In this document: positions 1-64,000 of the stretch, one piece after another | Numbering within the stretch: position 1 is the first letter of the stretch | Layout: each line of letters starts with the position of its first letter | Assembly (NCBI GenBank): GCA_019057795.1 | Contig: JAHLWS010000065.1 | Location: 32,001-96,000, forward strand | Length of the DNA: 64,000 nt | Reading direction: 5' to 3' | Source of the DNA: Promethearchaeota archaeon | GTDB taxonomy: Archaea > Asgardarchaeota > Lokiarchaeia > Sigyniarchaeales > SOKP01 | Notes under the pieces: generated by a model | The model's input: only the letters and a program-made list of their open reading frames with translations | Databases searched by the model: none | What the model was told of the DNA's origin: nothing | Program-made: the position numbers and the translations under genes

Positions 1-2272
1 ATCGCTCTAAATTTTCCACGATTGATCTTTTCCAATTCTCGCTAATAGGAATTCCTTCATCATACCAAATATGTATACCCTTTTTATTAAGATAGTCTAT
101 TATTGGATATACTTGGAGTTTGTCTGTGTGAGAATAACTAACAAAAACAAATGGCTCATCTCCTTCATATGCTTCAAATGGCATTTGAAATTTCTGTGGA
201 TCGGAAAGAAAGCTCTCAACTATCAGGTTTTCAAGAGAAGGATGCTTATTTATTTCTATAACCTCATTTACATTTACAACATTTTTCAGGGTCTCCATAA
301 GACTAGAATCCTTTTTTAAATTCTCACAAAAATGATCTAATTTCTGCTTAGCACTATATGAATGACCTTGGAACATATAATAGATGCAAATATTTTCTAT
401 TGCTGATATAAGGATTGTGTATTGACCAAATTTCACACGATCAAAAGATTCGGAAAAAATTTGATCGCAAAATGCATTACAAGAAGAAAGAAACTCACCG
501 AAGTGGGACTCGTCGATAGTCATATCTGCTGTAAATGGACTGGATAATAAAACATCTCCCTCTTTTGTCATTATAGCAAATAATATAGGCTGTTCTGCAT
601 CTAACTTCGGAGGTTTTACTACACGTTTTCTGAGCATTTGTCCCATTTGATCGTTTAAACGAGCTAATTCTATACGCTCCTCTAAAGGCGCTTTTGAATC
701 TCTTAAGTGCTCCCATAAGTTTAGTTGATTAAGCAATTGATCGTGTTCACTTGATATCCTCATAGCTAAACGAGTAAGACCATATTTTTCAGCTATTTCT
801 TGAGCTTTAGCCAATAATCTTCGGGCTTCTTCTAGATTCAATGAGATTAATGCTAATTTAGCTTGTAGAAGATAAGTTTCCCCCAAAATCCAAAATGAAT
901 GTGATTTATCGGATAAATTTAATAGTTGGGTAATAAAAGGCTTGATCTCTTCTAAAATTTCTACTTCATTAGTCATTTGTAATTCAGCGAGGAGCAATTC
1001 ACATAAGTTAAGTAATGTTTTTAGTAAAATACCAATTTGTAAATCCTTTTCTTCAAGAATTTGCCTTAATAATTCTTCAGCTTTTACCCGATTGCGGGCT
1101 CGAGGACTGGTTTTCAATAGCAAAGCCTTATCAAAAAGATACACTAAATTAATAAATTTGTCTTTTAATTGACTGTTCAATTGCTCCAAATCACGAAGAG
1201 AATTCCGTGCTCGTTCAAGATCGCCCATATCAATTAATATCTGAATTAAAATGTTAAGGTTAAGAGCTAGTTCTCTTAAAACTCCTAACTCACGGCTTAA
1301 TCCCATAGATTGTTCTATACGCTCTAAAGCACGATCCAATTCTCCTTTCATTCGATAACTTTCAGATAAATTGTTAAAAACATAAATCATTAAGTATTTA
1401 TAGTTAAGTTCATTGTAAATTATCAAGCTTTGCTCAAAAAGCATAATACTACGATCCAATTCACCTCTCATTGCATAACTATCTCCCAAATCGCTAAGAA
1501 CCCTTGCTATCATAAATTTATTGTTAAGTTCATTGTAAATTATCAAGCTTTGCTCAAAAAGCATAATACTACGATCCAATTCACCTTTAACCAGATGTAC
1601 CCCTGCCATATAGTAAAGACAATATCCAATAACATTTTTATTACCACTTTCCTCGGCAAGAGCCAAGCCTTGCTTCAAGTATTTTAAAGCACGGTCAAAA
1701 TCACCTTTTAGATACGTAAATACATGGGCAATTCCTACAAGGGAACGCGCAATTTCTTTTTTAGCACTAAGTTCTTCTCGCAATGATATACTGAGCTCAA
1801 ACTGTTTTACTGCATGATCAGCCTCACTTTTTTGTTCGTAAGCCCATCCTTTCAGAAAAGCTATATACGCCTCTCTTTGCTTGTACTCTGCGGGTAATTC
1901 TAGTGTTAAAGTTTTTAGCAGTTCTTCTCCCTGCTTAATGATATCGTGAGCTTTATCCGTTGGACCTTGACCCATACGTAATAGAGCTAAAGCCATTATT
2001 AGTAAGATATCAACTGATAGAAGGTTATTTCCTAATCCTAAACTCTCTTTATATGTTTGTTCGGCAAGTTTTACACTATCTTCATATAAACCTCGCTCAC
2101 ATAAGAGCTCACATTTGAGGAAATAACATAAAACTATATCGTGAAGAGTGTGTCCTCCTTTTTCCTCAAAGCTCTTTATTAATTGCTCTGCTTCATCAAG
2201 CTTATATTCATCAATGAGTTGTTTTGCTCGAATTAATTCCTTAGGTTCTAAATAAGTCATATGTTTTTCCAT
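1..2272 (-). CDS. TPR-longin-like-TIR protein, paralog of 2476..4839 (3' end runs off the window)
   Basis: ATG at 2272 (MEKHMTYLEPKELIRAKQ...) is in frame with segments such as NLWEHLRDSKAPLEERIELARL...EQP that closely match the neighbouring gene. It is probably missing from the ORF track because no stop falls inside the window; not every codon was checked. Confidence 0.8.
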   Translation of the reverse strand, partial: MEKHMTYLEPKELIRAKQLIDEYKLDEAEQLIKSFEEKGGHTLHDIVLCYFLKCELLCERGLYEDSVKLAEQTYKESLGLGNNLLSVDILLIMALALLRMGQGPTDKAHDIIKQGEELLKTLTLELPAEYKQREAYIAFLKGWAYEQKSEADHAVKQFELSISLREELSAKKEIARSLVGIAHVFTYLKGDFDRALKYLKQGLALAEESGNKNVIGYCLYYMAGVHLVKGELDRSIMLFEQSLIIYNELNNKFMIARVLSDLGDSYAMRGELDRSIMLFEQSLIIYNELNYKYLMIYVFNNLSESYRMKGELDRALERIEQSMGLSRELGVLRELALNLNILIQILIDMGDLERARNSLRDLEQLNSQLKDKFINLVYLFDKALLLKTSPRARNRVKAEELLRQILEEKDLQIGILLKTLLNLCELLLAELQMTNEVEILEEIKPFITQLLNLSDKSHSFWILGETYLLQAKLALISLNLEEARRLLAKAQEIAEKYGLTRLAMRISSEHDQLLNQLNLWEHLRDSKAPLEERIELARLNDQMGQMLRKRVVKPPKLDAEQPILFAIMTKEGDVLLSSPFTADMTIDESHFGEFLSSCNAFCDQIFSESFDRVKFGQYTILISAIENICIYYMFQGHSYSAKQKLDHFCENLKKDSSLMETLKNVVNVNEVIEINKHPSLENLIVESFLSDPQKFQMPFEAYEGDEPFVFVSYSHTDKLQVYPIIDYLNKKGIHIWYDEGIPISENWKRSIVENLER
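1403..1586. repeat. Identical 64-bp direct repeat with 120-bp period (40-aa TPR unit duplication)
   Basis: 1403..1466 equals 1523..1586 (gttaagttcattgtaaattatcaagc...ccaattcacct). Confidence 0.9.
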
Positions 2273-2475
2273 AAATTATCGGTTTAAAAACTTGGATTTA
2301 TACTTTAAAAATACAATTAATATATTAAGTAATTAAGTCAATTACAATTTTAAATATAATACAATTTGTTTTCTCCAGTTATTTATATCATTTTCTTTTT
2401 TTCAATTTTTATATCCTTCTTTCAACTGATTATTAATTTATTCTTTAATAATTATTATTCGATTTTGCAAATCAT

Positions 2476-4839
2476 TCATCCATGAAGCACAGGAAACAGT
2501 GTATTTCTTAACTTATCATAAAATTCGGTTTCTGGCATGAGGTATTTTTTCATTGCTTGAATTTCATCCATATCAAACATTAGCTCATGAGGTAATTCTG
2601 TTTCTTTCAAATAAATCGTGAAAAATGGCTTATGCATTTTCATTGCATAATTAATTTCTTTCCTCACATATTCTGAATCTATTATATGAGGGGTTACAAA
2701 CACCAAAAAAGCATTACACTTATCTAAGTTTTCTACTATGGATTTCTTCCAATTCTCGCTAATAGGAATCCCTTCATCATACCAGATATTTAATCCAATT
2801 TTATTAAGATAATCTATAATAGGATAGACTTGGAGTTTGTCTGTATGAGAGTAGCTAGCAAAAACAAATGCCTCATCTCCTTCATATGCTTTAAATGGCA
2901 TTTGAAATTTGTGTGGATCAGATAGAAAACTCTCAACAATTAATTCCTCAAGAGAAGGATGTTCATTTATTGATATAATCTTATTCTCGTTAACAATATT
3001 TCCCAGAAATTTCATTAAAGTGGGATCTTTTTTAATTGCATCACAGAAATGGGTTAATTTCTGCTGAGCACTATATGAATGTCCTTGGAACATATAATAG
3101 ATGCAAATATGTTCTATTGCTGATATAAGGATTGTGTATTGACCAAATTTCACACGATCAAACGATTCTGAAAAAATTTGATCACAAAAAGTCATACAAG
3201 AGGTTAAAAACTCACCGAAGTGGGTCTCATCAATAGTCATATCCGCAGTAAAGGGGCAGGATAACACCATCTCACCCTCTTTTGTCATTATAGCAAATAA
3301 TATAGGCTGTTCTGCTTCCAATTTTGGATATTCCATCACACGTTTCTTGGTCATGTGTTTTATTTGATTAGCCAAACGAGCTAATTCTATACGTTCTCCC
3401 ATAGGGGCATTTGATTCTCTTAATCCCTCCCACACACTCAATTCATTTAATAATTTATCATGTTCTTCTGAAATACTCATAGCTAACCTATTAAGACCAA
3501 ATTTTTCAGCAATTTGCTGTCCTTTAGCCAATAATCGTCTAGCTTCTTCCAGGTTAGATGATATTAAAACCATTTTTGCTTGTAATAGATACGCTTCGGC
3601 TTGAAGCGAGTATGAATGTGTTTTTTCGGCAATATTTAATAGTCGACCAATATAATCTTTTATTTCATCCACGATTTCCATATCGTTGGTATTACGTAAA
3701 TCTACTAAGAGTATGTCACAAAGATTAATTATAGCAATTTTTTGCCCAGCATCCTCTTCAATTACCTCTTTTAATAATTTTTGAGCCTTAGCTAAATTGC
3801 TAATTCGCGGTTTAGTTTTCAACAATAAAGCTTTGCTTACACGATATAGTCTATTAACCCCTTTATTTTGTGTTTGATCGGAAATTTCTTTTATCTGTTG
3901 TAAGTATTCCTCTGCTTGGTTAATCTCATTTTTACTTATAGTTATTCGTAATAATGTGTACATAAATGAAGCGAGAAAAGGAATATTATGACCGACTTGC
4001 CTATACAATGTCAAACCCCGTTCACTAAATATTAAAGCTTGATCAAAATCACCTTGGCTATAATAAATATTGCCAATGCAGTCTAAAAAATATGCGATAT
4101 TTATTTTACCGCTATTAAGTTTCTCAGCAAGCGCTAAACCTCGTTTATAGTAGATGAGGGCATGATCCAATTCACCTCTTTGATTATAAAAAAATCCCAT
4201 ATGATAGAAAAGCCATGTAAGAAACGCATTAAAACCTTTTTCTTCAAGTGCAAGAGCTTTATCATAGTATTTCAGAGCTTGTTCCCAATCACCTTGAGAT
4301 AAGTAATTTAACCCAATATATTGATAAAATCGTGCAATTTCATGCTTATTACCTAGTTTTTTTTGCAGTGCTAATCCATATTTAAGATATTTTAAACTAA
4401 GCTCTAAATCCCTTTCAAGATAATTATCCACATTAATATAACCTTTTATAAGAGCAATAGCAGATTCTATCCTGTTGTGTTCAATTGTCGTTTCTAGAGT
4501 AATAGTTTTAAAAAATTTTTCACATTTCATAATCACCTCAAGACTCTCGTTATATCTCTCAAGATACATAAAAGCCTCAGCCATTTCAATGGATACATCA
4601 ATTGATTGGATAGGAGTTCCTAATTTTTCAGCGTCTTTATAAGTTTTTTTGGCAAGTTTGAGAGCATCTTCATGGAACCCTAGCTTGTTTAGGAGAGTAC
4701 ACTTAATGATATTGTTGGAAAGTTGATCTTGAGATGTAATACCTTCATTTTTCTCTATTTCTTTGATTATCTTAAAGGCTTCAATAAATTTACCTTCTTC
4801 CTTAAGATGTTTTGCTTGAAGCAATTCTTCAGGATCCAA
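2476..4839 (-). CDS. TPR-repeat protein with longin-like middle domain and C-terminal TIR domain
   Basis: TPR repeats (IGLNYLSQGDWEQALKYY); TIR motif FVFASYSHTD...IWYDEGI...SEYVRKEINYA; TTG start. Confidence 0.85.
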   Translation of the reverse strand: MDPEELLQAKHLKEEGKFIEAFKIIKEIEKNEGITSQDQLSNNIIKCTLLNKLGFHEDALKLAKKTYKDAEKLGTPIQSIDVSIEMAEAFMYLERYNESLEVIMKCEKFFKTITLETTIEHNRIESAIALIKGYINVDNYLERDLELSLKYLKYGLALQKKLGNKHEIARFYQYIGLNYLSQGDWEQALKYYDKALALEEKGFNAFLTWLFYHMGFFYNQRGELDHALIYYKRGLALAEKLNSGKINIAYFLDCIGNIYYSQGDFDQALIFSERGLTLYRQVGHNIPFLASFMYTLLRITISKNEINQAEEYLQQIKEISDQTQNKGVNRLYRVSKALLLKTKPRISNLAKAQKLLKEVIEEDAGQKIAIINLCDILLVDLRNTNDMEIVDEIKDYIGRLLNIAEKTHSYSLQAEAYLLQAKMVLISSNLEEARRLLAKGQQIAEKFGLNRLAMSISEEHDKLLNELSVWEGLRESNAPMGERIELARLANQIKHMTKKRVMEYPKLEAEQPILFAIMTKEGEMVLSCPFTADMTIDETHFGEFLTSCMTFCDQIFSESFDRVKFGQYTILISAIEHICIYYMFQGHSYSAQQKLTHFCDAIKKDPTLMKFLGNIVNENKIISINEHPSLEELIVESFLSDPHKFQMPFKAYEGDEAFVFASYSHTDKLQVYPIIDYLNKIGLNIWYDEGIPISENWKKSIVENLDKCNAFLVFVTPHIIDSEYVRKEINYAMKMHKPFFTIYLKETELPHELMFDMDEIQAMKKYLMPETEFYDKLRNTLFPVLHG

Positions 4840-5100
4840 CTAAGACCTCTCTATATAAAGATTTGATTTGTTTAGATTATAAATTTTTAAATACAATTAA
4901 TATATAAGGGTAATTACTATTTTAAATGTAATTAAGGTTAATGAGTTGTTGGTGAAATAGAAAAAAAGAATTAAAAAAATTATAGTCCCAGAAAATAATG
5001 AAGAATTAGATGATGATCATTTTTAAAATTTTGAGAAACAATAAAATAAGACTTATCAATTCTATAAAAATAAAAATACAACAGGACTTCATTAGTGGGG

Positions 5101-6150
5101 CTAGGGTGAGAACCAATTTCCCCCCTTCATTTTTGATTCTTTGAGGACCTCTCTATCATAGGCACCGAATTCTTCCTCGGCCCTGTTGATGTAAGCATTA
5201 AATCCCTTGAAATCGAATCCGGCGAGGTTGCAGAGGATAGCGTCTAGGGACACGAGGTCTCTGCCAAAGGCCACAACCCCCAAGCCCTCTATAATGTTGT
5301 ATTTGCGCTTGAACATATCTTCAAACTTACCTTCAGGATGGAGGACGGCCGTGTTGTTCAACGCTTCACAAATCCCGTAAATGTTGAAGAGAGAGTGGTA
5401 AATTTTGTTAATGTCGACGATACTCTTTGCAAGCATGCTATTTTCTGGTCCATGCCACCATGGCCTCCATGGATCGGGTATCATTCCGAAAAGGTTCTTC
5501 AAAGTGAATGTGTTGAAGTGTTTCAGTTTAGCTAAGCTGATGAACGTCGATCCACGCAGGTCGTAAAGTCTTTTCGGTATCATACTATAAAGCTTGTCTA
5601 TTTGAACCGGTTTGAAACGTGTCTCCACTATCCTCTTTACTTCTGTTGGATCTGCTATCCTTCCACTCCAAACTTCATCGGTCACGCAGATGTAACTGAC
5701 ATTGAACTCCTTGAAGAGATCTGTGAACCCATATCTGCCAAGGAAGGCTTTATCCTCCTTCTTGATCTGATCCCAGTATCCACCTTTCTTAAACCAGTCC
5801 CAATCCGGGTTTTCGATAAACCAGTTCCAACCGCCGCCATCTATTATCCACTTTAAGTTCACCTCCTTGTCCTCGACGACGAAGCTCATCCCCTCCTTTA
5901 GGAGTTCATTAACCACGTGTGTGGAGGATTCCGTGACCACGATATGGGCGTCAAGTGCCTCCAATATCGTTCTCAAAGTCTTGGAATCGATGAAATGTGC
6001 TGGTTCTGTTGATACCCAGTTTGGTTTGATGATGATGGTCTCGGATTCGAGCCAAGGGTCAATCAATAGCTGCTTTAATTCATCGGAGTTGCTTACTTTC
6101 GCTATGGTTATCTGACCGAACTTGTGATAGGGAACAGACATGTTCAACAT
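5101..6150 (-). CDS. DUF362-family protein (higher GC than flanks)
   Basis: Motifs IIIKPNWV, LAKLKH, TLKNLFG..P, WHG and DLVSLD. Confidence 0.75.
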   Translation of the reverse strand: MLNMSVPYHKFGQITIAKVSNSDELKQLLIDPWLESETIIIKPNWVSTEPAHFIDSKTLRTILEALDAHIVVTESSTHVVNELLKEGMSFVVEDKEVNLKWIIDGGGWNWFIENPDWDWFKKGGYWDQIKKEDKAFLGRYGFTDLFKEFNVSYICVTDEVWSGRIADPTEVKRIVETRFKPVQIDKLYSMIPKRLYDLRGSTFISLAKLKHFNTFTLKNLFGMIPDPWRPWWHGPENSMLAKSIVDINKIYHSLFNIYGICEALNNTAVLHPEGKFEDMFKRKYNIIEGLGVVAFGRDLVSLDAILCNLAGFDFKGFNAYINRAEEEFGAYDREVLKESKMKGGNWFSP

Positions 6151-6570
6151 ATAGTTTTTAAATGAGTTTAGCTAATTCTTTAGGGTCTGAATGAGACATT
6201 TAATCATCTTTACTTAATAGATTTGATAAATAAACTTGGATTAGTTTTTTTTATACAATAGAAATATTAAGATAACAAAAATTATAAATATCTTCTTTTC
6301 TCTTTTAATCATCTCGATTGATTATATGTTCAGAAAATGGTTTGATATTTTTTAGAGATTAAATGGTGCGAATTGTATAAATTGTAAAAAAAAATCATTT
6401 TCGTATTTCTTAGAAAAACCTTTAAATCTAGAATAATTGAGAATGAGATCACAGAGAAAATTGATTTTAAGCGTAAATTTTTTTTTATTTTCTTTTTTAG
6501 GATTTCTCTCTTTTAAAAATACGAAAACGCTTTAAAATTTAAAAAAGAACATTAAAAATAAGAAAAAAAG

Positions 6571-7308
6571 TTAAGGCATTGTTATAATGTTAGTATCTTC
6601 GTCAAGATTTATTATACCCTTTACTGCAAGCTGTTTAATAGTTCTAACAGCCATAATTGGAGGAACATCAAGCAGTTTTTTCAAGTCATTAAGATTACAG
6701 CTACCTTGAGCCATAATAGTGGCTATTATATCAACCTCAGGAAAATCTTCTTTAGAATTTTCTATTAAAAACGATGTAAAGTAGCTATCCCTTTTTAAAT
6801 AAGTTAGTTTTTTATTTAAATCTTCCATCTTTTGCCCTGTATATGTTGTTTTTAGTTGATTTTCCTTGTTTTCGTTATCGATCTTTTTCTGGTCTAACTG
6901 TGACTTTTCTAACTCTTTTGAAGCGATTTTTTCGTTTATGGTATTTAACTTCGATAAATTGTTTTCAAGCTCAACTTTAGGTGTCTTGAGATCGTCATTT
7001 ATACTCTCTAAAGTGCCTTTTAATTCCGAAACTTTTGATAAGGATTCGTCCTTTGTAGATTTTAAGCTTTCAAGTTTTTTATTTAAATCATCTGCTTTAA
7101 TTTTTAATCCAGTTAATTCATTCTTTTGAATTTCAATATTTCTTTCTATTTTTTGGAGATCATCATGCTCTAATTTCATCAATTTCCATGTTGAGCTTAA
7201 ATTTTGAATAATATTTTCGCAATTTTTTTGAAAGGCTTGCTGATATTCGTCAAAATATTTTTCAAGTTGTTCAATTGATCCTAAAATATCTTTTAAACTT
7301 GAACTCAT
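6571..7308 (-). CDS. Coiled-coil protein with C-terminal winged-helix domain
   Basis: Long heptad region, then GSCNLNDLKKLLDVPPIMAVRTIKQLAVKGII (wHTH-like). Confidence 0.65.
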   Translation of the reverse strand: MSSSLKDILGSIEQLEKYFDEYQQAFQKNCENIIQNLSSTWKLMKLEHDDLQKIERNIEIQKNELTGLKIKADDLNKKLESLKSTKDESLSKVSELKGTLESINDDLKTPKVELENNLSKLNTINEKIASKELEKSQLDQKKIDNENKENQLKTTYTGQKMEDLNKKLTYLKRDSYFTSFLIENSKEDFPEVDIIATIMAQGSCNLNDLKKLLDVPPIMAVRTIKQLAVKGIINLDEDTNIITMP

Positions 7309-8063
7309 TAGAAATCAACCTCCTCTTTTAGGGTTATCGTTCCATCCGTTGGATTATATTCGATTGGTCCGTTATCTTCAAGCATTTTTACTATAATTTT
7401 TTTGGCTTGGTCTTCTCTCATATCAATTGCAACTAATATATTTTTTAAATCTAAAGCACTTCCTAATTGTAAGGCTTTGATAAACTGAAATAATGAAGAG
7501 TTTATGTATTTCTTATTAATTAAAATTTTCATGGCAGCTACTCTATTTTCGTACGATTGAACGAATTTTTCCTTCTTTATAAAAGTATTTTCAAGCTCAG
7601 CTTCTAATGCGTTTAATTCTACTTCAAATTTTTCAATTTCTTTATATAAAGTAAACAATCTATCCTCAAGTTCTCTTAGACGCTGATCCCGACTTATTAA
7701 TTCTTCTTGTTTCAATTTAATGATCTGTTGTGTCTCATTCAACTCATTTTGTTTTTCCTGAATTTTTTGTAATAATTCTTGGCGCTTTTTCGTTAATTCA
7801 GCATTATCTTCTTCAAACTTTACGATATCTCGTTGATTTTGAGAAATCTCATTCTTGAAAGAATTAATTTCTTCATTGTTAGATTCTATAGTTTTCATTA
7901 GGTTGTTTTTTTCATCTTCGTATTTTTCTAACCCTTCAAGAATGCTTTCGGGTTGCATTCTTAATTTCGGTATATAATCGCTATTTAATCCGCTAATATC
8001 TACAATTATCGAAGTCATTTTCTTTAAAGATGTTTTAGCATCTAATATTGGTACCTCACTCAT
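7308..8063 (-). CDS. Coiled-coil protein with C-terminal winged-helix-like domain
   Basis: Heptad region plus LDLKNILVAIDMREDQAKKIIVKMLEDNGPIEY; its stop overlaps the next start. Confidence 0.6.
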   Translation of the reverse strand: MSEVPILDAKTSLKKMTSIIVDISGLNSDYIPKLRMQPESILEGLEKYEDEKNNLMKTIESNNEEINSFKNEISQNQRDIVKFEEDNAELTKKRQELLQKIQEKQNELNETQQIIKLKQEELISRDQRLRELEDRLFTLYKEIEKFEVELNALEAELENTFIKKEKFVQSYENRVAAMKILINKKYINSSLFQFIKALQLGSALDLKNILVAIDMREDQAKKIIVKMLEDNGPIEYNPTDGTITLKEEVDF

Positions 8064-8166
8064 ACTAATTTCTCCTAGATATTTTAAACTAAATTATAAT
8101 TTATTTATAGAGTATGCATTATTAAATTTGCATTTTCCCAAAACTTTATATAATTAAATTGAAAAA

Positions 8167-9003
8167 TTACATTTCTTTTGAGATATTTTTTATGAAGTTT
8201 TCCTTTTTGAGATTTAAATTGATCCCTCTTCTTCTCATTACTATATTTAAATTCTCAATAAGTTTCTCTGTGAAATATTTAAAATTAAAATGAAATGTAG
8301 GGTTTTTCCGGTAATAGCTTTTTAAAAAGAGGTTTAATAGCTCAATTTTGGATTTAGGATTATCCATTTCAAAAATTCCGGGATTGGTATCAAGTAAAGA
8401 GCAGCAAACCCATGCGATGTCGTCAATGTGATTTCCTTCGTAAGATTCTTCGAAATCCATACCATACAATTCGTTATTTGAAGGATTATATATGAAATCT
8501 CTTAGACGAGTGTCGCCTTTATTTAGAACTATAATTTCTGAAAGCTCGTTCTTCCCAATCGTATTATTTGTATGTAATTGAGTAAACCAATCTGCTAATT
8601 TTTCAACACAAATAATAATCTCTTTTTTAACAGCAGCGTCTAACTCGTTTAAATCAGCAACATCAACTAACTTATCGTTAATGTAATCGCATAAATTAAC
8701 CCCTTCCGCTTTTCCAAGGAATAAATAAGGTTTTTTATAAAATAATATATCGGGGATTAATAACTTTTGTTTCTTCAATCGTTTTAAAGTATTATATTCA
8801 TTATCGGCATTTTTAGTTCTAAATATTTTAACTATCGTTTCTTTAGGTAGTCTTTCCGTTTCTTTGTTAAAAATTAAGCTGATAACTGTATTTTGCTTAC
8901 TTTGTAAGGGAGATATAACAAAATGATTAAATTTATCAACCAATTCAGGAAGTTCTTCTCTAAGATCGGTAATGATTTCCTTTCTAATTTTTAAAAGCTC
9001 CAT
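8167..9003 (-). CDS. Atypical protein-kinase-like / phosphotransferase (APH/Bud32-like fold)
   Basis: IVKIF, E..TL, KGDTRLRDF (catalytic-loop-like), MDFE and DDIAW motifs. Confidence 0.6.
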   Translation of the reverse strand: MELLKIRKEIITDLREELPELVDKFNHFVISPLQSKQNTVISLIFNKETERLPKETIVKIFRTKNADNEYNTLKRLKKQKLLIPDILFYKKPYLFLGKAEGVNLCDYINDKLVDVADLNELDAAVKKEIIICVEKLADWFTQLHTNNTIGKNELSEIIVLNKGDTRLRDFIYNPSNNELYGMDFEESYEGNHIDDIAWVCCSLLDTNPGIFEMDNPKSKIELLNLFLKSYYRKNPTFHFNFKYFTEKLIENLNIVMRRRGINLNLKKENFIKNISKEM

Positions 9004-9235
9004 CTTGATAAAACGAAAATAAAACGGTGATTAATATATTCTGATTTATGGAACGCTGTAATTTAATAATAAATATCAAATATTTATATTAAATTTCTGT
9101 ATTAGTTTTTTGAAACTTTATTAAAATATTATTATTAGAATAATAAGTGAAGATGTTCAAGGCAAATATTATATGATTTATGAAATATCATAGTAATAAA
9201 TTAAAGTCTAGATTAAATTTATTCCTTGATGAGAT

Positions 9236-10114
9236 ATGGAAAAACAATATAAAATTGGGATTTTTTACGGACCGGCTCCAGATACAGAAATGTTAGCCCA
9301 AAAATTTGTTGGCAACCTTATCAACGACGATGAATTTTGTAAAGCATGTGAATTGCTCGAGCAAAAAGTTAAATGCGATCACTGTAGAGAACATTTAAGA
9401 AACTTTTCAAGTTCGGTTTATTTTTAGGATAAAATAGGAGAAAATATCCCAGATTTTATTGAAAACCCTGAAGAGTTTTTGCCAAAAACTATACCCCCAG
9501 TAGATTTTTTGATGGTAGTTGGAATTCATCAAGACTTACTTTCAGAATTACCAGAGTATTTGAAAGATAAAAAAATTAAAGCGGTAATTATCCCTATTGA
9601 GAATCCTAAATGGGTGCCCCCAGGATTACAAGTACAAGTATTAGAAGATTTTGAAAGATTGGGAATTCAAGCAGCGTTTCCAAAACCTTTTTGTTCATTG
9701 AGTAAAGAACTGAACGAATACATCAAAGTAGGGTTTAATCTCACTAAAAACCACGATTATATTATTGAATTTATTGATTATTACAAAATTGGAGAACCCA
9801 TTGTTTCATTCATTTTGAGCGACGATGGAAAAGCAATTTTGGATACATGCGTTTTACAAAGCGCACCATGCGGCTCTACATTCTATATCCTCCAACAATT
9901 GAAAGCTAAATATATTGATGACGATGAATTAAGTTTAAACGAAAGAATTAGTAAAGCTCATCATTCCTATCCTTGCAATGCATCAATGGATAAAGATTTA
10001 ATATTAAAAGATTCAATACTCCATATAGGTGGAATTCTCGTAAGAAACGCGGTTAGAAACGAATTGGGGCTTAAAGAACATGAAGGTCGTAAAATGGCAT
10101 ATGTCGCCCCTTAA
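9236..10114 (+). pseudogene. DUF166-family protein interrupted by in-frame TAG at 9425-9427
   Basis: ORFs 9236..9427 and 9479..10114 share a frame. The linker reads VYF*DKIGENIPDFIENPEEFLP; motifs PKPFCSL, SAPCGST, HHSYPC.ASM. Confidence 0.65.
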
Positions 10115-10355
10115 TTTTAACCATTTTTACTATTTTTAAAACATAATTCACGCTTCGTAATAATATTTAATATGGCAATTTATATTTTATAAAAAGAACT
10201 TGAGTTTTGATCAATAAAATTAGTAGCTAAAATTAAATCTGTTAATCTTTTAATAGTTTAACAGCTAACACTAATATATTCACATTTTTAACGGAAGTTA
10301 GCTCGTTTTTATTATATAATATGAACCTTTTTAGACGTAATTAAATTCATTAATC

Positions 10356-12524
10356 ATGGTGAGTCATATAACTCAATGTACAAAAACGCTGTGTCTCGAC
10401 GAAGGTTTTGAAGTAGAAAAAGAATCTCTTTTTGAAAAAAAATTTTGGTATTTCATAATTCCATCATTGATCTTGCTTGGATTATCAATCACTTTAGAAC
10501 TTCTAACTGACTCTGTTTTATTAAGTCAGGTTTTAGCTGCTGCTTCAATTCTACTCTCAGGTTATGGAATATTAAAAGAGGCTATAGAAGATGTCTTATC
10601 TAAAAAGATTACAGCTAATATTCTAATGTTAGTCGCTGGTATTGCGTCTTTCTTTATATTGCATGGTCAGGAAGGCGCTATGGCGATTTTACTTTATGCA
10701 ATAGCTGAATATTTAGAGGAATTAACTACTGAAAAATCTAAAAATGCGATCAAAGAATTACTTGAATTAGCTCCAGATGACGCTCTATTAAAGATTGAAG
10801 ATAGCTACGAGAAAGTACCGACTGAAACTGTAAAAATCGGTGAAATAATCGGTATTAAACCAGGAATGAAAGCCCCTCTGGATGGAATAATTGTAAAAGG
10901 GAAATCTTATTTCGACGAAAGTGCAATAACAGGCGAGTCCTTACCTATTTTCAAAGAAGAAAACGATGAAATCTTTGCCGCAAGTATTAATAACGATAGT
11001 TTTGTGGATATAGAAGTAATAAGAGAGAGTTCAAACACAGTTGTGGCCAAAATAGCCGAAAGTATTAAATTAGCTCAACAAAACAAAAGCGATAGCGAAC
11101 GATTTATTGAAAAGTTTGCTAAATATTATACGCCAATTATATTGATTAGCGCGCTCCTTGTTATGATTATACCCACGGTCGTATTTAGCCTTGATTTTAA
11201 CGTGTGGTTTTACCGAGGTTTAATTTTATTAGTAGTTTCTTGTCCTTGTGCTCTCACATTGTCAACTCCTTTAGCTAATATAGCCGCGCTCACAAAATTG
11301 GCAAAGGAAGGAATACTGGTTAAAGGAAACAAATTTATTGAAATAGCGAAAAATATCGAGTTAATTGCGTTTGATAAGACCGGAACTCTTACGGAAGGAA
11401 ATTTAAAAGTTTTTAATATTATTAATTATTCCAGCAATAATAATAATAAACAAGAGATTCTTAAAATAGCTGCTAGCTTAGAAATTCTTTCAGAGCACCC
11501 AATTGGAAAAGCTATCGTTTATCAAGCGAAACAAATGCAATTACCGTTATATAATGTGGAAGACTTTAGAATTACTAAAGGTAAAGGTATTAAAGGAGTA
11601 ATTCAAGGGGAAGTATATTATGTAGGAAGTAAGAATTACCTTGAAGAATTAAAGATTGACCTTCCTGATGATATCTTTGAAGAAACCGAATTATCTGGAA
11701 CTATTCCTATATTACTTGGAAACAATAAAACTATTATGGGTATAATTACAATCAGAGATGTGTTAAGAGTTTCAGCACCCCTCTTAGTCGACGGTTTGAA
11801 AAAACGAGGTTATAAGTCAGTCCTTATTTCGGGAGATAATCAGCTAGTATGTAACACAATAGGGGAATGTTTAGATATAGATTCTTACTACGGTGAATTG
11901 TTACCCGACCAAAAATTAGAGGAAATTGAAAATTTTAAAAAGAAATTTAACGGAGTGGCTATGGTTGGTGACGGAATAAACGATGCTCCAGCCTTAGCAT
12001 TATCAGATTTAGGAATTGCGATCGGTGCTTCGGCAACGGATTTAACTTTAGAAACAGCGGATGTTATTATAATGAGCGACGATTTAAAGAAAATTATAAC
12101 CTTCTTTGATATTACAAAAAGGACCAATAGAATCATAAGACAAAACATTTGGACTTCGATAATTGTCAAAGTTGCTTTCGCGATTCTCACAGTCTTAGGT
12201 TTTATGACGCTGTGGCTTGCGGTTGGAATAGCCGATATGGGCGTGTCATTACTCGTTTTAATCAATGGAATGACCATTTTCAGGTATAAAATAAAGTTTA
12301 AAGAACTCTCTTTAGAGAACTTAGAAAGCAATGCAAAATTAATTCTTTGTCAAAGTTGCGAAACTAAAAAAATTATACCTCAACACCATGGTCGAGATAT
12401 GATCGAAAAAGATGGAAAACTAATTTGTTGGAGAAAATTACTAAGTAGCGAAGATTTAGAACCATGTCAAGAGGAATTACCTTTATTTTGCCCTAAATGT
12501 AATAATGAGTTACATGTAATTTAA
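10356..12524 (+). CDS. P1B-type heavy-metal ATPase (Zn/Cd type) with Cys/His-rich C-terminal metal-binding tail
   Basis: TGES, CPC, DKTGTLT, HP and GDGINDAP motifs; C-terminal CQSC...HH...C...CPKC. Confidence 0.92.
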   Translation: MVSHITQCTKTLCLDEGFEVEKESLFEKKFWYFIIPSLILLGLSITLELLTDSVLLSQVLAAASILLSGYGILKEAIEDVLSKKITANILMLVAGIASFFILHGQEGAMAILLYAIAEYLEELTTEKSKNAIKELLELAPDDALLKIEDSYEKVPTETVKIGEIIGIKPGMKAPLDGIIVKGKSYFDESAITGESLPIFKEENDEIFAASINNDSFVDIEVIRESSNTVVAKIAESIKLAQQNKSDSERFIEKFAKYYTPIILISALLVMIIPTVVFSLDFNVWFYRGLILLVVSCPCALTLSTPLANIAALTKLAKEGILVKGNKFIEIAKNIELIAFDKTGTLTEGNLKVFNIINYSSNNNNKQEILKIAASLEILSEHPIGKAIVYQAKQMQLPLYNVEDFRITKGKGIKGVIQGEVYYVGSKNYLEELKIDLPDDIFEETELSGTIPILLGNNKTIMGIITIRDVLRVSAPLLVDGLKKRGYKSVLISGDNQLVCNTIGECLDIDSYYGELLPDQKLEEIENFKKKFNGVAMVGDGINDAPALALSDLGIAIGASATDLTLETADVIIMSDDLKKIITFFDITKRTNRIIRQNIWTSIIVKVAFAILTVLGFMTLWLAVGIADMGVSLLVLINGMTIFRYKIKFKELSLENLESNAKLILCQSCETKKIIPQHHGRDMIEKDGKLICWRKLLSSEDLEPCQEELPLFCPKCNNELHVI

Positions 12525-12699
12525 ATCTGCGATTTTTTAAAAAATCTTCTTTCTTTCTCATTTAAAAGAATAAAAATAACTCTTTTTCAAACCCAAGTAA
12601 TAATCTGATATACAATGTAAAAAAGAAACCTAATGATATCTTTTATTGTCTAAACATAAAGATTCTTTCCCAATTATTTTAAAAGTAAGAATGTTTAAA

Positions 12700-12784
12700 T
12701 GCGGGAAGGGAGATTCGAACTCCCGAACCCCTACGGGACTGGATTCTGAGTCCAGCGCCTTTGACCAAGCTTGGCAATTCCCGC
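12700..12784 (-). tRNA. tRNA-Leu(CAG), intronless, CCA not encoded
   Basis: GCGGGAATTGCCAAGCTTGGTCAAAGGCGCTGGACT-CAG-AATCCAGTCCCGTAGGGGTTCGGGAGTTCGAATCTCCCTTCCCGCA; cloverleaf with long variable arm. Confidence 0.95.
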
Positions 12785-12981
12785 ATTGAATTAATTTTCG
12801 AAAGTTTCCTTTGCCAATAATATTAGAGACTGAGGAATATAATTACACGAAATTTTTATATCTTGTGAACTTTGCAGTTGTTAAAGTCCAGTTTTTAAAA
12901 TACTAAAATTAAGAAAAACCTAATATTAAAATAAATTAAAATCTTATACATCGATAACTAATCGAAAGGGGAATTTAAATA

Positions 12982-13776
12982 ATGCCTAAGGTTAAAATTA
13001 ATAATTTTAATTTATACTACGAAGTTTACGGCGAAGGCCATCCTCTATTAATGATCTTAGGTTTGGGGGCAAATACTAGCTGGTGGGGGAGATATTTTCT
13101 TAAAGAGTTAGCAAAACATTTTAAAGTTATTGTGTTCGATAATAGAGGAACAGGACAATCTGACGATCCCAAACTGGATTACAAAATAAAATCATTAGCA
13201 GATGACACAATTGGTTTAATGGATGCCTTAAACATTGATTATGCTCATCTTTTCGGGCACTCAATGGGAGGTGGTATTGCCCAAGAGTTGGTTCTAAACT
13301 ATGATAGGGTAAATAAGTTAATTTTATGTTCCACAAGTTGTGGCGGCCCTAAATCTATTTTAGCATCTCCAGAAGTATTACAAATTGTAGGGAAGCCAAG
13401 AGAGGGCCGAACTATAGAAGAAATAGCAAAAGAAACTTTGACTATATTCTATTCAAACGAATTCATAAAAAACAACCCTATGCTTATTGGATATGCGATT
13501 CAAAACATGGGAAAAACGCCAATGTCGCCCGAAAATTACGAACGTCAAACAAAGGCAATTGAATCGTTCAACACATGCGATAAATTAAAAGAATTAAAGA
13601 AATCTACCTTAATCATGCATGGAAAGAAGGACATTTTAGTTCCACCTCAAAACGCCAAAATCCTCGCTGAATTAATAGTAAATTCCCAAATCACTTGGTT
13701 TAATAAAAGCGCACATGCTCCTTTTGTCGAAGAACCATATTTGGTCTTAAATGCTATAATTGAATTTCTGAAATAA
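12982..13776 (+). CDS. Alpha/beta hydrolase
   Basis: GHSMGG nucleophile elbow, DNRGTG, catalytic D and H near the C-terminus. Confidence 0.9.
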   Translation: MPKVKINNFNLYYEVYGEGHPLLMILGLGANTSWWGRYFLKELAKHFKVIVFDNRGTGQSDDPKLDYKIKSLADDTIGLMDALNIDYAHLFGHSMGGGIAQELVLNYDRVNKLILCSTSCGGPKSILASPEVLQIVGKPREGRTIEEIAKETLTIFYSNEFIKNNPMLIGYAIQNMGKTPMSPENYERQTKAIESFNTCDKLKELKKSTLIMHGKKDILVPPQNAKILAELIVNSQITWFNKSAHAPFVEEPYLVLNAIIEFLK

Positions 13777-13867
13777 ATTCTACATCTATTTTTAAAGCAA
13801 AAATAATAATATATTATTAATCCTAACTAGAGTTATTAAGTAAAGAAAGCAATTTAAATTAAATAAA

Positions 13868-14632
13868 ATGCCAGACGAGCAACCCCCAGCTAAAAATAAC
13901 ACGAAAGAAGAAGAAAATATTCCTGAAAGACAAGTTCAAGAGATTATCGTTTATCAATTCAATGACGAAATCGGTGAATTCCAGGAATTGATTATTGATC
14001 CTGACCTACGATTATCAGAGTTGTTAGATGATGATTTTGTTCTTCTTTTTGTAGATCCGCAGCATTATAGAGTCTGGCTGTGGTACGGCTATAATTGTAC
14101 TACAAGAATGAAATTCATCGCTGCAAAGATTTCTCCAGCTATAAGAGACAAACACGGAGTTGCCTTTAAAATTACTGCTGTTGACCAAGATGACGAAACA
14201 CATGGTTTTAAAGAAATGATGGGGTTAGAGAAAGCGATCGATTATGAACTTACTCAAACTGGACCTGCTTATGAAGGTACAGCTGAAGATCTTGAGCTTC
14301 TTGAGTCTTTATCGAGGGAAAAAATAATCCTAATACTTGAAAAAGCGGGAATTCCTGAAGGATTTGAACGAAAAATTGTTATTGTAAAAAATGATATCTT
14401 TGGGTATCGCGAATATGAACGAAATTATCTAGGTTCTGTAATTAAAGAAAAGCAGTTATTCCCTTTAAAAGAAGAAATCGAAGATGGAACCTATTTAGCT
14501 GATAAATATATCCCCAGAATGCTTTTTTCGTATAATAAGGTTGTGCTAACCGAGCTGTTGCAGAGGGTAGAAGTGGAAGAAGGAGGAGAAGGCGATGATA
14601 TCATAAAAAAAAAGCCACTTAAAGTAAAATAA
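13868..14632 (+). CDS. Gelsolin-domain protein (Asgard type)
   Basis: LDDDFVLLFVDP...RVWLWYGYNCTTRMKFIAAK...VDQDDETHGF resembles one gelsolin repeat. Confidence 0.7.
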   Translation: MPDEQPPAKNNTKEEENIPERQVQEIIVYQFNDEIGEFQELIIDPDLRLSELLDDDFVLLFVDPQHYRVWLWYGYNCTTRMKFIAAKISPAIRDKHGVAFKITAVDQDDETHGFKEMMGLEKAIDYELTQTGPAYEGTAEDLELLESLSREKIILILEKAGIPEGFERKIVIVKNDIFGYREYERNYLGSVIKEKQLFPLKEEIEDGTYLADKYIPRMLFSYNKVVLTELLQRVEVEEGGEGDDIIKKKPLKVK

Positions 14633-14784
14633 TGAATAAAATGAGTTCATTAAAATCAAAACGGTACCAAAAAAGAAAGAAGTATATACGAAAAAAGCAG
14701 AATAAAAAGGCATGGATAACATTAGCGCTAATATCGATATTTCTAGTTAGTATTTTAGTAAGTGTTATTATTGCGATAGTTTAA
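14632..14784 (+). CDS. Small basic tail-anchored membrane protein (50 aa)
   Basis: The ATG overlaps the upstream stop (TAATG). MNKMSSLKSKRYQKRKKYIRKKQNKRAW is followed by a hydrophobic C-terminal helix. Confidence 0.55.
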   Translation: MNKMSSLKSKRYQKRKKYIRKKQNKKAWITLALISIFLVSILVSVIIAIV

Positions 14785-14865
14785 ATCCCTTAATGTTTCT
14801 AAACGATCAACTATTTAATGAACTTCTTTTTATTTTACATAATAACATCATGAAGTATTAATTAA

Positions 14866-15578
14866 ATGAAGTTAAAACGAATAGATTACGTCTTTATAAT
14901 TCTGTTAATCGTGCTTACGATTATTTCAATTGATTTCCTATTAAATGAAGCTCATAGAGAAGCTATAGAAAACCTTTCCAAATATCCCCCCTTTCAAAAT
15001 TTAGCATCTGGGCTTCTAATAACCTTTCTTGTTTGTTTAATAGGAAACCTATTACCTATTCCTACACCATATACATTTGTAGTTTGCTTTAGTTCGCTTC
15101 CATTTTTACAATTAAATTTGATCATCCCTTTAATTGTCGCTTTAAAGCAAGTTTAGGTTGTTTATTTGGCGAATTGGGGGGTTATTTTGTTGGTAGAGGC
15201 GTTTCAGAGTTCATTTCTGAAGAACAGAGAAAAAAATTAAAGAATTATCAACAGTTCTTAGTAGAACATCCAAAAATTGCTCCTTTTGCTATATTTTTTG
15301 CCGCTTTAACTCCCATATCTGACGATCTTATCACAATTCCCCTTGGATTAATAAAATATTCTTTGAAAAAGACAATATTTTGGTGTTGGCTTGGGAAATT
15401 AGGTTTGATGTTAATTTTCTCTTATAACTTCTTAAATATTTGCAGTTTATTGGGAGGAGAAAGTTGGATTCTAAGCGTAGTTTCATTATATGTTATGGTA
15501 ATCTTCTTATATGCTATGTTGAAAATAAATTTTCTAGACTTAGTAAAAAAATATGTAAAAAGAAAATCAAATAAATAA
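14866..15578 (+). pseudogene. VTT/DedA-family membrane protein with a frameshift near 15144
   Basis: ...IVAL shifts frame into ASLGCLFGELGGYFVG...FAALTPISDD; a single indel (mutation or assembly error). Confidence 0.65.
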
Positions 15579-15597
15579 AAAGTTATGGATTTTTAAT

Positions 15598-17130
15598 TTA
15601 CTTTTCCTTAATTGAGATTTCCGTACCTGGTAAAGAAACGCTCCCCGATGTCATCCCTTCGGCTTTCATATAATCGTCGATCGTTCTTTCTTCTACTTCT
15701 TTAATATATTCTTGTAGTTCAGAATGGATATCTTGAGAAAGTTCAGGAGGGTTATAATCCCGCAATATTTCCTCGACTTTTTCGCGAGCTGACTCCATAA
15801 TATCTTTTGAACCCTTCTTTCGCCAAGTACTTCTTCTATTCCTATTAATAAGTTTATGAATTGGCATATATAATTCTTGCTTCATATGTTTACGCGTGTG
15901 TTTTTCAGCCAAGAAAGTAGCACCAGGCTTTTCATTCAATGCTATTTTTTTAATAGTTTCTAACCCTATTGTATCATCATTTACAATAATACCCTCAGTT
16001 GCTCTTTTTACCATGCCAGCTAACTCGTCATCAATTACAAGAAGCTCCAAAGCTTCGACTAAAGTAGCTTCGTAAGTCCCAGCGCACGTAATGTAATTTA
16101 TTCCAGCCTGTGCTGCAAGTAAAAGCGTCTGAAATCGTTCAAAACCATTTTGTAGGTCGAAACATTTAGAATCGGTTACCAAACCAGGACCTCTTGAAGG
16201 AATATTGTAAAATCGCGCAAGTTGTGCAATACCCACAGTGATAAGTCCAGTTTCAATACTCCCAATAGCTGAGTTCCCAGATCGCATGTCAGTTATGTGA
16301 GATACGGTTCCATAAAAAATTGGAGCTCCCGGGTTAAAGATTTGAGCAAGAATAGCACCACCAAGAATTTCAGCGTTGGTTTGGGCTAATAATCCCGCTA
16401 AGGTAACTGGTGCTGAGGATCCAGCAAGAGCTTCAGGAGCAACTATTGTTGGCTGCTTGTATTTCGCAAAGATTTGTAATCCATTTGTCATGATTTGGGG
16501 GAAATGAAGCGGGCTAGTAGGGCTAAAAAACCCAACAAGGCGAGGTCTGTTAATTAATTCATCATTTCCTCCTACAACTATAGAGACCATGTTCATCATA
16601 TCTGTACTTGCAAGCTTCCCGTAAACGCCTAGGCCGTAAGGTTTTCTGGTATTTTTAGCCCATTCATAGATACAACGTACGTGGATTGTTGTGTATTGTA
16701 TATCTCCCGGCCACACATCTACATGTGAACATACGATGTTTTCCAGACTATCTACGACTCGTATCTGTTTAATCGTATCATCTAATAAAGATTTTCGTAT
16801 GCCACTCTTATTCTCGGGATCGTATATTTTAACTGGAGTTCCTATAGTTGCAAAAATGGTATCGTGCGTATTTACTTTAAAATTAAAAGAGCCATCAGGT
16901 CCGTGTAATTTAAAAGAACTAGGGACTTTTTTTATCTGCTCTTCAATAAAATTTTCAGGGAATTTTACAAATTTGGTATTATCATTAATAATAGCGCCTT
17001 TTTCCTGAAGTAACTCCCTAACATCTTGAGTATCAATTTTAATACCGACTGTTGATAGTAATTCCATAGATGCGGAATGAATTAATTCAATTTCATCCTT
17101 CGTTAAAACCTCAATTTGATTCATTTTCAT
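15598..17130 (-). CDS. MttB-superfamily corrinoid methyltransferase, non-pyrrolysine type
   Basis: SPLHF, GSSAPVTLAGLLAQTNAEIL and TDSK motifs; no TAG at the position where Pyl is expected. Confidence 0.9.
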   Translation of the reverse strand: MKMNQIEVLTKDEIELIHSASMELLSTVGIKIDTQDVRELLQEKGAIINDNTKFVKFPENFIEEQIKKVPSSFKLHGPDGSFNFKVNTHDTIFATIGTPVKIYDPENKSGIRKSLLDDTIKQIRVVDSLENIVCSHVDVWPGDIQYTTIHVRCIYEWAKNTRKPYGLGVYGKLASTDMMNMVSIVVGGNDELINRPRLVGFFSPTSPLHFPQIMTNGLQIFAKYKQPTIVAPEALAGSSAPVTLAGLLAQTNAEILGGAILAQIFNPGAPIFYGTVSHITDMRSGNSAIGSIETGLITVGIAQLARFYNIPSRGPGLVTDSKCFDLQNGFERFQTLLLAAQAGINYITCAGTYEATLVEALELLVIDDELAGMVKRATEGIIVNDDTIGLETIKKIALNEKPGATFLAEKHTRKHMKQELYMPIHKLINRNRRSTWRKKGSKDIMESAREKVEEILRDYNPPELSQDIHSELQEYIKEVEERTIDDYMKAEGMTSGSVSLPGTEISIKEK

Positions 17131-17160
17131 AGTTAATCAGACTTACACTCTTATTTTTAT

Positions 17161-17802
17161 CTATTCAATTAATTTCTTTACTAAGTTTACCGTTTCAATA
17201 GCATCGTCTGCCCAACCATCGGCTCCAATTTGCTCAGACCATTCATCTGTTGTAGGAGCACCGCCAACGATAACCTTATATTTCTCCCTCAATCCCCTCT
17301 TTTTCAATTCTTCTATAACTTGTCGTTGAAAATCCATAGACATCGTTAATAACGAAGACATTCCTATAATTTTGGCGCCAATTTCTTCTGCTTTATTAAT
17401 AAACTCGTCAGCAGTAACCTCTACTCCTAAATTATAGACATCAAACCCATTAGAAAAAAGAAAAGACGCTACTAAATCCTTCCCAATACTATGTACATCG
17501 CTTTCAACGGTTCCAATAACGATTTTTCCGAGCGTTTTCTTTTCACTACCAGAAGCTCTAATTGCCGGGTCTAATACATCGTCGATTACGGTTTTAACGA
17601 CTCCCGCAGCACCAATTAAGTCAGGTAGAAAAATTTCTTCATTTTCAAATTGAGAACCTATAAATTTCATAAGATTACCAATAATTTCCAAGAGTTCTTC
17701 CGCAGACGCTTCTTGGTTATCTAACACGGAATTACATAGATTTTTCAAACCATCCTCATCCCATTCTTCAACAAGTTCTTTCACTTGTTCTTCTAATGAC
17801 AT
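17161..17802 (-). CDS. Methyltransferase cognate corrinoid protein
   Basis: B12-binding motif DVHSIGK...MSSL...VGGAP. Confidence 0.92.
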   Translation of the reverse strand: MSLEEQVKELVEEWDEDGLKNLCNSVLDNQEASAEELLEIIGNLMKFIGSQFENEEIFLPDLIGAAGVVKTVIDDVLDPAIRASGSEKKTLGKIVIGTVESDVHSIGKDLVASFLFSNGFDVYNLGVEVTADEFINKAEEIGAKIIGMSSLLTMSMDFQRQVIEELKKRGLREKYKVIVGGAPTTDEWSEQIGADGWADDAIETVNLVKKLIE

Positions 17803-17971
17803 TTTGATTCCTCTGAATAATAGAATTTAATATATAGTTTTTATTTATTACTAACCTTTATGAAAGAAAAAGTTTTTCAAAAAGTAGATAAATTAATGCT
17901 TTCTAGAACTAAAATATTGAAATAATATCTTGTTAAGAGAATTTAAATATCTTATCTGGTTTGAAATAACA

Positions 17972-18043
17972 ATGAGAATGAATCAAATTGAAGTTTTAAC
18001 GAAGGATGAAATTGAACAAGTAATTACTGGTTTAGAGGGATAA
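17972..18043 (+). repeat. Inverted copy of the MttB 5' end forming a 23-aa mini-ORF
   Basis: 17972..18016 matches the reverse complement of 17086..17130 at 43/45 nt; the ORF reads MRMNQIEVLTKDEIEQVITGLEG*. Confidence 0.85.
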
Positions 18044-18045
18044 AA

Positions 18046-19320
18046 ATGGCAGAAAAAAAACCACAGGATCAAATCAATAAAGAATTAAGAGAAAAGTGGG
18101 ATGAGCTAGAATTCGATTCACAACTAATTAGAGCTGGAGAAGACCCATACCCTAGCACTACTCATAGTTTACGCGTACCCTTATATGCTACTAAATCATA
18201 CGTATACTCCTCCTTAACAGAACTTTTAAAGCACCATTACTTTTATTCAAGAACAGAAAACCCTACATTGTTTGCTTTGGATAAGAAGCTCGCAACATTG
18301 CATGGGGGAGACGATGCTATATCCGTTGCTTCTGGGATGGCAGCAGTTCATCTTGCTTGTTCGAGCGTCCTCCAAAAACGGATTAAGAGAGTCAAACCGA
18401 AAAATTTATCCAAGTATTACCCTCAAAGTAAACCAGATCATATTCCAAACTTTATTATGCATAAAAACCAATACACTGGAACATATCGCCTTTTTACAAA
18501 TTTATATCCACAAATTGGATACAAACCGAAAATAATTGATATGCGGGATTTAAACGCTGTCAAAAAGGCTATTGACGAACAGACTAAGTTTGTATTTGTT
18601 GAGACACCTGCAAACCCCACAATTGACGTAATAAACATTCAGAAATGCGCTGAACTTATTCACGAAATAGGAGGAAAATGTATTGTGGATAACACATTCG
18701 CAAGTCCAGCTTTACAAAAACCAATAAAATTAGGCGCTGATTTAGTGATTGAGAGTTTAACTAAATATATTAATGGACACGGTGATTGCCTTGGTGGGGC
18801 AATAATTGGTCCCAAAAACGAGTTACAAAATATTCGGTATTTCTAGTTAGAGACTCAAGGAGCCGTTTTAAGTCCGTTTAGCGCATGGCTCATTTTGCGC
18901 GGATGTAGAACTCTTAGCTTGCGAATGAAAAGACATAGTTCAAGTGCAATGAAAATAGCAGAATTCTTGAGTAAACATCCAAAAGTGACAAATGTTGTTT
19001 ACCCGGGATTAGAATCAGATTTGGGACACGAAATCGCTAAAATGCAAATGACGGATTTTGGTGGCATGATTGGTTTCGAATTAGAGTCGATGGATGCTAG
19101 TTACAGGTTTATCGATTTATTAAAACTAATCAAAGTCGGAGTATCGTTAGGAGACACGACTTCTTTAATCGAATATACTGCTGTTATGACGGGAATTGAT
19201 CTAGCTTCGTGGGAAAAGCGAACTATGGGAATGTCTGATACTCACTTTAGATTTTCGGTTGGTTTAGAAGATCCTAAGGATTTAATTACGGATTTAGATC
19301 AGGCATTAAAAAATTCATAA
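18046..19320 (+). pseudogene. Methionine gamma-lyase / trans-sulfuration PLP enzyme interrupted by in-frame TAG at 18844-18846
   Basis: YSRTENPT, SGMAA, ETPANP, DNTF and SLTKYINGHGD motifs. The sequence reads IRYF*LETQGAVLSPFSAWLILRG in one frame. Confidence 0.75.
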
Positions 19321-19391
19321 GTGAATTAAGATTAGAATTTGAACCTAAAATAAAAAAAAGAGTGTTAAAAAATTTTATATAGTTAATACAT

Positions 19392-20774
19392 TTAAGTAAC
19401 TTTTTCTTTCTTCTGGTTATGAAGCTCCGTTATTTGTTGCTTAATCTCTTCAACTCTAGATTTTGAGAAGGGATAAAATTTTAAACAAATCAGGTTTAGA
19501 CCTAGTGCAATGGCGGGGAACAAAAATACTAATAATCTGAGCCCAAGAATTATATCTACATCAGGTGAAGGTTGGTAATCTCCCCAACCCGTCGCTGTGA
19601 ATATGAACCCCACAGTTACAATAGAAAGAACCATTGAAAGCCGCATGAAGAAATTTGTAATTCCAAAGAAGATTCCCTCGTGTCGTACACCGGTTTTTAA
19701 TTCATCCTCGTCAATAACATCTGCAATAATCAGGTAAATGAAATACAGCATGCCTCCAAATCCAAAACCCATTAAGGATACTACAATTAATGCTAGTTCA
19801 TATGTCTCTAGAAATAACAATGGGATTGAAGCAACAAAATAAGCGACAATTGAGATAAAATATCCTTTTTTGCTTCCAAGTTTAACATCTAACTTCTTCC
19901 AAATTAATACCGTGGCAATTCCTACGATAAACAACAACCCTAACATTATCGATGTGAGAAATGTACTTTCTTGATTTAGAACATGCAAACTATACAACGG
20001 TACGGTTGTTGCGAGCACAAGTAGGACATACTCATATAAGAAAAACATAAGTGTATAGAGTACAAAACCTTTGTTCTTTAAAGTATATTTTAATCCTCCA
20101 AAAAAGGAAAAGGCCTGCTTATAATCTTCTTTAAATTCTACACGTTCAACAGCACCCCATTTTAGAAAAATAAGCATTGTTATTCCTACGATTATTGATG
20201 TAACAATACCATTTGTTAAGTAACCAGACATCTTTGTCAAGTCTATAATTAAGAACCCTGGAACTAAGAAAGCTAATATCAACCCCACTGTAGATAAAAT
20301 TTGTCTAATAGTATTTACTTGGGCTCGGTCTTCTACAGACGTATACAATTCAGGAAATAATGAATCTGAAGGTAAGGCTAACATGGTATAGAAGGTATCA
20401 TAACATATAAGCATGATAAGAAGATAGAAAAATCCTAATATTTGATTACCAACAGGGGGCAACCATAAGATTATCTCAATTATGAGAACAGGTATTAATC
20501 CAATCATTATATATGGTTTTCGTCGACCCCAGCGAGTATGTGTACGATCTGAAAGGTAACCAATTAGGGGGTCATTTACTGCGTTCCAAATTGTCCATAA
20601 AACATATGCTAACATTATATACGGTATTTCCAAGCCAACAGCGACATAGTAAAAAGAAAAAACCCATGTATTAAATGCACTATTAATAAAAAATAGTCCA
20701 AACGAAATTGTCCCGAAACTCCACTTTTGTAGCGCCCCAAATTCTTGAGTACTTCTATTTTTATTTTGATTCAT
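19392..20774 (-). CDS. MFS transporter, GPH (Na+/melibiose symporter-like) family
   Basis: NAVNDPLIGYLSDRTHTRWGRRKP motif; about 12 TM helices. Confidence 0.9.
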   Translation of the reverse strand: MNQNKNRSTQEFGALQKWSFGTISFGLFFINSAFNTWVFSFYYVAVGLEIPYIMLAYVLWTIWNAVNDPLIGYLSDRTHTRWGRRKPYIMIGLIPVLIIEIILWLPPVGNQILGFFYLLIMLICYDTFYTMLALPSDSLFPELYTSVEDRAQVNTIRQILSTVGLILAFLVPGFLIIDLTKMSGYLTNGIVTSIIVGITMLIFLKWGAVERVEFKEDYKQAFSFFGGLKYTLKNKGFVLYTLMFFLYEYVLLVLATTVPLYSLHVLNQESTFLTSIMLGLLFIVGIATVLIWKKLDVKLGSKKGYFISIVAYFVASIPLLFLETYELALIVVSLMGFGFGGMLYFIYLIIADVIDEDELKTGVRHEGIFFGITNFFMRLSMVLSIVTVGFIFTATGWGDYQPSPDVDIILGLRLLVFLFPAIALGLNLICLKFYPFSKSRVEEIKQQITELHNQKKEKVT

Positions 20775-21005
20775 CTTTTTAATCCAAAAATTTAATTATT
20801 TAATTGTTTATTTTTGAAATTTATATAAGGTATTAGATTTTTTCACATATAAAAATAAGCAATTTTAGACTATTTCTAATTCAGATTATAAATATAAAGA
20901 AGTAGATTATGGTAAATTTAAAATTTATTATTATAATTATATGTTTAATATTGCTGTATATCTCTACAAACTAAGAAAAGTCAAGTAGAAAAGGGTTATC
21001 GTGCT

Positions 21006-21218
21006 TTACTCTCTAGAATATTTCTCTATAATATAATTTTGCAAAGACCAAGCATACTTTTCGAGATTTAGAATTAAAACTTTTTGTTGTATTTCTCTTA
21101 AGTACGATACATCAAAACTTTCAAATAATCCTTTAAGGTGATCTATTGCGTTAAAAACTTCTACGATAACCTTCCAATCGCTCGCCCATTCCTTATCTTG
21201 AATTTCTAATTGATTCAT
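21006..21218 (-). CDS. Hypothetical small protein
   Basis: 70-aa ORF with ATG and protein-like composition. Confidence 0.55.
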   Translation of the reverse strand: MNQLEIQDKEWASDWKVIVEVFNAIDHLKGLFESFDVSYLREIQQKVLILNLEKYAWSLQNYIIEKYSRE

Positions 21219-21396
21219 TTTATGAAATTGTAAATTTTAATGTTTTTTAATTGAATTATAACTTCTTTATGAATCCTATAGTTACACCCATTAAAAAATG
21301 TTTAGATATCTATGATTTAGTAATTTCAATATATCGCGAAATTTGAATACGATTTATCAATTTTAGAGAAGATTAATTTTGTAATTTTATTCTGGA

Positions 21397-22545
21397 TTAT
21401 AAATACAATTGAAAGTTTTTTTCCACGATTTCTTTTACGCCGCTGAATTCTGAAACGTTAATTAACCGATTTATATCTTGAAGATCGGTTAGCTCATCCT
21501 CATATTTTCTTTTAAATTCAATCGAAAAGTTTTGCATAAGGTCTTCTATTATACTATTTTTTTTATTAGTGATAACTACTAAAGCAAAACCATAGTCAAT
21601 TTCATACCTAACCACAATATCAGAGTTTTTTGTTTGGATAACATCAATTTTATTTTTTTTGCCAACAAACTCGCTTAGAATATGATTTAGACCTATAAGG
21701 ATATTCCCCCAGATGGGTGATTCATCTTTACTATCTAATTTTTTATCGAAATTAAAAGAATATAATAAGATACCTGATTTGTGATAAATGTTAATTGAGT
21801 AAATTCTATTTGGTAAAACGAAAAACATCTCTGGTTTTTTAATTAACATGATATTGACGGCAAAGTTTGTTATCCAAATAAGAGTTATGTATAACTCTCT
21901 ATAGACGGTCTGTTGTAATATTACGTAATAAATATTCATTAATATAGGAATCGTAAAAACAATGGTATTTAATATTAAAGGCAAACTTTCTTCCTTTTTT
22001 TTTGATCTGATATTAATTATTGAAGCAATATAAAGATAATAACTCGTAATTAAACTTTGAAATAATATAATTATTGCTCCAGTTATAAAGTTAAAGCGAA
22101 AATTAATTATAGCAGGATCTATAACTGAAAACGACGAAGGAGGGGGGATACTAAGAGTTAATTCGATTGAATCAGGAGCTATTAAAGCCCCAATCAACAT
22201 GCCAATAAGGAGCGTGTAGTATAAAAATGGAAAGGGTTTTATTTTTTTATATTCATTAAAAAATGAATATATGAATGAAGCTATCATTAATGAAATAACC
22301 CCGGCAATAATTGATAGTTTCCAAAATAAAATGTTGATTTCATAACTAATGAAAAAAGTAACTGAAAAGACGAATAATGTTGAATAAATAACACCCGCGG
22401 TAAGAACTGTTGCCGCAAGCAAAAATGCTATTAATTCCGTTCCATATTTCTTTCGATATCGGATGATGTGAATTATTGTTATAATACTTAAACATAATAT
22501 AATAATATAGCCAATGATGAGCGATATGGAAGTAGTATAATTCAT
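21397..22545 (-). CDS. Multi-pass (about 7 TM) membrane protein with C-terminal longin-like domain
   Basis: About 7 hydrophobic helices, then IYSINIYHKSGILLYSFNF...F..KY...INVSEF. Confidence 0.7.
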   Translation of the reverse strand: MNYTTSISLIIGYIIILCLSIITIIHIIRYRKKYGTELIAFLLAATVLTAGVIYSTLFVFSVTFFISYEINILFWKLSIIAGVISLMIASFIYSFFNEYKKIKPFPFLYYTLLIGMLIGALIAPDSIELTLSIPPPSSFSVIDPAIINFRFNFITGAIIILFQSLITSYYLYIASIINIRSKKKEESLPLILNTIVFTIPILMNIYYVILQQTVYRELYITLIWITNFAVNIMLIKKPEMFFVLPNRIYSINIYHKSGILLYSFNFDKKLDSKDESPIWGNILIGLNHILSEFVGKKNKIDVIQTKNSDIVVRYEIDYGFALVVITNKKNSIIEDLMQNFSIEFKRKYEDELTDLQDINRLINVSEFSGVKEIVEKNFQLYL

Positions 22546-22736
22546 AATTTATAATGGTTTAAAATTCAAACGAGAAAAACTATGAGATTTCTTGGAAATA
22601 TCAAAAAATATTCTTATAAATAGAGAAGAATTATTGATTTTTAAGAATTACTGAAGGTTTTTCTAAAAAAATGTGAGAAAATCTTTTAAAAATGTAAATT
22701 ACGATACAATTCTACGTAGAAATGTAGGTGCTTTAC

Positions 22737-23837
22737 TTATTTTCCAGTTAAATAATGGCTAAAATATTCTTCGATTAAATCGTTAGCATTTTTAAAAGTT
22801 GATACATCAATTAAGCCACCTAGCTTTTTTAAGTTATCTTTATTGATTTCGGCAAATTTCTTCGTAAAATTATCTACTGCGTTTTCGAGAATTTTATTTT
22901 TGTGTTTTGCGATTAGTAAAACTGCGTAACCTAATTGGTTGTTATAGTTAAAAACAATTGCTCGATCGCTCATCTTAATAAGGGTTATCTGATCTTCTAC
23001 ATTTGACAAATTAGCTAAAATGTGATTAATTCCAATTAGTATGCTCCCTTTTAGAAGCGTTTCATCAATTTCTGATTGTTTTTCGAAATTAAAAGAATAT
23101 AGTAAGATGCCAGACTTATGGAAAATAATAAAATCGTATATTTTATTAGTGAAAACTACAAATAAATCTGGTCTCTTAACTGCAAGAAAGATTACAAATC
23201 CCATAAAAATAATGTAAAACATTTGATGTAGAATTTTAAAAAATGAATTTAAAGTTAATATATAGAGTGTATACCATAAAATTTTTAAGCTTAAGAGAAA
23301 TACAAAAAAGAAATAGAAATTACCTAACTTTCTGTCGTTAAAATCCTTGTATCCTTTTATTTGTGTAATCCAGGAAATAACTACAATAAAAACATTGAAT
23401 GTAACAATCGAAATTAATAAGGGAAGGTTACTGAAAAAGTAGGAGAACTCAAATCCAGTCTGGGTAACTAAAAACGAAACGGGATTGAACAATAAGCTAA
23501 GGATAATCCCTCCTATTAAGATGGATATCATAACAGGTAAAAATCTAACTCGGCTAGATTTGTTTAATTCCGTACTATGAACAGCAGACCATATCCCATT
23601 TGATATTATTCTAGCAAAAATTGATATATTCCATAATATCAAGGCTGAATTTATATCAAAAAAGGTTTCGACTGATAGATTAAATAAAATGAAGTAAATA
23701 CTTTCACTGACGAAATATAACATAATTACAATAAAAAAATCTACTTCAGGCTTGTAATCTTCTCTGTGAAATAATATGTAAATTATACCAATAGAAAATA
23801 TCGTAAAGTAAACAGTAATAAATATACTTGCAATCAT
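22737..23837 (-). CDS. Multi-pass (about 7 TM) membrane protein with longin-like domain, tandem paralog
   Basis: Same architecture; shares FHKSGILLYSFNF and ILIGINHIL. Confidence 0.7.
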   Translation of the reverse strand: MIASIFITVYFTIFSIGIIYILFHREDYKPEVDFFIVIMLYFVSESIYFILFNLSVETFFDINSALILWNISIFARIISNGIWSAVHSTELNKSSRVRFLPVMISILIGGIILSLLFNPVSFLVTQTGFEFSYFFSNLPLLISIVTFNVFIVVISWITQIKGYKDFNDRKLGNFYFFFVFLLSLKILWYTLYILTLNSFFKILHQMFYIIFMGFVIFLAVKRPDLFVVFTNKIYDFIIFHKSGILLYSFNFEKQSEIDETLLKGSILIGINHILANLSNVEDQITLIKMSDRAIVFNYNNQLGYAVLLIAKHKNKILENAVDNFTKKFAEINKDNLKKLGGLIDVSTFKNANDLIEEYFSHYLTGK

Positions 23838-24066
23838 TAATTTTAACGGATTTCTTTATTATTTTTAATTTCTTCCTTTTTGTATCAAAGAAGATATTGA
23901 ATAATTTTATATAAATATTGGTTCAACAACCTATAAGAAGTTTTATGTGAATAGTGATCTCCATAATTTTAAAGAACTCTAATTAAATATAAAACTTTAT
24001 TCTGGTTAAATAGAAATTTAATTTGATAAAACATAATTTGATTTATAATACCTAAAACCGAACTTT

Positions 24067-25983
24067 ATGAGCGATTTTCAAAAATTCCTAATAGATAAGG
24101 GAATAATTTCAGACTTAATAACACGATATGGAATCGATTTAATAGATAAAGAAATAAACGATTTCATCAATAAAATGGTCGAAGATTTAACTAAGATTGA
24201 ATCGAAAGAAATTCATGATAATAAACAAGGGGATGATCACAGTTTTGATTTGGATATCCTAGCTAAATCTTACGAAAAGATTATTCCCCATTCCCAAAGA
24301 AAAACAATGGGTGAGTTTTTTACCCCCATTCAAATAGTTAATTACATACTAAAGAGAGTGGGGTATATAGAACAGCAAGATATTGAAAATAAAAAATTAA
24401 TAGATTTAAGTTGTGGTTCAGGGAGTTTTTTAATTAAAGCTGTAAAGGTTCTCTTAGAAAAATTAAGAAAGCAAATTAAATCGAAAGAGAACTCAGAGTT
24501 AACTCCTAAACAAGCTGAAGAAATTATCAACAAAATTAAAGTAAATATCTCTGGCATTGATATAAATCCAATGGCTTGTATATTATGCCAAATCAACTTT
24601 TATTATACACTTTTCGAACTCATAAAAATTATTTTAGAAACAAATAAAGATTACCAAATACCCGTATTTAATATTTTCAATAAAGATACTCTTCAATTTA
24701 ATTTTAATAATAAATACGACTATGTAGTTGGAAATCCCCCATATTTATTTATTCGAGCGATTCCACATGATTATAGAAAATTAATTGAAAAACTCCCATT
24801 GGAAACAAATAAGGGTCAATATGACTACTATCAACTGTTTATCGAAATAGGAATTCAAATATTAAAGCAAAATGGTTTACTTGGTTATATAATCCCTGAT
24901 TCTTTGCTCGTGTTATCAAATCGTAAAATACTTAGAAAATATATATACAACTCAACTAAGATAAAGGAGATTTATTATAGCGGCCCGCAATTCGATGAAC
25001 CAGTCGTTTCAAATATTATTCTTGTTTTAGAAAAAGAATCAGATGAAATAAAGAGGAAAAATAATCAAATCATATTAAAATTTCCATTAGAGCAATCTCA
25101 AGATGATAATACAATTCTTCAAAATGTAATTGAAAAATGGAATTATCGATTTCTAATTAATTTAAATGACCAGGATAGAGAAATTATCGAGTTTTTGAAC
25201 ATAAATTTTCCTGAATTAAATGATTTAAGTGTTAATCCAAATTTTAGAATAGATATATGGAGGGGCGTTGAATTAGGCAAAAATGGAAAGGTTATATTCT
25301 GTAATATTTGTAATAAATATTTTCCTCTTCCAAAAAATAATTATATATGCAAAGAATGTAAATCAGAATTAAGCAATGATTCTATAGAAAGTATAATAAT
25401 AAAAAGTATAAAAGGCGATTTAAAAAAAAATTATAAACCATTTCTCTATTCTATTAATCGATATCAAGTAAAGGAATTAAAATATATTAATACAACTAAA
25501 CAAGGCATTAATTACAAGGAGTTAAATCGCTACGAAAATCGCGTAATAGTAAGACAATTAGCACAAAATAGCTTAATATGTGCTACTTATGATAAGGATT
25601 CATTGACTTCGCAATCGCTTTACAATATAAAAATACTTAAATCACCTATTACAGAATTTAATAATTATTACCTTCTAGGGCTTTTAAATTCGCAATTATT
25701 AGCGTTTTACTTTATTAAATCATTTGGCTCTTATAAAAAACTATTCCCAAGGATTCTTATAGAGAATTTAAAAAGTATGCCTATAGTAGTTCCTGAAATC
25801 GACATTGAAAAGAAATTTTCAAGAGAAATTATAATACTCGTCAAAACCATCTTGAAATTAGATAAATTTGATACAGAACACTATACTAGTTTACAAAATA
25901 AAATTAATTCACTTGTTTTTGATCTCTATCGTATAACAAATGAGCAACGCAATTATATATCTGATGTTTTGAAGAATTTATGA
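24067..25983 (+). CDS. N6-adenine DNA methyltransferase (gamma class, TaqI/Eco57I-like)
   Basis: GEFFTP, DLSCGSGSF and VVGNPPY motifs; C-terminal YLLGLLNS target-recognition region with a Cys4 insert. Confidence 0.9.
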   Translation: MSDFQKFLIDKGIISDLITRYGIDLIDKEINDFINKMVEDLTKIESKEIHDNKQGDDHSFDLDILAKSYEKIIPHSQRKTMGEFFTPIQIVNYILKRVGYIEQQDIENKKLIDLSCGSGSFLIKAVKVLLEKLRKQIKSKENSELTPKQAEEIINKIKVNISGIDINPMACILCQINFYYTLFELIKIILETNKDYQIPVFNIFNKDTLQFNFNNKYDYVVGNPPYLFIRAIPHDYRKLIEKLPLETNKGQYDYYQLFIEIGIQILKQNGLLGYIIPDSLLVLSNRKILRKYIYNSTKIKEIYYSGPQFDEPVVSNIILVLEKESDEIKRKNNQIILKFPLEQSQDDNTILQNVIEKWNYRFLINLNDQDREIIEFLNINFPELNDLSVNPNFRIDIWRGVELGKNGKVIFCNICNKYFPLPKNNYICKECKSELSNDSIESIIIKSIKGDLKKNYKPFLYSINRYQVKELKYINTTKQGINYKELNRYENRVIVRQLAQNSLICATYDKDSLTSQSLYNIKILKSPITEFNNYYLLGLLNSQLLAFYFIKSFGSYKKLFPRILIENLKSMPIVVPEIDIEKKFSREIIILVKTILKLDKFDTEHYTSLQNKINSLVFDLYRITNEQRNYISDVLKNL

Positions 25984-26043
25984 TCGTTCAAGCTTCTATA
26001 AAATTTGATAGATATTTGAAATGAGTAATTAAGAAAATTAATA

Positions 26044-26208
26044 TTAAACTAATTCTCTTTTTGCTACATAATTTTTTAGAATTCTGTCCCATTTTTCGGC
26101 TAATTCTGTTAGTCCGGTTTTTTTAAAGAGATCAACAGCTCTAAATAACATTTTTTCAATTTGCTTTTCTTCAATCAAGTCGTTTTTCAAATGTATATTG
26201 TCTATCAT
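26044..26208 (-). CDS. Small helical protein, paralog of 26338..26490
   Basis: MIDNIHLK...IEKMLFRAVDLFKKTGLTELAEKWDRILKNY. Confidence 0.55.
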   Translation of the reverse strand: MIDNIHLKNDLIEEKQIEKMLFRAVDLFKKTGLTELAEKWDRILKNYVAKRELV

Positions 26209-26337
26209 AAAATATAGAAGAAACATTTCGAATAAAAAGAAGAATAATATTGTGATATAACTATAAAAATATTGTTTTTGGAATAAAACGAGAGAACTTC
26301 CTTAAGAATCGACAAAAAGTAATTCTGAACCGTTTAA

Positions 26338-26490
26338 TTATTTTCGTAATGTTTTTGCTTTGTCGTAGTTCTTTAGAACTTGTTCTCCTTTTTTTGCTAG
26401 GTTAGTAAGATCTGTTTGTTTGCAGAGGGAAACTATGCGACCTAGAATTTTTGCTATGTTTTCCTCGTGCTTTAAAAAATTTTCTTCCAT
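26338..26490 (-). CDS. Small helical protein (50 aa), not in the ORF track
   Basis: MEENFLKHEENIAKILGRIVSLCKQTDLTNLAKKGEQVLKNYDKAKTLRK aligns with the adjacent small ORF. Confidence 0.6.
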   Translation of the reverse strand: MEENFLKHEENIAKILGRIVSLCKQTDLTNLAKKGEQVLKNYDKAKTLRK

Positions 26491-26665
26491 TCTACAGAAA
26501 TCAATACAAATTTAGAAATAAATAGGTTTATGTTATGGAGATAATCAGAGTTTAAAAATTACTTGAGTTTTAATTTCAATTGCGGGTAAATATCGTTTTA
26601 CAATTTTCTAATAGCTATATTTATATCTTTTAAAACTAATATATTTTTAAGAAAACCCAACAAAG

Positions 26666-27652
26666 TTGAATTCTATGGAAGGTTTGCCCAATATCGATTT
26701 AATTCAATCCTTATTAGAAAACTACATGTTCGATGTAGATGGTGCCGCAGCGGTGACAATTTGTGATAGAGACGGTTTTATTATCGCTTCAGAAAGTAAA
26801 GAGAAAGGAAGTCACGAATCAACTTTAGTAATTGGAGCAATTTCAGCATTTCTTGATATTTATATTGATAGAATTAAAAGTGAATATAAAACCCAGAGCA
26901 ATTTTTTTAATATAACCTCAATGCAAGATAAAAAATTTGCTTATTGTTCCATGGGACCACATTGTATATTAACTACGATCGCTGATCCAACTACATCAAA
27001 TACAGAACTAAGGATTTATTCGGAATATATTGCCAGTAAGGTTGAACTGATTCTTGATGGTTTCGATAATGTGTCTACAGATATACCCGAAATTATCCGC
27101 GTTTTATCAAAAAGAAGAGAAGGTAAGCTACCGAAGGGTGAATTTACGGCAAAACTCCTTCTAACTGGCGATTTTAAAGTTGGAAAAACTTCTTTAATTA
27201 AGAGATTTGTCGAAAATGTATTCAGTGAAACATATATCTCAACGATTGGCGTTGAGATTTCTAAGAAATCCATTGTAATGGACGAAGATACAAGCATTAA
27301 CTTCGTCCTCTGGGATATTGGAGGTCAAATAGGCTCAATGACACCTTATAGACGAAGATTTTACGAAGGGGCAAGCGCAGCTTTTATAGTGATTGACAGA
27401 ACCCGTCCAAATAATTTAGAAAGCGTTAAGAAATGGTATGAGGACATAAAAACTTCTGTATCGAAAAGTATACCCGTTGTGATAGTTGGAAATAAATCGG
27501 ATTTACTAGAAGAGATAGTAATTAGCGAAGACGAGATAAAGGTTGTTGCTAAACAACTAGGTTTTCACCACATTTTGACTTCTGCTCGAACAGGTGAAAA
27601 TGTCAACGAGGCTTTCCTTTATATTGCCTACAGAGATATTGAGAAAGCGTAG
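26666..27652 (+). CDS. Roadblock/LC7 domain fused to a Rab-like small GTPase
   Basis: N-terminal AAAVTICDRDGFIIAS; G-boxes GDFKVGKT, WDIGGQ, NKSD and TSA. Confidence 0.9.
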   Translation: MNSMEGLPNIDLIQSLLENYMFDVDGAAAVTICDRDGFIIASESKEKGSHESTLVIGAISAFLDIYIDRIKSEYKTQSNFFNITSMQDKKFAYCSMGPHCILTTIADPTTSNTELRIYSEYIASKVELILDGFDNVSTDIPEIIRVLSKRREGKLPKGEFTAKLLLTGDFKVGKTSLIKRFVENVFSETYISTIGVEISKKSIVMDEDTSINFVLWDIGGQIGSMTPYRRRFYEGASAAFIVIDRTRPNNLESVKKWYEDIKTSVSKSIPVVIVGNKSDLLEEIVISEDEIKVVAKQLGFHHILTSARTGENVNEAFLYIAYRDIEKA

Positions 27653-27762
27653 ATTAATCGATAGAAACTTTTTTAATTCTCATATATATTCTTATTATTG
27701 TAAGATTAGCATCAAGTTTGTTAAATATTTGTATAGAAATAAATAAAGGAGGTTATAAAAAA

Positions 27763-28689
27763 ATAGTATTAAAGGTTTTATTCAACGACATTTTGGCGAC
27801 TTGAAATCAATCAGGCTATTTAATGGGATTTTCGATAAAAGAATTGACATATCAGGGAAAATATTTGCTCTTTTTGACAGAACAGCAGTTTGCCGGGCCA
27901 TGGTTCAGTTTTAAATTGATAGGCAAAAAAGTGGGCACTATTCCTGTTGTGTTGAAAAATATTGAACCAACGCCGATCTATAAAATGGTAAACAGTCGGA
28001 CGGGAACTGTGATCGACCGTATAACGCTAGATTTTGACATAAAAGAATACTTAAAAAAATTAATAAGAGAAAAGAAAATTCAACCGATTAGATTTAAAAA
28101 AGAAAATTCTTCGATTCGGTTATATATTGACGTCTTTAATCGTCCAAAAGTTCCTTATGTCAACACATTTTTCACATTAAAGAATATTTCCGATTTCAGC
28201 TTAATTGACTTCTCAATGTACTTTGTGTTTGACTTTGATATCAACGGATTAGAAGGTTTCGATAACGACTTATCTGGTTATGACGAAGAAAACGACATAC
28301 TTTACCAATACGATCATACAGGTTTATATGGTGGCTTCTCTCCTATATCAAAATCGACGAATTACGAAACTTGTTTAACGAAAGACTTTGAAATTAATAA
28401 CGAAAGATTGAATCTGTCAAATACTTTATATGGAGAGGCTGGAGAAATCTTATCGGCTTTGCAAATTGAGTTCAAAACTTTAAAGCCAGACCAATCGTTT
28501 CAGACTGCTTTAATTATTTCTGGAGCTTTAAGCAAAGAAGAATTAATTGAAAACATTAACGAAGGCAAAACCAATGCGATGAAATTTTTGTCGCAAGTAA
28601 ACAGATCAGTAAAATCAGAGCAAAGAAACAGACAAGAAGAAGCTTTCATTAAAATCAATCTCCAAAAATCAGTTGATTGTAATGAATAA
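27763..28689 (+). CDS. Uncharacterised beta-rich protein; candidate selenoprotein (in-frame TGA at 27802-27804)
   Basis: ORF 27823..28689 extends upstream in frame through a single TGA to a GGAGG (27748) / ATA (27763) start; SECIS-like hairpin in the 3' UTR. The coding call for 27823..28689 is firm; the extension is inferred. Confidence 0.55.
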
Positions 28690-28765
28690 GTCCTATTTAA
28701 TGATTCAAATAAAAAAGTCCAATTAGGGAAGTTATTTGATGAATGCTCCGCGAGAGTTGGGATTT
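28690..28765 (+). promoter_or_regulatory. Putative eukaryote-like SECIS element
   Basis: AUGA-U core (28700-28704), 8-bp stem UCAAAUAA/UUAUUUGA, apical AAAA plus mini-stem UCC/GGA, 3' U-GA-A core, lower stem UCCUA/UGGGA. Confidence 0.55.
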
Positions 28766-28827
28766 ACTATAATTAAATTATTGATTATAGAATTTATTTA
28801 AGGATAGATATGCGATGTTTGACTATA

Positions 28828-29922
28828 TCAATTATTACTTTGCTCAAACTCAAATTTACTATAATTTACAGTAAATTTTTTACCTTCTTCGCTATAATTT
28901 TTTATGGAAAATAATAAAATTTCAATTTCTTGTTTTGTAATAACCGGAAACTTATAATTTTTCGCTTGATATTTAGGTTCCTTTCCTGATTTCTTATATT
29001 TTTCTATAAATTCAATATGACTTTTAATTCGGTTATTGTTAATCGATTGAGTAGTATTTTTTAGTTCTTTCAGATTAAGTTTAAAGCCTTCCAAAAATTC
29101 AGAATTAATCTCGTACCCTATAGAATTTCTCCTAGAAACCATCGCAGCGAGAGTCGTTGTACCTGTCCCCCAAAAAGGATCTAAAACTATGTCTCCATAA
29201 ATAGAAAACATATTGATCAATCTATATGGCAATTTTAGGGGAAAAGCTGCTGATCTTTCTCTTATTTTTTTTTTATTTCCATTTTGATTATTCAATTTTT
29301 GGGACATCCCTCTAATATCTACCCACAAATCTGAAAACCATTTATTTCTTTCTTCCCAAAAATAAGCACTATTATATCTATGCTCAAACCCAGGAGGTAG
29401 CTTCCTTTTTTTATCCCCTTTTCTAAAAATTAATACATACTCGTGTTCAAGGGTTATATATGCATTTGTTGGCAACATACCTGATCCTAAGAATTTATTA
29501 GGACTATTTGTTGGTTTTCGCCATAGAATGCATGGTAAAACTATAAATCCATTGTTTTGAAAAAAAGTAGTTATTCTAACATGGTTAGCAAATAGTTGAA
29601 AACTTTTATTAATATTTCTTGTAGCATCTCCAACATTAATACATACAATTCCCCCCGGTTTTACCACTCTCACAACTTCATTCCAAATCTTTTCTAATTC
29701 TTCATGCATAAGATTAAAAGCGCTATTACCGTCTCCCTTTTGAAGATATTGTTGGATATTTTCGTTTAGCGTTGAAAATAATGCATCCCACATTTCTATC
29801 ATGGGGTAAGGGGGAGAAGTTATTACCAAATCAACTGTGTCTGATTTTACTTCGCTCATATCAGAAGAATTCTTAAAAAAAAATTTGTGAATAGTTTCCA
29901 TTATCAAATTATTAGTCTTCAA
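28828..29922 (-). CDS. N4-cytosine (beta class) DNA methyltransferase
   Basis: TSPPY precedes DPFWGTGTT. Confidence 0.9.
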   Translation of the reverse strand: MKTNNLIMETIHKFFFKNSSDMSEVKSDTVDLVITSPPYPMIEMWDALFSTLNENIQQYLQKGDGNSAFNLMHEELEKIWNEVVRVVKPGGIVCINVGDATRNINKSFQLFANHVRITTFFQNNGFIVLPCILWRKPTNSPNKFLGSGMLPTNAYITLEHEYVLIFRKGDKKRKLPPGFEHRYNSAYFWEERNKWFSDLWVDIRGMSQKLNNQNGNKKKIRERSAAFPLKLPYRLINMFSIYGDIVLDPFWGTGTTTLAAMVSRRNSIGYEINSEFLEGFKLNLKELKNTTQSINNNRIKSHIEFIEKYKKSGKEPKYQAKNYKFPVITKQEIEILLFSIKNYSEEGKKFTVNYSKFEFEQSNN

Positions 29923-30063
29923 TATGCATTTTGTTGCTTATAATTAGCTCTTCGGACTTATTAAAACTTTTAATTAATGAATATTTGTCATTTTCCTTTT
30001 TTTTTTAATTTATATATATAATTATACTACTTATAGTGTAATATATTACTTGCATATAAATAA

Positions 30064-32454
30064 TTGAAATATGTGGTTATGAATAATTCTAAACCAAAAA
30101 GAGAAATTACTATACCAGAGGAAATACGTCAAAAATGGCAAGGAATTGTAAATCTTATAGCTAAGATTATTAATGTTCCTGCTGCTTTAATTATGAAAAT
30201 CGATCCACCTTACATAGAAGTCTTTCGATCCAGCGAATCTGCAAACAATCCTTATAAAGTAAGAGACAGAGAGCATTTAGCTGGTCTTTATTGTGAAACC
30301 GTCATAAAAACAAGAGAAAAACTTTTGATTCCCAATGCTTTGAAGGATAAACACTGGAAAAAAAACCCAGACATCAAATTAGGAATGATCTCCTACTTAG
30401 GCTTTCCTTTACTTTGGCCTAATGATGAAGTTTTTGGTACAATTTGTGTACTTGATTCAAAAGAAAATAAATACAGCAAAGATTATAAGGATTTGATTTT
30501 ACTTTTCAAAGAAACTATTGAAGCCCATCTTACTCTTTTATATAAGAATCTCAAACTTGAAAATTTAATCGCAACAGGTAAAGAAATCGATCAGAAATTG
30601 AAAGATTCGGAGGAAAAATACAGATTAATCTCTGAAAACGCAAATGATATGATTCACATTTTTAACGAAAAGTTTGAGTTTGAATACATCAATGAACAAG
30701 CTTTTATGAAATTTATGGGATATTTAAAGGATGATTTAATTGGTAAATCGGGGTTAGAATTTATTCATCCAGCAGATTTAAAAAGAGCTAGTAAAGAGCT
30801 AAGAGGGGGTTTTAAAAGGGGTAAAGGAAGCCTTGAATTGAGATTAAGACATAAAAATGGCACTTATCGTTGGATTGAAGTTAGCGGATCGGTATATATA
30901 GATAAAGATGAAAAAAGGAAAGCTCTTTTAATTGGAAGGGATGTAACTAACCGTAAGAAAGTGGAGAAAAAGCTTAAGGAGAGTGAAGCCAGATTCAAGG
31001 GGATTTTTGAGTCTAAATTGATTGGTACATTTTTCTGGGATGCAAATGGCGATATTATCGACGCCAATGATGTCTATCTTAAGATGGTAGGATATTCTAA
31101 GGACGAAGTTCTTTCTGGAGCTGTACGCTGGAGGGATTTAACACCCTCGGAATATACAGATCTTGATAATAAAGCTTTAGAGGAGATTGCTACTACGGGT
31201 GTAATGACCCCCATCGAAAAAGAATACATTCGTAAAGATGGAAGCCGCTTTCCCATTCTTGTGGGTGGATCGGCATTACCTGGTTCTACACATGGCGGTG
31301 TGAGTTTTGTTTTGGATATTACTGAGCGAAAATTGTCAGAACAACGCTTAAAAGAATCTGAAGTAAAATATCGTCACTTGTTCGAAACATCTCCATATTT
31401 TATAGGTTTGCTGAATACAGAAGGAATTTTAATAGATTGCAATGACGCTATAAAGGATCTTCAATCTATCCATACTATAGAGGATGTAAAAGGTAAAAAT
31501 TTTATCGAAATTATTTTATTAAATGAGAAAAACAAACATCTTATCCCTATGTTCGAAAAATTTATAAAAAGTGTATTCGAAGGTGCTAATCAAGAAATGT
31601 TTGATTTTCGTTTAAGTAGGGCTATTGGAGGCCATTTGTGGCTATATGTTGAAGCTACTTTAATAGAAATCGAAAAGCAAAAATTCGTTCAGTTCATTAT
31701 GCAAGATATTACCGAGCGTAAGCGTTCAGAACAGTTACTTCAAGAATCTATGAAAGATTTAGCTAGAATTAATACCGAACTCGAGCAATTCACTTATGTC
31801 GCATCTCACGATCTAAAAGAACCTCTCCGAATGATTTCAAGTTTTGCTCAGCTTTTAGAAAAACAATATAAAGATAAATTAGATGAAGGTGCTAACGATT
31901 TCATTAGGTTTATTATTGAAGGAGTCGTAAGAATGCAAGATTTAATAAATAATTTATTGAAGTATTCAAAAATTGGAAAGTCAAGTAGGGAATTTGAAAA
32001 GGTTGACTTAAATAATGTTTTAAAGGATGCTATTGATAATCTAAAAAAAATAATTAATGAAACTAATGCTGAAGTTATTTACGATTCTTTACCTAGTTTA
32101 TTTGTTGATAAATATCAATTACTCCAAGTATTTCAAAATTTAATTTCTAACGCTATAAAATTCCACGGAGAAAGTCCTCCTCTTATTCATGTTTCAGCAA
32201 GACCTGATAATAAACATTGGGTTTTTTCTGTTCGCGATAATGGGATAGGGATTGATTCAAAAGACTATGAGCGAATTTTCATAATTTTTAAGCGTTTACA
32301 TACGAAAGATGAGTATGGTGGAACTGGAATAGGATTAGCTATATGTAAGAAAATTGTTGAACAATACGGGGGTAAAATATGGGTGGAATCTGAAGTTGGG
32401 AATGGTTCAACTTTTTACTTCTCAATCCCAAAAGAGATTGATATAAAAAGCTAA
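30064..32454 (+). CDS. GAF-PAS-PAS-PAS sensor histidine kinase
   Basis: GAF (YLGFPLLWP..GTICVLD), three PAS/PAC domains, SHDLKEPL H-box, and N, G1, F, G2 boxes. Confidence 0.93.
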   Translation: MKYVVMNNSKPKREITIPEEIRQKWQGIVNLIAKIINVPAALIMKIDPPYIEVFRSSESANNPYKVRDREHLAGLYCETVIKTREKLLIPNALKDKHWKKNPDIKLGMISYLGFPLLWPNDEVFGTICVLDSKENKYSKDYKDLILLFKETIEAHLTLLYKNLKLENLIATGKEIDQKLKDSEEKYRLISENANDMIHIFNEKFEFEYINEQAFMKFMGYLKDDLIGKSGLEFIHPADLKRASKELRGGFKRGKGSLELRLRHKNGTYRWIEVSGSVYIDKDEKRKALLIGRDVTNRKKVEKKLKESEARFKGIFESKLIGTFFWDANGDIIDANDVYLKMVGYSKDEVLSGAVRWRDLTPSEYTDLDNKALEEIATTGVMTPIEKEYIRKDGSRFPILVGGSALPGSTHGGVSFVLDITERKLSEQRLKESEVKYRHLFETSPYFIGLLNTEGILIDCNDAIKDLQSIHTIEDVKGKNFIEIILLNEKNKHLIPMFEKFIKSVFEGANQEMFDFRLSRAIGGHLWLYVEATLIEIEKQKFVQFIMQDITERKRSEQLLQESMKDLARINTELEQFTYVASHDLKEPLRMISSFAQLLEKQYKDKLDEGANDFIRFIIEGVVRMQDLINNLLKYSKIGKSSREFEKVDLNNVLKDAIDNLKKIINETNAEVIYDSLPSLFVDKYQLLQVFQNLISNAIKFHGESPPLIHVSARPDNKHWVFSVRDNGIGIDSKDYERIFIIFKRLHTKDEYGGTGIGLAICKKIVEQYGGKIWVESEVGNGSTFYFSIPKEIDIKS

Positions 32455-32705
32455 TGATGCCCCTAATTTAAATCTTAAATCACTAGTAGTCGCTACAGAA
32501 ACGTTCGAAGAAGGAGTATTGTATAAACTCATGAAAAAAATTTTAGAAAATTTAAAAATTAATTAATATAGGACTTACTTATATTCTGAGTCTGATGGAA
32601 TGTTTACTTCTTCTTTTGGAAGTTTAACCTTTTGATATTTAGTCATTTAAAATAGTATTTTTTTTCTCCATTTCTTACTTAATCAATAAATATTTTAATA
32701 GATGA

Positions 32706-33194
32706 TTATTTTTCAGAGTTAGTAGGATTTAATCCATTATAGTTATAATTATTGATTCCTAATATTATGCCAAAGAAGCCAACGCCAAATAATAAATAAA
32801 AGAATGGTCCACCAGTTTCCACATCGAGATAAGTTATATTTCCTGTTTGATTAATAATTTGATGGAATCTTTCAATTAATGTTTGTGTTATTGGATAAAA
32901 AATACTTCCCAAAAAGCCAGTTGCTATTATTATAATTCCAGACAGAATAACTATTATATCCGTGCTCAAATTTATGTGCTTTTGAATTTGAGATCGGAAA
33001 ATAACTAAGATTCCTATTATAAATATAAGATATGTTGATGCATTGAGGAATCCCCAAAAAGTGCCCACATGACCAGATGGTGGTTCAATCTTATAATATC
33101 CTAAGGGAAGTAGTAGCGTAAGACAGAAATATACACCAATTAGAGTTAATATTCTTTCTTTTGTTTTTTGAGATTTTATTATTTTTCCTAACAA
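32706..33194 (-). CDS. Hypothetical membrane protein (about 4 TM)
   Basis: Hydrophobic segments in a 162-aa ORF. Confidence 0.6.
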   Translation of the reverse strand: MLGKIIKSQKTKERILTLIGVYFCLTLLLPLGYYKIEPPSGHVGTFWGFLNASTYLIFIIGILVIFRSQIQKHINLSTDIIVILSGIIIIATGFLGSIFYPITQTLIERFHQIINQTGNITYLDVETGGPFFYLLFGVGFFGIILGINNYNYNGLNPTNSEK

Positions 33195-33241
33195 CTCTAT
33201 AATTTTGTTGCTTATAATTAGCTCTTCAGACTTATTAAAAC

Positions 33242-34342
33242 TTAGTCCTCGGTCTGCAAAAAATATCCTAAAATACGCAGCTTATTATTGAAGCGATTTA
33301 ATTCTGTAATAATTCCTTTAAGTCCCTCGTCGTCGTGAACTACTGTTTTATCAAAAAGAATTTTAACGATTCCACTCTTACCGGGAGTTAATTCTTGACC
33401 TTCAATAAATTTGAGAGGAGATAATTTTAAGCCTACTAAACCATAATACTGAACTCCGTCGCCGGGTTTTATTATTCCCCCTTTGGGCGCATAGTATTGA
33501 TTAATAAAAACCTTAGCTTTTATTTCAAGTTCTTGTTTAAAAACTCCAGGACTCACTAAAAGGTTATCTCGACTAACATCATGAGGTGAAATATTCCCTT
33601 TTAAAGCAAGACCGACTCTATCGCCCTCATAGGCAACCTTAAAGGTTCTATCGTGTTTTTGTATGCTTCGAATTATTACTTTTTTTACTGCTGCTTCATA
33701 ACCTACTATTTCGAGCATTTGACCGCTTTGAACCTTTCCTTGCTTTACAATTCCAAGTATCACAGTTCCAATTCCCTTGACTGGAAATACATGATCAATT
33801 AGTATCTTAGTATTTTCTTCGGAATTTGGCTCTTTTTCCAGAAGTTCAATGCCTAGATCTATAATTTTCTTCTTTAACTTTTCGTAATCCTCTTTGATTT
33901 TTAACTCGAATATTTCTGTATTGTTCAAACTGGTGCTCTTTAAAATTGTTTCGAGCTTCTTTCTTATCTCAGGCAGTTTCCACTCCGTTTTCGAATTTAT
34001 CCCAGCTATCACTATTAAAGCTTTAGTTTTAAAGAGTTGGTAAAATAAATCCATCCCAACTAATATTTCTCCAATAGAGGCATTTAACCCCGCATTTAAG
34101 TCTATAACAAGAATATGAATATTAGATATAGTTAGAGTTTGTAAAAGCGGTTTAATTTTTTCTGGATAGTCGATTGGAGTTAACCCACAAAACACTTGAT
34201 TTAGGCTTACATCCAAGCGATTGTAAAATAGAATATCTGACTTTGTCCCAGGGGAACCTAACGCTTGTCCTATTAGATTATTAATATCAAAATTATCCCC
34301 TAAGATTCCCACAATAAAATTTCTTTCAATTGCTTCACTCAT
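33242..34342 (-). CDS. SelB/EF-Tu-like protein with degenerate G-domain and EF-Tu domain II
   Basis: LIDHVFPVKGIGTVILG, IRSIQKHD and GDRVGLALKG motifs; no P-loop GKT. Confidence 0.75.
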   Translation of the reverse strand: MSEAIERNFIVGILGDNFDINNLIGQALGSPGTKSDILFYNRLDVSLNQVFCGLTPIDYPEKIKPLLQTLTISNIHILVIDLNAGLNASIGEILVGMDLFYQLFKTKALIVIAGINSKTEWKLPEIRKKLETILKSTSLNNTEIFELKIKEDYEKLKKKIIDLGIELLEKEPNSEENTKILIDHVFPVKGIGTVILGIVKQGKVQSGQMLEIVGYEAAVKKVIIRSIQKHDRTFKVAYEGDRVGLALKGNISPHDVSRDNLLVSPGVFKQELEIKAKVFINQYYAPKGGIIKPGDGVQYYGLVGLKLSPLKFIEGQELTPGKSGIVKILFDKTVVHDDEGLKGIITELNRFNNKLRILGYFLQTED

Positions 34343-34481
34343 TTGTCTTATTAAATATTTTAGCCATCAAAAACTTTTTGGAATCACGCTTGAATAAAAG
34401 TAACAATAATCACATTCCATTAAAAATAATTTATTAATATATTGCACATTTATTCACTAAAATAATATTTTTAAATTTATT

Positions 34482-36002
34482 ATGCCTCGAAATAGTTTAG
34501 TTAATCAAGTTATTTTAATTATTATCGATGATGTTCGAGCATCCCATCTTTTTGATTTAATTAAGCAAAAAAAGCTACCTAATATAGCTCAGCTTGCTGA
34601 GAGTGGAATCTCGTGCCAAAATTGTATTACTTCTTTTCCGAGTATTACATTTCCTTGTTATAGTAATATAGTTATTGGATCATATTCAGGATACTTCTCT
34701 ATAGAAGGAAGTGGTATTCCGATGTATCATTGGGTTGGAAGAACCGACCCACCATCGGAAGGGAAAAGATTTCCTATTATTCGAAATTGTGGGAAGGGAA
34801 GTCATATTAGAAAGTTTAATAGTGATTTCGGACCAAATTGTCAAACTATTTTTGAACAGGCAGGAGAAGGAAATTTTTTAAGCTCACTAAATCTTCTTAA
34901 TCGAGGATCTGTAATGATTCCCCCAATCGAATACACCACTCAATCGATATTAAAGGGAGTTGAAGAAATATATAAAGATCCTAAAAAAATCTTTTCAAAC
35001 AAAGAAGTGCCAAAAGTAACAGTTGCTTATATACCTAAAACAGACGACCTTATGCATAAAAAAGGGTTCTCTCATCCAAAATACATTAATGAAATTATTA
35101 AATGCGATGAATCTATTGGCTTAATAATTAAAATGTTAAAGGAAAAGGGGTATTTTGACTCGACTGCTATTGGAATTATTTCGGATCATGGAAATTATAA
35201 AACAGAAAAATTGTATGACATTGAACCTTATTTTAAAGAAAAAGGTCTAATGCAGTACTTACCTAGAAAAGGAATTGGTGATTTCGATGCTAGTTTTGGT
35301 TCAGTTGGATTTTTTAACTTTCCAGGGAAAGATTGGCATCATCATCCAACTACTAAACAATTAAAAGAATTTATTCCAAGCGGTTCAGGAAAGTCGAAAT
35401 TGAATTTATTTGAGACTTTATGGAAGATTCCAGGCGTGAAATTGATGTACTACCGGGACGACAATAACACGCCTGACAAAGGGATAATATATCTGGAACA
35501 GCGGAACGAGAAATCAGGAAAAATTTCAAAAAACATTATTGAATATGAGGGTCATGGAAAAAATCAACGAACGAAATATATCATTGATGAAAAAGATTTA
35601 TACAAATACGAAGACTACGAAGAATCCGCTGTGCTTTTAGATAATAAGGCTCATAATATTGATGAGTGGTTAGAAGGAACGAATAAAATAGATTTTCCAA
35701 TGATAGTAGACCAAATTCCTCGATATTTTAAAAATCCCCGTTCTTGCGATATTATGATATCCACGATTGGCGAATATGGATTTGGTTATGAACATGGGAT
35801 GTCAATGCCTCATTCTCCATACTCTCACGATATAGGACTTAAAAAGTCGATGACTGTGCCATTCATCATTGGAGGGTCTCTAAACATTCCTTCTACGGAG
35901 CTATCGTATTGTAAAACGACGGATATGGTTCCAACGCTCTTAGATTTATTAGGAGAAAAACCACATTTCAGCGTTGTTGGAAAATCTGTATTTAAGTATT
36001 AA
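34482..36002 (+). CDS. Alkaline phosphatase / nucleotide pyrophosphatase superfamily protein
   Basis: IIIDD, FPSITFP, DDLMH, ISDHG and SH motifs. Confidence 0.85.
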   Translation: MPRNSLVNQVILIIIDDVRASHLFDLIKQKKLPNIAQLAESGISCQNCITSFPSITFPCYSNIVIGSYSGYFSIEGSGIPMYHWVGRTDPPSEGKRFPIIRNCGKGSHIRKFNSDFGPNCQTIFEQAGEGNFLSSLNLLNRGSVMIPPIEYTTQSILKGVEEIYKDPKKIFSNKEVPKVTVAYIPKTDDLMHKKGFSHPKYINEIIKCDESIGLIIKMLKEKGYFDSTAIGIISDHGNYKTEKLYDIEPYFKEKGLMQYLPRKGIGDFDASFGSVGFFNFPGKDWHHHPTTKQLKEFIPSGSGKSKLNLFETLWKIPGVKLMYYRDDNNTPDKGIIYLEQRNEKSGKISKNIIEYEGHGKNQRTKYIIDEKDLYKYEDYEESAVLLDNKAHNIDEWLEGTNKIDFPMIVDQIPRYFKNPRSCDIMISTIGEYGFGYEHGMSMPHSPYSHDIGLKKSMTVPFIIGGSLNIPSTELSYCKTTDMVPTLLDLLGEKPHFSVVGKSVFKY

Positions 36003-36151
36003 CCTTATTAATATTTAATTCCATGAAGACCTGAGCCATTTAAACTAAAGAAATTTACCAAATATATTTTGAAATATAATTTCAAAAAGAAATTAAATAT
36101 TAAGTAAAAATTATTTCAATTAATATTAAATTATAAAACCAAGTAATTAAA

Positions 36152-36205
36152 GTGAAAGCTAATAACATAATTATAGTCCCTGAAACTCATTGGGATCGCG
36201 AATAG
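36152..36205 (+). pseudogene. Orphan copy of alpha-mannosidase exon 1 (VKANNIIIVPETHWDRE*)
   Basis: 15/17 aa and 39/51 nt identical to 37642..37692; ends at the codon where the micro-intron sits. Confidence 0.85.
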
Positions 36206-36207
36206 AA

Positions 36208-37365
36208 CTATTTTTGTTGAGATCGAGAGGTTTTTATATCCCATTCCTCACAGAGTTTATAAAAGGAACCAATGGATACTTTAAATTTTTTAATTAAATG
36301 GGAAATTGGATACTTATCAATTAAACATTGTAGATTCTCCTTATTTACTACTGCTTCTTTTAGGCATGGAATCACATTCATATCTCTCTCATTAAATGTT
36401 CTCCTCTTTCTGGGCATACTGTTTTTATAGTTCCTCATCATTTCATTAAATAATAATGCCCCTAATGATAATCTCCAATGTGATTTAGTGGCAATAATAT
36501 TATCAAAATTACTTATTTTACCTTTCTCATATTGAATTTTAACTTCATATTGAATATTTAATTTCAACCTTATTTGTTCGAGAAATTCTTTAGAGCCACT
36601 TGTTATTCTAGTACTGTTAGCATTGCCATCCCCATCATAATAACCAAGAACCCAGGCCAAAAATAACTTATGATTAATAGGAGTTTTTTTATTAAAAATT
36701 ATAGGAATCGATTTTCTTAAAGACTTTGAACTTGAGAACCCAATATTCATTAAATCTTCAACCATTGGTTTACATCTAAAACGCAAATAAGCCAATTGAT
36801 ATGTTCTCCATTCTTCTTTATTTTTCTTTGTTCTATCTCGTTCTTTAATAAGTATAGGATCAAGATTTAGGGCTTTACAAAATCTTATTATTTGATCTTT
36901 ATCCTTAATTGAAAGCTCCATAGATATCAAATACCAAGGTTTTCCCCGATAATCCATTACTACAGAACCGTCTGCGTATAAAAAACCTAACCAATAAGCT
37001 TTTTCAAGTGTATCTACTTTCCTAAAAAAATCAGCTCTAAGATCATCGCTATATTGCTGATTTGAGTATTCTTTCAAGTTTTTATTTAACTCTTGATATC
37101 TTTTAATAAATAATAAACAATTAATTACTTTATTTCCTAAGCTTTTCTTTAGGTTATTTTGGAATTTTTCTAAATTTTGCTCTGAAAATTTGTAATTTGG
37201 ATTATATCCACGAACTTTCGAGTTGGTGATTCTTTGTTTTAGATCTGATAAATAAGTCGATCCATGTCCTAAAAGTATACTAGCTTTGGGTAAAGGTCCT
37301 AACTCATTTACCAAATCGTCTATTAAATTCAAAGTGCTATAAACACTTTCTTTTTTAACAGTCAT
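36208..37365 (-). CDS. Double-motif LAGLIDADG homing endonuclease
   Basis: AYWLGFLYADGSV and AWVLGYYDGDGNA motifs; likely start MTVKK at 37365 (ORF open to 37467). Confidence 0.85.
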   Translation of the reverse strand: MTVKKESVYSTLNLIDDLVNELGPLPKASILLGHGSTYLSDLKQRITNSKVRGYNPNYKFSEQNLEKFQNNLKKSLGNKVINCLLFIKRYQELNKNLKEYSNQQYSDDLRADFFRKVDTLEKAYWLGFLYADGSVVMDYRGKPWYLISMELSIKDKDQIIRFCKALNLDPILIKERDRTKKNKEEWRTYQLAYLRFRCKPMVEDLMNIGFSSSKSLRKSIPIIFNKKTPINHKLFLAWVLGYYDGDGNANSTRITSGSKEFLEQIRLKLNIQYEVKIQYEKGKISNFDNIIATKSHWRLSLGALLFNEMMRNYKNSMPRKRRTFNERDMNVIPCLKEAVVNKENLQCLIDKYPISHLIKKFKVSIGSFYKLCEEWDIKTSRSQQK

Positions 37366-37638
37366 AATTTGAATATGGAATTGATCTTTATAAACTGAAT
37401 AACATCCATAATTTTTTCTAATATCGTTTCTAATATTCATTCCAATAAGAATTAGGGCTCCAATCACGCATTCAAGGTCTTTTATACATAGAAATTAGAA
37501 AACTTATTTAGTTGATATTCACCCTCTTGGGCAGCTTAAATATTGTATTATTCCTCTCTTTTCAGCAAGTAAGCAATATAAAACATCAAAAATTATGAGT
37601 ATTAAACTATGAAAAAGAAAAAAAGATGATAAAAGACT

Positions 37639-40464
37639 ATGGTGAGAGCAAATCATATAATAATTGTTCCTGAGACCCACTGGGACCGTGAAACTTTGTA
37701 TAATTAATATACAAAGCACGATTGGTATCTCCCGTTTCAAGAGTATAGAGCAAAACTAGTTCTCATGATGGATAAGCTCTTGGATATCCTAAGAAGCGAT
37801 CCAGATTATAAAAATTTCACTCTTGATGGACAAACTATTCCGATAGAGGACTATCTTGAAGTCCGACCTGAATTTGAAGATGAGATTAAAAAGTATGTAA
37901 AAGAAAGGCGGCTTTCGATTGGGCCTATGTATATTTTACCAGATGAATTTTTGGTAAGCGGCGAATCTTTGATTAGGAACTTAATAATTGGACACCAAAT
38001 TGCTAAGAGATTTGGAAGGGTTATGAAAGCAGGTTACATCCCTGATCCTTTTGGCCACATTGCTCAATTACCTCAAATACTTCAAGGATTTGAAATCCCT
38101 TCGATTTTATTCTGGCGAGGGTTTGGTAACGAATTCGTAGAAAATAACCTAAACATTGAATTTATTTGGAATTCCCCCGGAGATTCTAATTCTATTTTGG
38201 GAATATTTTTGAAGCAGAGCTACGGTTCGGTTGCTGATCTTAATTTATCAAAAAGAAGCGGAAAATATAAACTGGCGCTTCATAAGATAAAAAGGGTTGT
38301 TTCTGAGTTCGAAAAATTCACAGCTACATCCTATGTTCTTTTGAATAGCGGTTCAGATCATCACGAAGCTCGATCGGAGATTCCTGAAATAGTTAGACAA
38401 TGGAACGAAATGTATCCCGAGAAACTTTTAGAACAAAACGATTTTGAATATTATGTCGATAAAGTATTACATAGTAATCCACAGTTAAAACAGTTTAAAG
38501 GCGAATTAAGAGGTGGAAAGTACGCACATCTACTTTCAGGGGTATTTTCAGCTCGTATGTGGATCAAGCAGAGAAACACGGCAATCGAATATCTGTACGA
38601 AAAATATACGGAACCCTTATCAACAATTATATGGTCTCTCGATAAATATAAGGAATTTAATTACCCTCAAGCTTATATGCTCACAGGTTTGAAATGGCTT
38701 ATCAAAAACCACCCTCACGATAGCATATGTGGCTGTTCTATTGATCAGGTTCACAAAGAAATGGAGACTAGGTTTGATTGGGCGGAGCAAATCGGTAATG
38801 AAGTGTTTAAAAATTCAATATTGTATCTATACAATCTGATTACAGTTGAGGAAGACGAGAAAAAAATTCCGATCGTAGTATTTAATCCTCTTCCTTGGAA
38901 ACGTAAAGATATCGCAAATTTCCACATAATATCCAACACTAAAAAAGCTGGTTTTAAAAATCCAGACGCTTTCAAAATTCTCGACTCCGAAGGAAACGAG
39001 ATCGCATACCAATACGTTCAAATCAGCGAAGAGCCAAGATATAGATTAATTGGATCGGTTAGTTATTATTGCTCGTTTTTAGCCGAGGTTCCTGCTTGTG
39101 GATATAAGTGTTATTATATCGTACCAGGAGAAAAACCCGAAGAACCTGTAGTAAAGAGTAAAAAATTGAAGTTAGGTATAAATAGCTTAGAAAATCAGTT
39201 CTACAAAATCAACATAAGTTTTAAGGGACAAATCGACGTTTTAGATAAGGAAAGTAAAGTTTTGTACGAAAATATTTGTTATTTTGAGGATATAGGAGAT
39301 TGGGGGGATGAATATGACTTTTCGGGGCCATATGAAAATCAAACTGATTTAAAATTCACCTCAGAAGATCTGAATATTCTAGAAATAGCACCGTTTTTAG
39401 ACGGGGTCACCCAAAAAACGATTAGAATAAGAGCAAATCTCAATTTACCTACTTCTTTAACCGAGGATAGATATAGTAGAGACGAATATCTGATTTCAAA
39501 CTTAATCGATATCTATATAACGGTATATAAGGACATTAAACGAGTTGATTTTAAGATTGAATTAGAAAACAATAGTAAAGACCACCGAATACGAGTACTT
39601 TTTCCTTCAAAAATTAAATCTAAAAATGTAGATTCCGATGGTCATTTTTATGTCATTTCGCGAGATGTTGAGATGCCAAAATCTGAGAAATGGGCTCAAC
39701 AACCCGTACCTACTAACCATCAGAAAGATTTTGTCTCTGTTAACGATACATCAAGAACTTTTTCGGTTATAAACAAAGGATTACCCGAATATGAGGCAGT
39801 TATAAATAAAGATGGAACGATTTCGCTAGCTATTACCTTACTGCGGTGTATTGAATGGCTTTCAAGACACGATTTTACCTCGAGAAGAAGTAACGCAGGT
39901 CCGGACCTAAATACTCCCGAAGCTCAATGTCTTGGAAAGCATACTTTCGAACTTTCTCTCGTTATCGAAGGAAACAAACCTAATTGGTTAGATTCGAACG
40001 CTCACATAAAAGGTAAAGAATTTAACAATCCTTTTGAGGTTGTGGTTCCCTCGATAGTTAGAACCTCAATAAGAGCTTCGAATAAAGTCGTTTTAGCCCC
40101 TTTTGGACTAATTTCATATTTTAAACCATCAACTCGTCAACCTTTAAAACCTTATTTACCTACCAAATTAAGCTTCCTTGAAATCGATAACACAAAAATA
40201 ATGCTTAGTGCTTTGAAAAAATCGGAAAAGGGAGAATCTTTAATCGTTAGAGTTTATAACATCTCTTCAACCACTCAAAAAGCAAGGTTAACGTTACACG
40301 AGAAAACTTCCATCAAAAGTGCGGATATTGTAAACTTTTTGGAAGAAAAGCCAGAAAACGAAATTAAGGCGAAAATTGTTTCAAGTAAAGGGAATCATCT
40401 TGATCTAACTCTGGAACCGCACATAATAGTAACGATAAAACTTGAGCTTGATAATAATTATTAA
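37639..40464 (+). CDS. GH38 alpha-mannosidase (MngB-like); join(37639..37692,37723..40464)
   Basis: The spliced N-terminus MVRANHIIIVPETHWDRE|WYLPFQEYRAKL restores the HWDREWY Zn motif; LDGQT, PDPFGH and HDSICGCS motifs also present. Confidence 0.9.
37693..37722 (+). other. Putative 30-nt BHB mRNA intron
   Basis: CGUG-AA^A-CUUUGUAUA-AUUAA-UAUACAAAG-CACG-AU^U: perfect 9-bp stem, 4-bp central helix, two 3-nt bulges; contains an in-frame TAA. Confidence 0.85.
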
Positions 40465-40613
40465 ATAAAAAAAATTTTCTTTTATTTTTTAAAAATCCTA
40501 AAATCCAGTTTAAAATATATCTATTTTTAATAATTTTAAATATGTGATACTCTTTTTAAAGTATCATCAACTTTTTAGCTAACTTCTTAATAAAATAAAA
40601 GGTCGAAAAACTT

Positions 40614-41747
40614 GTGAAAAATTTTGATATTATTGTTATAGGCGCAGGACCAGGAGGTTCTGTTGCAGCTAAAGTAGCCTCTGAAAACGGATATTCGACT
40701 TGTATCATTGAAAAAGAAATGCTTGGTGAGAAAGGAAGATATAAGGCATGTGGAGGAGCTACTGCGTGGGAACTAATAGAAGAAATTGATTACCCAGAAG
40801 AAAAAATTGGTAGGGTAATTGAATCTTTAGAATTGCACCATGTTGATGGAGAAACTTATTCTAAAAAAGGTAAAGGCGCTGTCGTTTGGCGAAGCACTTT
40901 TGATAAGTTTTTAACTGACATGGCTGTCGATAGTGGAGCCTTATTAAAAGAGAAAGAGCTTATGATTAACATTGAAAAAGTTGATGATTTTTACAAAATC
41001 AGTACTAATAAAGATAAATATACTGCAAAATATATAATTGCCGCTGATGGCGTTACTTCACCTACTTTAAAATTGCTAAATTGGCCTTTTTTCAAAAGTG
41101 AAGACTTAATTTTAACTATTACTAAAGAGATGAAAACTACTAAGTCCAATATAGATAAAGTTCTTGGACATGATACAGTTCATTTGTTTTTTGGTATTGA
41201 AAGCCTTATTCGTGTTGGTTATGCTTGGTTGTTTCCAAAAACTGAGAGGATTACAGTAGGATGGGGTAATCAAATTAATTTAGTAAAAAATTCAAGAGAA
41301 GAATTTAAAAAATTTCTAAAGCTCCCACTTGTTAAACTAGCGTTAAACAATTCAACGATGGAAACCTTTAAACCTCATCTAATCCCAGTAGGACTTAGAT
41401 CGAAGCTTTATGAGGAGAATCTGTTTGCTGTGGGTGATTCAGGGGGAATCGTTGATCCTATAAGCGGAAAGGGAATTCCCTATGCCATGATGTCTGGTCA
41501 GTTTGCTATTGAAACTATTAAAATGTGCGAAGAAAAAGATAGAATGGATAGGTTAGGAAGTTATTATGAAAGATCTTTAGATAGAAAGTTTTTAAAAATA
41601 TTAAAGGCAAAACGGATTTTAAGAGACACCATTTTTCAAAGTGATGAAAATTTGAAGAAATTCTTATCGTTGTGGGAAAACCATCGTAGTTCAGAAATTG
41701 CCATGAAAAATTTAATGGATCAAGTGAGTCTATATGAAATTTACTGA
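40614..41747 (+). CDS. Geranylgeranyl reductase-family FAD oxidoreductase
   Basis: GAGPGG, KACGG, ADG, GYAWLFP and GDSGGIVDPISGKGI motifs. Confidence 0.85.
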   Translation: MKNFDIIVIGAGPGGSVAAKVASENGYSTCIIEKEMLGEKGRYKACGGATAWELIEEIDYPEEKIGRVIESLELHHVDGETYSKKGKGAVVWRSTFDKFLTDMAVDSGALLKEKELMINIEKVDDFYKISTNKDKYTAKYIIAADGVTSPTLKLLNWPFFKSEDLILTITKEMKTTKSNIDKVLGHDTVHLFFGIESLIRVGYAWLFPKTERITVGWGNQINLVKNSREEFKKFLKLPLVKLALNNSTMETFKPHLIPVGLRSKLYEENLFAVGDSGGIVDPISGKGIPYAMMSGQFAIETIKMCEEKDRMDRLGSYYERSLDRKFLKILKAKRILRDTIFQSDENLKKFLSLWENHRSSEIAMKNLMDQVSLYEIY

Positions 41748-42801
41748 ATATTTGAGTTTTTATAAACCTAAGATAAACGATGCAATAGCATTAATCTATA
41801 ATAGACAATTAAAAGAAGTAAAAAATTCGTTCTTAAAAGTCTATTATTCAGAATTACGCGACTATTTTTTAACGGGAGGAAAGAGAATCCGTCCTTTGCT
41901 TTGTATCGCTACTTATAACGCTTTTAGTGGAAAACAAAATGACGACATTATCTTTCCAAGCGTTGGTGTCGAATTTCTACATAACGCTACTTTAGTCCAC
42001 GATGACATTATTGATAAGGATAATTTTAGACGAGGAAAACCCGCGTTTCATTATAGATTTAGGCAATTTCACATAGAAAATAGCCTTAAAAAAATATCAG
42101 CTGAAGATTATGGTAATTCGATAGGCATTATTGGGGGAGATTCCGCATTTTTTCTAGGTCTTGAAGCTTTTTTTTTTAACAATTTTGATAATAACTTTAA
42201 TCTCAGAGCAATTCAATATTACGAACATGCTTTTAGAGAAATAGTAAATGGAGTTTTGATTGAAATTGATATGGTAAACAAGAAAAATCTAAAAATGGAA
42301 GATTATATTCATATGGTTTCTCTTAAAACGGGAGCTTTACTAGAAAAATCAATATTAATCGGTGCTAATTACGCTAAAGTGGAAGAAAAATATAAGTCAT
42401 ATTTATCGATTTATGGAAAAAACTTAGGAATTATATTCCAGATAATAGACGATATTTTAGGGACCTTTGGTGACGAAACAACAACGGGAAAACCAATAGA
42501 CGGAGATATTAGAGAATCTAAAAAGACATGTTTATTGATAGAAGCCAATAATATGTTAAAAGGAAACGAAAAAATCAGACTCAATGAATTAATCGAAAGC
42601 ATTAATATGACTCAAGATGAAGTTCAAGAAGTAAGAGAATTGTTTCTTAAAGCAGAAGTCATTAATCATAGTAAAAAGCTAGCAGAGACTTATTATAAAG
42701 AAGCTCAAATTGCCCTTGAAAAATTAAAGCCAGTAATTCACAATTCAGAGTTAGAGTTTTACGAAAACCTATTAAAATTTGTATTAGAAAGAAAATTTTA
42801 A
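41734..42801 (+). CDS. idsA: Polyprenyl (GGPP) synthase
   Basis: GGKRIRP, DDIID...RRG, KTG and FQIIDDILG motifs. Confidence 0.88.
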   Translation: MKFTEYLSFYKPKINDAIALIYNRQLKEVKNSFLKVYYSELRDYFLTGGKRIRPLLCIATYNAFSGKQNDDIIFPSVGVEFLHNATLVHDDIIDKDNFRRGKPAFHYRFRQFHIENSLKKISAEDYGNSIGIIGGDSAFFLGLEAFFFNNFDNNFNLRAIQYYEHAFREIVNGVLIEIDMVNKKNLKMEDYIHMVSLKTGALLEKSILIGANYAKVEEKYKSYLSIYGKNLGIIFQIIDDILGTFGDETTTGKPIDGDIRESKKTCLLIEANNMLKGNEKIRLNELIESINMTQDEVQEVRELFLKAEVINHSKKLAETYYKEAQIALEKLKPVIHNSELEFYENLLKFVLERKF

Positions 42802-42937
42802 GTTTTTAATCTTATTTGAGGTGTTTAAAAATTTTATTTTTTTTTTAAAAAGAGTAACCTCCACTCTTCTATTTGGTCAAGAAGGCGTTCTCTTCTTATT
42901 TTATTAAAGATTTATTTTTAAAATATCGAATCTTATA

Positions 42938-43864
42938 TTGATTATGGGACTATTTACCGCGAAAAACATAATAAGTTTTGTTTCCATGGGCCCATCATTA
43001 TTACAGTCAATTGTAAGAAATGTTCCGTTATATGTAAATTATGATTTAACTTGGCAATGTAACTTAAAATGTAAGCATTGTTATTTTTTCTCATCAACAG
43101 CGAAATTAAAAAATAAAAGAACGGAATTATCGGACGAAGAATGGATTAGGGTTTTTAAATACCATAGAAATTTAGGCACAAAAATAGCTGTTTTAACCGG
43201 TGGAGAACCTACTTTAAGAATGGATGTTATAAAAGAAGCGATTAAAATTTTTCCCTCAGTTCAGGTTGTATCAAATGGAGTTATAAAAATACCTCGATTT
43301 AATGAATATAAACAACCGAAATACTGGGTAAGTATAGATGGTACCAAGGAAACTCATGACAAGATAAGAGGAGCAAGGGTTTTTGATAAAGTCATACAAA
43401 ATATTCGGGAGAACAATCCGGTCGTTGTATCAACCATCATGACATTAAATTATAAGGAAATTGAAGATATTGTTAAGATTGCTCACGATAATGGTGCTTC
43501 TGGATTAGTTTTTCTATTTTATACCGACTATCCTGACAGCCCACTTTTAATAAAAGGTAATATATTAAAAAAGACAATAAAAGACATTTTAAAAGTAATG
43601 CGTGAATACGGAAATTTTATTTGTTATTCCAAAAAAATGTTAGAAGTATACCTGTCAAAAGAATTTGTGCCGCATTGTATATTTAAAACTGGTCAAATAA
43701 AAAGTTTCTATCCTGATGGAAAACAAAAGTTTTGTGTCATGGGAAATTCACCACTTTTATGTGACAATTGTGGATGTATCGTGCCAATTGCTGCTTATGC
43801 CTTATTTAAGAAATTTGATTCCAGTACAGTTAATAAAACGAGAAAATTGTTTAATTTCATGTAA
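42938..43864 (+). CDS. Radical SAM protein with C-terminal Cys cluster
   Basis: CNLKCKHC, TGGEP and C-terminal C..C..CDNCGC. Confidence 0.88.
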   Translation: MIMGLFTAKNIISFVSMGPSLLQSIVRNVPLYVNYDLTWQCNLKCKHCYFFSSTAKLKNKRTELSDEEWIRVFKYHRNLGTKIAVLTGGEPTLRMDVIKEAIKIFPSVQVVSNGVIKIPRFNEYKQPKYWVSIDGTKETHDKIRGARVFDKVIQNIRENNPVVVSTIMTLNYKEIEDIVKIAHDNGASGLVFLFYTDYPDSPLLIKGNILKKTIKDILKVMREYGNFICYSKKMLEVYLSKEFVPHCIFKTGQIKSFYPDGKQKFCVMGNSPLLCDNCGCIVPIAAYALFKKFDSSTVNKTRKLFNFM

Positions 43865-44122
43865 TTTTTGTTATTTTGCAAAATTGATTTTTTCTACGAT
43901 GCCATCTACAGCAATAACATGGAGCCCTATGAGATTTATAGAAATAAAAAGATGGATATTGAGGTTCCGGCGAAGATTTGCAAGAATATCAAAGAGAGAT
44001 ACAAAAACCACTAATTCTGTCGTTCTAAATGAGATAGATTTAATATTTAGTTAACATTTTAGATTCATACTCTTTAATAATAAAAAAATAAATAAATGAA
44101 ATAAAAAAGAATTGAGCTTAGA

Positions 44123-45385
44123 ATGAAAAAAATAACTGGAGTAGATATTTTAGACGAAGAGGTAAAGGAAAAATTGACAACTAAAAATATCTATAAAATT
44201 TTTAATAATTTTATCATGCCCCTCATTACCGAAGAAGAGAGAGATTTTTTGGAAGAATTAGAACTTTTTTTGCTCAAAAATATTGAACCTAATATAGACC
44301 TCAATACTGAAGTATACGAACTTTTTCCTATTCTTGGAAAAAAAAATTATATTCAAAGATTAAATAATTTTGGTGATTGTAAAAGGTGCAATATGCGATA
44401 CGAGATGCTACTAGCTATGGCTACATCGATTGTCGATCCTGAACTAGACTTGGCTAGAGTAGTAACTGGCGTAATATTTGCAAATCCTTTATTCCAATTT
44501 GGTAAAAGCGATCGTATCACTGAAGTTTTACATCAAATCGTAACGGGTAAAAAGATCGGATGTATATGTATAACGGAAAAGTACCAAGGGTCTGATGCAG
44601 TTAACATGAAAACTAAAATTCAGGACAAGGGAGATCATCTAATTATGGATGGGGAAAAACTATACACCACAAATGGACCTAACGCGGACTATTTTATAGT
44701 TTATGGCGTATCAGACACATCAGATCCTCGAGGCACAATGTACCAAGTCATTGTTGAGCGAGATTTTGAAGGTTTAGAAACTAACAGACTCGGTATTCAA
44801 TCCGTTCCCCGGGTAGAAATTGGACAAACAATTTTTAATTCCGTTAAAATTCCCAAAGAAAATGTACTTGGAGCCAAAGGTCAAGGATATAAAAACCTTT
44901 TTTCTGGGCTAGTTGCCGAAAGGTGCGCCATCATAGGTTCTAGCCTTGGTATCGCTTGGCTTACGGCAATTACAGCTCTTATATATACAAACATTAGGTC
45001 TCAATTTAATCGCCTAATATACGACTTTCAAGGTGTTTCCTTTCCCATTACCCAGTTAATTATTGAATTAATGGCCGCTACGGAGTTAGGTTTCACAAGC
45101 GCGACAGAATACGATAAAACTATAAAACGTCAACAATTTGAACAACAGAAATACATTAAGTACAACGCATCGTTTAGTTCAGGAGCAAAATTCCTTGCTT
45201 CGAGCTTGGCTCACAAAATCTCGTATGAAACTCAGCAATTATGCGGAGGAATTGCTTTCACAGATAACCTGCGAATCGATAAAGCCTTAGAGGTTGCAAA
45301 AGTGCAAGAGATTATTGGTGGGGCTAGAAATATACAACTCTATTTAGTGAGTCGAGCAATAAAAGATATGATTTCTTTTTTGTAA
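44123..45385 (+). CDS. Acyl-CoA dehydrogenase family protein
   Basis: CITE..GSD, GEKLYTTNG, R.QF, QLCGG and IIGGA.NIQ motifs. Confidence 0.88.
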   Translation: MKKITGVDILDEEVKEKLTTKNIYKIFNNFIMPLITEEERDFLEELELFLLKNIEPNIDLNTEVYELFPILGKKNYIQRLNNFGDCKRCNMRYEMLLAMATSIVDPELDLARVVTGVIFANPLFQFGKSDRITEVLHQIVTGKKIGCICITEKYQGSDAVNMKTKIQDKGDHLIMDGEKLYTTNGPNADYFIVYGVSDTSDPRGTMYQVIVERDFEGLETNRLGIQSVPRVEIGQTIFNSVKIPKENVLGAKGQGYKNLFSGLVAERCAIIGSSLGIAWLTAITALIYTNIRSQFNRLIYDFQGVSFPITQLIIELMAATELGFTSATEYDKTIKRQQFEQQKYIKYNASFSSGAKFLASSLAHKISYETQQLCGGIAFTDNLRIDKALEVAKVQEIIGGARNIQLYLVSRAIKDMISFL

Positions 45386-45407
45386 TAGCTCTAATGTTCT
45401 TTTAAAA

Positions 45408-46025
45408 TTAATCAGTAACCTCAGATTCACTAAGTTGTTTAATTAATATCGGTATAGCTTCATCAATCGTTTCTTTAACTTTAGCACCTAAACATACTAT
45501 TTTTCCTGAAGAAAAAATTAAAAAAACTACCTTTGGCTCCTGCATTTTGTAAATTGCTGCGGGAAATACTTCAGGTTCGTACATAACATTGTCCATCATA
45601 ATAGTTAACATATTCAAATCAACATTCATATTCAAACTACTAGTTGCTACAATATTTTGAATGATAATTTTTGGATTTTTTATTTTGAATCCAATGTTTT
45701 GTATCTTTTCAATCGCTTGTTGAGCTGCTAAGTTAGCATCTGTGGTTTTTTTAAGACCAGTAATTACCATTTTACCCGAAGAAAAAATTAATAAAGTAGC
45801 ATGTGGATTTTCAAGTCTCATAATAAGCCCTGGAAAACGATCAGGATTATATTCCACATTGGAGGTCCCTTGAATTATTTGATTTAAATCAAGCGCACAT
45901 TCAATTTCGGTAATAACTGTAGCTACAACATTTACAACTTTATATGAGATTTCAAGCTTATCACCGCGATGATTACTCCCCAAATCTCCAATTGTAAGCT
46001 TATCCTCAAGGTTTTCTTCGCTAAT
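45408..46025 (-). CDS. tbp: TATA-box binding protein
   Basis: Two repeats, NVVAT...YNPDRFPGLI...LIFSSGKMVITG and NIVAT...YEPEVFP...IFSSGKIVCLG; start is TTG 45983 or ATT 46025. Confidence 0.93.
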   Translation of the reverse strand: MSEENLEDKLTIGDLGSNHRGDKLEISYKVVNVVATVITEIECALDLNQIIQGTSNVEYNPDRFPGLIMRLENPHATLLIFSSGKMVITGLKKTTDANLAAQQAIEKIQNIGFKIKNPKIIIQNIVATSSLNMNVDLNMLTIMMDNVMYEPEVFPAAIYKMQEPKVVFLIFSSGKIVCLGAKVKETIDEAIPILIKQLSESEVTD

Positions 46026-46256
46026 ATTTTATCTCCTCTATATATTTGTATTAAACTGATGTATTATGACTCAAAAAAAATTTAATAAGATGAATTATAT
46101 TTAAAATAATTAATATTTTATAAATTAAATGAACCATCCCAATTTAACTTTTTCATCATTTTTTTTTTAACATAATTTAGAGAAAAATAGATAATATCTA
46201 AAAATAATTAAAGAATTATATTATAACTCTAATTAATTAAAATAACTTAAACTCCA

Positions 46257-46823
46257 TTGGTGAAAAATTTGGTTTTATTGGTTGCTATTACGGGCGCTAG
46301 TGGTGCTAACCTAGCGATTATCTTGCTACAACAACTGAAGAAAAAAGAAGTTGAAACTGAATTAATAATATCAAAAGTAGCTGAGAAAATCATTGACATT
46401 GAAACTGATTATAAACTAACTGAAATAATTGATTTATCAACAAAGTATTATGATGTTGATGATTTAACGGCAAACCCCGCCAGTGGTTCTTATAAAATTG
46501 ATGCAATGGTAATTATTCCGTGCTCGATGAAATCCTTGGCTTCTATTGCTAATGGTTATGCAGATAACTTAATAACCAGAGCCGCAGATGTAACAATTAA
46601 AGAACGAAGAAAACTCATCTTAGTAGTTCGAGAAACTCCTTTCAGTGCGATTCACCTTGAAAATATGCTTAAATTAGCAAGAATTGGAGTTATAATCGCG
46701 CCTCCAATTCCTTCTTATTATATCAAACCTGAGAGTATTAATCAACTTAACGAATATTTCGTAGGAAGAATACTTGATCATATAGGTATTGAAAGCGGGA
46801 TAAAGAGATGGGGGAGCTATTGA
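46257..46823 (+). CDS. ubiX: Flavin prenyltransferase
   Basis: AITGASG, PASGS, PCSMKSL, RAADV and RETP motifs. Confidence 0.93.
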   Translation: MVKNLVLLVAITGASGANLAIILLQQLKKKEVETELIISKVAEKIIDIETDYKLTEIIDLSTKYYDVDDLTANPASGSYKIDAMVIIPCSMKSLASIANGYADNLITRAADVTIKERRKLILVVRETPFSAIHLENMLKLARIGVIIAPPIPSYYIKPESINQLNEYFVGRILDHIGIESGIKRWGSY

Positions 46824-48721
46824 TTTACCCATTGATATAGTTCTCCAAGCAGAACTCGCTTGTCCTTATTGTCCTTAAGATTTTCTACGTTTGTTATATT
46901 CGTTAACCATAAGGAAGAACGCAACTCGTCTTTCAATGTTTTTATTTCTTTAATTGTGTGAATAGAAGTACTGTTGTTGTAATCTTTCCAAGCGGATAAT
47001 AGAAATTTATAAGCAAATCCTCCGATATCAGCGCCTAATGCGATGCTTTTAGCGATATCTACTCCATTCCTTAGACCACCAGTTGCTATAATCAATTTTT
47101 TAGTAACTTCTCTTACATAAATAATGGTTAGAGGTGTGGGGATACCCCATTCTCTAAAAGAATCTGCGAGTCTTCTCGTATATTTTTCAAAACTAAAATT
47201 ATCTCGGTGAGATTCAATTGCAGCAAAACTAGTACCTCCAGTGCCTCCGACATCAAATCCATCGAAACCTATTGAATCAAGACTCAAAGCTAATTCCTTA
47301 TTGAAGCCAGTTCCCACTTCTTTGGCGATTATTGGAATGTTAATTTCTTTTCGAATTTTTTGAAATTTTTCAAAGAAATTTTTATAAGATATGTTTCCGT
47401 TGCTTTGGACTAATTCGTGTAAAGCATTAAAATGAATGGCCATTACATCTGCTTTTACCATTTCAATACATTCAATAAAGTCTTCTTTTTTAAAAGTGGA
47501 AGAATTGATTTGGCCGATTCCTATATTTCCAATTATTGGAATGTTAGGCGCAACTTCACGAACAATCTCAAAAGACTCAAGGGTAGAGGGATCTTCCAAG
47601 CCTATGCGTTGACTTCCTACGCTCATTATAATGTTTTCTTCTTCTGCAGCTTTAGCTAAAATTCTGTTTATTGCTTTAGAGATTGGATGCCCACCGGTTA
47701 TAGCGGAAATACAAATTGGAGCGGAAATCTTTTTATTAAAAAACATTGTTGCGATGTCAATATCATCTAATTCGACTTCCGGAAGCGAATGATGAATTAA
47801 TTTTATGTCATCAAAATAGTTTTTTACGTGTTGGACATTAGATATGATTGGAATCTTGAGGTGTTCTAACTTTCTCATATAAATCTCTGATAACCTTTTT
47901 TCGTCATGAATTCCACTAATGTTCGTACAGATTAATTTTTGATTGCTTAAGGCCTTAAAGATGTTACCGTCAGTCAGACCGTTTATAACCTGAACTGGAA
48001 TATTTAATCTACAAATTTCTTTAATCGCATGAATTTTTCCTCTAATACTTCCAGTAACATCAATCTTATTTCCTAAATCGGCTAATTTAATTTTATCTAA
48101 CTCTTCAAGACTAATTTCTGAGGCTAATTTTATATTTTTTTTATCATTTTTAATATCTTCAACAAAAATTCCATCTTTGTCAACAGCAAAAATAACTTTA
48201 GAAATACAATATTTTTTCAAGTTTTTACACAATTCTAAAATTATGCGATCTCCAGAAATTATTGAAAAATTGCCTTCTTTATCAAGAATAATATCCCCAT
48301 ATAAAACGGGTAGAATTCCAAGATCAAGCGAAGTTTCAATTGGCTCAATAGATTCAAAAAAAATCTCGTTTAAATGTTTGATAAAAATACTTGAAGGTTG
48401 AATGGAAAGAGCGGGATACTTATTTTCTAAAAACTCTTCAATTATTTGCGAATTGAATTTAATCATCGCTTCGTGCGTTTTAGTTAGCCCAAATATCTGA
48501 TTCTTAATAGAAATATTGAGTCCTTGAGAAATGTTATATTTTTTAGCAATCGGGTGTCCAAAGGAACCTCCTCCATGGATTAAGATTAACTTTTTATTAG
48601 CATCTATTATTTGTTGAATTGCGCTTTTTACAACTTCTTTTCTGATAGAAAAAGGAATATTTTTATCAGTTAATAAACTTCCACCCAATTTTAACAGAAA
48701 TATTTCGTTACTATTTTTCAA
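46817..48721 (-). CDS. Fused isopentenyl phosphate kinase + type 2 IPP isomerase
   Basis: N-half KLGGSLLTDK, HGGGSFGH, SGD, DVTGS; C-half RKLEH, SAITGG, GSQR, KEVGTG, GGTSFAAIE, TGGLRNG. Confidence 0.9.
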   Translation of the reverse strand: MKNSNEIFLLKLGGSLLTDKNIPFSIRKEVVKSAIQQIIDANKKLILIHGGGSFGHPIAKKYNISQGLNISIKNQIFGLTKTHEAMIKFNSQIIEEFLENKYPALSIQPSSIFIKHLNEIFFESIEPIETSLDLGILPVLYGDIILDKEGNFSIISGDRIILELCKNLKKYCISKVIFAVDKDGIFVEDIKNDKKNIKLASEISLEELDKIKLADLGNKIDVTGSIRGKIHAIKEICRLNIPVQVINGLTDGNIFKALSNQKLICTNISGIHDEKRLSEIYMRKLEHLKIPIISNVQHVKNYFDDIKLIHHSLPEVELDDIDIATMFFNKKISAPICISAITGGHPISKAINRILAKAAEEENIIMSVGSQRIGLEDPSTLESFEIVREVAPNIPIIGNIGIGQINSSTFKKEDFIECIEMVKADVMAIHFNALHELVQSNGNISYKNFFEKFQKIRKEINIPIIAKEVGTGFNKELALSLDSIGFDGFDVGGTGGTSFAAIESHRDNFSFEKYTRRLADSFREWGIPTPLTIIYVREVTKKLIIATGGLRNGVDIAKSIALGADIGGFAYKFLLSAWKDYNNSTSIHTIKEIKTLKDELRSSLWLTNITNVENLKDNKDKRVLLGELYQWVNQ

Positions 48722-48734
48722 TTTTAATTAACAC

Positions 48735-49701
48735 TCATCCTATCATTGTTCTCCAGGCGTCATAGCCTTCTTTTTCGATAGCCTTGGCGATAGATTCTTG
48801 TATTTCTTCATTTTCTGCTAAAGCGATTACTAAACCACCCCGACCCGTCCCCGTCATTTTAGCTCCAACCGCTCCATTTTTTAGTGCTATTTCTACCAAT
48901 TTATCGTTTATTTCTCCTGAAACTGTGATTCTTTGAAGTAATTTGTGGTTTTGATTCATTAATTTGCCTATAGTGGTAATATCACCTTCAAGCAATGCTT
49001 TTTTTGCTTTTTCTGATAAATCCTTATATTCGTTTAGTATCTTCTCAAATTCTTCTGAATTAGTTTCCTTTAAACGCCGAACATCAGCAACTACTTCCGT
49101 TGTTGAAGCTGTTATTCCTGAATTTGCGATTGTCAAGAGCATCTTTCTTGGCGATTGAAGGAAGTCCATCGTATTTTTTCCACCACTTAAATTTTTCACA
49201 AACCAAATCAAACCACCATAAGTCGAAGCCGTGTTATCAATACCAGAAGGGGTTCCGTGATAAGCCTTCTCTCCTTCGTAAGCGGCTTCGTTTATCTTTT
49301 CATCGTCTAACTTTAGATTAAAGCTATCGTTGATTGCACGAGCGAGAGAAGTACATTGAGCGGCAGAAGCACCAACTCCACTCGTAGCGATTAAATCTCC
49401 TGTGAAAGTGATTTCAAGTTTTTGACTCTCTGTATCTATTTTTAAATAATGGACTACATTGCGAATAGATTGCATTGCCTCATCGTATTTCTTTTTTTTA
49501 TAACCCGGTGTAGCGGGTCTCTGATCGTCGACAGTCCAGTTTTGTCCATTAACAACTTTAACATCTGCGGTTGTATAGGAACCTAATGCCGAAGCAATAG
49601 CGGGAAGACCATAAACTACAAAATGATTGCGTCTACTTCCGAAGTTGGAAGTAAATTTCGCCAAAAAGAATGGTCTTACCATATCCTTTTCCAGTTCCCG
49701 T
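48735..49701 (-). CDS. mvk: Mevalonate kinase; join(complement(49657..49701),complement(48735..49625))
   Basis: Spliced N-terminus (M)GTGKGYGKTILFGE|HFVVYGLPAIA; GVGASAA, HGTPSGIDN and KMTGTGRGG motifs; probable ACG start after GGAGGTG. Confidence 0.88.
49626..49656 (-). other. Putative 31-nt BHB-like mRNA intron
   Basis: GGCG-AA^A-UUUACUUCC-AACUUC-GGAAGUAGA-CGCA-AU^C: 9-bp stem with one G-U pair, 3 of 4 central pairs; frameshifts the gene unless removed. Confidence 0.8.
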
Positions 49702-50091
49702 TTATTTCACCTCCACAGTACCTTTTGAACCATTTACAATTATTTTTTGTCCAGTTTTAATACAATTAATATCAATTTTATCTACGCATGGAATTTCACT
49801 AATTATGCAACCCACCGCTATTATAGTATCGATCTCTTCGTTTACGATTGCTACTGGAGCCATGTTGTTTTTTTTCATCCGGTACATCGTATACGACCCT
49901 ACAGTCGAGCCTTTACCAGTAGGAAAGACTAGAACTTTTCCTGTAATGGATTGTCCCTCAAGATCGTGCCCAACCTCAACAACCATACCGGTGTCCGGAT
50001 CTATGCCACCATAAAATGAAATCCCATCTTTAGTTACTATCGCTTCTGCCTCAGCAATTCCTTTATAGATTTTTCTTCCTTTTAGCTTCAT
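49702..50091 (-). CDS. Phosphomevalonate dehydratase small subunit (AcnX swivel domain, DUF126)
   Basis: ISFYGGIDP and GKGSTVGS motifs; MVA cluster context. Confidence 0.88.
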   Translation of the reverse strand: MKLKGRKIYKGIAEAEAIVTKDGISFYGGIDPDTGMVVEVGHDLEGQSITGKVLVFPTGKGSTVGSYTMYRMKKNNMAPVAIVNEEIDTIIAVGCIISEIPCVDKIDINCIKTGQKIIVNGSKGTVEVK

Positions 50092-51296
50092 TTAATCGCC
50101 TCCTCAACGCATTGTTCCATTGAGCCAATTTTTACTTTGAATTTATTCTTTGCGCGTCCGTAATAACACGCCTTTGCTGAATCTACCATGATTCCCTTGA
50201 AGCGCCCCTTAATTGGAGCAACAACGCAACAGGTATCTGCAGCAAATTTTGCTCCAGCATCTTCAATAATTTTAGAATAACCAGCTTCGTCTGCGATTTT
50301 CTTTGTAGGTCGAGCAGTAGTAATCCAAAATTCTTTCTTTACTTTTTTTCCTTCTAACAATTTTGCAATTTTAGCGATTTCGTGAATTGAAGCGTGAGGA
50401 CAACCTAGACTTACAAAATCTATCTCAAGATCATCGTCAATAAGCTCAGCACGAGTCTTATCTAAATCGTCCTGATTAATTTCAATAACAATTTCACTTG
50501 GTTTAGTGTATTTATTATACTCGGGAGTAATTCCTTCCATATGGAATAATGCTGTTCCACCATAGGTAGCGACGGAAGCGCAAAAAGACTTAAGCTCTTC
50601 AACGGTAGCAGAAGGGATTCCCGCAATATAAGGGACTTTTTTTCCTAGTTTTACTAGTTTATCGCCAATCAATTTTCCCAGCACGCCAAATTCGTCAGTA
50701 TTTTTAATCGAAGCGTTTATCTTAAACAAGACTTGGGCGTGACGATTTTCGTCCAAATGATAACCGTATTTAGGCGTTTTACCGGTTAAAGCCGCTGCCA
50801 ATGCGCTTGGTCCCCCCTCTCGATTCGTTCGAGCCCCAATAACGGAGTTGGAATAACAAACAGCGCTACTTTCGGCCCAAGCAATGTGTTGGCCATAATG
50901 AGGCGCGTTTCCAATTAAATAAGGTGTACAAGAACACGTCGTAATTATTCCCATTTTTGCAAAAACATCTATAGCACGATTCTGATTTTTAGCAAATTCT
51001 TCGTCAATTCCTAACGCTCTCCAATTTTCCCGATCCATTCCAGCGGGATTTAAAGTAGTTAAAACTCTGACCTTCCCATCTTCTGCCATTTCGTTTAAGA
51101 ATTCCAACCCTGCTTCGCCAAGATTAGCGTAGGAAACTCCTGCTATTTGAACTCCATGAACATCAACCATACATTCAGCACCAAATATTTCGCCTAATGT
51201 GGTTAATATTTCCATGGATTTCTGGACGGACTTTCCATGCTTTCCATCAAGCATATCTTTTTCTATTTGTTCTAATCTCATAATCCTCAATTGCAT
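50088..51296 (-). CDS. Phosphomevalonate dehydratase large subunit (aconitase X, DUF521)
   Basis: TLNP, CSCTPY, WAESSA, GARTNREGGPS, LGCPH, DTC and DSAK motifs. Confidence 0.9.
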   Translation of the reverse strand: MQLRIMRLEQIEKDMLDGKHGKSVQKSMEILTTLGEIFGAECMVDVHGVQIAGVSYANLGEAGLEFLNEMAEDGKVRVLTTLNPAGMDRENWRALGIDEEFAKNQNRAIDVFAKMGIITTCSCTPYLIGNAPHYGQHIAWAESSAVCYSNSVIGARTNREGGPSALAAALTGKTPKYGYHLDENRHAQVLFKINASIKNTDEFGVLGKLIGDKLVKLGKKVPYIAGIPSATVEELKSFCASVATYGGTALFHMEGITPEYNKYTKPSEIVIEINQDDLDKTRAELIDDDLEIDFVSLGCPHASIHEIAKIAKLLEGKKVKKEFWITTARPTKKIADEAGYSKIIEDAGAKFAADTCCVVAPIKGRFKGIMVDSAKACYYGRAKNKFKVKIGSMEQCVEEAIK

Positions 51297-51300
51297 TTTA

Positions 51301-52602
51301 TTAAAAATATTTGTTCAAATCTACTCTTGGGAAATCAGCTCTATCAAAACTCTTTCCTTTAGTTATAAGTGGTTTTGTTAAATCAAATCCCATTTTAGTT
51401 GTCATTTTCGTTCCCGGTTCTGCGCTAGGATCTAAACTACTTCCGGGTTCCTTATCTTTAATTATCATATTAACATTCCCTTGAAAGCGAGTTGCCATTG
51501 CCCATTCCACAGATAACGGGTCGTAAATATCAATATCTTTATCTACAATAAATATGTGTTTGCAACTACTATGGCCAATAAATGCACCATGAATAGCTTT
51601 TTTACCATCTTCTTCTGAATTTTTATCAATTTGTACAATTGCATGTAGCCATGAACATCCTCCAGGATTTATATTAACATCTAAGCACTTAACTCCAGAT
51701 TCGTTCACTTTATTGAAAATAGTGGGTTCTCTTGGCATACCCATCAATATTTTATGCTCAAGCGCACCAGGTAATAAAGCTTGCCAAATCGCGTCCTTTC
51801 TATGAGTTATTTTTTTAACTTCAAAAACTGGTTCTTCTCTTACAACATCATAAGTTTCTGTTAAGTCGACAAAAGGCCCTTCAGCGTGTTTTTCTTCTAA
51901 ATAGACTCGCCCTTCTAATACAAATTCTGCTTCTGCAGGGATTAAAAGATCAACTGAATTTGCTTTAACAACTTTTATTGGCTCTAATGCATTTGCAATA
52001 TGTAATTCATCAACTCCAATATCCACAGAAGTAGCACCGGCAATTAAAATGTTAGGAGTGTTACCTATACAAAAAGCAACATCTAATTCGCTATTTTTTT
52101 CTAAAAACGTATGAAAATGTCGACCTCTAACTATTCGAGTAGAAAATTTGTCTTTGGAAAATTGCATAGCCCGATGGAAATCCATGTTTTGTCCATAATC
52201 GGGGTCTCTTGTGATTACGACAGCAGAACTTACGTAATTCCCGCCGTCCTTTTCGCAATGAAATAAAATTGGTAATTTATCTAAATCTACGCTTGATTCT
52301 ATAACTTCTTGACAAAGAGCGTTTGATACGATTTCTGGTTCTGAGCGTTCATTTATTGCTTTTGAAAGCATTGGTATGATGTCTGCGGGAGTTACATTGA
52401 AATACGAAGCAATTACATTCTTAGTACAGAACATGTTGCCAACCAACCTGAATTCAGATTCTTTTACATTATTAAACATTAAGGGGGTTGGTTCTTTCTC
52501 TTTTAATATACCAGAAATCTCTAATTTCTTCGAAGTCTCGACATCTACCTTTTGAAGGAGTCCTTTCTCATCAATTTTATTTATATAATCTCTAAATCCC
52601 AT
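51301..52602 (-). CDS. UbiD-family decarboxylase, probable anhydromevalonate phosphate decarboxylase
   Basis: EGPF.D and GSSLDPS motifs; lies between HMGR and AcnX. Confidence 0.88.
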   Translation of the reverse strand: MGFRDYINKIDEKGLLQKVDVETSKKLEISGILKEKEPTPLMFNNVKESEFRLVGNMFCTKNVIASYFNVTPADIIPMLSKAINERSEPEIVSNALCQEVIESSVDLDKLPILFHCEKDGGNYVSSAVVITRDPDYGQNMDFHRAMQFSKDKFSTRIVRGRHFHTFLEKNSELDVAFCIGNTPNILIAGATSVDIGVDELHIANALEPIKVVKANSVDLLIPAEAEFVLEGRVYLEEKHAEGPFVDLTETYDVVREEPVFEVKKITHRKDAIWQALLPGALEHKILMGMPREPTIFNKVNESGVKCLDVNINPGGCSWLHAIVQIDKNSEEDGKKAIHGAFIGHSSCKHIFIVDKDIDIYDPLSVEWAMATRFQGNVNMIIKDKEPGSSLDPSAEPGTKMTTKMGFDLTKPLITKGKSFDRADFPRVDLNKYF

Positions 52603-52692
52603 AAATATCGTCTCAAAATTTTATTTATCGTGATGCAGTTATCAATTATATTACTTTTTATTAGAGGAGTTTATGAAACACTTTTTATAAAA

Positions 52693-53985
52693 CTAAAGGT
52701 TTTTACTTTTAACTATTTCCTTTAAAACTTCCTTTGCGTAATCTACTCTTATTTTTTTATCTTCTACTATTTTATTTGCAACCTCTTCAATCAAATTATC
52801 AGGTACACCTGCTAATTTCGCAATATTACGAGAGTGAAGTGTCATATGACCTTTTTGGATACCTTCTGATGCTAAGGCTCTTAAGGCGGCTACATTCTGG
52901 GCTAAACCTAACGCTGCAGCAATTTGAGATAACTCTTCTGCACTCTTAACACCTAAAATTTTCAATGCTAGACGTGCCATTGGATGGATTTTTGTCATTC
53001 CTCCAACAATTCCAAGAGCTAGAGGGACTTCTATCTCGCCAACTAAATTACCGTCTGAGTCAGATTTAAATTTCGTAAGAGGTTTGTATTTGCCACTCAA
53101 AGAAGCATAAGCGTGAGCTCCTGCTTCAATAGCACGAGTGTCGTTTCCTGTTGCTAAAGTTAACGCTATTATTCCATTCATTATCCCTTTATTATGGGTC
53201 GTTGCCCTATAGGGATCGGCAAGCGCAAATTCATAAGCGTTTAAAATGCCCTCAACTACTTCTTCTCCACCCAACAAGTTCTTATCAAATACTGCTTTAC
53301 ATTTCGCAATTCGATGTGTAGCCAAGTTGGATACGATTCGCAAATATATCTTCCCTTCACTAATTTCTTCTATATAAGGACTTACGGCTTCAGCCATCGT
53401 ATTTACTACATTAGCACCCATAGCGTCTAATACATTAACCAGAAGGTGAAGGATTACCATTTTGCCTTTTTTGGTTTCTATTTCTCGAACCTCTATATCT
53501 AGAGCACCGCCACCTAACTTATTTAGTAAGGGGTCTTGCTCATTTGCAATTTTTAAGATTTTTTCCTTATTTCTCACTAAAATTTCCTTAGCAGCAACAA
53601 TATCTTTTAATTGAGTTATTTGTATTTGAGAAATCATGATTGATTTAACTTCTTCAGACTGAAAACCCCCGTTTTTTCTTGCTATCTTAGCTGCGTTAGA
53701 AGCAGCGGCCACAACTGAAGGTTCTTCAATCACCATGGGCAAAATATAATCTTTTCCATTGATCCTAAAGTTTAAAGCAATACCCAAGGGCAATTGGTAA
53801 CTCCCAATTACATTTTCTATTAGCGTGTCAATTTGACTGGGCGTAAAATACCCCAAAGCTTGCAATAGTTTAACTTCTTCCTGTTTTAAGTTAATTAATT
53901 TAGCTAATTGATGTTGGCGTTCTTCTAAGGATAGCTTATAAAAACCCGAAATATCTGAACGAATTTCTTGCATCTTTTTATTCAC
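52693..53985 (-). CDS. HMG-CoA reductase (class II)
   Basis: ENVIG, EEPSVVAA, DAMGAN, THNKGIMNG, GNDTRAIEAG and GHMTLH motifs. Confidence 0.93.
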   Translation of the reverse strand: MNKKMQEIRSDISGFYKLSLEERQHQLAKLINLKQEEVKLLQALGYFTPSQIDTLIENVIGSYQLPLGIALNFRINGKDYILPMVIEEPSVVAAASNAAKIARKNGGFQSEEVKSIMISQIQITQLKDIVAAKEILVRNKEKILKIANEQDPLLNKLGGGALDIEVREIETKKGKMVILHLLVNVLDAMGANVVNTMAEAVSPYIEEISEGKIYLRIVSNLATHRIAKCKAVFDKNLLGGEEVVEGILNAYEFALADPYRATTHNKGIMNGIIALTLATGNDTRAIEAGAHAYASLSGKYKPLTKFKSDSDGNLVGEIEVPLALGIVGGMTKIHPMARLALKILGVKSAEELSQIAAALGLAQNVAALRALASEGIQKGHMTLHSRNIAKLAGVPDNLIEEVANKIVEDKKIRVDYAKEVLKEIVKSKNL

Positions 53986-54119
53986 ATTAATCTTAATTTG
54001 AAATTATTTATATCATCTTCTAATTGTTTTGCCTTAGATAATTTTGAACTTTTAGTTGATAGGATAGGAAGGTGAAAAATAGAAGATGTCATTATTAACT
54101 ATAATTCTAAAACATAAAT

Positions 54120-55748
54120 TTAATAAATTTTTTGAACGGGATAATACAAAGGACTCCAATTTAACAACCCGATTGCGTTGAAGTTTGTTTCTTCTTTATT
54201 TTCAAGGCGTCTTATCTCGTACTCTAAACTAGCTCCCTGTTTAACGTTACCAGCAATCCTTACTAAACCGTTATAAAGGTAATTAAGATTGTTTTCGTTA
54301 GGATTTACTATAGGTTCTGACTTTAACACCGCATATAGAGGAAAAAACTTCTCGTGTAAGCCAGAGTGACCTTTCGGACAATGGTTTAAACCTTCTATAT
54401 TAGGAAGAATGCATCCTTCGTCGCAAAAATGAAGAGTAAAACCTCTCTTATTATTCTTTTCGTGTTCGACTATTTCTCCTAAAACTGTTTTCGGTAAGAA
54501 TTTACCTGCCTTTATCTTCTCGTACTCTTGTATAGTCTTACGTTCTTTATTTTCTATGAAATCATTAATCTTGGGATGTTTGCTTACAATTTCTTTAAAT
54601 CTTTTCTGTACTTTTAGTAATCCAGAAATGCAAGTAGCTCCTGAGCCGTAAGAGCCGAAATAGATGACGTCGTTAACGTGACTATATTCTTCCATTATGA
54701 AGACTATTTGACTCCAGATGCTCGCGTTGTAGCTGTTCCCAAAATGCGAAGGCACTCTTAATTGTGGAAGTACTTTACTTTTAACATTTGCTATAAGTTT
54801 GTTTGATATGGTTTCTAATGTTTCGGAGGAATAACCCCTCTCTTTCAGTTTCAAATATAACCACTCTGGTAAAACAGTAATATCGTGCATAAGATAATCA
54901 AGCTTCTTAAGGATGGACGATTTTATTTGATTTTTTTTAACCTTTGGAAGGTTCTGAATATGTTTTATCCAGCGTTTTTGGATTATCTGTTGCATAATTT
55001 TTATTGGTAGTTTAGAAAATGGTGCGTGAAATGTGTAGTAATCAGCGTGAAAATCCCCTATATTATTAATTAAATCGTCGTATGCTTTTAATTGAAAATT
55101 GAGATAAGTATTTACTGAATAATGACCAAAAACTTTAGCATTTTTTTCATTAGCGGGGCGGAAAAAATCGTCTACATTTCCCGAAACCTTTCCAAATTTT
55201 TCACCAAAGGTCGCAACCCTAGGATTTTTTGAAATAACTAAAGCAATTGCTCCTGAACCTTGAGTAGCCTCACTTGGACTGCCTACTTGATACGAAGAAA
55301 TATCAACACTTATAACAAGAGCTTTTTTTATAATATCTTTTTCTACTAAAGCAATCGCGTTGAGAAGGGCTAAAGTCCCACCAGCACACGCATTATAAAC
55401 ATCTTGACAAACAGAATTTGTTGAAATCCCTAACAATTCGGCGAAGATGTTCGAAACAGACTTCACAGCATAGGTAATCGTTTCTGTTCCTACGAATAAC
55501 GCGTCAATGCTTTTAGGAGATATGCCTCCCTTTACTAACGCTTGATATCCTGCCTTTATTCCTAGAGAAATGATATCCTCGTTAACCTCTGGTATTCTCA
55601 TTTCGTGAACCATCAATCCTTTCTTAAATTTCCCAGGATCAACATTCCGCTCAACAGCGAGGTCCTTTAATTTGATGTAATATTTTGGGGCATAAAACCC
55701 TACACTATCGATACCGATGTCACAAAACAAATAATCGTTGTTTATCAT
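54120..55748 (-). CDS. HMG-CoA synthase with C-terminal Zn-ribbon/OB-like (DUF35-like) extension
   Basis: GTET, NACAGG, EATQGSGA, FHAPF, GNSYNAS and SYGSG motifs; tail HFCDEGC...HCPKGH. Confidence 0.85.
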   Translation of the reverse strand: MINNDYLFCDIGIDSVGFYAPKYYIKLKDLAVERNVDPGKFKKGLMVHEMRIPEVNEDIISLGIKAGYQALVKGGISPKSIDALFVGTETITYAVKSVSNIFAELLGISTNSVCQDVYNACAGGTLALLNAIALVEKDIIKKALVISVDISSYQVGSPSEATQGSGAIALVISKNPRVATFGEKFGKVSGNVDDFFRPANEKNAKVFGHYSVNTYLNFQLKAYDDLINNIGDFHADYYTFHAPFSKLPIKIMQQIIQKRWIKHIQNLPKVKKNQIKSSILKKLDYLMHDITVLPEWLYLKLKERGYSSETLETISNKLIANVKSKVLPQLRVPSHFGNSYNASIWSQIVFIMEEYSHVNDVIYFGSYGSGATCISGLLKVQKRFKEIVSKHPKINDFIENKERKTIQEYEKIKAGKFLPKTVLGEIVEHEKNNKRGFTLHFCDEGCILPNIEGLNHCPKGHSGLHEKFFPLYAVLKSEPIVNPNENNLNYLYNGLVRIAGNVKQGASLEYEIRRLENKEETNFNAIGLLNWSPLYYPVQKIY

Positions 55749-56040
55749 TAGGGATCTCTCTTTTATCGCTGGTTCTAATTAGTTCGATTATTAAATTGAA
55801 TTTATAAATGTAATGTTTATTTATTCAAAAACTTATCTAGTTAAACATTTCTTAATATATGAGGTTCTTATATAAATTAAATGAGGGAATTAATATTAGC
55901 AACAGTTCAAATTCTTAAATGTGGTAATGATCCAAGAATTTGAATTGTAATTCAAATAATAAAAATTTATAATAAATAAATCTCATATTCCTATTAATAG
56001 TAGTATCAATTGTAGTAATTTCTCTAAGGGTTAAATTTTC

Positions 56041-56766
56041 TTGGAAGAATTAAAGGACATACCCGCAAATAAATTGCCTAAACACATTGGTTTAATTCTA
56101 GATGGTAATCGTAGATGGGCAAAAAAAAATTTGCTTGAAGCAAATGTGGGCCATTTAATAGGGTACGAGAATTTAAAAGAGAGGTTATTTGACTTTTTTG
56201 ACGCAGGAATTCATTATTTGAGCATTTACGCCTTGTCGCTTGAAAACGCACGGAAAAGAAGTGTTAACGAACTTAGATATATTTTTAAGATAATTTTAAA
56301 AGCAGTGGACACGGTAATAAATGAATCAACTGTAAGAGAAGAGAAAGTCAAATTTAACGTAATTGGCCGAATACATTTGCTACCTGAAGATGTCCAGGAG
56401 AAAATCAAAGAATTAATTGAATTTACAAAGGACCATAACCAAAATTTCATTAACTTGTGCATTATGTATGACGGCCAAGAAGAAATCGTAGACGCTATGA
56501 AAAAGATAACGGAGGATAATATAAAATCCGAAGATATTACGCGAGATTTAATCAAGAGTTATTTATATACGAAAAGTTTTCCTGAGGTAGATTACATAAT
56601 TCGCACTGGCATGAGCGATGGCGCTAGAATCTCGGGATTTCTGTTATGGGACGCATCTTATGCAGAGTTCAAATTTAGAACTGACCTATGGCCTGATTAT
56701 AATAAAGAAATGATAATTGAAGATATTAAAGATTATTTGAAGAGAAATCGAAGAAAAGGTAAATGA
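56041..56766 (+). CDS. uppS: cis-prenyltransferase (undecaprenyl/dolichyl diphosphate synthase)
   Basis: HIGLILDGNRRWA, RISGFLLW and RRKG motifs. Confidence 0.92.
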   Translation: MEELKDIPANKLPKHIGLILDGNRRWAKKNLLEANVGHLIGYENLKERLFDFFDAGIHYLSIYALSLENARKRSVNELRYIFKIILKAVDTVINESTVREEKVKFNVIGRIHLLPEDVQEKIKELIEFTKDHNQNFINLCIMYDGQEEIVDAMKKITEDNIKSEDITRDLIKSYLYTKSFPEVDYIIRTGMSDGARISGFLLWDASYAEFKFRTDLWPDYNKEMIIEDIKDYLKRNRRKGK

Positions 56767-56928
56767 AAAAGAAATAAAGTTTTATTTTTGTAAAAATTTA
56801 AAATCAATTAATTTTATATTGTTGATATTAAGGTAAAATAGCACTTTTACGCATACATTATTAATTCGTAATAAATATCTGTTATGCGCAACTAATAGAA
56901 ATATTAAATTTAAATAATATACAGTAAT

Positions 56929-58815
56929 ATGGCGATCTCAGACCCTAATCAAGTAATCTCCATAACTATAAAAAAATTTCCTCAAAATCTTCTAATTCCT
57001 AATTTAAAAAATTCTGTTTCCTTAGAAGTTATGAACTATTCTAAAAAGGAGGAACATTTTAAATTTGTTTTTGAGGGAGAAAATCTAGATATTGAGGTTA
57101 AACCAGACGAGTTCAACAAAGAAATTCTATTTAAACCGGGAGAAACTAAGAAAATTGATTTAGCGTTGAAACCAACCGCTGATGGGTACGGAAAATTAAC
57201 AATTAATGCCTATTGGATGAAATTGGTCGAATATATGGTAGATGTACAAAAAGTTAGAGAGACTATTTCCGCGAGTAAAATAAATAAAATTTTAAAAAAT
57301 ATACAAGTTCTCGAATTCGATGATGGCGATGGTTTTAACTCAAAAGACTTTTTTATAACCTCTAGTAAGAGTGAAGTTAAAAAAATTGAGAAGGAAATTA
57401 AAGAGTTAATAAAAAATTATAGCGAGATACAAAAAAACTCACAAACTTCCGACACACCTTTATTAAAGGGAGATACTGGGGTTAGGCTTATTGAAATTGA
57501 TAGCCAATTAAGGGTTCTAGCAAAATCATATCTCTCGATAGGTGATTTTTTTAAGGCGTTAGAAAGCTCGTTAAAACTATCCGATGAAGGAGAAAAAATA
57601 AGGTTTTATTATAGTTTAATTAGAGCTAATGCAACAGCTAATTTAGACGCCACATTAGAAGTTATTAAAAAATTAAACGATAGAAATAAAAAAAATCAAG
57701 TAATAGAAAAAATAGCGCTTGACTTACTAAATACTAATCAAGATCAAGTTCTGACGGTTCTTTCTTTTATCGACGACGCTTCATTAAAAGAAAAAGTGCT
57801 CATTAATGTCATTAGCAGGACTCTGGATAAAGGATTTAATTTAGCTCTTAAATTTTCCGAGTCTATTGAAGATGAGATCGTTAAAATCAAAGTTTTATTT
57901 AATGTTATAAAAAAATTACATGAAAAAAATAATAATGCAATAATTCTTAAAATTATTAATCAAATCAATCAAATTATACTCAATTCCAATAAAATTGTTT
58001 TATCAGATAAAGATTATCAAAATCCTGCTTACGGATTTTTTAGAGAAACCATATGCATTTTAGCGGAATTAGATTGTCCAGAGGCTGCCGATACGGTCAT
58101 AGGGGGAATAGGTTCGGTAGAGCTAAGAGAAAGAGTTGCTAAAGACTTATTTAATGAAATTTACGAGATGGTTAAAGAGAAAAAAACTAAAGTTGAACCT
58201 ATAGGAACCTTTTCTCAATTCTTTCTATTAAATACTTACGCTTCAAAAATCTCTAACGAAATACAAAATTTTTCCCTCGTTGGAGGAAATGCAAGCAGTA
58301 ATATTCTAATGGGCGATTATAACTTCAACATCGCTCTCATATCGCTATTTAGTTTTAATTTTAGCATATTTCCAATCATTGATAGAGTTTATTCAGAGTT
58401 AAAGTACAGTTCGGACAAATTATTTGCGTATTACATCTATCCCTCAATCAACAATCACGATCAAGAAGAATTAATAGTAATACAATCCACATTAAAAAAG
58501 TTCTTTCAACCAGAAAAAATTTCAAAACAAGTTGTAGTTTTTAATTTTGACTTTATTCCCTATTTAGGAAAACCTACAGTTATTCTCTCTTCTGAATTAG
58601 ATGAGACGAATTCAATTAAAACCAAAATTATAAAGCACCTTGGAGATCGCGTTAATTTAATAATAGATGACTCGTTATTTAAGGGGGGCGAAACTGTGGA
58701 CAACCTAAATCGCATATTCTATGGTAGTAATTTTAAAATAGTCAATTTAGTTTTATCGTATGAATTCATTAACAATTACGATATGTTTAAAGCGTTTATC
58801 CAATCAATAATGTAA
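56929..58815 (+). CDS. Hypothetical protein with Ig-like N-terminus and helical-repeat region
   Basis: 628-aa ORF; beta-rich N-terminus followed by an amphipathic helical repeat pattern. Confidence 0.55.
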   Translation: MAISDPNQVISITIKKFPQNLLIPNLKNSVSLEVMNYSKKEEHFKFVFEGENLDIEVKPDEFNKEILFKPGETKKIDLALKPTADGYGKLTINAYWMKLVEYMVDVQKVRETISASKINKILKNIQVLEFDDGDGFNSKDFFITSSKSEVKKIEKEIKELIKNYSEIQKNSQTSDTPLLKGDTGVRLIEIDSQLRVLAKSYLSIGDFFKALESSLKLSDEGEKIRFYYSLIRANATANLDATLEVIKKLNDRNKKNQVIEKIALDLLNTNQDQVLTVLSFIDDASLKEKVLINVISRTLDKGFNLALKFSESIEDEIVKIKVLFNVIKKLHEKNNNAIILKIINQINQIILNSNKIVLSDKDYQNPAYGFFRETICILAELDCPEAADTVIGGIGSVELRERVAKDLFNEIYEMVKEKKTKVEPIGTFSQFFLLNTYASKISNEIQNFSLVGGNASSNILMGDYNFNIALISLFSFNFSIFPIIDRVYSELKYSSDKLFAYYIYPSINNHDQEELIVIQSTLKKFFQPEKISKQVVVFNFDFIPYLGKPTVILSSELDETNSIKTKIIKHLGDRVNLIIDDSLFKGGETVDNLNRIFYGSNFKIVNLVLSYEFINNYDMFKAFIQSIM

Positions 58816-58845
58816 TTTAATAAGTTTTCAAACTAAAATTCAAAA

Positions 58846-60510
58846 GTGAATAAATTTATGGCTAAGGATAAAAAAAAGAAAAAGAAGAAAAGATCAGGTG
58901 GAGATGATTATGGCACATTCTCACAATTAATAGGGAAAGATACGGGACTTCCTTCAGGCGTTTATATTGGAGAACCCGTAGATAGATCTTCGGATCAATT
59001 GTTTCTTGGAACGGAATACAGAGAAGTTCTTATTCCCGAAAGACCTTGGGGTGAAATCTTAGCCGATATCGAGCATTGGACCCCATTGCCCTTCACGCAT
59101 GGAATTGAAATGGAATTAATTATCGCAGATGATAACGGTAACTACCCCCCTGGTGATGAAATGGTTTATCGGATGAAAGAGATCGTAAAAGATGCTATAA
59201 AAATCATGGACCAGATTTTATACGAAGGGAGAAGCGATTTCTTACCTGTTCCCGATTATATTCGGAAAAAAGTATTGTCAAGGCCTTATGGGAAGGATGA
59301 CATTGAGAAGGGTTTTGCTATGGTTATTCGATATTCTCTTCCAGATGGAAATGTCGTTGACATAGATACTTTTGCTCGTGACGGTAATGTTACAGCAGTT
59401 ACTTACATATTAGAACTCGTAACTCCTCCATGTGAATACGCTGAAGAACTAGCTTATTGGGCAAGCACCTTATTTCTTCTCGCAAAAATAACCTTACCAA
59501 GAGATTTACACATCATAGCTTCGGCCATAAATCCAGCTGCTAAAGAATACATGCGTGGATTGAGTCAAGCAGATCATTCGCATATCGGGTCCTTCAAATC
59601 TGATTTAGAAAAAGCACAAGCATATTGTATGATTCGCAACTTTATTCCGCATATAATTGCTCTTACATGTAATTCTCCAATTATAAATAACAAACCTACA
59701 GATGTAGTAAAAATCGTTAACAACCGAATTACAGCACCAAATTGCGTGCGTTCTTTAAGGTTGAAATATAACACTACAATGTTAAGTAATAACGACCCTA
59801 AGCATTTTCCCCCTTATTTAAATTCGGGAGACCAAGATACTATCAATTATTTTCTTCAGGTTGTCCAAAAGGCGAGTTTAGAGGATGGACGCTTCCAAGA
59901 CGTGTTTCCTTTCACAGATTGGGGAACGATTGAAATAAGGGTTAGCGACGCTCAAATTTCAATATGCCGTAGAATAGGAATCGCCTTATTACTACAAGCG
60001 ATGTGTTATAAAACTCGAAAGTTATTAGAACAGGGACTATGGGTGCCAGACGCGGGTAGCGAGACGATCGCATATAACCGAAAGACTACCATCGAAAGAG
60101 GGTTAATATCGTTATTCCGCCCTCAAAATCTTACTCGAGAACATCTCGCTCAATATGACCCAAATTTTGCAGAACAATATTTGGGACCTGAGAATCAACC
60201 TATAAGGTATATGACTCAGGCAGTTCAGAGGATGTTCTTCTACTTTAAGGATGAATTAAAAGAGCTTGGTTTTCTTTACTCGCCCTTTTTGAAACCTATA
60301 CTTCAATCGGTTTTTGGAAATGTAAGCTATGCAGAGCCTCCAATAACTGAAGCGGAGTACCAATTAAGCCTATATCAATATAAATTAGATAACAATGAAG
60401 ATCCGAATATTCTCTATGATTTAATTTATTTCACAATAGAATATTGTCAAGATCCGTTAAATAATCCGCTTACAGGCGTATTATCTCTTCCAAAAGAAAT
60501 GAGAGAATAA
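58846..60510 (+). CDS. Glutamate-cysteine ligase family 2 (GCS2) / carboxylate-amine ligase
   Basis: GIEMEL, LELVT, HSHIG, ALTCNSP and GTIEIRVSD motifs. Confidence 0.75.
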   Translation: MNKFMAKDKKKKKKKRSGGDDYGTFSQLIGKDTGLPSGVYIGEPVDRSSDQLFLGTEYREVLIPERPWGEILADIEHWTPLPFTHGIEMELIIADDNGNYPPGDEMVYRMKEIVKDAIKIMDQILYEGRSDFLPVPDYIRKKVLSRPYGKDDIEKGFAMVIRYSLPDGNVVDIDTFARDGNVTAVTYILELVTPPCEYAEELAYWASTLFLLAKITLPRDLHIIASAINPAAKEYMRGLSQADHSHIGSFKSDLEKAQAYCMIRNFIPHIIALTCNSPIINNKPTDVVKIVNNRITAPNCVRSLRLKYNTTMLSNNDPKHFPPYLNSGDQDTINYFLQVVQKASLEDGRFQDVFPFTDWGTIEIRVSDAQISICRRIGIALLLQAMCYKTRKLLEQGLWVPDAGSETIAYNRKTTIERGLISLFRPQNLTREHLAQYDPNFAEQYLGPENQPIRYMTQAVQRMFFYFKDELKELGFLYSPFLKPILQSVFGNVSYAEPPITEAEYQLSLYQYKLDNNEDPNILYDLIYFTIEYCQDPLNNPLTGVLSLPKEMRE

Positions 60511-60512
60511 AA

Positions 60513-61818
60513 AAAAAGTTAAAAACATTAAGACTGAAGAAAATGTTAACAGCAACTATTGAACAAGAAGGAAAAACGCGAATAGAAAATATATTTGTAA
60601 TCGATGCCCACTCGCAAACTCGATATGGAACGATCAAGAATAATAAATTAATTATCGCTGAAGAAATTTATGAATTTAAATCATACTGAAATTTATTACT
60701 AAATTAATTAAGCTGCCAATCATTATTACTAAACACGAATTTCGATATATTTTTATAACTAGAGAATTACTATCATTAATGAAAATGACTATAGACCCTG
60801 AACTACTTAAAGAAATTGAAAAAACGATAGAGAAAAAAGTTGTAGAATCTTTAGAAACGATTCAATTAGCTCAACTCAGGAAAGAATTTTTAACACGTCA
60901 GGATTTTTTGGACTCTATGGATAGAATGGACAAAAGATTTGAAGAATTAATTAAGCACATGAATCTACGATTTGAAGCAATGCAAAAACAAATTGATAAA
61001 CGATTTGAAGCATCCCAAAGAGAAATGAATCAACGGTTTGAAGCATTGCAAAAACAAATTGATAAAAGATTTGATAAAGTATATGAGCGTCTTGATAGTA
61101 TAGATCTAGGATATGGATATGTTGTTGAGGGAATGGCATACTCTATTATAAAACGAGAATTTAAACAGAGAGATCTTGATTTAGATCTCAAAATAAGGCA
61201 ACACTTTACCGACGAAAATTATACTGTTCACCCTGATACTCAAGATGTAGAAGTCGATATCTTTCATATTAAACCAAACATTATAGGAGAAGCCTCACTA
61301 AAGATATTTAATTTGGATAAAGTTCGCACTTTCATAAAAAAAATTGAGTTCCTTGAGAAGACATACAAAGATAATTTTAAAAGATTTTTATTTTGCTTTA
61401 AAATAGATGATAGGATAAAAGGCGAGCTTATTAATTTACTTCAAAAATATAATATCGAATTAATAATTCCTAAAATAGATAGTTAGATTTTATTTTAACA
61501 TAATTTATTCTGATTTTAAGGATATAGTTAAATTTCGTGAAACAAAGGTATTTAAAGTTGTAATTTTTTAATTTCCCTTATTTTTAAATAATCCTCTAAA
61601 ACAATCTAAACGCCATAATATTTAAGGAATAACTATTACATAAGAATATATAAGGAAACAACTTGATTTAATCTAAAGTAATCAAAATTTCTTCTAAAGA
61701 AATAAGATAGAAATAAAAAGTTAAAAACATTAAGACTGAAGAAAATGTTAACAGCAACTATCGAACAAGAAGGAAAAACGCGAATAGAAAATATATTTGT
61801 AATCGATGCCCACTCGCA
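60513..61818. repeat. 104-bp direct repeats (60513..60616 and 61715..61818): duplicated leader and 5' end of the amidohydrolase gene
   Basis: One mismatch; both copies encode MLTATIEQEGKTRIENIFVIDAHS. Confidence 0.92.
60779..61486 (+). CDS. Coiled-coil (11-aa repeat) protein with C-terminal PD-(D/E)XK-like domain
   Basis: RFEAMQKQIDK-type repeats; E...EVDIF...IGEAS motif. Confidence 0.65.
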   Translation: MKMTIDPELLKEIEKTIEKKVVESLETIQLAQLRKEFLTRQDFLDSMDRMDKRFEELIKHMNLRFEAMQKQIDKRFEASQREMNQRFEALQKQIDKRFDKVYERLDSIDLGYGYVVEGMAYSIIKREFKQRDLDLDLKIRQHFTDENYTVHPDTQDVEVDIFHIKPNIIGEASLKIFNLDKVRTFIKKIEFLEKTYKDNFKRFLFCFKIDDRIKGELINLLQKYNIELIIPKIDS

Positions 61819-63286
61819 TTTAGGAGAAGATGTGGATGGAGCAAAAATGATGAATCCGCTAGCACCAGGTACAGGAACCTTTGATTTTTGGGGTAATGTT
61901 CAAGGAAGATTAAAATCAGAATGGATAAAAACGGGAGAACAATCCTTTAGAACTTCAATGGACGGGAAATCGACTAAAATTACTTGGTCCTTCAATCCTT
62001 ATCCTTTTACAGATAAATTGTATGTTGCATTAGAAGCGTTGGGAAAAAGGTATTCTGATTTAAAAGAGAAGTCAAAATTTTATTCTTTCATCGATCAAGG
62101 CGTTGTTTTTCCTTTTCAAGATGTTTTTAGAGATAAGCATCCAGAAGCTTTATATCGAGCTAGTAATATTAATGTTTCCAGATTTACTACGCGCTTCCCA
62201 TTTTCTATGAAACTAATTGGATACGCTCGCTGCGATCCTATGGAAGGAGAAAAGGCAATTAAGGAGGTAACATACGCTCGACAAGTATTAGGACTCCGGG
62301 GTTTAAAGTTGCATCCTCGATCAGAAAGATGGATCGATGATATTAAAACGGGCAAACCACTTAATGTTTTAATTGAAGCCGCAAGTCATTCCATGCCCGT
62401 ATTATTCGACACTCGGGGAAGAGGCTCAATATTAGACATCGCCGAATTAATTAAATCAACTAGAACAATGATAGCTCAACATTATCCAGAGTTATTACCT
62501 CATTTCAAGGTTATAATCGCACATTTTGCTCAAGGAAATATTGGCGATTACGAAGTCTATAATGCGATTGTCCAACCGAATACTTATGGCGATTTATCAA
62601 TGCTTCATGGAGAGGGGGCTGGGAACTTTTTAGAAGATTTTCGAAAATGGTTTAGGGCACAAAATAAAATAAGAGTTGATAATCGAGATTGGTCGGAATA
62701 CCTTCTTTACGCCTCAGATTACCCTTACTTTGGAGATATTCACGCTCAAAAGCTTCTGATATACATTATAAATAAACGGTTTTTTGACACAGGTGGAACT
62801 ATTAAAGACGTCAGAAATATCATGGGGTTAAACCAGATAAAAATTCTTCCTGAGTATAACTTACCTCAAAATAAAAACAATGGAAGTAGTTTACCATCTA
62901 CTTTAATATCAACCCCATTAAATAGTAATCCTACTTCTTATGAAATTGCTATAAAAGCTTTAGCAAAATTAATCGTAGAAAACAAGGTCGATATTAAAAG
63001 ATTCTGTATACAATTCAAAGATACCTGGGATAACTTTAACGACGATATTTTATTGAACGCTTTCACACCAACTACCAAAGAAGAAGTTCCAATCATGCTA
63101 ACTCAATTGGTAACAGATCAAATCGCTTTGTTTGCGCCCTTAAACAAAAAGGCAGGGTGGAATAAGTTTGGATATAAATATTTCAACCCAAAAGATCGCG
63201 CGTTTTTCGCATCTATTTTCAAGCAAAACTACTTGGCTACAGACGAAATGCAAACGGTTGATTGTTTAGCTCAGATTTTTAATTAA
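61745..63286 (+). CDS. Amidohydrolase-family metal-dependent hydrolase
   Basis: IDAHSH, GLKLHP, IIAHF and ASDYPY motifs. Confidence 0.88.
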   Translation: MLTATIEQEGKTRIENIFVIDAHSHLGEDVDGAKMMNPLAPGTGTFDFWGNVQGRLKSEWIKTGEQSFRTSMDGKSTKITWSFNPYPFTDKLYVALEALGKRYSDLKEKSKFYSFIDQGVVFPFQDVFRDKHPEALYRASNINVSRFTTRFPFSMKLIGYARCDPMEGEKAIKEVTYARQVLGLRGLKLHPRSERWIDDIKTGKPLNVLIEAASHSMPVLFDTRGRGSILDIAELIKSTRTMIAQHYPELLPHFKVIIAHFAQGNIGDYEVYNAIVQPNTYGDLSMLHGEGAGNFLEDFRKWFRAQNKIRVDNRDWSEYLLYASDYPYFGDIHAQKLLIYIINKRFFDTGGTIKDVRNIMGLNQIKILPEYNLPQNKNNGSSLPSTLISTPLNSNPTSYEIAIKALAKLIVENKVDIKRFCIQFKDTWDNFNDDILLNAFTPTTKEEVPIMLTQLVTDQIALFAPLNKKAGWNKFGYKYFNPKDRAFFASIFKQNYLATDEMQTVDCLAQIFN

Positions 63287-63353
63287 ATCCAATTTTTCTT
63301 AATATTGGTTTAAGATAAGATCTTTTTTCCAATCATACTAATAATAATCTTAC

Positions 63354-64000
63354 TCAAAGCTTTTGTTCAAGCTCTTGTTCAAGATATTGAAATCTACCAA
63401 GAGCGGAGGTTCCTATAAAGATTATAAATATAGCTAGAAAGAAAAGAAAATAATTATTAAATGTTTGTTGGAAAACAAATATTCCTGCTATGAGGGGAAC
63501 CATTAACCCTATTGAATTAAATACTGGAAAAACCACCGCTACTCTACTTTTTTGAAAAGCACTTTGATAGAAGGCAAAACTACTCATATTACATATAGCT
63601 AACCCCCACCATCCTATAAACACCCATAAATGATTATAATCAAACCAAAAGATTCCAAAAAAAATTTCAGCCCATATATACCAAGTTAGTTGGATATTTG
63701 CTTGAATTACCGCTTGGGCTAAAATATTTGTAAAAACATTACCAAGAGCAAGTAAAAAGGAGCCCGTGAGCATTATAAAAAATCCTTCTGAATTAGTACC
63801 TCTCTTTTTTAAAGATAGTATTAAGCAAAAAATAGTGATGGAAAACGTTATTGCTAAGAAAATTATTAAAGGGAAGACAAAAAGATGCAAATCTATTACA
63901 ATATTTGAAATTCCAGCTAAAACAATCAAAACTGGTGAGATTGCTAATACAATTATTGCCAGAAATTCGTACCATTTTATTTTTTCACCTAAAAGACGGT
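63354..64000 (-). CDS. DMT/NIPA-like membrane protein (5' end off the window)
   Basis: The frame appears open to the window edge (LLGEKIKWYEFLAII...); YQSAFQKSRVAVVFPVF motif. Confidence 0.65.
   Translation of the reverse strand, partial: RLLGEKIKWYEFLAIIVLAISPVLIVLAGISNIVIDLHLFVFPLIIFLAITFSITIFCLILSLKKRGTNSEGFFIMLTGSFLLALGNVFTNILAQAVIQANIQLTWYIWAEIFFGIFWFDYNHLWVFIGWWGLAICNMSSFAFYQSAFQKSRVAVVFPVFNSIGLMVPLIAGIFVFQQTFNNYFLFFLAIFIIFIGTSALGRFQYLEQELEQKL

Follow-up and report, generated by a model that had tools for sequence, protein, structure and literature searches.

The stretch of Lokiarchaeial DNA analysed here (64,000 nucleotides of contig JAHLWS010000065.1, referred to below as the window) very probably contains a genuine and unannotated selenoprotein gene at positions 27763 to 28689 of the forward strand, in which an in-frame TGA would be read as selenocysteine (Sec). 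The coding sequence, supported by codon-position entropy, comprises 308 codons followed by TAA, and its predicted product folds in our model as a beta super-sandwich. According to the mechanism that we propose, near-cognate initiation at AUA 27763, positioned by a conserved GGAGG, would be followed by decoding of UGA codon 14 as Sec by the tRNA-Sec/EFSec system, under the direction of a type II lokiSECIS of eukaryote-like form, which follows the stop codon immediately and lies some 900 nt 3' of the UGA. The product would be a 308-residue cytoplasmic protein consisting of one beta super-sandwich domain and C-terminal helices, with Sec14 carried on a flexible N-terminal arm, where a CxxC motif would have its second Cys. 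A candidate new selenoprotein had been proposed at this location in an earlier, sequence-only reading of the window, and the proposal is supported by the conserved TGA, the Cys-containing homologs, a covarying SECIS element, and the Sec machinery of the genome.

The sites that make up the 5' part of the gene are all present as that reading had described them. A Shine-Dalgarno-like GGAGGT (27748-27753) precedes by 9 to 10 nt an ATA codon (27763-27765), the probable non-canonical start, from which 13 sense codons (IVLKVLFNDILAT) lead to the TGA at 27802-27804; six further codons (NQSGYL) separate the TGA from the internal ATG at 27823-27825 (Met21), which opens a 288-codon open reading frame ending at the TAA at 28687-28689. 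In the predicted protein, the context of Sec14 is ...ILAT-U-NQSGYLMGFSIK. The gene was found in 33 of the 36 genomes of the genus sample, with protein identities of 70-96%, and the TGA is invariant in all 33 orthologs, each of which has sufficient upstream sequence, with variation at the third positions of nearby codons. Conservation in these orthologs extends from the GGAGG to the ATG and ends immediately 5' of the GGAGG. Codon-position entropies over the 33 orthologs are 0.52/0.21/1.07 for the 20 codons from ATA 27763 to ATG 27823, close in pattern to the 0.54/0.36/1.23 of the first 40 codons of the coding sequence, and 1.44/1.40/1.18 for the non-coding DNA 5' of the Shine-Dalgarno motif. 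Comparison between genomes thus shows a protein-coding pattern that continues through UGA 27802-27804, and the N-terminal arm is under strong purifying selection. The earlier caveat that the TGA might be a mutated Trp codon is not borne out, as no ortholog carries Trp at this column.

In five related species, a 28-32-nt insert resembling a tRNA intron lies directly 3' of the TGA, and the frame is restored only by its removal. A micro-intron deleting the TGA from the gene in the window was excluded, the alignment with the Cys forms being collinear and of equal length from the start to the GFSIK motif.

A competing explanation takes the TGA as a real stop, with the protein starting at ATG 27823, the hairpin in the 3' UTR being a terminator or a generic kink-turn, and the conserved upstream segment being part of the 5' UTR or a short leader ORF with a regulatory role. 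It agrees with the public annotations, all of which begin at the ATG, with the invariance of this ATG within the genus, with the many orthologs that lack a canonical start 5' of the TGA, and with the unremarkable fold z-score of the single 3'-UTR sequence. However, the six codons between TGA and ATG vary synonymously, with such changes at Gly (GGN), Tyr (TAY), and Leu (YTN), and are homologous to the region of G18 and Y19 in Cys forms that have no stop. The ATG is also missing from a relative, genus g18, which has a GTG start, the motif C-I-T-U, and no downstream ATG at all, and the ATG starts of the f4 homologs precede the TGA. The 3' element, moreover, shows features specific to SECIS elements and is recognized by a covariance model (CM) of such elements. 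We consider a real stop highly improbable, and the possibility raised earlier that orthologs start at ATG 27823 is contradicted by a coding signal that begins 5' of this codon.

Judged by the alignment, and because alternatives are lacking, translation of the selenoprotein probably starts at AUA 27763. The start column of the 33 orthologs reads ATA in 29, ATC in one, TTG in one, and GAA then ATT in two, and one further species has ATT; the codons ATA, ATC, ATT, and TTG are all one-base neighbours of AUG. An AUA start codon is unusual in archaea. In 12 of the 33 orthologs, no ATG, GTG, or TTG occurs from the closest in-frame stop on the 5' side up to the TGA, and in many this stop lies only two codons 5' of the ATA. 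All 33 carry GGAGG (GGTGG in one) 8-10 nt 5' of the start column, in a region that is unconserved farther upstream, and Shine-Dalgarno-like motifs precede the first ATG in only about 12% of the long ORFs of this genome. In the Cys homologs, Met1 lies 13 codons before the Cys/Sec column, exactly as ATA 27763 does, so that the two align. The sequence-only reading had left the choice between ATA 27763 and two TTG codons, of which the ATA is upheld and neither TTG is: TTG 27718 lies 5' of the Shine-Dalgarno motif and is found in the closest relatives only, while TTG 27793 is unconserved among the orthologs.

The invariant internal ATG could yield a Sec-free 288-aa isoform. In its stronger form this idea holds that both products are made, the weak AUA giving a minor, regulated 308-aa Sec form and AUG 27823 a dominant Sec-free protein of 288 residues, for example when selenium is scarce. 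The coexistence of a near-cognate start (ATA, ATC, ATT, or TTG) with an invariant Met21 across the genus is consistent with it, as is a UGA placed as near to the start as codon 14. On the other side, no Shine-Dalgarno-like motif was found 5' of ATG 27823 whereas the ATA has a perfect GGAGG; Met21, although conserved within the genus, is Phe or Tyr in the Cys forms, Arg in f4, and Phe in g18, and is thus unconserved beyond the close genera; and the N-terminal arm is subject to strong purifying selection. We regard two products with a dominant short form as unlikely, and continue with the 308-residue selenoprotein.

Homologs in other families of the same order share 22-32% identity with the protein and provide the second line of evidence for Sec. 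In family f2, the N-terminus reads M-x3-IDYETIC-x-N-C-KEKGY, with the second Cys of the CxxC exactly at the TGA column, and the same arrangement is found in the database proteins P0001, P0003, P0004, P0007, P0008, and P0012; divergent members of the protein family carry CxxCxxC. In families f3 and f4, the column holds TGA after canonical ATG or GTG starts, giving C-x-x-U (the f4 forms having their ATG upstream of the TGA), and genus g22 has a GTG start 17 codons 5' of the TGA. The window protein itself reads L-A-T-U and has no first Cys of the CxxC. Alternation of Cys and TGA at one column is a classical signature of Sec. A class-wide search recovered the gene in 140 of 161 genomes, about 123 of them with one TGA inside the full-length match: some 119 of the 124 f1 genomes with the gene (the window genome, G000, included; 13 genera), one of f3, and three of f4, while 11 f2 genomes have no stop. 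The alignment of orthologs that had been suggested as a check therefore came out on the side of Sec, with TGA kept throughout the genus and in most of the class and with Cys in distant homologs. The idea that the Sec or Cys state of the gene tracks the presence of the Sec trait was rejected, as Cys-form genomes also carry SepSecS.

Altogether the gene family occurs in some 120 Lokiarchaeial genomes at species level and is represented by hundreds of metagenomic clusters, and a profile search of 1.8 billion representatives gave few full-length relatives. The best 120 database homologs are all named 'hypothetical protein', are 260-289 aa long, and cover at most 94% of the query, which indicates that the entries begin at the internal ATG; Cys forms are listed with 316-322 aa and Sec forms are called as 288-289 aa. 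All public entries examined are thus shortened at the internal ATG, with the probable true start 20 codons upstream.

The 3' UTR carries a type II lokiSECIS-like element at 28688-28765 (forward strand), which is conserved in the 33 orthologs, shows covariation, and matches a SECIS covariance model. Its AUGA (28700-28703) lies ten nt after the stop TAA and is followed by a main stem of 9 positions (28704-28712, UUCAAAUAA, with 28732-28740, UUAUUUGAU), an apical region at 28713-28731 that comprises AAAA, a ministem UCC/GGG, and AAG, and the GA at 28741-28742 directly 3' of the main stem. The AUGA, stem, A-run, ministem, and GA about 10 nt after the stop had been recognized in the sequence-only reading and are present; to these we add two further parts, an outer helix formed by 28688-28695 and 28757-28765, and another small hairpin at 28746-28756. 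The earlier remark that the upper stem, given as 8 bp, is short holds as well: the main stem has 8 Watson-Crick pairs and a U.U, and is shorter than in eukaryotic SECIS elements. Mariotti 2016 (PMC4989117) describes the lokiSECIS as an AUGA, a stem of 9 positions, some five adenines at the start of the apical region, a loop whose last bases are AG, and a GA after the stem. The element in the window has these features, and it has the type II form, with an apical ministem, of Huang 2024 (PMC11227280).

The energy of the single sequence is not significant, with an RNAfold z of -1.49 for the 3' UTR; a single fold of this region is not unusually stable, so the case rests on the comparison between genomes. 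There the element is conserved more strongly than the coding sequence. In the 33-sequence alignment, the four-helix structure has 86.9% of its cells paired vs 27-52% with slid partners, and 12 of its pairs show compensatory changes, a score reached in 0 of 500 shuffles; the covariation of the hairpin that had been named earlier as a check is thus found. RNAalifold on the MAFFT alignment returned the main stem and the second hairpin only, and the outer helix and the ministem were specified by hand. The main stem is 100% paired in the 33 sequences with four compensatory pairs, and the ministem (alignment columns 33-36/40-43) is 82% paired with 2 pairs changed on both sides. ATGA is invariant (33/33), and the TGA directly 3' of the stem is kept in 32 of 33 with GGA in the remaining one. 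The alignment has AAAA(A/G) after the stem, and the loop in the window ends in AAG; the last loop base differs in a few orthologs because their stem is one pair longer.

With a strict lokiSECIS descriptor, 11 sites were found in the genome (4.95 Mb), compared to none in any of three genomes simulated with a second-order Markov model (0, 0, 0). Six of the ten sites outside the present gene directly follow genes of VhuD (C5, C42), HdrA-VhuD (C22, C87), PrxL (C15), and an FrhA-like protein (C60). A covariance model (R1) trained solely on the six SECIS elements of the VhuD, PrxL, and FrhA genes of the same genome ranks 28692-28750 first in the 64-kb window, at 22.4 bits (E = 0.012, a rough value) against 14.6 bits for the next hit, so that scoring with a Lokiarchaeial SECIS model, as had been advised, favors the hairpin. 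The 3' UTRs of both SPS genes have, by eye, a similar layout of outer helix, AUGA (UUGA in one), stem, A-run, ministem, and GA, and the extra 3' hairpin is clear, again by eye, in one of the two. The element is assumed to lie on the same mRNA as the UGA.

Behind the TGA-bearing f4 homologs, no lokiSECIS was found in the short 3' UTRs, which contain a GC-rich hairpin lacking the AUGA/GA core, and the recoding signal is therefore not explained for all branches; the SPS genes of the same f4 genomes are followed by AUGA/GA elements (GUGA/GA in one).

The Sec machinery that the earlier reading had proposed to look for is present in the genome. SepSecS is encoded at C73:92135-93292 (390 bits), and directly upstream of it, at C73:91757-91909, lies a tRNA-Sec (28 bits, full-length) with a 9/4 fold (9-bp acceptor and 4-bp T stem), UCA anticodon, anticodon loop CUUCAAA, G discriminator, a 31-nt T-loop insert like that described for Lokiarchaeota, and another insert behind the acceptor strand. 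Only a permissive cmscan of the surroundings of the SepSecS and EFSec-like genes recovered this tRNA; it was missed by aragorn, whether or not introns were allowed, and by a strict custom descriptor, and a whole-genome Rfam search returned ordinary tRNAs only. About 3 kb away from the tRNA-Sec is an EFSec-like gene, whose score of 232 bits falls slightly short of the cut-off for bacterial SelB, 242; C49 carries a PSTK-like gene with 143 bits, below its cut-off; and two SPS genes, each with an in-frame TGA, are found on C26.

The completeness of this machinery bears on the possibility that the UGA is read through without Sec, either by near-cognate insertion of Cys or Trp or under a general reassignment of UGA. 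In its favor, the comparative data prove read-through alone and not the identity of the residue. Nevertheless, TGA serves as an ordinary stop in this genome, terminating 243 (13%) of the 1817 ORFs with 300 or more codons, so it is not reassigned; the gene has a dedicated SECIS at its 3' end that belongs to one class with those of the VhuD, PrxL, FrhA, and SPS genes; and Cys and TGA alternate at a single column. We attach very little probability to insertion of another amino acid and retain Sec as the residue at position 14.

Among known systems, the closest parallel drawn here is the Lokiarchaeal SPS/selD gene with its type II lokiSECIS (PMC4989117; PMC11227280), which likewise has one N-terminal in-frame UGA, uses the same Sec machinery, and carries just 3' of the stop an element with outer helix, AUGA, short main stem, A-run, ministem, and GA. 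Unlike SPS, the gene in the window starts with AUA and encodes a protein related neither to SPS nor to any listed selenoprotein family, and in length its main stem resembles type I lokiSECIS (9 positions) more than the type II element of SPS (6-7). With the type I lokiSECIS elements of this genome (VhuD/FrhD, HdrA-VhuD, PrxL, FrhA/VhuU) it shares the AUGA, the 9-position stem, the A-rich start and AG end of the loop, and the GA, but in place of their fixed 11-nt loop it has an apical region of 19 nt with a ministem, and in addition the outer helix and the second hairpin.

Seven Asgard selenoprotein families have been found by homology (Huang 2024, PMC11227280), and a May 2026 review counts 11 archaeal families; in these published surveys all archaeal families were found via homology to known ones. 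The family described here is absent from the archaeal lists of both sources, none of whose families resembles it, in line with the earlier impression that the protein is unlike the SPS, HdrA, VhuD, VhuU, and peroxiredoxin-like selenoproteins of Lokiarchaeia. It is a selenoprotein family new to the published archaeal lists that were searched, and the mechanism is that of the known lokiSECIS. The result points to Asgard selenoproteomes larger than counted so far, and to SECIS-led scans as a means of finding what homology misses; selenoprotein catalogues are probably incomplete.

The protein has no match in Pfam, NCBIfam families, or the PDB sequence profile. Its AlphaFold model (pLDDT 83.7, pTM 0.85) shows a beta super-sandwich followed by helices, with low confidence (pLDDT < 50) at residues 6-18, which include Sec14, and 303-308, which include Cys306. 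In structural alignments with VIA-align, N-terminal domains of GH15, GH94, and GH116 enzymes and of cyclic-glucan synthase match it with Z-scores of 18-21 (210-236 residues aligned), followed by galactose-mutarotase-like proteins at Z of about 12. Over model residues 1 to about 280, the rmsd to the N-domains of GH15 glucoamylase/glucodextranase, GH94, and GH116 enzymes (1ulv, 1lf6, 2cqs, 8rf9) is 2.3-3.3 Å. The protein does not belong to these families, however: it stands alone, with no (alpha/alpha)6 catalytic domain, shares 11-14% identity, and gives no Pfam GH match, and it differs from the GH N-domains in having a Sec/Cys arm and C-terminal helices. Sharing this fold does not indicate a function. 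Large proteins, a small number of them with PKD, CARDB, or dockerin domains, contain one half of the sandwich. Most characterised selenoproteins are thioredoxin-like in fold (2026 review), and the predicted super-sandwich would be unusual among them.

The invariant residues of the family include U/C14, G18, K26, N77, R86, D123, N141, D157-F-D159, D169, Q182, R288, and C306. The last of these, a Cys three residues from the C-terminus (codon 28678-28680), is invariant across Sec and Cys forms (alignments A1 and A3) and is the candidate resolving cysteine. Since Sec14 and Cys306 are the only invariant chalcogen residues, a selenenylsulfide redox pair is favored over a metal site. The selenol may pair with Cys306, or with the neighbouring Cys in the CxxU relatives. 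In Rdx-type CxxU selenoproteins (SelW/SelT/SelH) Sec likewise replaces the second Cys of a CxxC, an arrangement kept in f3, f4, and g18, and by analogy this likeness suggests thiol/selenol redox chemistry. The window protein is nonetheless not a member of the thioredoxin-fold CxxU/UxxC selenoproteins, its model being an all-beta super-sandwich with helices, and unlike the CxxU group it has its candidate partner in a C-terminal Cys. We propose only tentatively, from the conservation of these residues, that Sec14 is a redox-active centre.

Directly upstream, at 26666-27652 of the forward strand, lies a gene for a Roadblock/LC7 and Ras-family GTPase (Pfam Ras, 2.8e-36), a syntenic partner that takes no part in the recoding. 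A homolog of this GTPase gene is found directly upstream in every locus of the genus with enough flank, and also in the Cys-form genomes of f2 (43-49% identity); in f4 it is absent from this position. The selenoprotein might act together with this GTPase. A more elaborate proposal, which we think improbable, is a selenium-dependent GTPase control module, in which a Sec14/Cys306 selenenylsulfide switch would act on or with the Roadblock-Ras GTPase and a weak AUA/UGA14/AUG selenium sensor would choose the isoform. A complex predicted for the 288-aa body (A3) and the GTPase (A4) had a score of 0.00, which speaks neither for nor against binding.

In two complete f2 genomes, the gene is part of a co-directional cluster with similar ORF sizes and the same order. 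The 332-aa product of the downstream gene of this f2 operon has no relation to the selenoprotein family, and the present genome has no match to that query. According to Pfam, the cluster in one of the genomes (G044) encodes an AAA ATPase, a GH2 hydrolase, the GTPase (with Robl_LC7 and Ras domains), the CxxC protein, an unknown protein, and a protein with a PhoU domain. DNA methylase genes flank the pair of GTPase and selenoprotein genes in the window.

In genus g28, the orthologs of the selenoprotein gene from five species (L086:1-1282, L087:1-1286, L088:1-1296, L089:1-1286, and L090:1-1289, from genomes G106, G144, G135, G110, and G113) carry an insert directly 3′ of the Sec codon. Measured in four of the five species, it is 29, 31, 32, and 28 nt long; none of these lengths is divisible by 3, and the frame (...ATU-N-A-A-G-Y-V-M) is regained only when the insert is taken out. 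The insert begins with AUCUUC immediately after the UGA, continues through a hairpin, and ends with GAAGCAAGA immediately before AAU. Its fold, composed of a 4-bp CUUG/CAAG helix, a 3-nt bulge, and the hairpin, resembles that of the tRNA-type mRNA micro-introns that have been reported for the window (37687-37725). The insert looks like a micro-intron located at the Sec codon.

The 3′ UTRs of the TGA-bearing (CxxU) homologs in family f4 (L031:400-535, L035:1408-1520, L041:430-561) are short, and the sole feature that they have in common is a GC-rich hairpin, CCAAG-UAGCC-CUUGG, in which the AUGA/GA core is absent. In these genomes, the elements of the SPS genes do contain AUGA/GA, or in one case GUGA/GA.

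The tRNA-Sec gene of the window's own genome (C73:91757-91909, + strand; L056:1758-1910) was not detected by aragorn, nor at the Rfam gathering threshold. It contains two inserts. One, of 31 nt, interrupts the T loop, a feature already published for Lokiarchaeota; the other separates the acceptor strand from the D arm. SepSecS is encoded immediately downstream, and an EFSec-like gene is found ~3 kb away.

This genome has further strict matches to the lokiSECIS, the eukaryote-like 3′-UTR element, three of them behind short ORFs. At the C26 locus (53929-54164; L074:430-665), a canonical type I element begins 3 nt past a 65-codon ORF, which encodes a membrane-anchored protein with the sequence ...GGG-U-LCL... 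and belongs to no Pfam family. On the minus strand of C63 (23698-23962; L075:99-363), a 69-codon zinc-ribbon-like ORF contains four in-frame TGA codons (...PHG-U-T-U-VLC...VP-U-L), with a canonical element 20 nt past its stop. The third ORF, of 120 codons and likewise without a Pfam family, has three TGA codons (...DVGC-U-U-E...DI-U-N) and precedes the match on C78 (176434-176839; L076:435-840). No convincing ORF was found upstream of the match on C24 (23574-23608, minus strand; L077).

The Cys form of the gene is located in a co-directional cluster in two complete f2 genomes, G044 (L078:128-11793) and G050 (L079:3126-11365), with ORFs of similar sizes around it in both. Pfam, applied to the G044 cluster only, identified first an AAA ATPase, a GH2 glycoside hydrolase, a Roadblock-Ras GTPase, and the CxxC super-sandwich protein, which is followed by a ~333-aa protein of no known kind, a PhoU-domain protein, and an OYE/flavin-disulfide oxidoreductase. 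In the window, the GTPase-selenoprotein pair has one DNA methyltransferase gene on either side, of Eco57I/N6_Mtase/TaqI_C type at 24067-25983 (+ strand) and of N6_N4_Mtase type at 28828-29922 (minus strand). This arrangement suggests that restriction-modification genes were inserted around a core of two genes that is itself conserved.

No Pfam model represents the sandwich domain family. Divergent relatives P0019, P0023, and P0039 have an N-terminal CxxCxxC in place of CxxC. Other proteins, among them P0046, P0050, P0051, P0055, P0073, and P0076, contain the sandwich's central half (profile positions ~120-265); the longest has 4188 aa. A domain scan of 10 large proteins identified PKD plus CARDB or dockerin domains in two and transglutaminase in one.

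Follow-up and report, generated by a model that had tools for sequence, protein, structure and literature searches.

In phages, a free-standing endonuclease and a group I intron without an ORF share the same site, an arrangement known as collaborative homing (PMC3984707). In fungal mitochondria, mobile endonuclease ORFs import a foreign gene end along with themselves, as at atp6 of Allomyces and at atp6, atp9, cox2, and nad3 of Glomus (PMC3630166). In archaea, rRNA genes carry BHB introns that encode LAGLIDADG endonucleases of the I-DmoI type, and the cbf5 pre-mRNA of Crenarchaeota holds a BHB intron of 16 to 44 nt (PMC2738675), which has been named the sole BHB intron of an archaeal mRNA (PMC7714728). 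A 2026 preprint on Asgard tRNA introns mentions neither homing nor mRNA (10.64898/2026.10.13.758758), and our literature search, which left most subscription journals outside its reach, found no report of BHB introns in Asgard mRNAs or of cassettes such as the one described here.

We analyzed a window of 64 kb (positions 32001 to 96000 of contig 65; all coordinates below are those of the window) from a 4.95-Mb MAG of the Promethearchaeota, a Loki-type Asgard archaeon in which tRNAs with introns are present. A block of 1,520 nt (36203 to 37722) splits its GH38 alpha-mannosidase gene between the E and W codons of the conserved HWDREWY motif (the E|W junction) and comprises an endonuclease gene, a spacer, a foreign exon 1, and an intron. 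The native start of the recipient gene remains to the left of this block as an orphan exon 1 (36152 to 36202, plus strand) that ends exactly at the intron insertion site, and exon 2, also the recipient's own and recognizable by Pfam GH38 domains, lies to the right (37723 to 40464, plus strand). Beyond the insertion, the left flank holds a phosphodiesterase-family gene identified by Pfam (34482 to 36002, plus strand), the conserved upstream neighbor that defines the empty site; in most empty alleles, 80 to 210 nt separate the end of this gene from exon 2. Relatives with an empty site, in which the exon found at 36152 joins the WY codons directly, were anticipated in the original prediction, and we found them. 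In one such allele, that of G026, the phosphodiesterase gene, the spacer, and exon 1 (50 of 51 nt identical to the orphan) run straight into the WY codons, and the upstream flank matches as well; positions 36203 to 37722 thus constitute an insert of 1,520 nt at the site of the intron, and the orphan is native to the recipient.

The two copies of exon 1 compare as first described: positions 36152 to 36202 and 37642 to 37692 differ at 12 of 51 nt, with 10 of the differences at third positions and 9 of these synonymous. The first copy runs directly into a TAG, and 5 nt beyond this copy lies the stop codon of the antisense gene (36208 to 36210). The translation given for the second copy also holds, although the functional exon 1 begins at ATG 37639 rather than at 37642 (37639 to 37692, plus strand; its last 9 nt form the 5' half of the BHB motif). 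The 30-nt insert that follows (37693 to 37722, plus strand) has an in-frame TAA, and its excision yields a single open GH38 frame of 931 aa from ATG 37639, the product of which is collinear with intronless orthologues. Because the intron-side exon 1 matches the closest empty alleles at 38 to 39 of 51 nt while exon 2 is ~95% identical to them from its first codon, "foreign" (donor-derived) describes this exon better than "recoded," the term originally applied to it. Exon 1 ends in GACCGTGAA in all 27 of 27 intron alleles versus 6 of 120 empty alleles.

Orphan exons are present at nine distinct loci; in eight the exon stops at the E codon or slightly short of it, in one it retains six extra bases, and the left breakpoint lies no more than 6 nt from the intron site in these nine loci. 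At loci that have no orphan, the endonuclease mostly lacks its C-terminal 55 to 60 aa, and the two losses together form a pattern that one deletion would produce. Some orphans have decayed through stop or missense changes. A likeness of the bases after the orphan to exon 2 was set aside as chance, as it falls within the conserved C-terminal codons of the endonuclease. As in Allomyces and Glomus, the insertion makes a hybrid host gene in frame and orphans the native end (relative to the sister empty allele, 50 of 51 nt are identical in the orphan and 38 of 51 in the donor exon). Unlike in those fungi, it is the 5' end, presumably with its promoter, that has been exchanged; the endonuclease gene is oriented antisense and divergently, and the junction holds an intron. 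The divergent spacer (37366 to 37638), which from the orientation of the genes presumably holds the promoters of both the endonuclease and the rebuilt GH38 gene, differs from the native upstream sequence (13 of 30 nt identical). A sigma-70 promoter scan gave counts at chance level, and the sigma-70 model is unsuited to archaea.

The antisense gene (36208 to 37365, minus strand) is, as had been proposed, a double-LAGLIDADG gene, with two intact motifs, a Pfam LAGLIDADG_3 domain (seen in 22 of 23 family members), and a predicted fold like those of I-AniI, I-SceI, and I-DmoI. It most likely starts at ATG 37365 (385 aa), and the frame reaches back to GTG 37467. An acidic residue is kept in both motifs (D125 and D239, alignment A4 numbering), and the remainder of the protein includes a helical N-terminal domain and an HTH-like C-terminal domain. 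With a structure model of pLDDT 89, a fold search of the PDB returned only LAGLIDADG enzymes or their inteins among the 50 matches listed (best E value, 1.6e-6, at identities of just 12 to 18%); a sequence search of the PDB with the endonuclease gave no match, so that the fold search alone succeeded. The gene is under purifying selection, with dN/dS values of 0.18 to 0.25 among orthologues. Across many hosts, endonucleases at the recurring GH38 layout are 57 to 79% identical, and frameshifted, truncated, and remnant forms are observed. We rejected an intein-encoded endonuclease, given the antisense orientation relative to the host gene and the lack of any Hint-family domain in the Pfam scans. 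The locus shares with the I-DmoI-type rRNA introns the pairing of a BHB intron with LAGLIDADG homing, and the endonuclease fold matches that of I-DmoI itself; in contrast to those introns, the endonuclease ORF lies outside the intron in every locus, on the opposite strand and upstream of exon 1, in association with a host gene that codes for protein. An endonuclease-encoding intron of the rRNA type was therefore rejected, all the more so because the orphan end pairs in no stem with the 3' boundary; for want of an intron stem between the same two points, so was a reading of the whole 1,520 nt as one large BHB intron.

The fold of the GH38 intron comprises a 9-bp stem, a central helix of 4 bp, two bulges of 3 nt, and an exon helix of only 1 bp, which makes the BHB motif a relaxed one; each boundary falls behind the second bulge base, and this geometry matches the one published for cbf5 (PMC2738675). 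Among 20 orthologous introns, 94% of the cells are paired, and compensatory changes occur at six of the nine stem pairs. This covariation exceeds that of all 500 shuffles, a test inflated by relatedness, and of all slid controls. Two PF01974 tRNA-splicing endonuclease (EndA) genes score above the cut-off in the source genome. An Rfam scan of the 30-nt hairpin returned no match of note, and in genome-wide BHB censuses based on the motif only, AT-rich false positives dominate and no length peak appears. Like the cbf5 intron, that of GH38 is a short BHB intron within a gene that codes for protein, with its borders behind the second bulge base and EndA present. The cbf5 intron is a single gain that has been inherited, and it is associated with no endonuclease, whereas the Asgard introns, for which splicing is predicted, are polymorphic, patchy, found in several genes, and linked to endonucleases.

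Filled and empty alleles coexist in natural samples. In runs X3 and X5, which come from two other studies, contigs bridge the orphan exon and the endonuclease, and joints that skip exactly 1,520 nt occur as well; run X1, which may be the source sample, was excluded from this count. As both alleles are present in two independent metagenomes, mis-assembly does not explain the insertion. The 133 resolved GH38 alleles include 9 in which endonuclease and intron occur together, 17 in which the intron occurs alone, and 107 that lack both; in no allele does the endonuclease occur alone, so the association expected among relatives is borne out: the GH38-site endonuclease is seen only beside intron-bearing GH38 alleles (Fisher p ~1e-6 for the pairing in a first subset of alleles, a value overstated because of kinship among them). 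When orthologous endonucleases were picked by protein similarity alone, all eight for which DNA exists adjoined an intron-bearing GH38 gene, seven of them with an orphan exon, and two of these eight loci were already known to us. The intron does not cluster on the host tree: with 18 rows in a tree of exon 2, its presence or absence takes 17 changes, as many as with shuffled labels. Such patchiness fits repeated gain and could partly reflect repeated precise intron loss; six empty alleles have the intron-type exon end. Inserts are 70 to 82% alike where hosts are 93 to 95% alike, and the grouping of the L184 endonuclease with that of a much more distantly related host suggests that transfer has occurred across lineages.

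The search for further LAGLIDADG genes near micro-intron genes, another element of the original prediction, found them at EF-1alpha, aIF2gamma, and fwdA. Six genomes have a BHB-shaped insert of 31 to 33 nt in the EF-1alpha P-loop, and an upstream endonuclease (intact, frameshifted, or remnant) accompanies four of these six intron alleles versus 0 of 31 intronless ones. At aIF2gamma, the endonuclease is present in 3 of 11 intron alleles versus 0 of 20 resolved intronless alleles; between genomes G028 and G000, the exon 1 protein of this gene is only 60% identical and the exon 2 DNA 94%, so that the G028 exon 1 is again foreign. Of three fwdA intron alleles, two have a downstream endonuclease or its remnant, and in one genome the endonuclease occurs at fwdA with no intron. 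Related endonucleases at yjbQ and a P-type ATPase gene lie between duplicated 3' gene ends, with no intron, which is the layout of Allomyces and Glomus. From the fwdA, yjbQ, and P-type ATPase cases it follows that the family can home without introns. In the endonuclease tree, clades follow the target locus or neighboring gene (GH38 clade, 99*). At hutU, among 71 genomes of the family that carry urocanase, a single allele shows in-frame stops within a short insertion, and an endonuclease is present at none of the four loci inspected. The cassette had been put forward as a means by which micro-introns spread. It would account for the spread of some of them and not for their origin; its reach is limited because some family members are intronless and most intron alleles today have no adjacent endonuclease.

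We consider collaborative homing with replacement of the 5' gene end to be the probable explanation of the GH38 locus. The endonuclease would cut intronless GH38 where the E and W codons of HWDREWY meet, or immediately beside this point, and repair would then copy in the donor's endonuclease gene, divergent spacer, exon 1, and BHB micro-intron, with exon 2 as the right homology arm. After an illegitimate first join on the left, the recipient's own exon 1 would stay behind as the orphan; from then on, the orphan and the DNA upstream of it could act as the left arm, and the 1,520-nt block would home like an ordinary mobile intron. Each orphan would resemble the local empty allele because the orphan and the native upstream DNA would be that left arm. 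By splitting the target, the intron is expected to protect the new allele, and the host's EndA and ligase are predicted, from structure, covariation, and an intact exon 2, to excise it from the mRNA and so restore the enzyme. Later decay or deletion of the endonuclease, or copying of the intron alone, may give rise to the many intron-only alleles, and those that keep the native exon 1 and flank (G005, G009, and L333) may stem from short-tract conversion or from recombination between the two exon copies.

The intron might instead be a passenger. If the enzyme cut close to where GH38 begins and protection came from the divergence of the donor's exon 1, the intron would simply be co-converted from the donor lineage, as the intronless family members at fwdA, yjbQ, and the P-type ATPase, the many third-position differences of the donor exon, and the 17 of 26 intron alleles without an endonuclease might suggest. 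We think this unlikely: in nine loci, the left breakpoint coincides with the intron site or misses it by a few nucleotides, endonuclease-only alleles number 0 of 133 at GH38, and the endonuclease-intron pairing recurs at three other genes.

It is much harder to credit that the 30-nt insert stays unspliced, either as a gene-disrupting scar or through translational bypass, with exon 2 expressed from an internal start. Compensatory changes in the intron stem speak against this, as does the canonical BHB geometry of inserts of 29 to 33 nt, including frame-shifting ones, in the P-loops of the essential single-copy EF-1alpha and aIF2gamma; translation from an internal start would also lose the conserved HWD motif of GH38. 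In its favor, gene callers place an internal ATG at 37765, and no spliced read was seen, the single RNA run used (X18) covering exon 2 only, from 37897 onward. Accidental duplication, nonspecific insertion of a selfish gene, or chimeric assembly has next to no probability in our estimate and is already largely refuted. The contamination of the source MAG (7.5%) could prompt such a reading, but the junctions are bridged in independent samples, the same layout recurs in many hosts with endonucleases at the identities given above, and the endonuclease clades are locus specific.

Collaborative homing with 5'-end replacement, as we propose it here, resembles the phage systems in that a free-standing endonuclease outside the intron adjoins a gene whose ORF-less intron fills the presumed target, and in co-conversion. 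It differs in its setting, a cellular archaeal chromosome, and in its enzyme, a LAGLIDADG protein for which cleavage is a candidate activity; in its intron, a 30-nt BHB element needing host proteins rather than a self-splicing group I ribozyme; and in the import of a whole 5' exon, with the old one left as an orphan. The GH38 system thus works like collaborative homing but is no member of the phage systems. The proposed system combines collaborative homing and gene-end replacement with a 30-nt archaeal intron, predicted to be spliced by proteins, on a cellular chromosome. Beyond this locus, we lean slightly toward a general pattern in Loki-type Asgard archaea, in which many protein-coding genes, among them those for essential translation factors, receive micro-introns in their conserved motifs; these introns, ORF-less and spliced by EndA, would be driven in by a family of locus-specific free-standing LAGLIDADG endonucleases and would remain after the endonucleases decay.

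We know of no described route for moving so short an intron. Here, one has been caught spreading in natural populations, and an in vitro test is possible because a candidate enzyme and a predicted target exist. The endonuclease family provides new LAGLIDADG scaffolds with predictable targets. Genes that appear split or truncated in Asgard MAGs, such as those for EF-1alpha, aIF2gamma, fwdA, GH38, and mevalonate kinase, may be intact spliced genes, and because gene ends and promoters would move between diverged Loki lineages, single-gene trees can be distorted. A homing cassette of this kind would explain how tiny introns spread through protein-coding genes of the closest prokaryotic relatives of eukaryotes. 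If the proposal is true, these endonucleases and introns form a type of mobile element that has gone unrecognized, and they give the archaeal sister group of eukaryotes a working way to acquire mRNAs with introns.

Within the window itself, a BHB-shaped insert of 31 nt (49626-49656, minus strand) interrupts the N-terminal motif of mevalonate kinase, the reading frame of which is restored once the insert is taken out; no LAGLIDADG gene adjoins it within the window. Elsewhere in the source genome, a hairpin insert of roughly 30 nt interrupts the phosphofructokinase gene at its GGD-DT motif (contig C70, ~27780-27810, plus strand). The same gene is unbroken in a relative, G016, where a related endonuclease lies upstream of it (locus L053). 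Two further candidate BHB inserts, of 29 nt and 30 nt, respectively, were located in an HE-motif protein (C49 near 81154 (-)) and in acetyl-CoA synthetase (C75 near 67905 (-)).

LAGLIDADG open reading frames (ORFs) and remnants also occur on contigs C78, C54, and C43 of the source genome (loci L032, L033, and L034-L036), comprising two long ORFs of 566 and 724 amino acids, the N-terminal parts of which are unrelated, and two decayed remnants. A 31-nt hairpin near C43:25318 is doubtful.

Among the relatives, the EF-1alpha gene of G015 carries a second insertion position in the P-loop, a few codons ahead of the common one (L158, ~4560-4592), with no endonuclease nearby, and the urocanase (hutU) allele of G139 has a short insertion with two in-frame stops (L402), with no endonuclease detected within 8.5 kb. 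Members of the endonuclease family were also found at 3′ gene ends, each flanked on one side by a foreign 3′ end that is in frame with the gene and on the other by the native end, now an orphan, in a yjbQ-like gene (G026, L062:1051-3069) and a P-type ATPase gene (G011, L054:1216-2758); an intron is absent from both loci.

The GH38 alleles themselves vary. At L184 (2529-2560), the endonuclease lacks its own stop and terminates at an antisense stop within the orphan exon, the native exon 1 left behind. In G005 (L069), an unrelated membrane-protein ORF of 287 amino acids, located 1.1 kb ahead of the first GH38 exon, fills the gap between the phosphodiesterase-family gene and an intron-only GH38 allele. 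At L212 (829-857), the E|W site is occupied by a 29-nt hairpin insert other than the usual one. Sequences that nearly repeat the end of the exon border this insert, which may represent an independent intron birth.

What the first reader, a model, noticed from the sequence alone, without database searches (positions are those of the whole stretch)
37687..37725. tRNA-type BHB micro-intron in a protein-coding gene (GH38 alpha-mannosidase)
Seen: the invariant GH38 motif HWDREWY is split by a 30-nt insert (37693..37722) carrying an in-frame TAA. The RNA folds as CGUG/CACG (4-bp central helix), a 3-nt bulge AAA, a perfect 9-bp intron stem CUUUGUAUA/UAUACAAAG with a 5-nt loop, and a second bulge AUU. 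Established: archaeal splicing endonuclease (EndA) cuts after the second nucleotide of each bulge. Applied here, this joins GAA|UGG and restores E-W. BHB introns are common in archaeal tRNA and rRNA, but in mRNA they are known to me mainly from crenarchaeal cbf5. Inference: this Asgard lineage splices mRNAs with its tRNA machinery, and gene callers miss it by starting the ORF at 37765 without the metal-binding motif.
Basis: partly seen in the sequence, partly recalled or inferred. Interest (0 to 1): 0.95.

Follow-up and report, generated by a model that had tools for sequence, protein, structure and literature searches.

The report
Mobile tRNA-type intron in Asgard mRNA
A sugar-cleaving enzyme gene of an Asgard (Loki-type) archaeon is broken by a 30-base insert shaped like a tRNA intron, so its message very probably has to be cut and re-joined; at least 14 more genes in the genome are broken by similar inserts, and this one arrived with a DNA-cutting enzyme gene, which suggests how such introns spread.

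Summary
Confirmed. The 30-nt insert (37693-37722) splits HWDRE|WY, carries a TAA and folds as a bulge-helix-bulge (BHB). The BHB cut sites match the only deletion that restores the protein. The same insert occurs in 15 GTDB species, always 30 nt with a stop, with compensatory changes at 6 of 9 stem pairs; 21 orthologs lack it exactly. Carriers stay under purifying selection (dN/dS about 0.12).
Two additions. (1) Comparison with a relative finds 14 such inserts in this genome (15 with one found by motif) and 5 in the relative, including its EF-1alpha. In 19 of 20 the best BHB register restores the protein (2.8 expected). (2) The intron is the end of a 1,520-bp element inserted at the junction: antisense LAGLIDADG gene, replacement exon 1, intron. 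The native 5' end is stranded upstream. The nuclease lies beside 6 of 15 intron alleles and 0 of 19 intronless ones.
In the papers I could search, only cbf5 is confirmed within an archaeal coding region. This scan has already noted both the introns and such cassettes on other Asgard DNA.

The parts
37693..37722 (+). 30-nt BHB mini-intron with an in-frame TAA at 37705-37707
37687..37690 (+). 5' (exon) strand of the 4-bp central helix; these codons are fixed in all carriers
37691..37693 (+). 5' bulge; predicted cut after 37692
   Evidence: cut rule in PMC2738675
37694..37716 (+). 9-bp intron stem with 5-nt loop; 6 of 9 pairs show compensatory changes
37717..37720 (+). 3' (intron) strand of the central helix
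37721..37723 (+). 3' bulge; predicted cut after 37722
37639..37692 (+). working (replacement) exon 1, 18 codons, carrying the His and Asp that are zinc ligands in GH38; foreign to the host lineage
37723..40464 (+). exon 2 of the GH38 alpha-mannosidase (MngB-like), 913 codons; spliced product 931 aa; usually called from ATG 37765
36208..37467 (-). free-standing double-motif LAGLIDADG endonuclease gene (true start probably 30-100 nt inside this ORF)
36152..36202 (+). stranded native 5' end of the mannosidase gene (17 codons), ending exactly at the intron insertion point and followed by TAG
36203..37722 (.). inferred mobile element, 1,520 bp: endonuclease gene + spacer/promoter + replacement exon 1 + intron
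34482..36002 (+). upstream phosphodiesterase/NPP-family gene; directly precedes the mannosidase in most relatives without the cassette (context)

Best explanation
The insert is a true tRNA-type intron in an mRNA. The pre-mRNA folds into a relaxed BHB. The two-subunit EndA cuts after the second base of each bulge, and RtcB joins the exons, giving a 931-aa GH38 with its zinc-binding His and Asp. The same machinery would serve at least 15 genes in this genome. The intron spreads by homing: the neighbouring LAGLIDADG nuclease cuts intronless alleles at or near the E|W junction. Repair from a donor then copies in nuclease, new promoter, new exon 1 and intron, leaving the recipient's own 5' end stranded. 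The intron interrupts the target site and so would protect the new allele. The nuclease later decays while the intron stays. SHOWN: anatomy, conservation, covariation, selection on the gene, presence of the enzymes, insertion point, mosaic ancestry. INFERRED: cleavage by EndA, ligation by RtcB, nuclease activity and target. Splicing about 0.93; homing about 0.75.
For: Unique junction equal to the BHB cut. 15 species, all 30 nt with a stop. 94% of cells paired, 6 pairs with two-sided changes, 0/500 shuffles, slid controls 21-50%. The last three exon-1 codons are identical in 14/14 carriers but take 14 variants in 21 non-carriers. dN/dS 0.10-0.13 with or without the intron; exon 1 of carriers shows 3.4 silent vs 0.7 replacement differences. 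Census: best BHB register restores the protein in 19/20, 2.8 expected. The interrupted EF-1alpha is the only over-cut-off copy in 4 genomes. EndA alpha is closest to the A. pernix enzyme, with loop and catalytic His aligned; beta subunit and RtcB are present. Homing: the stranded 5' end matches intronless sisters 50/51, the working exon 1 only 38-39/51. Nuclease beside 6/15 intron alleles and 0/19 intronless. 5/5 nuclease orthologs found by protein alone sit in the same cassette. G004 is a mosaic that switches at the junction. At least 7 changes are needed on the tree. The fold matches I-AniI, I-SceI and I-DmoI.
Against: The outer helix is one pair and the BHB is not the minimum-energy fold. 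One census insert (second PFK insert) has no BHB at its restoring register. Most introns (12 of 15 in this genome by the 3-kb test) have no nuclease of this family nearby, and several family members have no intron nearby. Related sequences are not independent, so the shuffle counts are not probabilities.
Confidence: 0.9

Rival explanations
1. Translational bypassing: the ribosome hops over the hairpin and no RNA is cut.
For: A stop codon and a hairpin follow the junction, as in known hops (own knowledge). 3 of 20 inserts have matching take-off and landing codons.
Against: For this gene the codons are GAA and GAT, which do not match; 17 of 20 inserts lack a match. Most BHB junctions fall inside codons.
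Confidence: 0.03
2. Pseudogene or disabled N-terminus: the insert is debris of a mobile element, and only exon 2 is translated (from ATG 37765) or nothing is.
For: A mobile cassette did land here, and exon 2 has its own ATG.
Against: dN/dS is the same as in intact genes, and exon 1 is under protein-level selection upstream of the stop. Exon 2 alone lacks two zinc ligands (His13 and Asp15 of SpGH38). No intact paralog at 45% identity or more for any of 15 genes. EF-1alpha is affected in relatives.
Confidence: 0.03
3. The insert is removed from the DNA (precise excision or phase variation) in part of the population, and intronless copies are the expressed ones.
For: Close relatives at 93% DNA identity lack it.
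Against: Those relatives differ at silent sites beside the junction, so they are other alleles. Strand-specific G-U pairs are tolerated, and the asymmetric BHB register predicts the ends.
Confidence: 0.02
4. Splicing is real, but the intron is ancient and was lost many times; the nuclease is a later hitch-hiker rather than its vehicle.
For: The intron occurs in deep branches, and 9 of 15 carriers have no nuclease. Three species share an identical intron across about 75% exon identity.
Against: The stranded 5' end has intronless-type codons of the host lineage and ends at the exact junction in this genome, in L038 and L039, and in most further assemblies. The nuclease was never found beside an intronless allele.
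Confidence: 0.2

Closest known systems
cbf5 pre-mRNA intron of Desulfurococcales/Sulfolobales (Watanabe 2002; Yokobori 2009, PMC2738675)
   Same: Small BHB-type intron in a catalytically critical codon region of a protein gene; relaxed motif; hetero-oligomeric EndA; patchy presence among relatives.
   Different: cbf5 is one gene, mostly inherited vertically and shown to be spliced. Here there are at least 15 unrelated genes per genome, in Asgard archaea, with signs of lateral gain; splicing is not yet shown.
HVO_1309 5' UTR intron of Haloferax volcanii (PMC7714728)
   Same: EndA acts on an mRNA at a BHB.
   Different: It lies in the UTR, so no reading frame depends on it.
Non-canonical tRNA introns of Asgard archaea (PMC11291895; bioRxiv 10.64898/2026.10.13.758758)
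   Same: Same lineage group, same motif and enzyme, repeated gains.
   Different: tRNA hosts. The preprint does not mention mRNA (0 occurrences) and leaves the route of arrival open.
Collaborative/trans homing by free-standing endonucleases in phages (PMC2988022, PMC10448857)
   Same: A nuclease gene outside an ORF-less intron targets the intron insertion site, and both are inherited together.
   Different: Those are phage group I introns. Here it is a chromosomal, protein-spliced 30-nt intron, and the element inserts at the cut site while supplying its own promoter and first exon.
LAGLIDADG-encoding BHB introns of archaeal rRNA (I-DmoI type; structures)
   Same: LAGLIDADG fold paired with a BHB intron at a conserved site.
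   Different: There the ORF lies inside the intron (own knowledge). Here it is outside, antisense and upstream of a duplicated exon.

Membership tests
Archaeal BHB (EndA-spliced) intron | 4-bp central helix with two 3-nt bulges on opposite strands | tested here: met
   100% of central-helix cells paired in 15 species
Archaeal BHB (EndA-spliced) intron | outer helices on both sides | tested here: inconclusive
   intron stem strong; exon helix only one invariant C-G pair, i.e. a relaxed motif
Archaeal BHB (EndA-spliced) intron | cuts after the second bulge base restore the host product | tested here: met
   only 1 of 18 deletions restores the motif, and it is the BHB one; intronless orthologs agree
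Archaeal BHB (EndA-spliced) intron | EndA and RtcB encoded; broad-specificity two-subunit type | tested here: met
Archaeal BHB (EndA-spliced) intron | excised from RNA in vivo, or cut by EndA in vitro | not testable with these tools
GH38 alpha-mannosidase | four GH38 domains and the N-terminal zinc-binding His/Asp | tested here: met
   Pfam; alignment to solved GH38; ligands from PMC2815779; His/Asp present only in exon 1
LAGLIDADG homing endonuclease (double motif) | two LAGLIDADG helices with acidic catalytic residues, and the fold | tested here: met
   G152/D157 and G266/D269/G270 invariant in 83 sequences; pLDDT 89.6 model matches I-AniI, I-SceI, I-DmoI, prob 1.00
LAGLIDADG homing endonuclease (double motif) | cuts the element-free allele and drives gene conversion | not testable with these tools
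   only indirect: co-occurrence, insertion point, mosaic alleles
Mobile ORF-containing archaeal BHB intron (I-DmoI type) | endonuclease ORF inside the intron | tested here: not met
   the ORF is outside and antisense
Translational bypass element | matching take-off and landing codons | tested here: not met

The most novel reading that the evidence does not exclude
Lokiarchaeia routinely splice tens of mRNAs, including essential ones, with the tRNA endonuclease and ligase. These ORF-less mini-introns are seeded into conserved codons by free-standing LAGLIDADG cassettes that bring a replacement gene start, then decay and leave the intron behind. This would be a genome-wide, non-spliceosomal intron system with a visible route of gain in the closest prokaryotic relatives of eukaryotes.
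Probability: 0.7. Interest if true: 0.93.

Novelty: new variant of a known kind. Interest (0 to 1): 0.88.

Why it matters
In the literature I could search, splicing inside an archaeal coding region is confirmed only for cbf5. Routine mRNA splicing in Asgard archaea would show that interrupted protein genes and RNA-level repair exist at genome scale next to the root of eukaryotes, by a mechanism independent of the spliceosome. It would also mean that core genes are truncated or missed in current Asgard annotations. The cassette gives a concrete, testable answer to how tiny BHB introns arrive, a question that a 2026 preprint on Asgard tRNA introns leaves open.

Tried and rejected
Two exact-pattern scans of metagenome contigs for this strain's junction found nothing. 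The 899-aa product is not on record as such. The 930-aa near-relative P0001 (L199) is a different, intronless allele (93% DNA identity, other silent sites), not a spliced transcript of this strain. A motif-only genome scan was too noisy, with 168,951 loose matches, so I used protein comparison instead. No stranded exon copy was found at the other 19 introns. The whole 1,520-bp element does not form a proper BHB with the stranded exon (3 of 4 helix pairs, no stem; by inspection). Stop-codon readthrough was rejected: the stops differ in type and position, some alleles have two, and many other inserts are not multiples of three. The sigma-70 promoter scan was uninformative. A sequence search of the PDB with the nuclease gave no hit; only the fold search did.

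Full report
1. Observation. The window is part of a 4.95-Mb genome with 31% GC. Its relatives' records are mostly named Promethearchaeota, including the SOKP01 assembly, so it is a Loki-type Asgard archaeon. From ATG 37639 the frame reads 18 codons ending HWDRE, then 30 extra bases with a TAA, then WYLPF and 913 open codons with all four GH38 domains. The RNA can form the described BHB. The 9-bp stem is near certain. The central helix is about half populated, and the exon helix is one C-G pair. Of 18 placements of a 30-nt deletion only 37693-37722 gives DRE-WY, and that is where the published cut rule (between the second and third bulge residues, PMC2738675) places the cuts. Exon 1 carries the His and Asp that align with the HWDREW motif of solved GH38 enzymes. 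His13 and Asp15 bind the catalytic zinc in SpGH38 (PMC2815779).

2. Conservation. The insert stands at the same base in 15 GTDB species, always 30 nt and always with an in-frame stop, whose type and position vary. It is cleanly absent from 21 orthologs. On the named structure 94% of cells pair and six stem pairs show two-sided changes; no shuffle of 500 reached this, and slid controls gave 21-50%. Relatedness inflates such counts, but the swaps are of several kinds (A-U to G-C, U-A to A-U, C-G to U-A). The three exon codons that build the motif are identical in all 14 carriers examined, while 21 non-carriers use 14 variants. dN/dS on exon 2 is 0.10-0.13 for carrier and non-carrier pairs alike, and exon 1 varies mainly at silent sites. 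The gene is therefore alive and exon 1 is translated.

3. It is one of many. I compared proteins from about 2.7 Mb of relative G017 with this genome, without using the motif. This gave 14 frame-breaking inserts of 29-36 nt in conserved genes. By my reading of their motifs these include Elf1, CobO, CdhD, acetyl-CoA synthetase, FwdB, a thiolase, a ferredoxin and phosphofructokinase (twice). A fifteenth, in a V4R-like protein, came from a motif scan and was confirmed against about 28 intronless orthologs. The reverse comparison gave five in G017, including the P-loop of EF-1alpha. That intron is in 6 of 42 genomes of the genus, and the interrupted gene is the only full EF-1alpha match in four of the five genomes checked (in the fifth that locus was not returned). 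For 19 of 20 inserts the lowest-energy BHB among 21 registers also restores the protein, against 2.8 expected; without the motif-found case it is 18 of 19. Planted inserts were recovered at 69%, and about 551,000 aligned residues were examined against about 1.32 million ORF residues in the genome, so the true count is probably 20-45 (my extrapolation). None of the 15 genes has an intact paralog at 45% identity or more, and only 3 of 20 inserts are compatible with ribosomal hopping.

4. Machinery. The genome encodes two EndA subunits and RtcB. The catalytic subunit is closest to the Aeropyrum pernix alpha subunit (E 4e-34). It shares the inserted loop and the His that is replaced by Ala in one of the two solved sequences. 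According to PMC5829648, only the two-subunit and epsilon types cut non-canonical introns.

5. How the intron got there. A lead from earlier notes proved correct. Upstream lies an antisense gene (36208-37467) with two intact LAGLIDADG motifs, whose model matches I-AniI, I-SceI and I-DmoI. Beyond it, 36152-36202 is a second copy of exon 1 that ends at the very base where the intron begins. This copy matches the intronless sister alleles at 50 of 51 bases, whereas the working exon 1 matches them at 38-39. The host gene was therefore intronless, and a 1,520-bp element was inserted at the E|W junction, supplying a new start. The nuclease flanks 6 of 15 intron alleles and none of 19 intronless ones. 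Five further orthologs retrieved by protein similarity alone all sit in the same cassette with a 30-nt intron. Stages of decay are visible: a damaged stranded exon, loss of it together with the nuclease C-terminus, and complete loss. G004 has exon 1 and intron like G001 but exon 2 like intronless G008, switching at the junction. The tree needs at least 7 gains or losses. Related nucleases, some decayed, lie within about 1.3 kb of the ferredoxin intron here, of the EF-1alpha intron in three genomes, and of a 28-nt intron in a uL16 gene. Against generality: most introns have no such neighbour, and several nucleases have no intron nearby.

6. Mechanism and confidence. Most likely EndA cuts both bulges and RtcB ligates the exons (about 0.93). 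The nuclease cuts intronless alleles, and repair copies in the cassette, with the stranded exon and exon 2 as homology arms; the intron would protect the new allele by splitting the target (about 0.75). Rivals are listed separately.

7. Comparison and novelty. It works like the cbf5 intron and meets every BHB criterion I could test, apart from a weak outer helix. PMC2738675 states that no other archaeal pre-mRNA splicing was confirmed, though some was predicted. PMC7714728 adds one 5' UTR case. Ten literature searches found no report of coding-region introns in Asgard archaea; the library lacks most subscription journals. The 2026 preprint on Asgard tRNA introns does not mention mRNA and found no general route of arrival. 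The cassette resembles collaborative homing in phages but is not an ORF-containing intron. Within this scan the phenomenon is not new: many notes on other Asgard genomes describe it, some citing RNA-derived contigs and one a kae1 cassette. I did not check those and do not count them as support. Verdict: real, a new variant of a known kind, interest 0.88.

Noticed in passing
G000 C49:81126-81154 (-), L068/L108: 29-nt BHB insert in a V4R-like gene, present only in this genome among about 29 orthologs examined. It ends with a repeat of the last 6 exon bases around a palindromic 4-mer, so a short duplication could itself create the central helix.
   Followed up: partly
G000 C70, about 27778-27809 (+): Second insert in phosphofructokinase: 30 nt with stops and a hairpin, but no BHB at the protein-restoring register; the one exception among 20.
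   Followed up: partly
G017 C11:167313-167345 (-); also G018, G029, G033, G036, G065: BHB intron in the GHIDHGKS P-loop of EF-1alpha, with length varying by 1-2 nt between species; a related LAGLIDADG gene lies just upstream in G017 (decayed), G029 and G065.
   Followed up: partly
L233:653-680 (-): 28-nt intron with a perfect central helix and 8-bp stem near the start of a uL16 ribosomal protein gene, about 800 nt from a LAGLIDADG gene of a sister subfamily.
   Followed up: partly
G017 C17, C19, C11: Further BHB inserts in an FwdA-like gene, a DnaG-like gene and two others (names from motif reading only).
   Followed up: no
L004, L035, L037: Identical 30-nt intron in three species whose exons differ by about 25%, while a close sister differs at 6 bases: intron-only transfer or strong constraint.
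   Followed up: partly
G000 C54:9212-11374, C78:109700-110938, C78:128062-129726, C70:125182-126657: Long free-standing LAGLIDADG-domain genes with no adjacent mRNA intron found; the C70 one lies next to a predicted intron-containing tRNA.
   Followed up: partly
whole genome: ARAGORN finds only 29 tRNA genes, 16 with introns, which suggests that further interrupted tRNAs are missed.
   Followed up: no
window 33242-34342 (-): Conserved 366-aa protein that hits only EF-Tu domain 2, with no G-domain hit; intact in relatives, function not examined.
   Followed up: partly

What the first reader, a model, noticed from the sequence alone, without database searches (positions are those of the whole stretch)
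37693..49656. A family of mRNA micro-introns, probably genome-wide
Two unrelated genes within 12 kb carry inserts matching the consensus [4-nt helix ending G]-AA^A-[9-bp hairpin]-[4-nt helix]-AU^N. Both follow a GAA (Glu) codon within the first 20 codons and sit in the most conserved motif. Placement in conserved motifs is typical of homing-derived intervening sequences. Inference: many Asgard genes annotated as truncated or pseudogenes may be intron-containing, which bears on the origin of eukaryotic tRNA-ligase-dependent mRNA splicing (HAC1/XBP1-type).
Basis: inference. Interest (0 to 1): 0.9.

Follow-up and report, generated by a model that had tools for sequence, protein, structure and literature searches.

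The report
Asgard mRNA mini-introns spread by nucleases
At least 20 inserts of about 30 bases, shaped like tRNA introns, break protein genes in this Asgard archaeon and almost certainly have to be cut out of the messenger RNA; this window also preserves the footprint of a selfish DNA-cutting gene that appears to have carried one of them in.

Summary
Both inserts are real: 30 nt (in-frame stop) in GH38 mannosidase and 31 nt (frameshift) in mevalonate kinase. Each folds as a bulge-helix-bulge (BHB) whose predicted cuts match the boundaries set by intron-less orthologues. Across this Promethearchaeia (Lokiarchaeia) genus they are present or absent at the exact site (MVK 33/62, GH38 8/25). Exons on both sides stay under purifying selection, and exon codons are frozen where they pair with the intron. 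I count 20 such introns in the genome (uL11 x2, PFK x2, CdhD, NadE and others), alongside a Crenarchaea-type EndA and RtcB. The 'after GAA, first 20 codons' rule is not general, and a descriptor scan alone is no better than background. In this window a 1.5-kb cassette (free-standing LAGLIDADG gene, new exon 1, intron) sits exactly at the intron site, leaving the old intron-less exon 1 as a scar. In relatives, 9 of 26 loci picked only by this nuclease have intron-bearing neighbours. The HAC1/XBP1 link is unsupported. The scan noted both the introns and the nuclease pairing earlier on other DNA; in the papers I could search, cbf5 is the only spliced archaeal coding sequence.

The parts
36152..36202 (+). 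Scar: the old, intron-less exon 1 of the GH38 gene (17 codons), ending exactly at the intron-site codon and followed by TAG
   Evidence: it and its upstream DNA are 91.5% identical over 306 nt to the intron-less allele of G026 (L032)
36203..37722 (.). Inserted cassette of 1,520 nt: nuclease gene, new upstream region, replacement exon 1 and intron
   Evidence: the new exon 1 is 72-81% identical to the closest relatives, against 92-95% just after the intron
36208..37467 (-). Free-standing LAGLIDADG homing-endonuclease-like gene with two motifs (start codon uncertain)
   Evidence: PF14528, E 4.9e-6; two motifs; homologues in 27 of 42 genus genomes at many loci
37639..37692 (+). GH38 alpha-mannosidase exon 1 (18 codons); 37687-37690 is the exon strand of the BHB central helix
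   Evidence: pN/pS 0.04 among 8 intron-bearing alleles
37693..37722 (+). 30-nt BHB intron with in-frame TAA; 37717-37720 pairs with the exon
37723..40464 (+). GH38 exon 2 (913 codons; spliced protein 931 aa)
   Evidence: (the annotated ORF starts at profile position 30 of PF01074)
48735..49625 (-). Mevalonate kinase exon 2 (296 codons; spliced protein 311 aa, matching the 311-codon open frame of intron-less orthologues)
49626..49656 (-). 31-nt frameshifting BHB intron
49657..49701 (-). Mevalonate kinase exon 1 (15 codons), starting at ACG behind a GGAGGTG ribosome-binding site
   Evidence: pN/pS 0.15 among 33 intron-bearing alleles

Best explanation
The inserts are tRNA-type introns in mRNA. 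The pre-mRNA folds into a BHB, the (alpha-beta)2 splicing endonuclease EndA cuts after the second base of each bulge, and RtcB joins the exons (splicing is inferred; structure, boundaries and enzymes are shown). The introns encode nothing. At least some spread by collaborative homing: a free-standing nuclease gene beside the host gene cuts the intron-less allele at or near the intron site, repair copies the intron (which destroys the cut site) and often the nuclease gene and a replacement exon, and the nuclease gene later decays or is lost while the intron stays, because only exact removal from a catalytic motif is tolerated (cleavage is inferred; cassette, scar and co-occurrence are shown). 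About 0.9 for splicing, about 0.75 for the homing route.
For: Exact presence/absence at one site: MVK 33 with, 29 without; GH38 8/17; uL11 at four sites; PFK at two; all 70 intron alleles tallied are disruptive. Exon 1 stays conserved when it is useless unless spliced: pN/pS 0.15 (MVK), 0.04 (GH38), 0.05 (uL11). Synonymous exon bases that form the helix are frozen only in intron-bearing alleles: 31/33 vs 5/29, 8/8 vs 5/17, 11/11 vs 5/18, with a compensated GGTG/CACT case. 84% of cells paired vs 40-48% for slid controls; 3/500 shuffles. Motif-free census: 10 of 15 disruptive 24-45 nt insertions score as BHB vs 1 of 39 in-frame ones (some of these loci were targeted). EndA alpha has the Tyr-His-Lys triad and its best PDB match is the Aeropyrum-type enzyme with the CSL Lys/Arg aligned; a beta paralogue and RtcB are present. 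Scar and cassette in this window. Nuclease beside GH38 in 4/8 intron-bearing and 0/17 intron-less loci; beside PFK in 2/8 and 0/17. 3 of 4 LAGLIDADG loci of this family in the genome lie within 2 kb of an intron. 9 of 26 non-GH38 loci chosen only by the nuclease have intron-bearing neighbours: EF-1alpha, EF-2, eIF2gamma, PFK, a GTPase with four introns, one more gene. A second, HNH-like family sits directly upstream of the ADH and chelatase introns and beside introns in 3 of 21 other loci.
Against: No spliced read, circular intron, peptide or cleavage assay. Several helices are weak (PFK-b and UppS: 2 of 4 pairs; outer helix often 0-1 pairs). About two thirds of this genome's introns, including MVK and uL11, have no recognisable nuclease nearby. 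The nuclease has only a weak Pfam match and no PDB match. Relatives are not independent samples, so the p-values overstate. How a new intron first arises is not explained: the introns show no sequence likeness to each other or to other genome DNA.
Confidence: 0.85

Rival explanations
1. The introns are spliced but arose and spread without nucleases, by local duplication or reverse splicing, with repeated loss through cDNA; nuclease genes merely sit beside conserved genes, or arrive later because the intron makes the allele immune.
For: Most introns have no nuclease nearby. The MVK intron changes state at least 4 and up to 13 times on the tree, which repeated loss could explain. The central helix is 67% GC against 31% for the genome, so Gly/Arg/Cys-rich motifs may be favoured for folding reasons alone.
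Against: The scar ends exactly at the intron site and the cassette brings a foreign exon 1 together with the intron. A second decayed scar lies 124 nt upstream of the CobO intron. No nuclease of this family was seen beside an intron-less GH38 or PFK allele.
Confidence: 0.2
2. The genes are pseudogenes, or are rescued by downstream restarts, and the hairpins are relics of a small mobile element.
For: An alternative ATG frame exists at window 49682. The MVK start is an unusual ACG.
Against: The alternative frame is absent in several intron-bearing relatives (open frame 296-298 codons) and lacks the conserved N-terminal lysine motif. No stops in exons, low pN/pS on both sides. Single-copy core genes are affected: uL11, EF-1alpha, EF-2, eIF2gamma, TBP. 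No shared sequence or terminal repeats among inserts.
Confidence: 0.03
3. The ribosome skips the insert (translational bypassing or frameshifting) and the RNA is not cut.
For: A hairpin and a stop codon follow the take-off site, as in known bypassing signals (own knowledge).
Against: Take-off and landing codons do not match (GAA vs GAT in GH38, GAA vs AAT in MVK); 12 of 18 introns split a codon; length varies 28/30/31 at one site; the conserved pairing is exon-to-intron-end as EndA requires.
Confidence: 0.03
4. The insert is removed from the DNA in part of the population (programmed excision), not from the RNA.
For: Intron-less alleles exist in close relatives; reads could not be examined.
Against: G-U pairs are tolerated and bulge geometry is conserved, which points to an RNA structure; there are no common recombination sites.
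Confidence: 0.03

Closest known systems
cbf5 pre-mRNA intron of Crenarchaeota (Desulfurococcales, Sulfolobales; Watanabe 2002, Yokobori 2009, PMC2738675)
   Same: Short BHB or relaxed-BHB intron in a catalytic motif of a coding sequence, patchy gain and loss, hetero-oligomeric EndA.
   Different: One site in one gene, with splicing shown. Here at least 20 sites per genome and over 30 across the genus, up to four per gene, in all three phases, unrelated in sequence; cbf5 itself is unbroken at that motif; splicing not shown.
Hairpin (under 50 nt) BHB introns of Thermoproteales 16S rRNA co-converted by a neighbouring intron's LAGLIDADG enzyme (Pog.S1213/S1205; PMC4496867)
   Same: ORF-less BHB hairpin intron mobilised by a nearby LAGLIDADG enzyme that cuts the intron-less site.
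   Different: There the host is rRNA and the enzyme is encoded inside another intron 8 nt away; here the hosts are mRNAs and the enzyme is a free-standing gene 0.1-2 kb away.
Collaborative and intronless homing in phages (free-standing endonucleases with ORF-less group I introns; T4 mobE; PMC2988022)
   Same: Free-standing nuclease, ORF-less intron in a conserved motif, co-conversion of flanking DNA.
   Different: Phage group I ribozymes there; here a cellular archaeal chromosome and protein-spliced 30-nt introns, with exon replacement and a scar.
[quoted passage not shown]
   Same: Repeated gains of BHB introns in Asgard lineages, two EndA paralogues, no copying between introns.
   Different: tRNA only; it does not report mRNA introns and finds no general route of arrival.
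Haloferax HVO_1309 5' UTR intron (PMC7714728)
   Same: EndA cuts a BHB in an mRNA, shown in vitro and by circular RNA.
   Different: Outside the coding sequence, single case.
HAC1/XBP1 splicing by IRE1
   Same: Short mRNA intron joined by a tRNA ligase (own knowledge).
   Different: Cut by the unrelated IRE1 nuclease at stem-loops, regulated by stress; no BHB, no EndA.

Membership tests
EndA/RtcB-spliced BHB introns | 4-bp central helix between two 3-nt bulges, cuts after the second bulge base | tested here: met
   predicted cuts coincide with homology-defined boundaries; MVK has 3-4 pairs; outer helix weak (relaxed form)
EndA/RtcB-spliced BHB introns | Excision restores the contiguous host sequence | tested here: met
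   (NadE halves cover profile 4-145 and 145-242)
EndA/RtcB-spliced BHB introns | EndA able to cut relaxed motifs, and RtcB, encoded in the genome | tested here: met
   alpha with triad and CSL-like loop, beta paralogue, RtcB; activity not assayed
EndA/RtcB-spliced BHB introns | Spliced RNA, circular intron or in vitro cleavage | not testable with these tools
cbf5 intron | Located in the catalytic Asp codon of cbf5 | tested here: not met
   that motif lies in one open frame in this genome; these introns are in other genes
Homing-endonuclease-encoding archaeal introns | Endonuclease ORF inside the intron | tested here: not met
   introns are 28-38 nt; no long form among 62 MVK, 25 GH38 and 29 uL11 loci
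Collaborative homing | Free-standing endonuclease gene next to the intron-bearing gene and absent beside intron-less alleles | tested here: met
   holds for about a third of this genome's introns
Collaborative homing | Co-conversion of intron, nuclease and flanking exon | tested here: met
   replaced exon 1 and scar at the intron site (indirect, one clear case plus a decayed one)
Collaborative homing | Enzyme cleaves the intron-less site and spares the intron-bearing site | not testable with these tools
   needs a cleavage assay
Group I or group II introns | Ribozyme core of hundreds of bases | tested here: not met
   length 28-38 nt, single hairpin
Translational bypassing | Matched take-off and landing codons | tested here: not met
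IRE1-type (HAC1/XBP1) introns | IRE1 nuclease and paired stem-loop cut sites | not tested
   no IRE1 search was run; the conserved fold here is a BHB

The most novel reading that the evidence does not exclude
In this Asgard genus mRNA splicing by the tRNA machinery is a routine, obligatory step for dozens of core genes, and the introns are the immunity half of two-part selfish elements: free-standing nucleases of several families keep seeding and spreading 30-nt introns into catalytic motifs, with this window catching one insertion in the act.
Probability: 0.62. Interest if true: 0.92.

Novelty: new variant of a known kind. Interest (0 to 1): 0.86.

Why it matters
Published work that I could search documents one spliced coding sequence in archaea (cbf5). 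Tens of introns in ribosomal, translation-factor, TBP and central metabolic genes would make mRNA splicing a standing part of gene expression in a lineage close to the eukaryotic ancestor, and would mean that genes annotated as truncated or missing in these genomes (including marker genes such as uL11 and EF-2) are mis-called. The nuclease cassette with its scar gives a concrete, testable route for intron gain, a question left open for Asgard tRNA introns by a 2026 preprint. It does not show that eukaryotic introns or HAC1/XBP1 splicing descend from this: the trait looks lineage-specific.

Tried and rejected
Descriptor scans alone were at background. A candidate at window 9411-9440 was rejected: the orthologue aligns without an insertion and the break is a single TAA. 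Four early strict hits (C30, C38, C77:119953, C78:137264) gave no restored long frame. No homology among introns or to other genome DNA (best z 3.4 of 171 pairs). No long nuclease-containing form of any intron was found (aligner limit 45-70 nt, but every usable locus was explained). No nuclease of the two families lies beside MVK or uL11 loci. The C77 33-nt candidate in a NUDIX-domain gene has a good BHB but no homology test. No PDB match for the LAGLIDADG protein; Atlas hits for the HNH-like protein are under 0.9 and are a lead only. Three G060 nuclease loci had too little homology coverage to test. The tree is the quick version. About 1.9 Mb of regions from six relatives, no more than about 15% of any one genome, were sampled for the census, so the count of 20 is a lower bound.
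Full report
Observation. The window is G000:C65:32001-96000 of a 4.95-Mb, 31% GC genome. Its close relatives are titled Promethearchaeota/Promethearchaeia, that is Lokiarchaeia. The GH38 alpha-mannosidase carries 30 extra bases (37693-37722) with an in-frame TAA inside HWDRE^WY; the mevalonate kinase carries 31 extra bases (49626-49656, minus strand) inside ILFGE^HF. Each folds with the last exon bases into a central helix, a 3-nt bulge, a 9-bp hairpin and a second bulge (z -5.7 and -5.2). Cutting after the second base of each bulge restores proteins of 931 and 311 aa.

Orthologues. At exactly these sites the insert is present in 33 and absent in 29 distinct MVK alleles, and present in 8 and absent in 17 GH38 alleles. 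MVK introns are 28, 30 or 31 nt and all break the frame. On 24 distinct MVK introns 84% of cells pair, against 40-48% for slid partners, with four pairs changed on both sides. The exon bases in the central helix are synonymous positions, yet they are fixed only where the intron is present: 31/33 vs 5/29 (MVK), 8/8 vs 5/17 (GH38), 11/11 vs 5/18 (uL11). The short first exons, useless without splicing, show pN/pS of 0.15, 0.04 and 0.05. On the MVK tree the state changes 13 times, at least 4 of them forced by well-supported branches. Thorarchaeota and Hermodarchaeota MVK genes have no intron. These counts come from related genomes and are not independent tests.

Is it genome-wide? I therefore compared proteins of relatives with the genome without using any motif. 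Of 15 disruptive insertions of 24-45 nt, 10 scored as BHB, against 1 of 39 in-frame insertions (seven of the ten were not pre-selected by motif). Fourteen introns are supported by intron-less homologues: MVK, GH38, uL11 (two), PFK (two), CdhD, CobO, a ferredoxin-domain protein, a V4R protein, a cold-shock protein, an alcohol dehydrogenase, NadE and a small membrane protein. Six more, taken as leads from earlier notes on this genome and checked here, restore known motifs: thiolase, acs, Elf1, HppA, chelatase, FwdB. Relatives add TBP, UppS, EF-1alpha, EF-2, eIF2gamma, a small GTPase with four introns and others. uL11 has four different intron sites in the genus, two per gene in several species. 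Lengths are 28-38 nt, all three phases occur, only 3 of 18 follow GAA, and several lie hundreds of codons into the gene; the central helix is 67% GC. The introns do not resemble one another.

Machinery. The genome encodes two EndA paralogues and RtcB. One has the Tyr-His-Lys triad; its best solved relatives (3p1z, 3ajv) align over the Crenarchaea-specific loop including the Lys and Arg, which confers broad substrate range in Aeropyrum (PMC3241643). The other lacks the His and fits a structural subunit. This is the enzyme type that cuts the cbf5 pre-mRNA (PMC2738675). The genome's tRNAs also carry short introns at varied positions.

How they spread. A two-motif LAGLIDADG gene lies head to head with GH38 (36208-37467). 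On its far side, 36152-36202 is the old intron-less exon 1, which ends at the very codon where the intron sits and, with its upstream DNA, is 91.5% identical over 306 nt to the intron-less allele of G026. The exon 1 now in use is only 72-81% identical to the closest relatives, against 92-95% just past the intron. So a 1,520-nt unit of nuclease, new exon 1 and intron entered an intron-less allele with its left junction at the intron site. Among relatives 94-96% identical in protein, three states exist: no intron (G026), intron with native exon 1 and no nuclease (G005, G009), and the full cassette (G000). The nuclease stands beside GH38 in 4 of 8 intron-bearing and 0 of 17 intron-less loci, and beside PFK in 2 of 8 and 0 of 17. 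In this genome 3 of its 4 loci lie within 2 kb of an intron (chance 0.009 per site; one of the three seeded the search). As a prediction test I fetched 29 loci from other genomes by the nuclease alone: apart from three GH38 loci, 9 of 26 had an intron in a neighbour within 1.5 kb, at six different targets, against about 0.02 expected per locus on a generous baseline. An HNH-like family gives the same layout at ADH and chelatase here and at 3 of 21 loci elsewhere, and a decayed scar precedes the CobO intron. I noticed the nuclease-intron pairing, before reading earlier notes on it; those notes prompted the search for the scar. About two thirds of the introns have no nuclease nearby now, which fits loss of the nuclease after spread but also a second route.

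Shown and inferred. Shown: sequences, boundaries, folds, conservation, enzymes present, cassette, scar, co-occurrence. Inferred: that EndA and RtcB splice these mRNAs in the cell, and that the nucleases cut the intron-less sites.

Comparison and verdict. It works like the cbf5 intron and like hairpin rRNA introns co-converted by a neighbouring LAGLIDADG enzyme (PMC4496867), combined with phage-style collaborative homing (PMC2988022). It is not the cbf5 intron, not a nuclease-encoding intron and not a ribozyme. A 2020 paper names cbf5 as the only earlier mRNA case (PMC7714728), and my searches found no paper on Asgard mRNA introns; the library lacks most subscription journals. The scan itself has 45 similar notes in at least 30 genomes and 12 on the nuclease pairing. 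The link to HAC1/XBP1 is weak, and five more distant genomes show an unbroken uL11. Verdict: a new variant of a known kind, at a scale and with a route of spread that are not in the literature I could search; interest 0.86.

Noticed in passing
window 49699-49701 (-): Mevalonate kinase starts at ACG behind a strong ribosome-binding site; ACG is shared by nine related genomes including intron-less ones, others use ATG, TTG, GTG or CTG.
   Followed up: partly
window about 9245-10105 (+): A conserved gene with a single internal TAA near 9426 where the G023 orthologue has a sense codon; a point nonsense change or assembly error, not an intron.
   Followed up: yes
window about 56034 onward (+), and G008:C41: UppS is unbroken here but carries a 30-nt stop-containing insert in its DGNRR motif in G008, with only two Watson-Crick pairs in the central helix.
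   Followed up: partly
window 41734-56900: Isoprenoid cluster: GGPP synthase, UbiX, a fused isopentenyl-phosphate kinase/IDI-2 protein (46817-48721; split in G008), MVK, aconitase-X subunits, UbiD, UppS, consistent with the archaeal modified mevalonate pathway.
   Followed up: no
L359 (G012:C35): A 204-aa small GTPase gene with four BHB introns directly downstream of a LAGLIDADG gene.
   Followed up: partly
G000 C41, C54, C69, C78 (three loci): Large proteins of 720-1130 aa sharing an N-terminal region with the nuclease genes, several preceded by a small acidic gene of about 200 aa; most have no intron found nearby.
   Followed up: partly
L377:6-2234: 743-aa protein with four DUF4379 zinc fingers and a CapR-like domain just upstream of the intron-bearing thiolase; a possible third nuclease family.
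   Followed up: no
G000 C77:196698-196730 (-): 33-nt BHB candidate joining a 246-aa ORF to a NUDIX-domain ORF, downstream of an ISL3-type transposase; no homology test done.
   Followed up: partly
L262, L264, L277, L278, L280, L285, L300, L309 and others: Contigs titled Hodarchaeota, Thorarchaeota, Bathyarchaeota, Odinarchaeota or Nanopelagicaceae nest inside the Promethearchaeia MVK clade at 69-85% identity; probably mislabelled assemblies, not tested.
   Followed up: no
G000 tRNA genes: Many tRNAs carry short introns at non-standard positions and ARAGORN mis-assigns several anticodons.
   Followed up: no

What the first reader, a model, noticed from the sequence alone, without database searches (positions are those of the whole stretch)
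49621..49661. Second BHB micro-intron, inside mevalonate kinase of the lipid operon
Seen (minus strand): GKTILFGE and HFVVYG, the conserved GHMP-kinase N-terminal motif, are separated by a 31-nt insert that frameshifts the gene. It has the same design as the mannosidase intron: exon ending GAA, bulge AA^A, a 9-bp stem (UUUACUUCC/GGAAGUAGA), central helix GGCG/CGCA (3 of 4 pairs), and bulge AU^C. The two inserts differ in sequence but share geometry, cut phase and A...AU ends. Inference: the gene lies in an otherwise intact mevalonate operon and is likely needed for lipid synthesis, so the insert is probably spliced rather than a lesion. It could link isoprenoid synthesis to EndA/RtcB activity.
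Basis: partly seen in the sequence, partly recalled or inferred. Interest (0 to 1): 0.93.

Follow-up and report, generated by a model that had tools for sequence, protein, structure and literature searches.

The report
Spliced mini-intron in Asgard mevalonate kinase
The only mevalonate kinase gene of this Loki-type Asgard archaeon is broken by a 31-base insert shaped like a tRNA intron, and an RNA contig from a close relative lacks exactly those 31 bases, so these microbes very probably splice protein-coding mRNAs with their tRNA-splicing enzymes, which I found reported in papers for only one other archaeal coding gene.

Summary
Confirmed. Insert 49626-49656 (minus strand, 31 nt) splits GKTILFGE|HFVVYG in the genome's only mevalonate kinase. 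Unspliced, the gene gives 22 aa; spliced, 311 aa from an ACG start. Of 63 distinct orthologs, 34 carry a 28-31 nt insert at the same boundary and 29 lack it cleanly. Carriers keep the central helix and inner stem through compensatory changes, and the clades tested stay under purifying selection. A metatranscriptome contig 92.5% identical to this genome skips exactly 49626-49656. It falls inside a clade whose six known genomes all carry the insert. Two other RNA runs hold the unspliced form. The genome encodes an (αβ)2-type EndA and RtcB, and holds at least nine such mRNA inserts; rpl11 has four sites across the genus. Best reading: a relaxed bulge-helix-bulge mRNA intron spliced by EndA/RtcB (0.88). 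Cleavage is not shown, and an intron-less strain behind the single junction contig is not excluded. A lipid-specific regulatory role is unsupported. This scan found the same mvk insert earlier in other genomes (e1-2110050, e1-4761705); their summaries mention no spliced RNA. In print I found only crenarchaeal cbf5.

The parts
49626..49656 (-). 31-nt mRNA intron, phase 0, between the Glu and His codons of the GE|H motif
   Evidence: skipped exactly in an RNA contig of run X2
49657..49701 (-). mvk exon 1 (15 codons, ACG start, ends GKTILFGE)
   Evidence: the last 10 codons are near-invariant in 34 carriers
48735..49625 (-). mvk exon 2 (296 codons plus stop)
   Evidence: TIGR00549 208 bits, over the cut-off; full length in 33 of 34 carriers, the other being a locus cut short at a contig gap or break
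49659..49662 (-). Central helix H, exon strand (GGCG)
   Evidence: Gly codon is GGC in 32/34 carriers vs 8/29 non-carriers; U-A compensatory pair in L026
49656..49658 (-). 5' bulge AA^A; cut after the second base = 5' splice site
   Evidence: matches the joint seen in RNA; first base A in 34/34
49632..49655 (-). Intron helix h' (9 bp) with 6-nt loop
   Evidence: mean 7.4/9 pairs in carriers vs 3.4 shuffled; 4 pairs with two-sided changes
49628..49631 (-). Central helix H, intron strand (CGCA)
49625..49627 (-). 3' bulge AU^C = 3' splice site
   Evidence: matches the joint seen in RNA; first base A in 34/34
49605..49677 (-). Distal 8-bp exon-exon helix (49677-49670 with 49612-49605) that may stand in for the missing outer helix
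   Evidence: predicted; no two-sided changes, so unproven
49707..49714 (-). Shine-Dalgarno GGAGGTGA, 5 nt before the ACG start
   Evidence: sequence; same place in orthologs with ATG/TTG/CTG/GTG/ACG starts
46257..55748 (.). Archaeal-type mevalonate operon around mvk: hmgS, hmgR, ubiD, acnX large and small, mvk, ipk-idi2 fusion, ubiX
   Evidence: NCBIfam for ubiD, DUF126, AcnX-like, IPK+IDI2 and ubiX; hmgS and hmgR recognised from their translations only
37693..37722 (+). Second insert of the same kind (30 nt, in-frame stop) in the GH38 mannosidase gene
   Evidence: recovered by the motif-free census, helix 4/4; also in G005; intron-free junction in loose ends of RNA runs X2 and X3

Best explanation
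The insert is an intron of the archaeal tRNA type (relaxed bulge-helix-bulge) in the mvk part of the operon transcript. Proposed steps: (1) The insert folds into a 9-bp hairpin, and its 3' tail pairs with exon GGCG to make the 4-bp central helix between two 3-nt bulges (structure supported by conservation and covariation; not probed). (2) The (αβ)2 splicing endonuclease, which has the broad-specificity L1/CSL loop, cuts after the second base of each bulge (inferred from geometry and from known EndA chemistry). (3) RtcB joins the exons (inferred). (4) The joined RNA reads GE|HF and encodes a 311-aa kinase from an ACG start (the joined RNA is seen as one contig in a close relative). It is one of at least nine such inserts in this genome. 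Such inserts are gained at sites able to form the motif and are repeatedly and precisely lost across the genus SOKP01. They behave as tolerated passengers of the tRNA-splicing machinery rather than as a lipid-specific switch.
For: An RNA contig (X2, 1592 nt, depth 51.5) has the joint 49625->49657, skipping 31 nt with no ambiguity in position. It differs from this genome at 78/1114 sites. The five nearest genomes, all insert carriers, differ at 65-84; the nearest insert-less ones at 173-186. 34 of 63 orthologs carry a 28-31 nt insert at the same boundary. The central helix has >=3/4 pairs in 34/34 carriers vs 21% in shuffles. 84% of cells pair in register vs 40-49% when slid; 5 pairs have two-sided changes. 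The exon synonymous site is constrained only in carriers (GGY 34/34 vs 15/29). dN/dS is 0.12-0.19 in carrier clades and 0.09-0.15 in non-carrier clades. mvk is single-copy in an intact operon. EndA has an α subunit with Tyr/His/Lys, closest to PDB 3p1z/3ajv with the loop region aligned, plus a β subunit; RtcB is present. Kaneta 2018 (PMC5829648) reports (αβ)2 EndA with the L1 loop in Asgard. A motif-free census found 7 gene-breaking inserts of 29-36 nt, all with helix >=3/4 at the homology-defined boundary, whereas ordinary in-frame indels mostly score 0-3. rpl11 has four insert sites in the genus.
Against: The junction rests on one contig in one run, from a different species (about 92.5% nt identity). 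Precise loss is common (13 parsimony changes, at least 3 forced by strong branches), so an insert-less strain is possible. RNA runs X3 and X6 give contigs that cross the site unspliced; these could be precursor, DNA or another allele. The motif lacks a proximal outer helix, has a G-A mismatch in the central helix in half of the carriers, and is not the minimum-energy fold. No cleavage assay and no excised or circular intron were seen. Kin are not independent, so the counts overstate significance.
Confidence: 0.88

Rival explanations
1. The insert is removed from the RNA, but by another nuclease or mechanism than EndA/RtcB (an unknown endonuclease, or RNA-catalysed).
For: The motif is relaxed and is not the lowest-energy fold. 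No enzyme assay exists.
Against: The RNA joint falls exactly after the second base of each bulge, which is the EndA rule. The same 4-bp helix / 3-nt bulge register recurs in unrelated genes. 31 nt is far too short for a self-splicing intron, and the ends are not GU-AG.
Confidence: 0.04
2. The RNA is not spliced; ribosomes cross the insert by frameshifting, readthrough or hopping, or start at ATG 49682.
For: In this genome the exon-2 frame is open from ATG 49682. 31- and 28-nt inserts both need +1. Unspliced RNA contigs exist.
Against: 30-nt alleles with in-frame stops would need a different event. Any recoding would leave about 10 residues inside, or remove, the GKxILFGEH motif. There is no matching landing codon for hopping. 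13 of 34 carriers have a stop inside the insert in the exon-2 frame. An RNA contig lacks the insert.
Confidence: 0.03
3. The insert is a lesion or a transcription hairpin, mvk is dead in carriers, and the RNA contig came from an insert-less strain.
For: 46% of orthologs lack the insert. The start codon is ACG rather than ATG.
Against: Purifying selection is equal in carriers and non-carriers. There is no backup mvk. ACG also occurs in insert-less alleles L040, L042 and L028. Exon 1 is near-invariant, and there is exon-intron covariation.
Confidence: 0.02
4. The insert is an assembly or sequencing artefact, or is removed at DNA level in part of the population.
For: All sources are metagenome assemblies.
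Against: 34 independent assemblies carry divergent versions of it at one site. No joined copy exists in this genome. The probable DNA run X1 has depth over the site and shows no joint.
Confidence: 0.02

Closest known systems
cbf5 pre-mRNA intron of Desulfurococcales and Sulfolobales (Watanabe 2002; Yoshinari 2006; Yokobori 2009, PMC2738675)
   Same: Short intron in a coding region; unconventional BHB; cuts after the second bulge base; hetero-oligomeric EndA; variable interior; secondary precise losses.
   Different: cbf5 is one site in one RNA-modification gene. Here there are at least nine inserts in eight unrelated genes of one Asgard genome, up to three per gene with micro-exons, and different sites in different species. 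Cleavage has been shown for cbf5 but not here.
Non-canonical BHB introns of archaeal tRNAs, including heavily interrupted Asgard tRNA genes (bioRxiv 10.64898/2026.10.13.758758)
   Same: Motif, size range, enzymes, repeated gain at motif-compatible sites.
   Different: The host is an mRNA under a reading-frame constraint. That preprint does not mention mRNA (0 occurrences).
BHB site in the 5' UTR of Haloferax HVO_1309 (PMC7714728)
   Same: EndA acts on an mRNA.
   Different: It lies in the UTR and is not a coding-region intron. That 2020 paper names cbf5 as the only other mRNA case.
IRE1-cut HAC1/XBP1 mRNA introns of eukaryotes (own knowledge)
   Same: Short frameshifting intron removed by a protein endonuclease and a tRNA ligase (RtcB in animals).
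   Different: A different nuclease and recognition motif, and stress-regulated. No homology is claimed; no regulation is shown here.

Membership tests
Archaeal BHB (EndA-spliced) introns | 4-bp central helix between two 3-nt bulges on opposite strands | tested here: met
   3/4 pairs here; 3/4 or 4/4 in 34/34 carriers; covariation
Archaeal BHB (EndA-spliced) introns | Splice sites after the second base of each bulge | tested here: met
   The homology-defined boundary and the RNA joint both fall there
Archaeal BHB (EndA-spliced) introns | Intron-side helix h' | tested here: met
   9/9 here, mean 7.4/9 in carriers
Canonical hBHBh' subclass | Exon-exon outer helix h of at least 2 bp next to the bulge | tested here: not met
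   1 bp only; a distal 8-bp helix is predicted. File as relaxed HBh'-like.
Archaeal BHB (EndA-spliced) introns | Host encodes an EndA able to cut relaxed motifs, and a ligase | tested here: met
   α and β EndA, loop region aligned with crenarchaeal-type structures; RtcB
Archaeal BHB (EndA-spliced) introns | Joined RNA exists where the DNA has the intron | tested here: inconclusive
   Exact joined contig in RNA run X2 from the all-carrier clade, but no DNA of the same population
Archaeal BHB (EndA-spliced) introns | Cleavage by EndA; excised, often circular, intron | not testable with these tools
   Needs an assay or raw small-RNA reads
Group I / group II self-splicing introns | Catalytic core of hundreds of nucleotides | tested here: not met
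   28-38 nt
Spliceosomal introns | GU-AG or AU-AC ends | tested here: not met
   Ends are AU...AU here and variable among orthologs

The most novel reading that the evidence does not exclude
Loki-type Asgard archaea of genus SOKP01 run routine, genome-wide mRNA splicing through EndA/RtcB: tens of coding introns per genome, multi-intron genes with micro-exons, and continuing gain and precise loss. This happens in a cell without a nucleus, where ribosomes should reach the intron before the endonuclease. The balance of spliced and unspliced RNA may also vary with conditions (spliced contig in X2, unspliced in X3 of the same study), which would give a global post-transcriptional control.
Probability: 0.6. 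Interest if true: 0.92.

Novelty: new variant of a known kind. Interest (0 to 1): 0.83.

Why it matters
Archaeal coding-region introns are documented, in the papers I could search, for one gene (cbf5). A lineage among the closest prokaryotic relatives of eukaryotes that carries many such introns, in lipid-synthesis, ribosomal and carbon-fixation genes, makes a long-standing question testable: how mRNA splicing can coexist with translation without a nucleus. It also offers a natural experiment in intron gain and precise loss. In practice, these genes will be annotated as frameshifted, truncated or missing in SOKP01 genomes, which distorts metabolic reconstructions and marker-gene phylogenies. 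These are not ancestors of spliceosomal introns; the closer analogy is endonuclease/RtcB splicing of XBP1.

Tried and rejected
Two ab initio genome scans for BHB plus frame-joining (one search timed out) gave little or no excess over decoy geometries (151 vs 106-126, then 21 vs 20-30). In this 31% GC genome they cannot count introns, and I draw nothing from them. RNAalifold on the 17-sequence alignment returned exon-exon helices, not the BHB; I therefore tested the named structure directly. ARAGORN gave only 29 partly mis-called tRNAs, so the comparison with tRNA introns was uninformative. No close copy of the insert exists elsewhere in the genome (one 8-mismatch hit, not examined), so no source was identified. 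The ATG 49682 start, ribosomal hopping, pseudogene status and a second mvk on C49 (GalK-like) were each considered and rejected. The intron-free mannosidase junction in X2/X3 is only a loose-end consensus, and the DNA allele of those strains is unknown, so it is weak support. Contig depths were not used to rank expression or splicing efficiency. Seven literature searches found no report of Asgard mRNA introns; most subscription papers are not covered. No inserts were seen in 361 kb of a complete genome of another family, in its mvk, or in rpl11 of other families; this means not found in those searched, not absent.

Full report
Observation. On the minus strand, 15 codons ending in GKTILFGE (49701-49657) are followed by a 31-nt insert (49656-49626) and then by HFVVYG (from 49625), which runs open to the stop at 48735. 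Only the exact excision restores GE|HF and a 311-aa protein; unspliced, translation ends after 22 aa. The insert forms a 9-bp hairpin, and its tail CGCA can pair with exon GGCG (3 of 4 pairs), leaving 3-nt bulges AA^A and AU^C. One of 200,000 shuffles of the insert does as well. The outer exon-exon helix beside the bulges is 1 bp, and the minimum-energy fold uses a competing pairing, so the motif is a relaxed one. The start codon is ACG behind a strong Shine-Dalgarno sequence. Orthologs have ATG, TTG, CTG, GTG or ACG at that place, and ACG also occurs in insert-less alleles.

Organism and gene. Relatives are titled Promethearchaeota/Promethearchaeia, and a same-genus genome matches accession SOKP01000033, so this is a Loki-type Asgard archaeon of genus SOKP01 (inference). 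Exon 2 passes the mevalonate kinase cut-off and is the only locus in the genome that does. The next hit has galactokinase-like motifs (my reading of the sequence). Neighbours are UbiD, AcnX large and small, an IPK-IDI2 fusion and UbiX, with HMG-CoA synthase and reductase recognisable upstream. This is the archaeal-type mevalonate pathway (established knowledge), so the kinase is expected to be needed.

Orthologs. Of 63 distinct orthologs, 34 carry an insert at the same codon boundary (30 of 31 nt, 3 of 30 nt, 1 of 28 nt) and 29 read cleanly through. The central helix has at least 3 pairs in 34/34 carriers (21% in shuffles), and the inner stem averages 7.4/9 (3.4 shuffled). On 29 distinct 31-nt alleles, 84% of cells pair in register against 40-49% when slid, and five pairs show two-sided changes, among them C-G to U-A across exon and intron in L026 (relatedness inflates the shuffle test). 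The Gly codon that supplies the helix is GGY in all carriers but in only 15 of 29 non-carriers. dN/dS is 0.12-0.19 in carrier clades and 0.09-0.15 in non-carrier clades, and the exon-1 motif is near-invariant. The alternative frame from ATG 49682 is closed by a stop inside the insert in 13 of 34 carriers. On a quick protein tree, the deepest branches within the genus-level clade carry the insert and outgroups lack it; presence needs 13 changes, at least 3 forced. One gain with repeated precise losses fits, but this is not proven. Two reverse-transcriptase genes are in the genome, a possible route of loss (inference).

RNA evidence. In metatranscriptome X2, a 1592-nt contig of depth 51.5 covers 48512-49625 and 49657-50134 and skips exactly the 31 nt, with no ambiguity of position. 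It differs from this genome at 78 of 1114 sites in the first part. The five nearest genomes, all carriers, differ at 65-84, and the nearest non-carriers at 173-186. The RNA therefore comes from inside an all-carrier clade. Contigs from RNA runs X3 (same study) and X6 cross the site without a gap, and the probable DNA run X1 has depth there and no joint. The simplest reading is precursor and product. Limits: this is one contig from another species, contigs drop minority forms, and a recent loss in an unsampled strain is possible. Loose ends in X2 and X3 at 37719 read as mannosidase exon 1 joined to exon 2 without its 30-nt insert; both genomes of this clade that I could check carry that insert. 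This is weaker support.

Machinery. The genome has two EndA genes and one RtcB. One EndA keeps the Tyr/His/Lys catalytic pattern and best matches PDB 3p1z/3ajv (Aeropyrum pernix, from memory), including the N-terminal loop with its lysine. The other lacks the His and is read as the β subunit. PMC5829648 states that Asgard archaea have (αβ)2 EndA with the L1 loop that permits relaxed substrates.

A system, not a single case. A motif-free census used proteins from 1.5 Mb of four relatives (about 1,100 loci covered). It found seven gene-breaking inserts of 29-36 nt in this genome: mvk, mannosidase, cdhD, a cold-shock gene, a chelatase, a cobalamin adenosyltransferase-like gene and one unnamed gene. 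Six have a 4/4 central helix and mvk 3/4, against 0-3 in shifted registers. Where several cuts give the same peptide I chose the best-pairing one, which favours the motif; for mvk, the mannosidase and the chelatase the cut was unique. rpl11 adds two more. Across the genus it has four different sites within 60 nt and up to three per gene, while other families sampled have none. A relative has one in the polyprenyl synthase gene that is intact here. Extrapolation suggests a few tens per genome (inference). This spread and patchiness argue against a lipid-specific switch.

Mechanism. Shown: the insert, its conserved geometry, selection on the spliced protein, the enzymes, and a joined RNA in a close relative. 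Inferred: EndA cleavage after the second base of each bulge, RtcB ligation, and initiation at ACG. Open: how folding and cutting win against ribosomes that start 45 nt upstream and stop inside the intron.

Comparison. It works like, and on the testable features belongs to, the archaeal BHB introns in relaxed form; the canonical outer helix is not met. The closest case is the cbf5 pre-mRNA intron (PMC2738675). PMC7714728 names it as the only coding case and adds a 5' UTR site. A 2026 preprint on Asgard tRNA introns does not mention mRNA. Seven searches found no report of Asgard mRNA introns. Earlier agents of this scan reported the same mvk insert and others in other genomes. I re-derived the comparative evidence here, and the exact joined RNA contig is the addition as far as their summaries show.

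Verdict. A real, very probably spliced BHB-type mRNA intron (0.88 for EndA/RtcB splicing), and a new variant of a known kind because of its scale and host lineage. Interest 0.83.

Noticed in passing
window 49701-49699 (minus): mvk starts with ACG behind a strong Shine-Dalgarno sequence in 10 of 63 orthologs, with and without the intron; CTG in one. A candidate non-canonical start codon in Asgard archaea.
   Followed up: partly
window 36152-37722: A LAGLIDADG gene (PF14528, weak hit) separates an orphan mannosidase exon 1 from a recoded exon 1 plus intron. Relative G005 (L217) has the orphan-type exon 1 joined directly to intron and exon 2, so the intron is older than the LAGLIDADG insertion, which sits at the exon-intron boundary.
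   Followed up: partly
G000 contig C73, minus strand, rpl11; loci L205-L234: Four intron sites within 60 nt of rpl11 across the genus, 0-3 per gene, 28-38 nt, nearly all with a 4/4 central helix.
   Followed up: yes
G000 C49 and C79 inserts: The central helices are palindromes (CATG, CTAG) repeated directly at both ends of the insert, which suggests intron birth by short tandem duplication. The mvk insert does not show this.
   Followed up: no
L119 (G008:C41), polyprenyl synthase gene: A 30-nt hairpin insert with a stop in the ILDGNRR motif; the ortholog at window 56041-56766 is intact. The BHB register is poor (helix 2/4 with a good stem, or 4/4 with a weak one).
   Followed up: partly
window 48735-49701: This MVK family is far closer to PDB 2hfs (E 5e-72; Leishmania, from memory) than to other solved mevalonate kinases (E about 1e-29), and differs from the MVK of sister families (about 33% identity).
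   Followed up: no
window 46817-48721 (minus): Isopentenyl phosphate kinase fused to type 2 IPP isomerase in one 634-aa ORF.
   Followed up: no
whole genome: ARAGORN finds only 29 tRNAs, many mis-called with odd introns, consistent with heavily interrupted tRNA genes.
   Followed up: no
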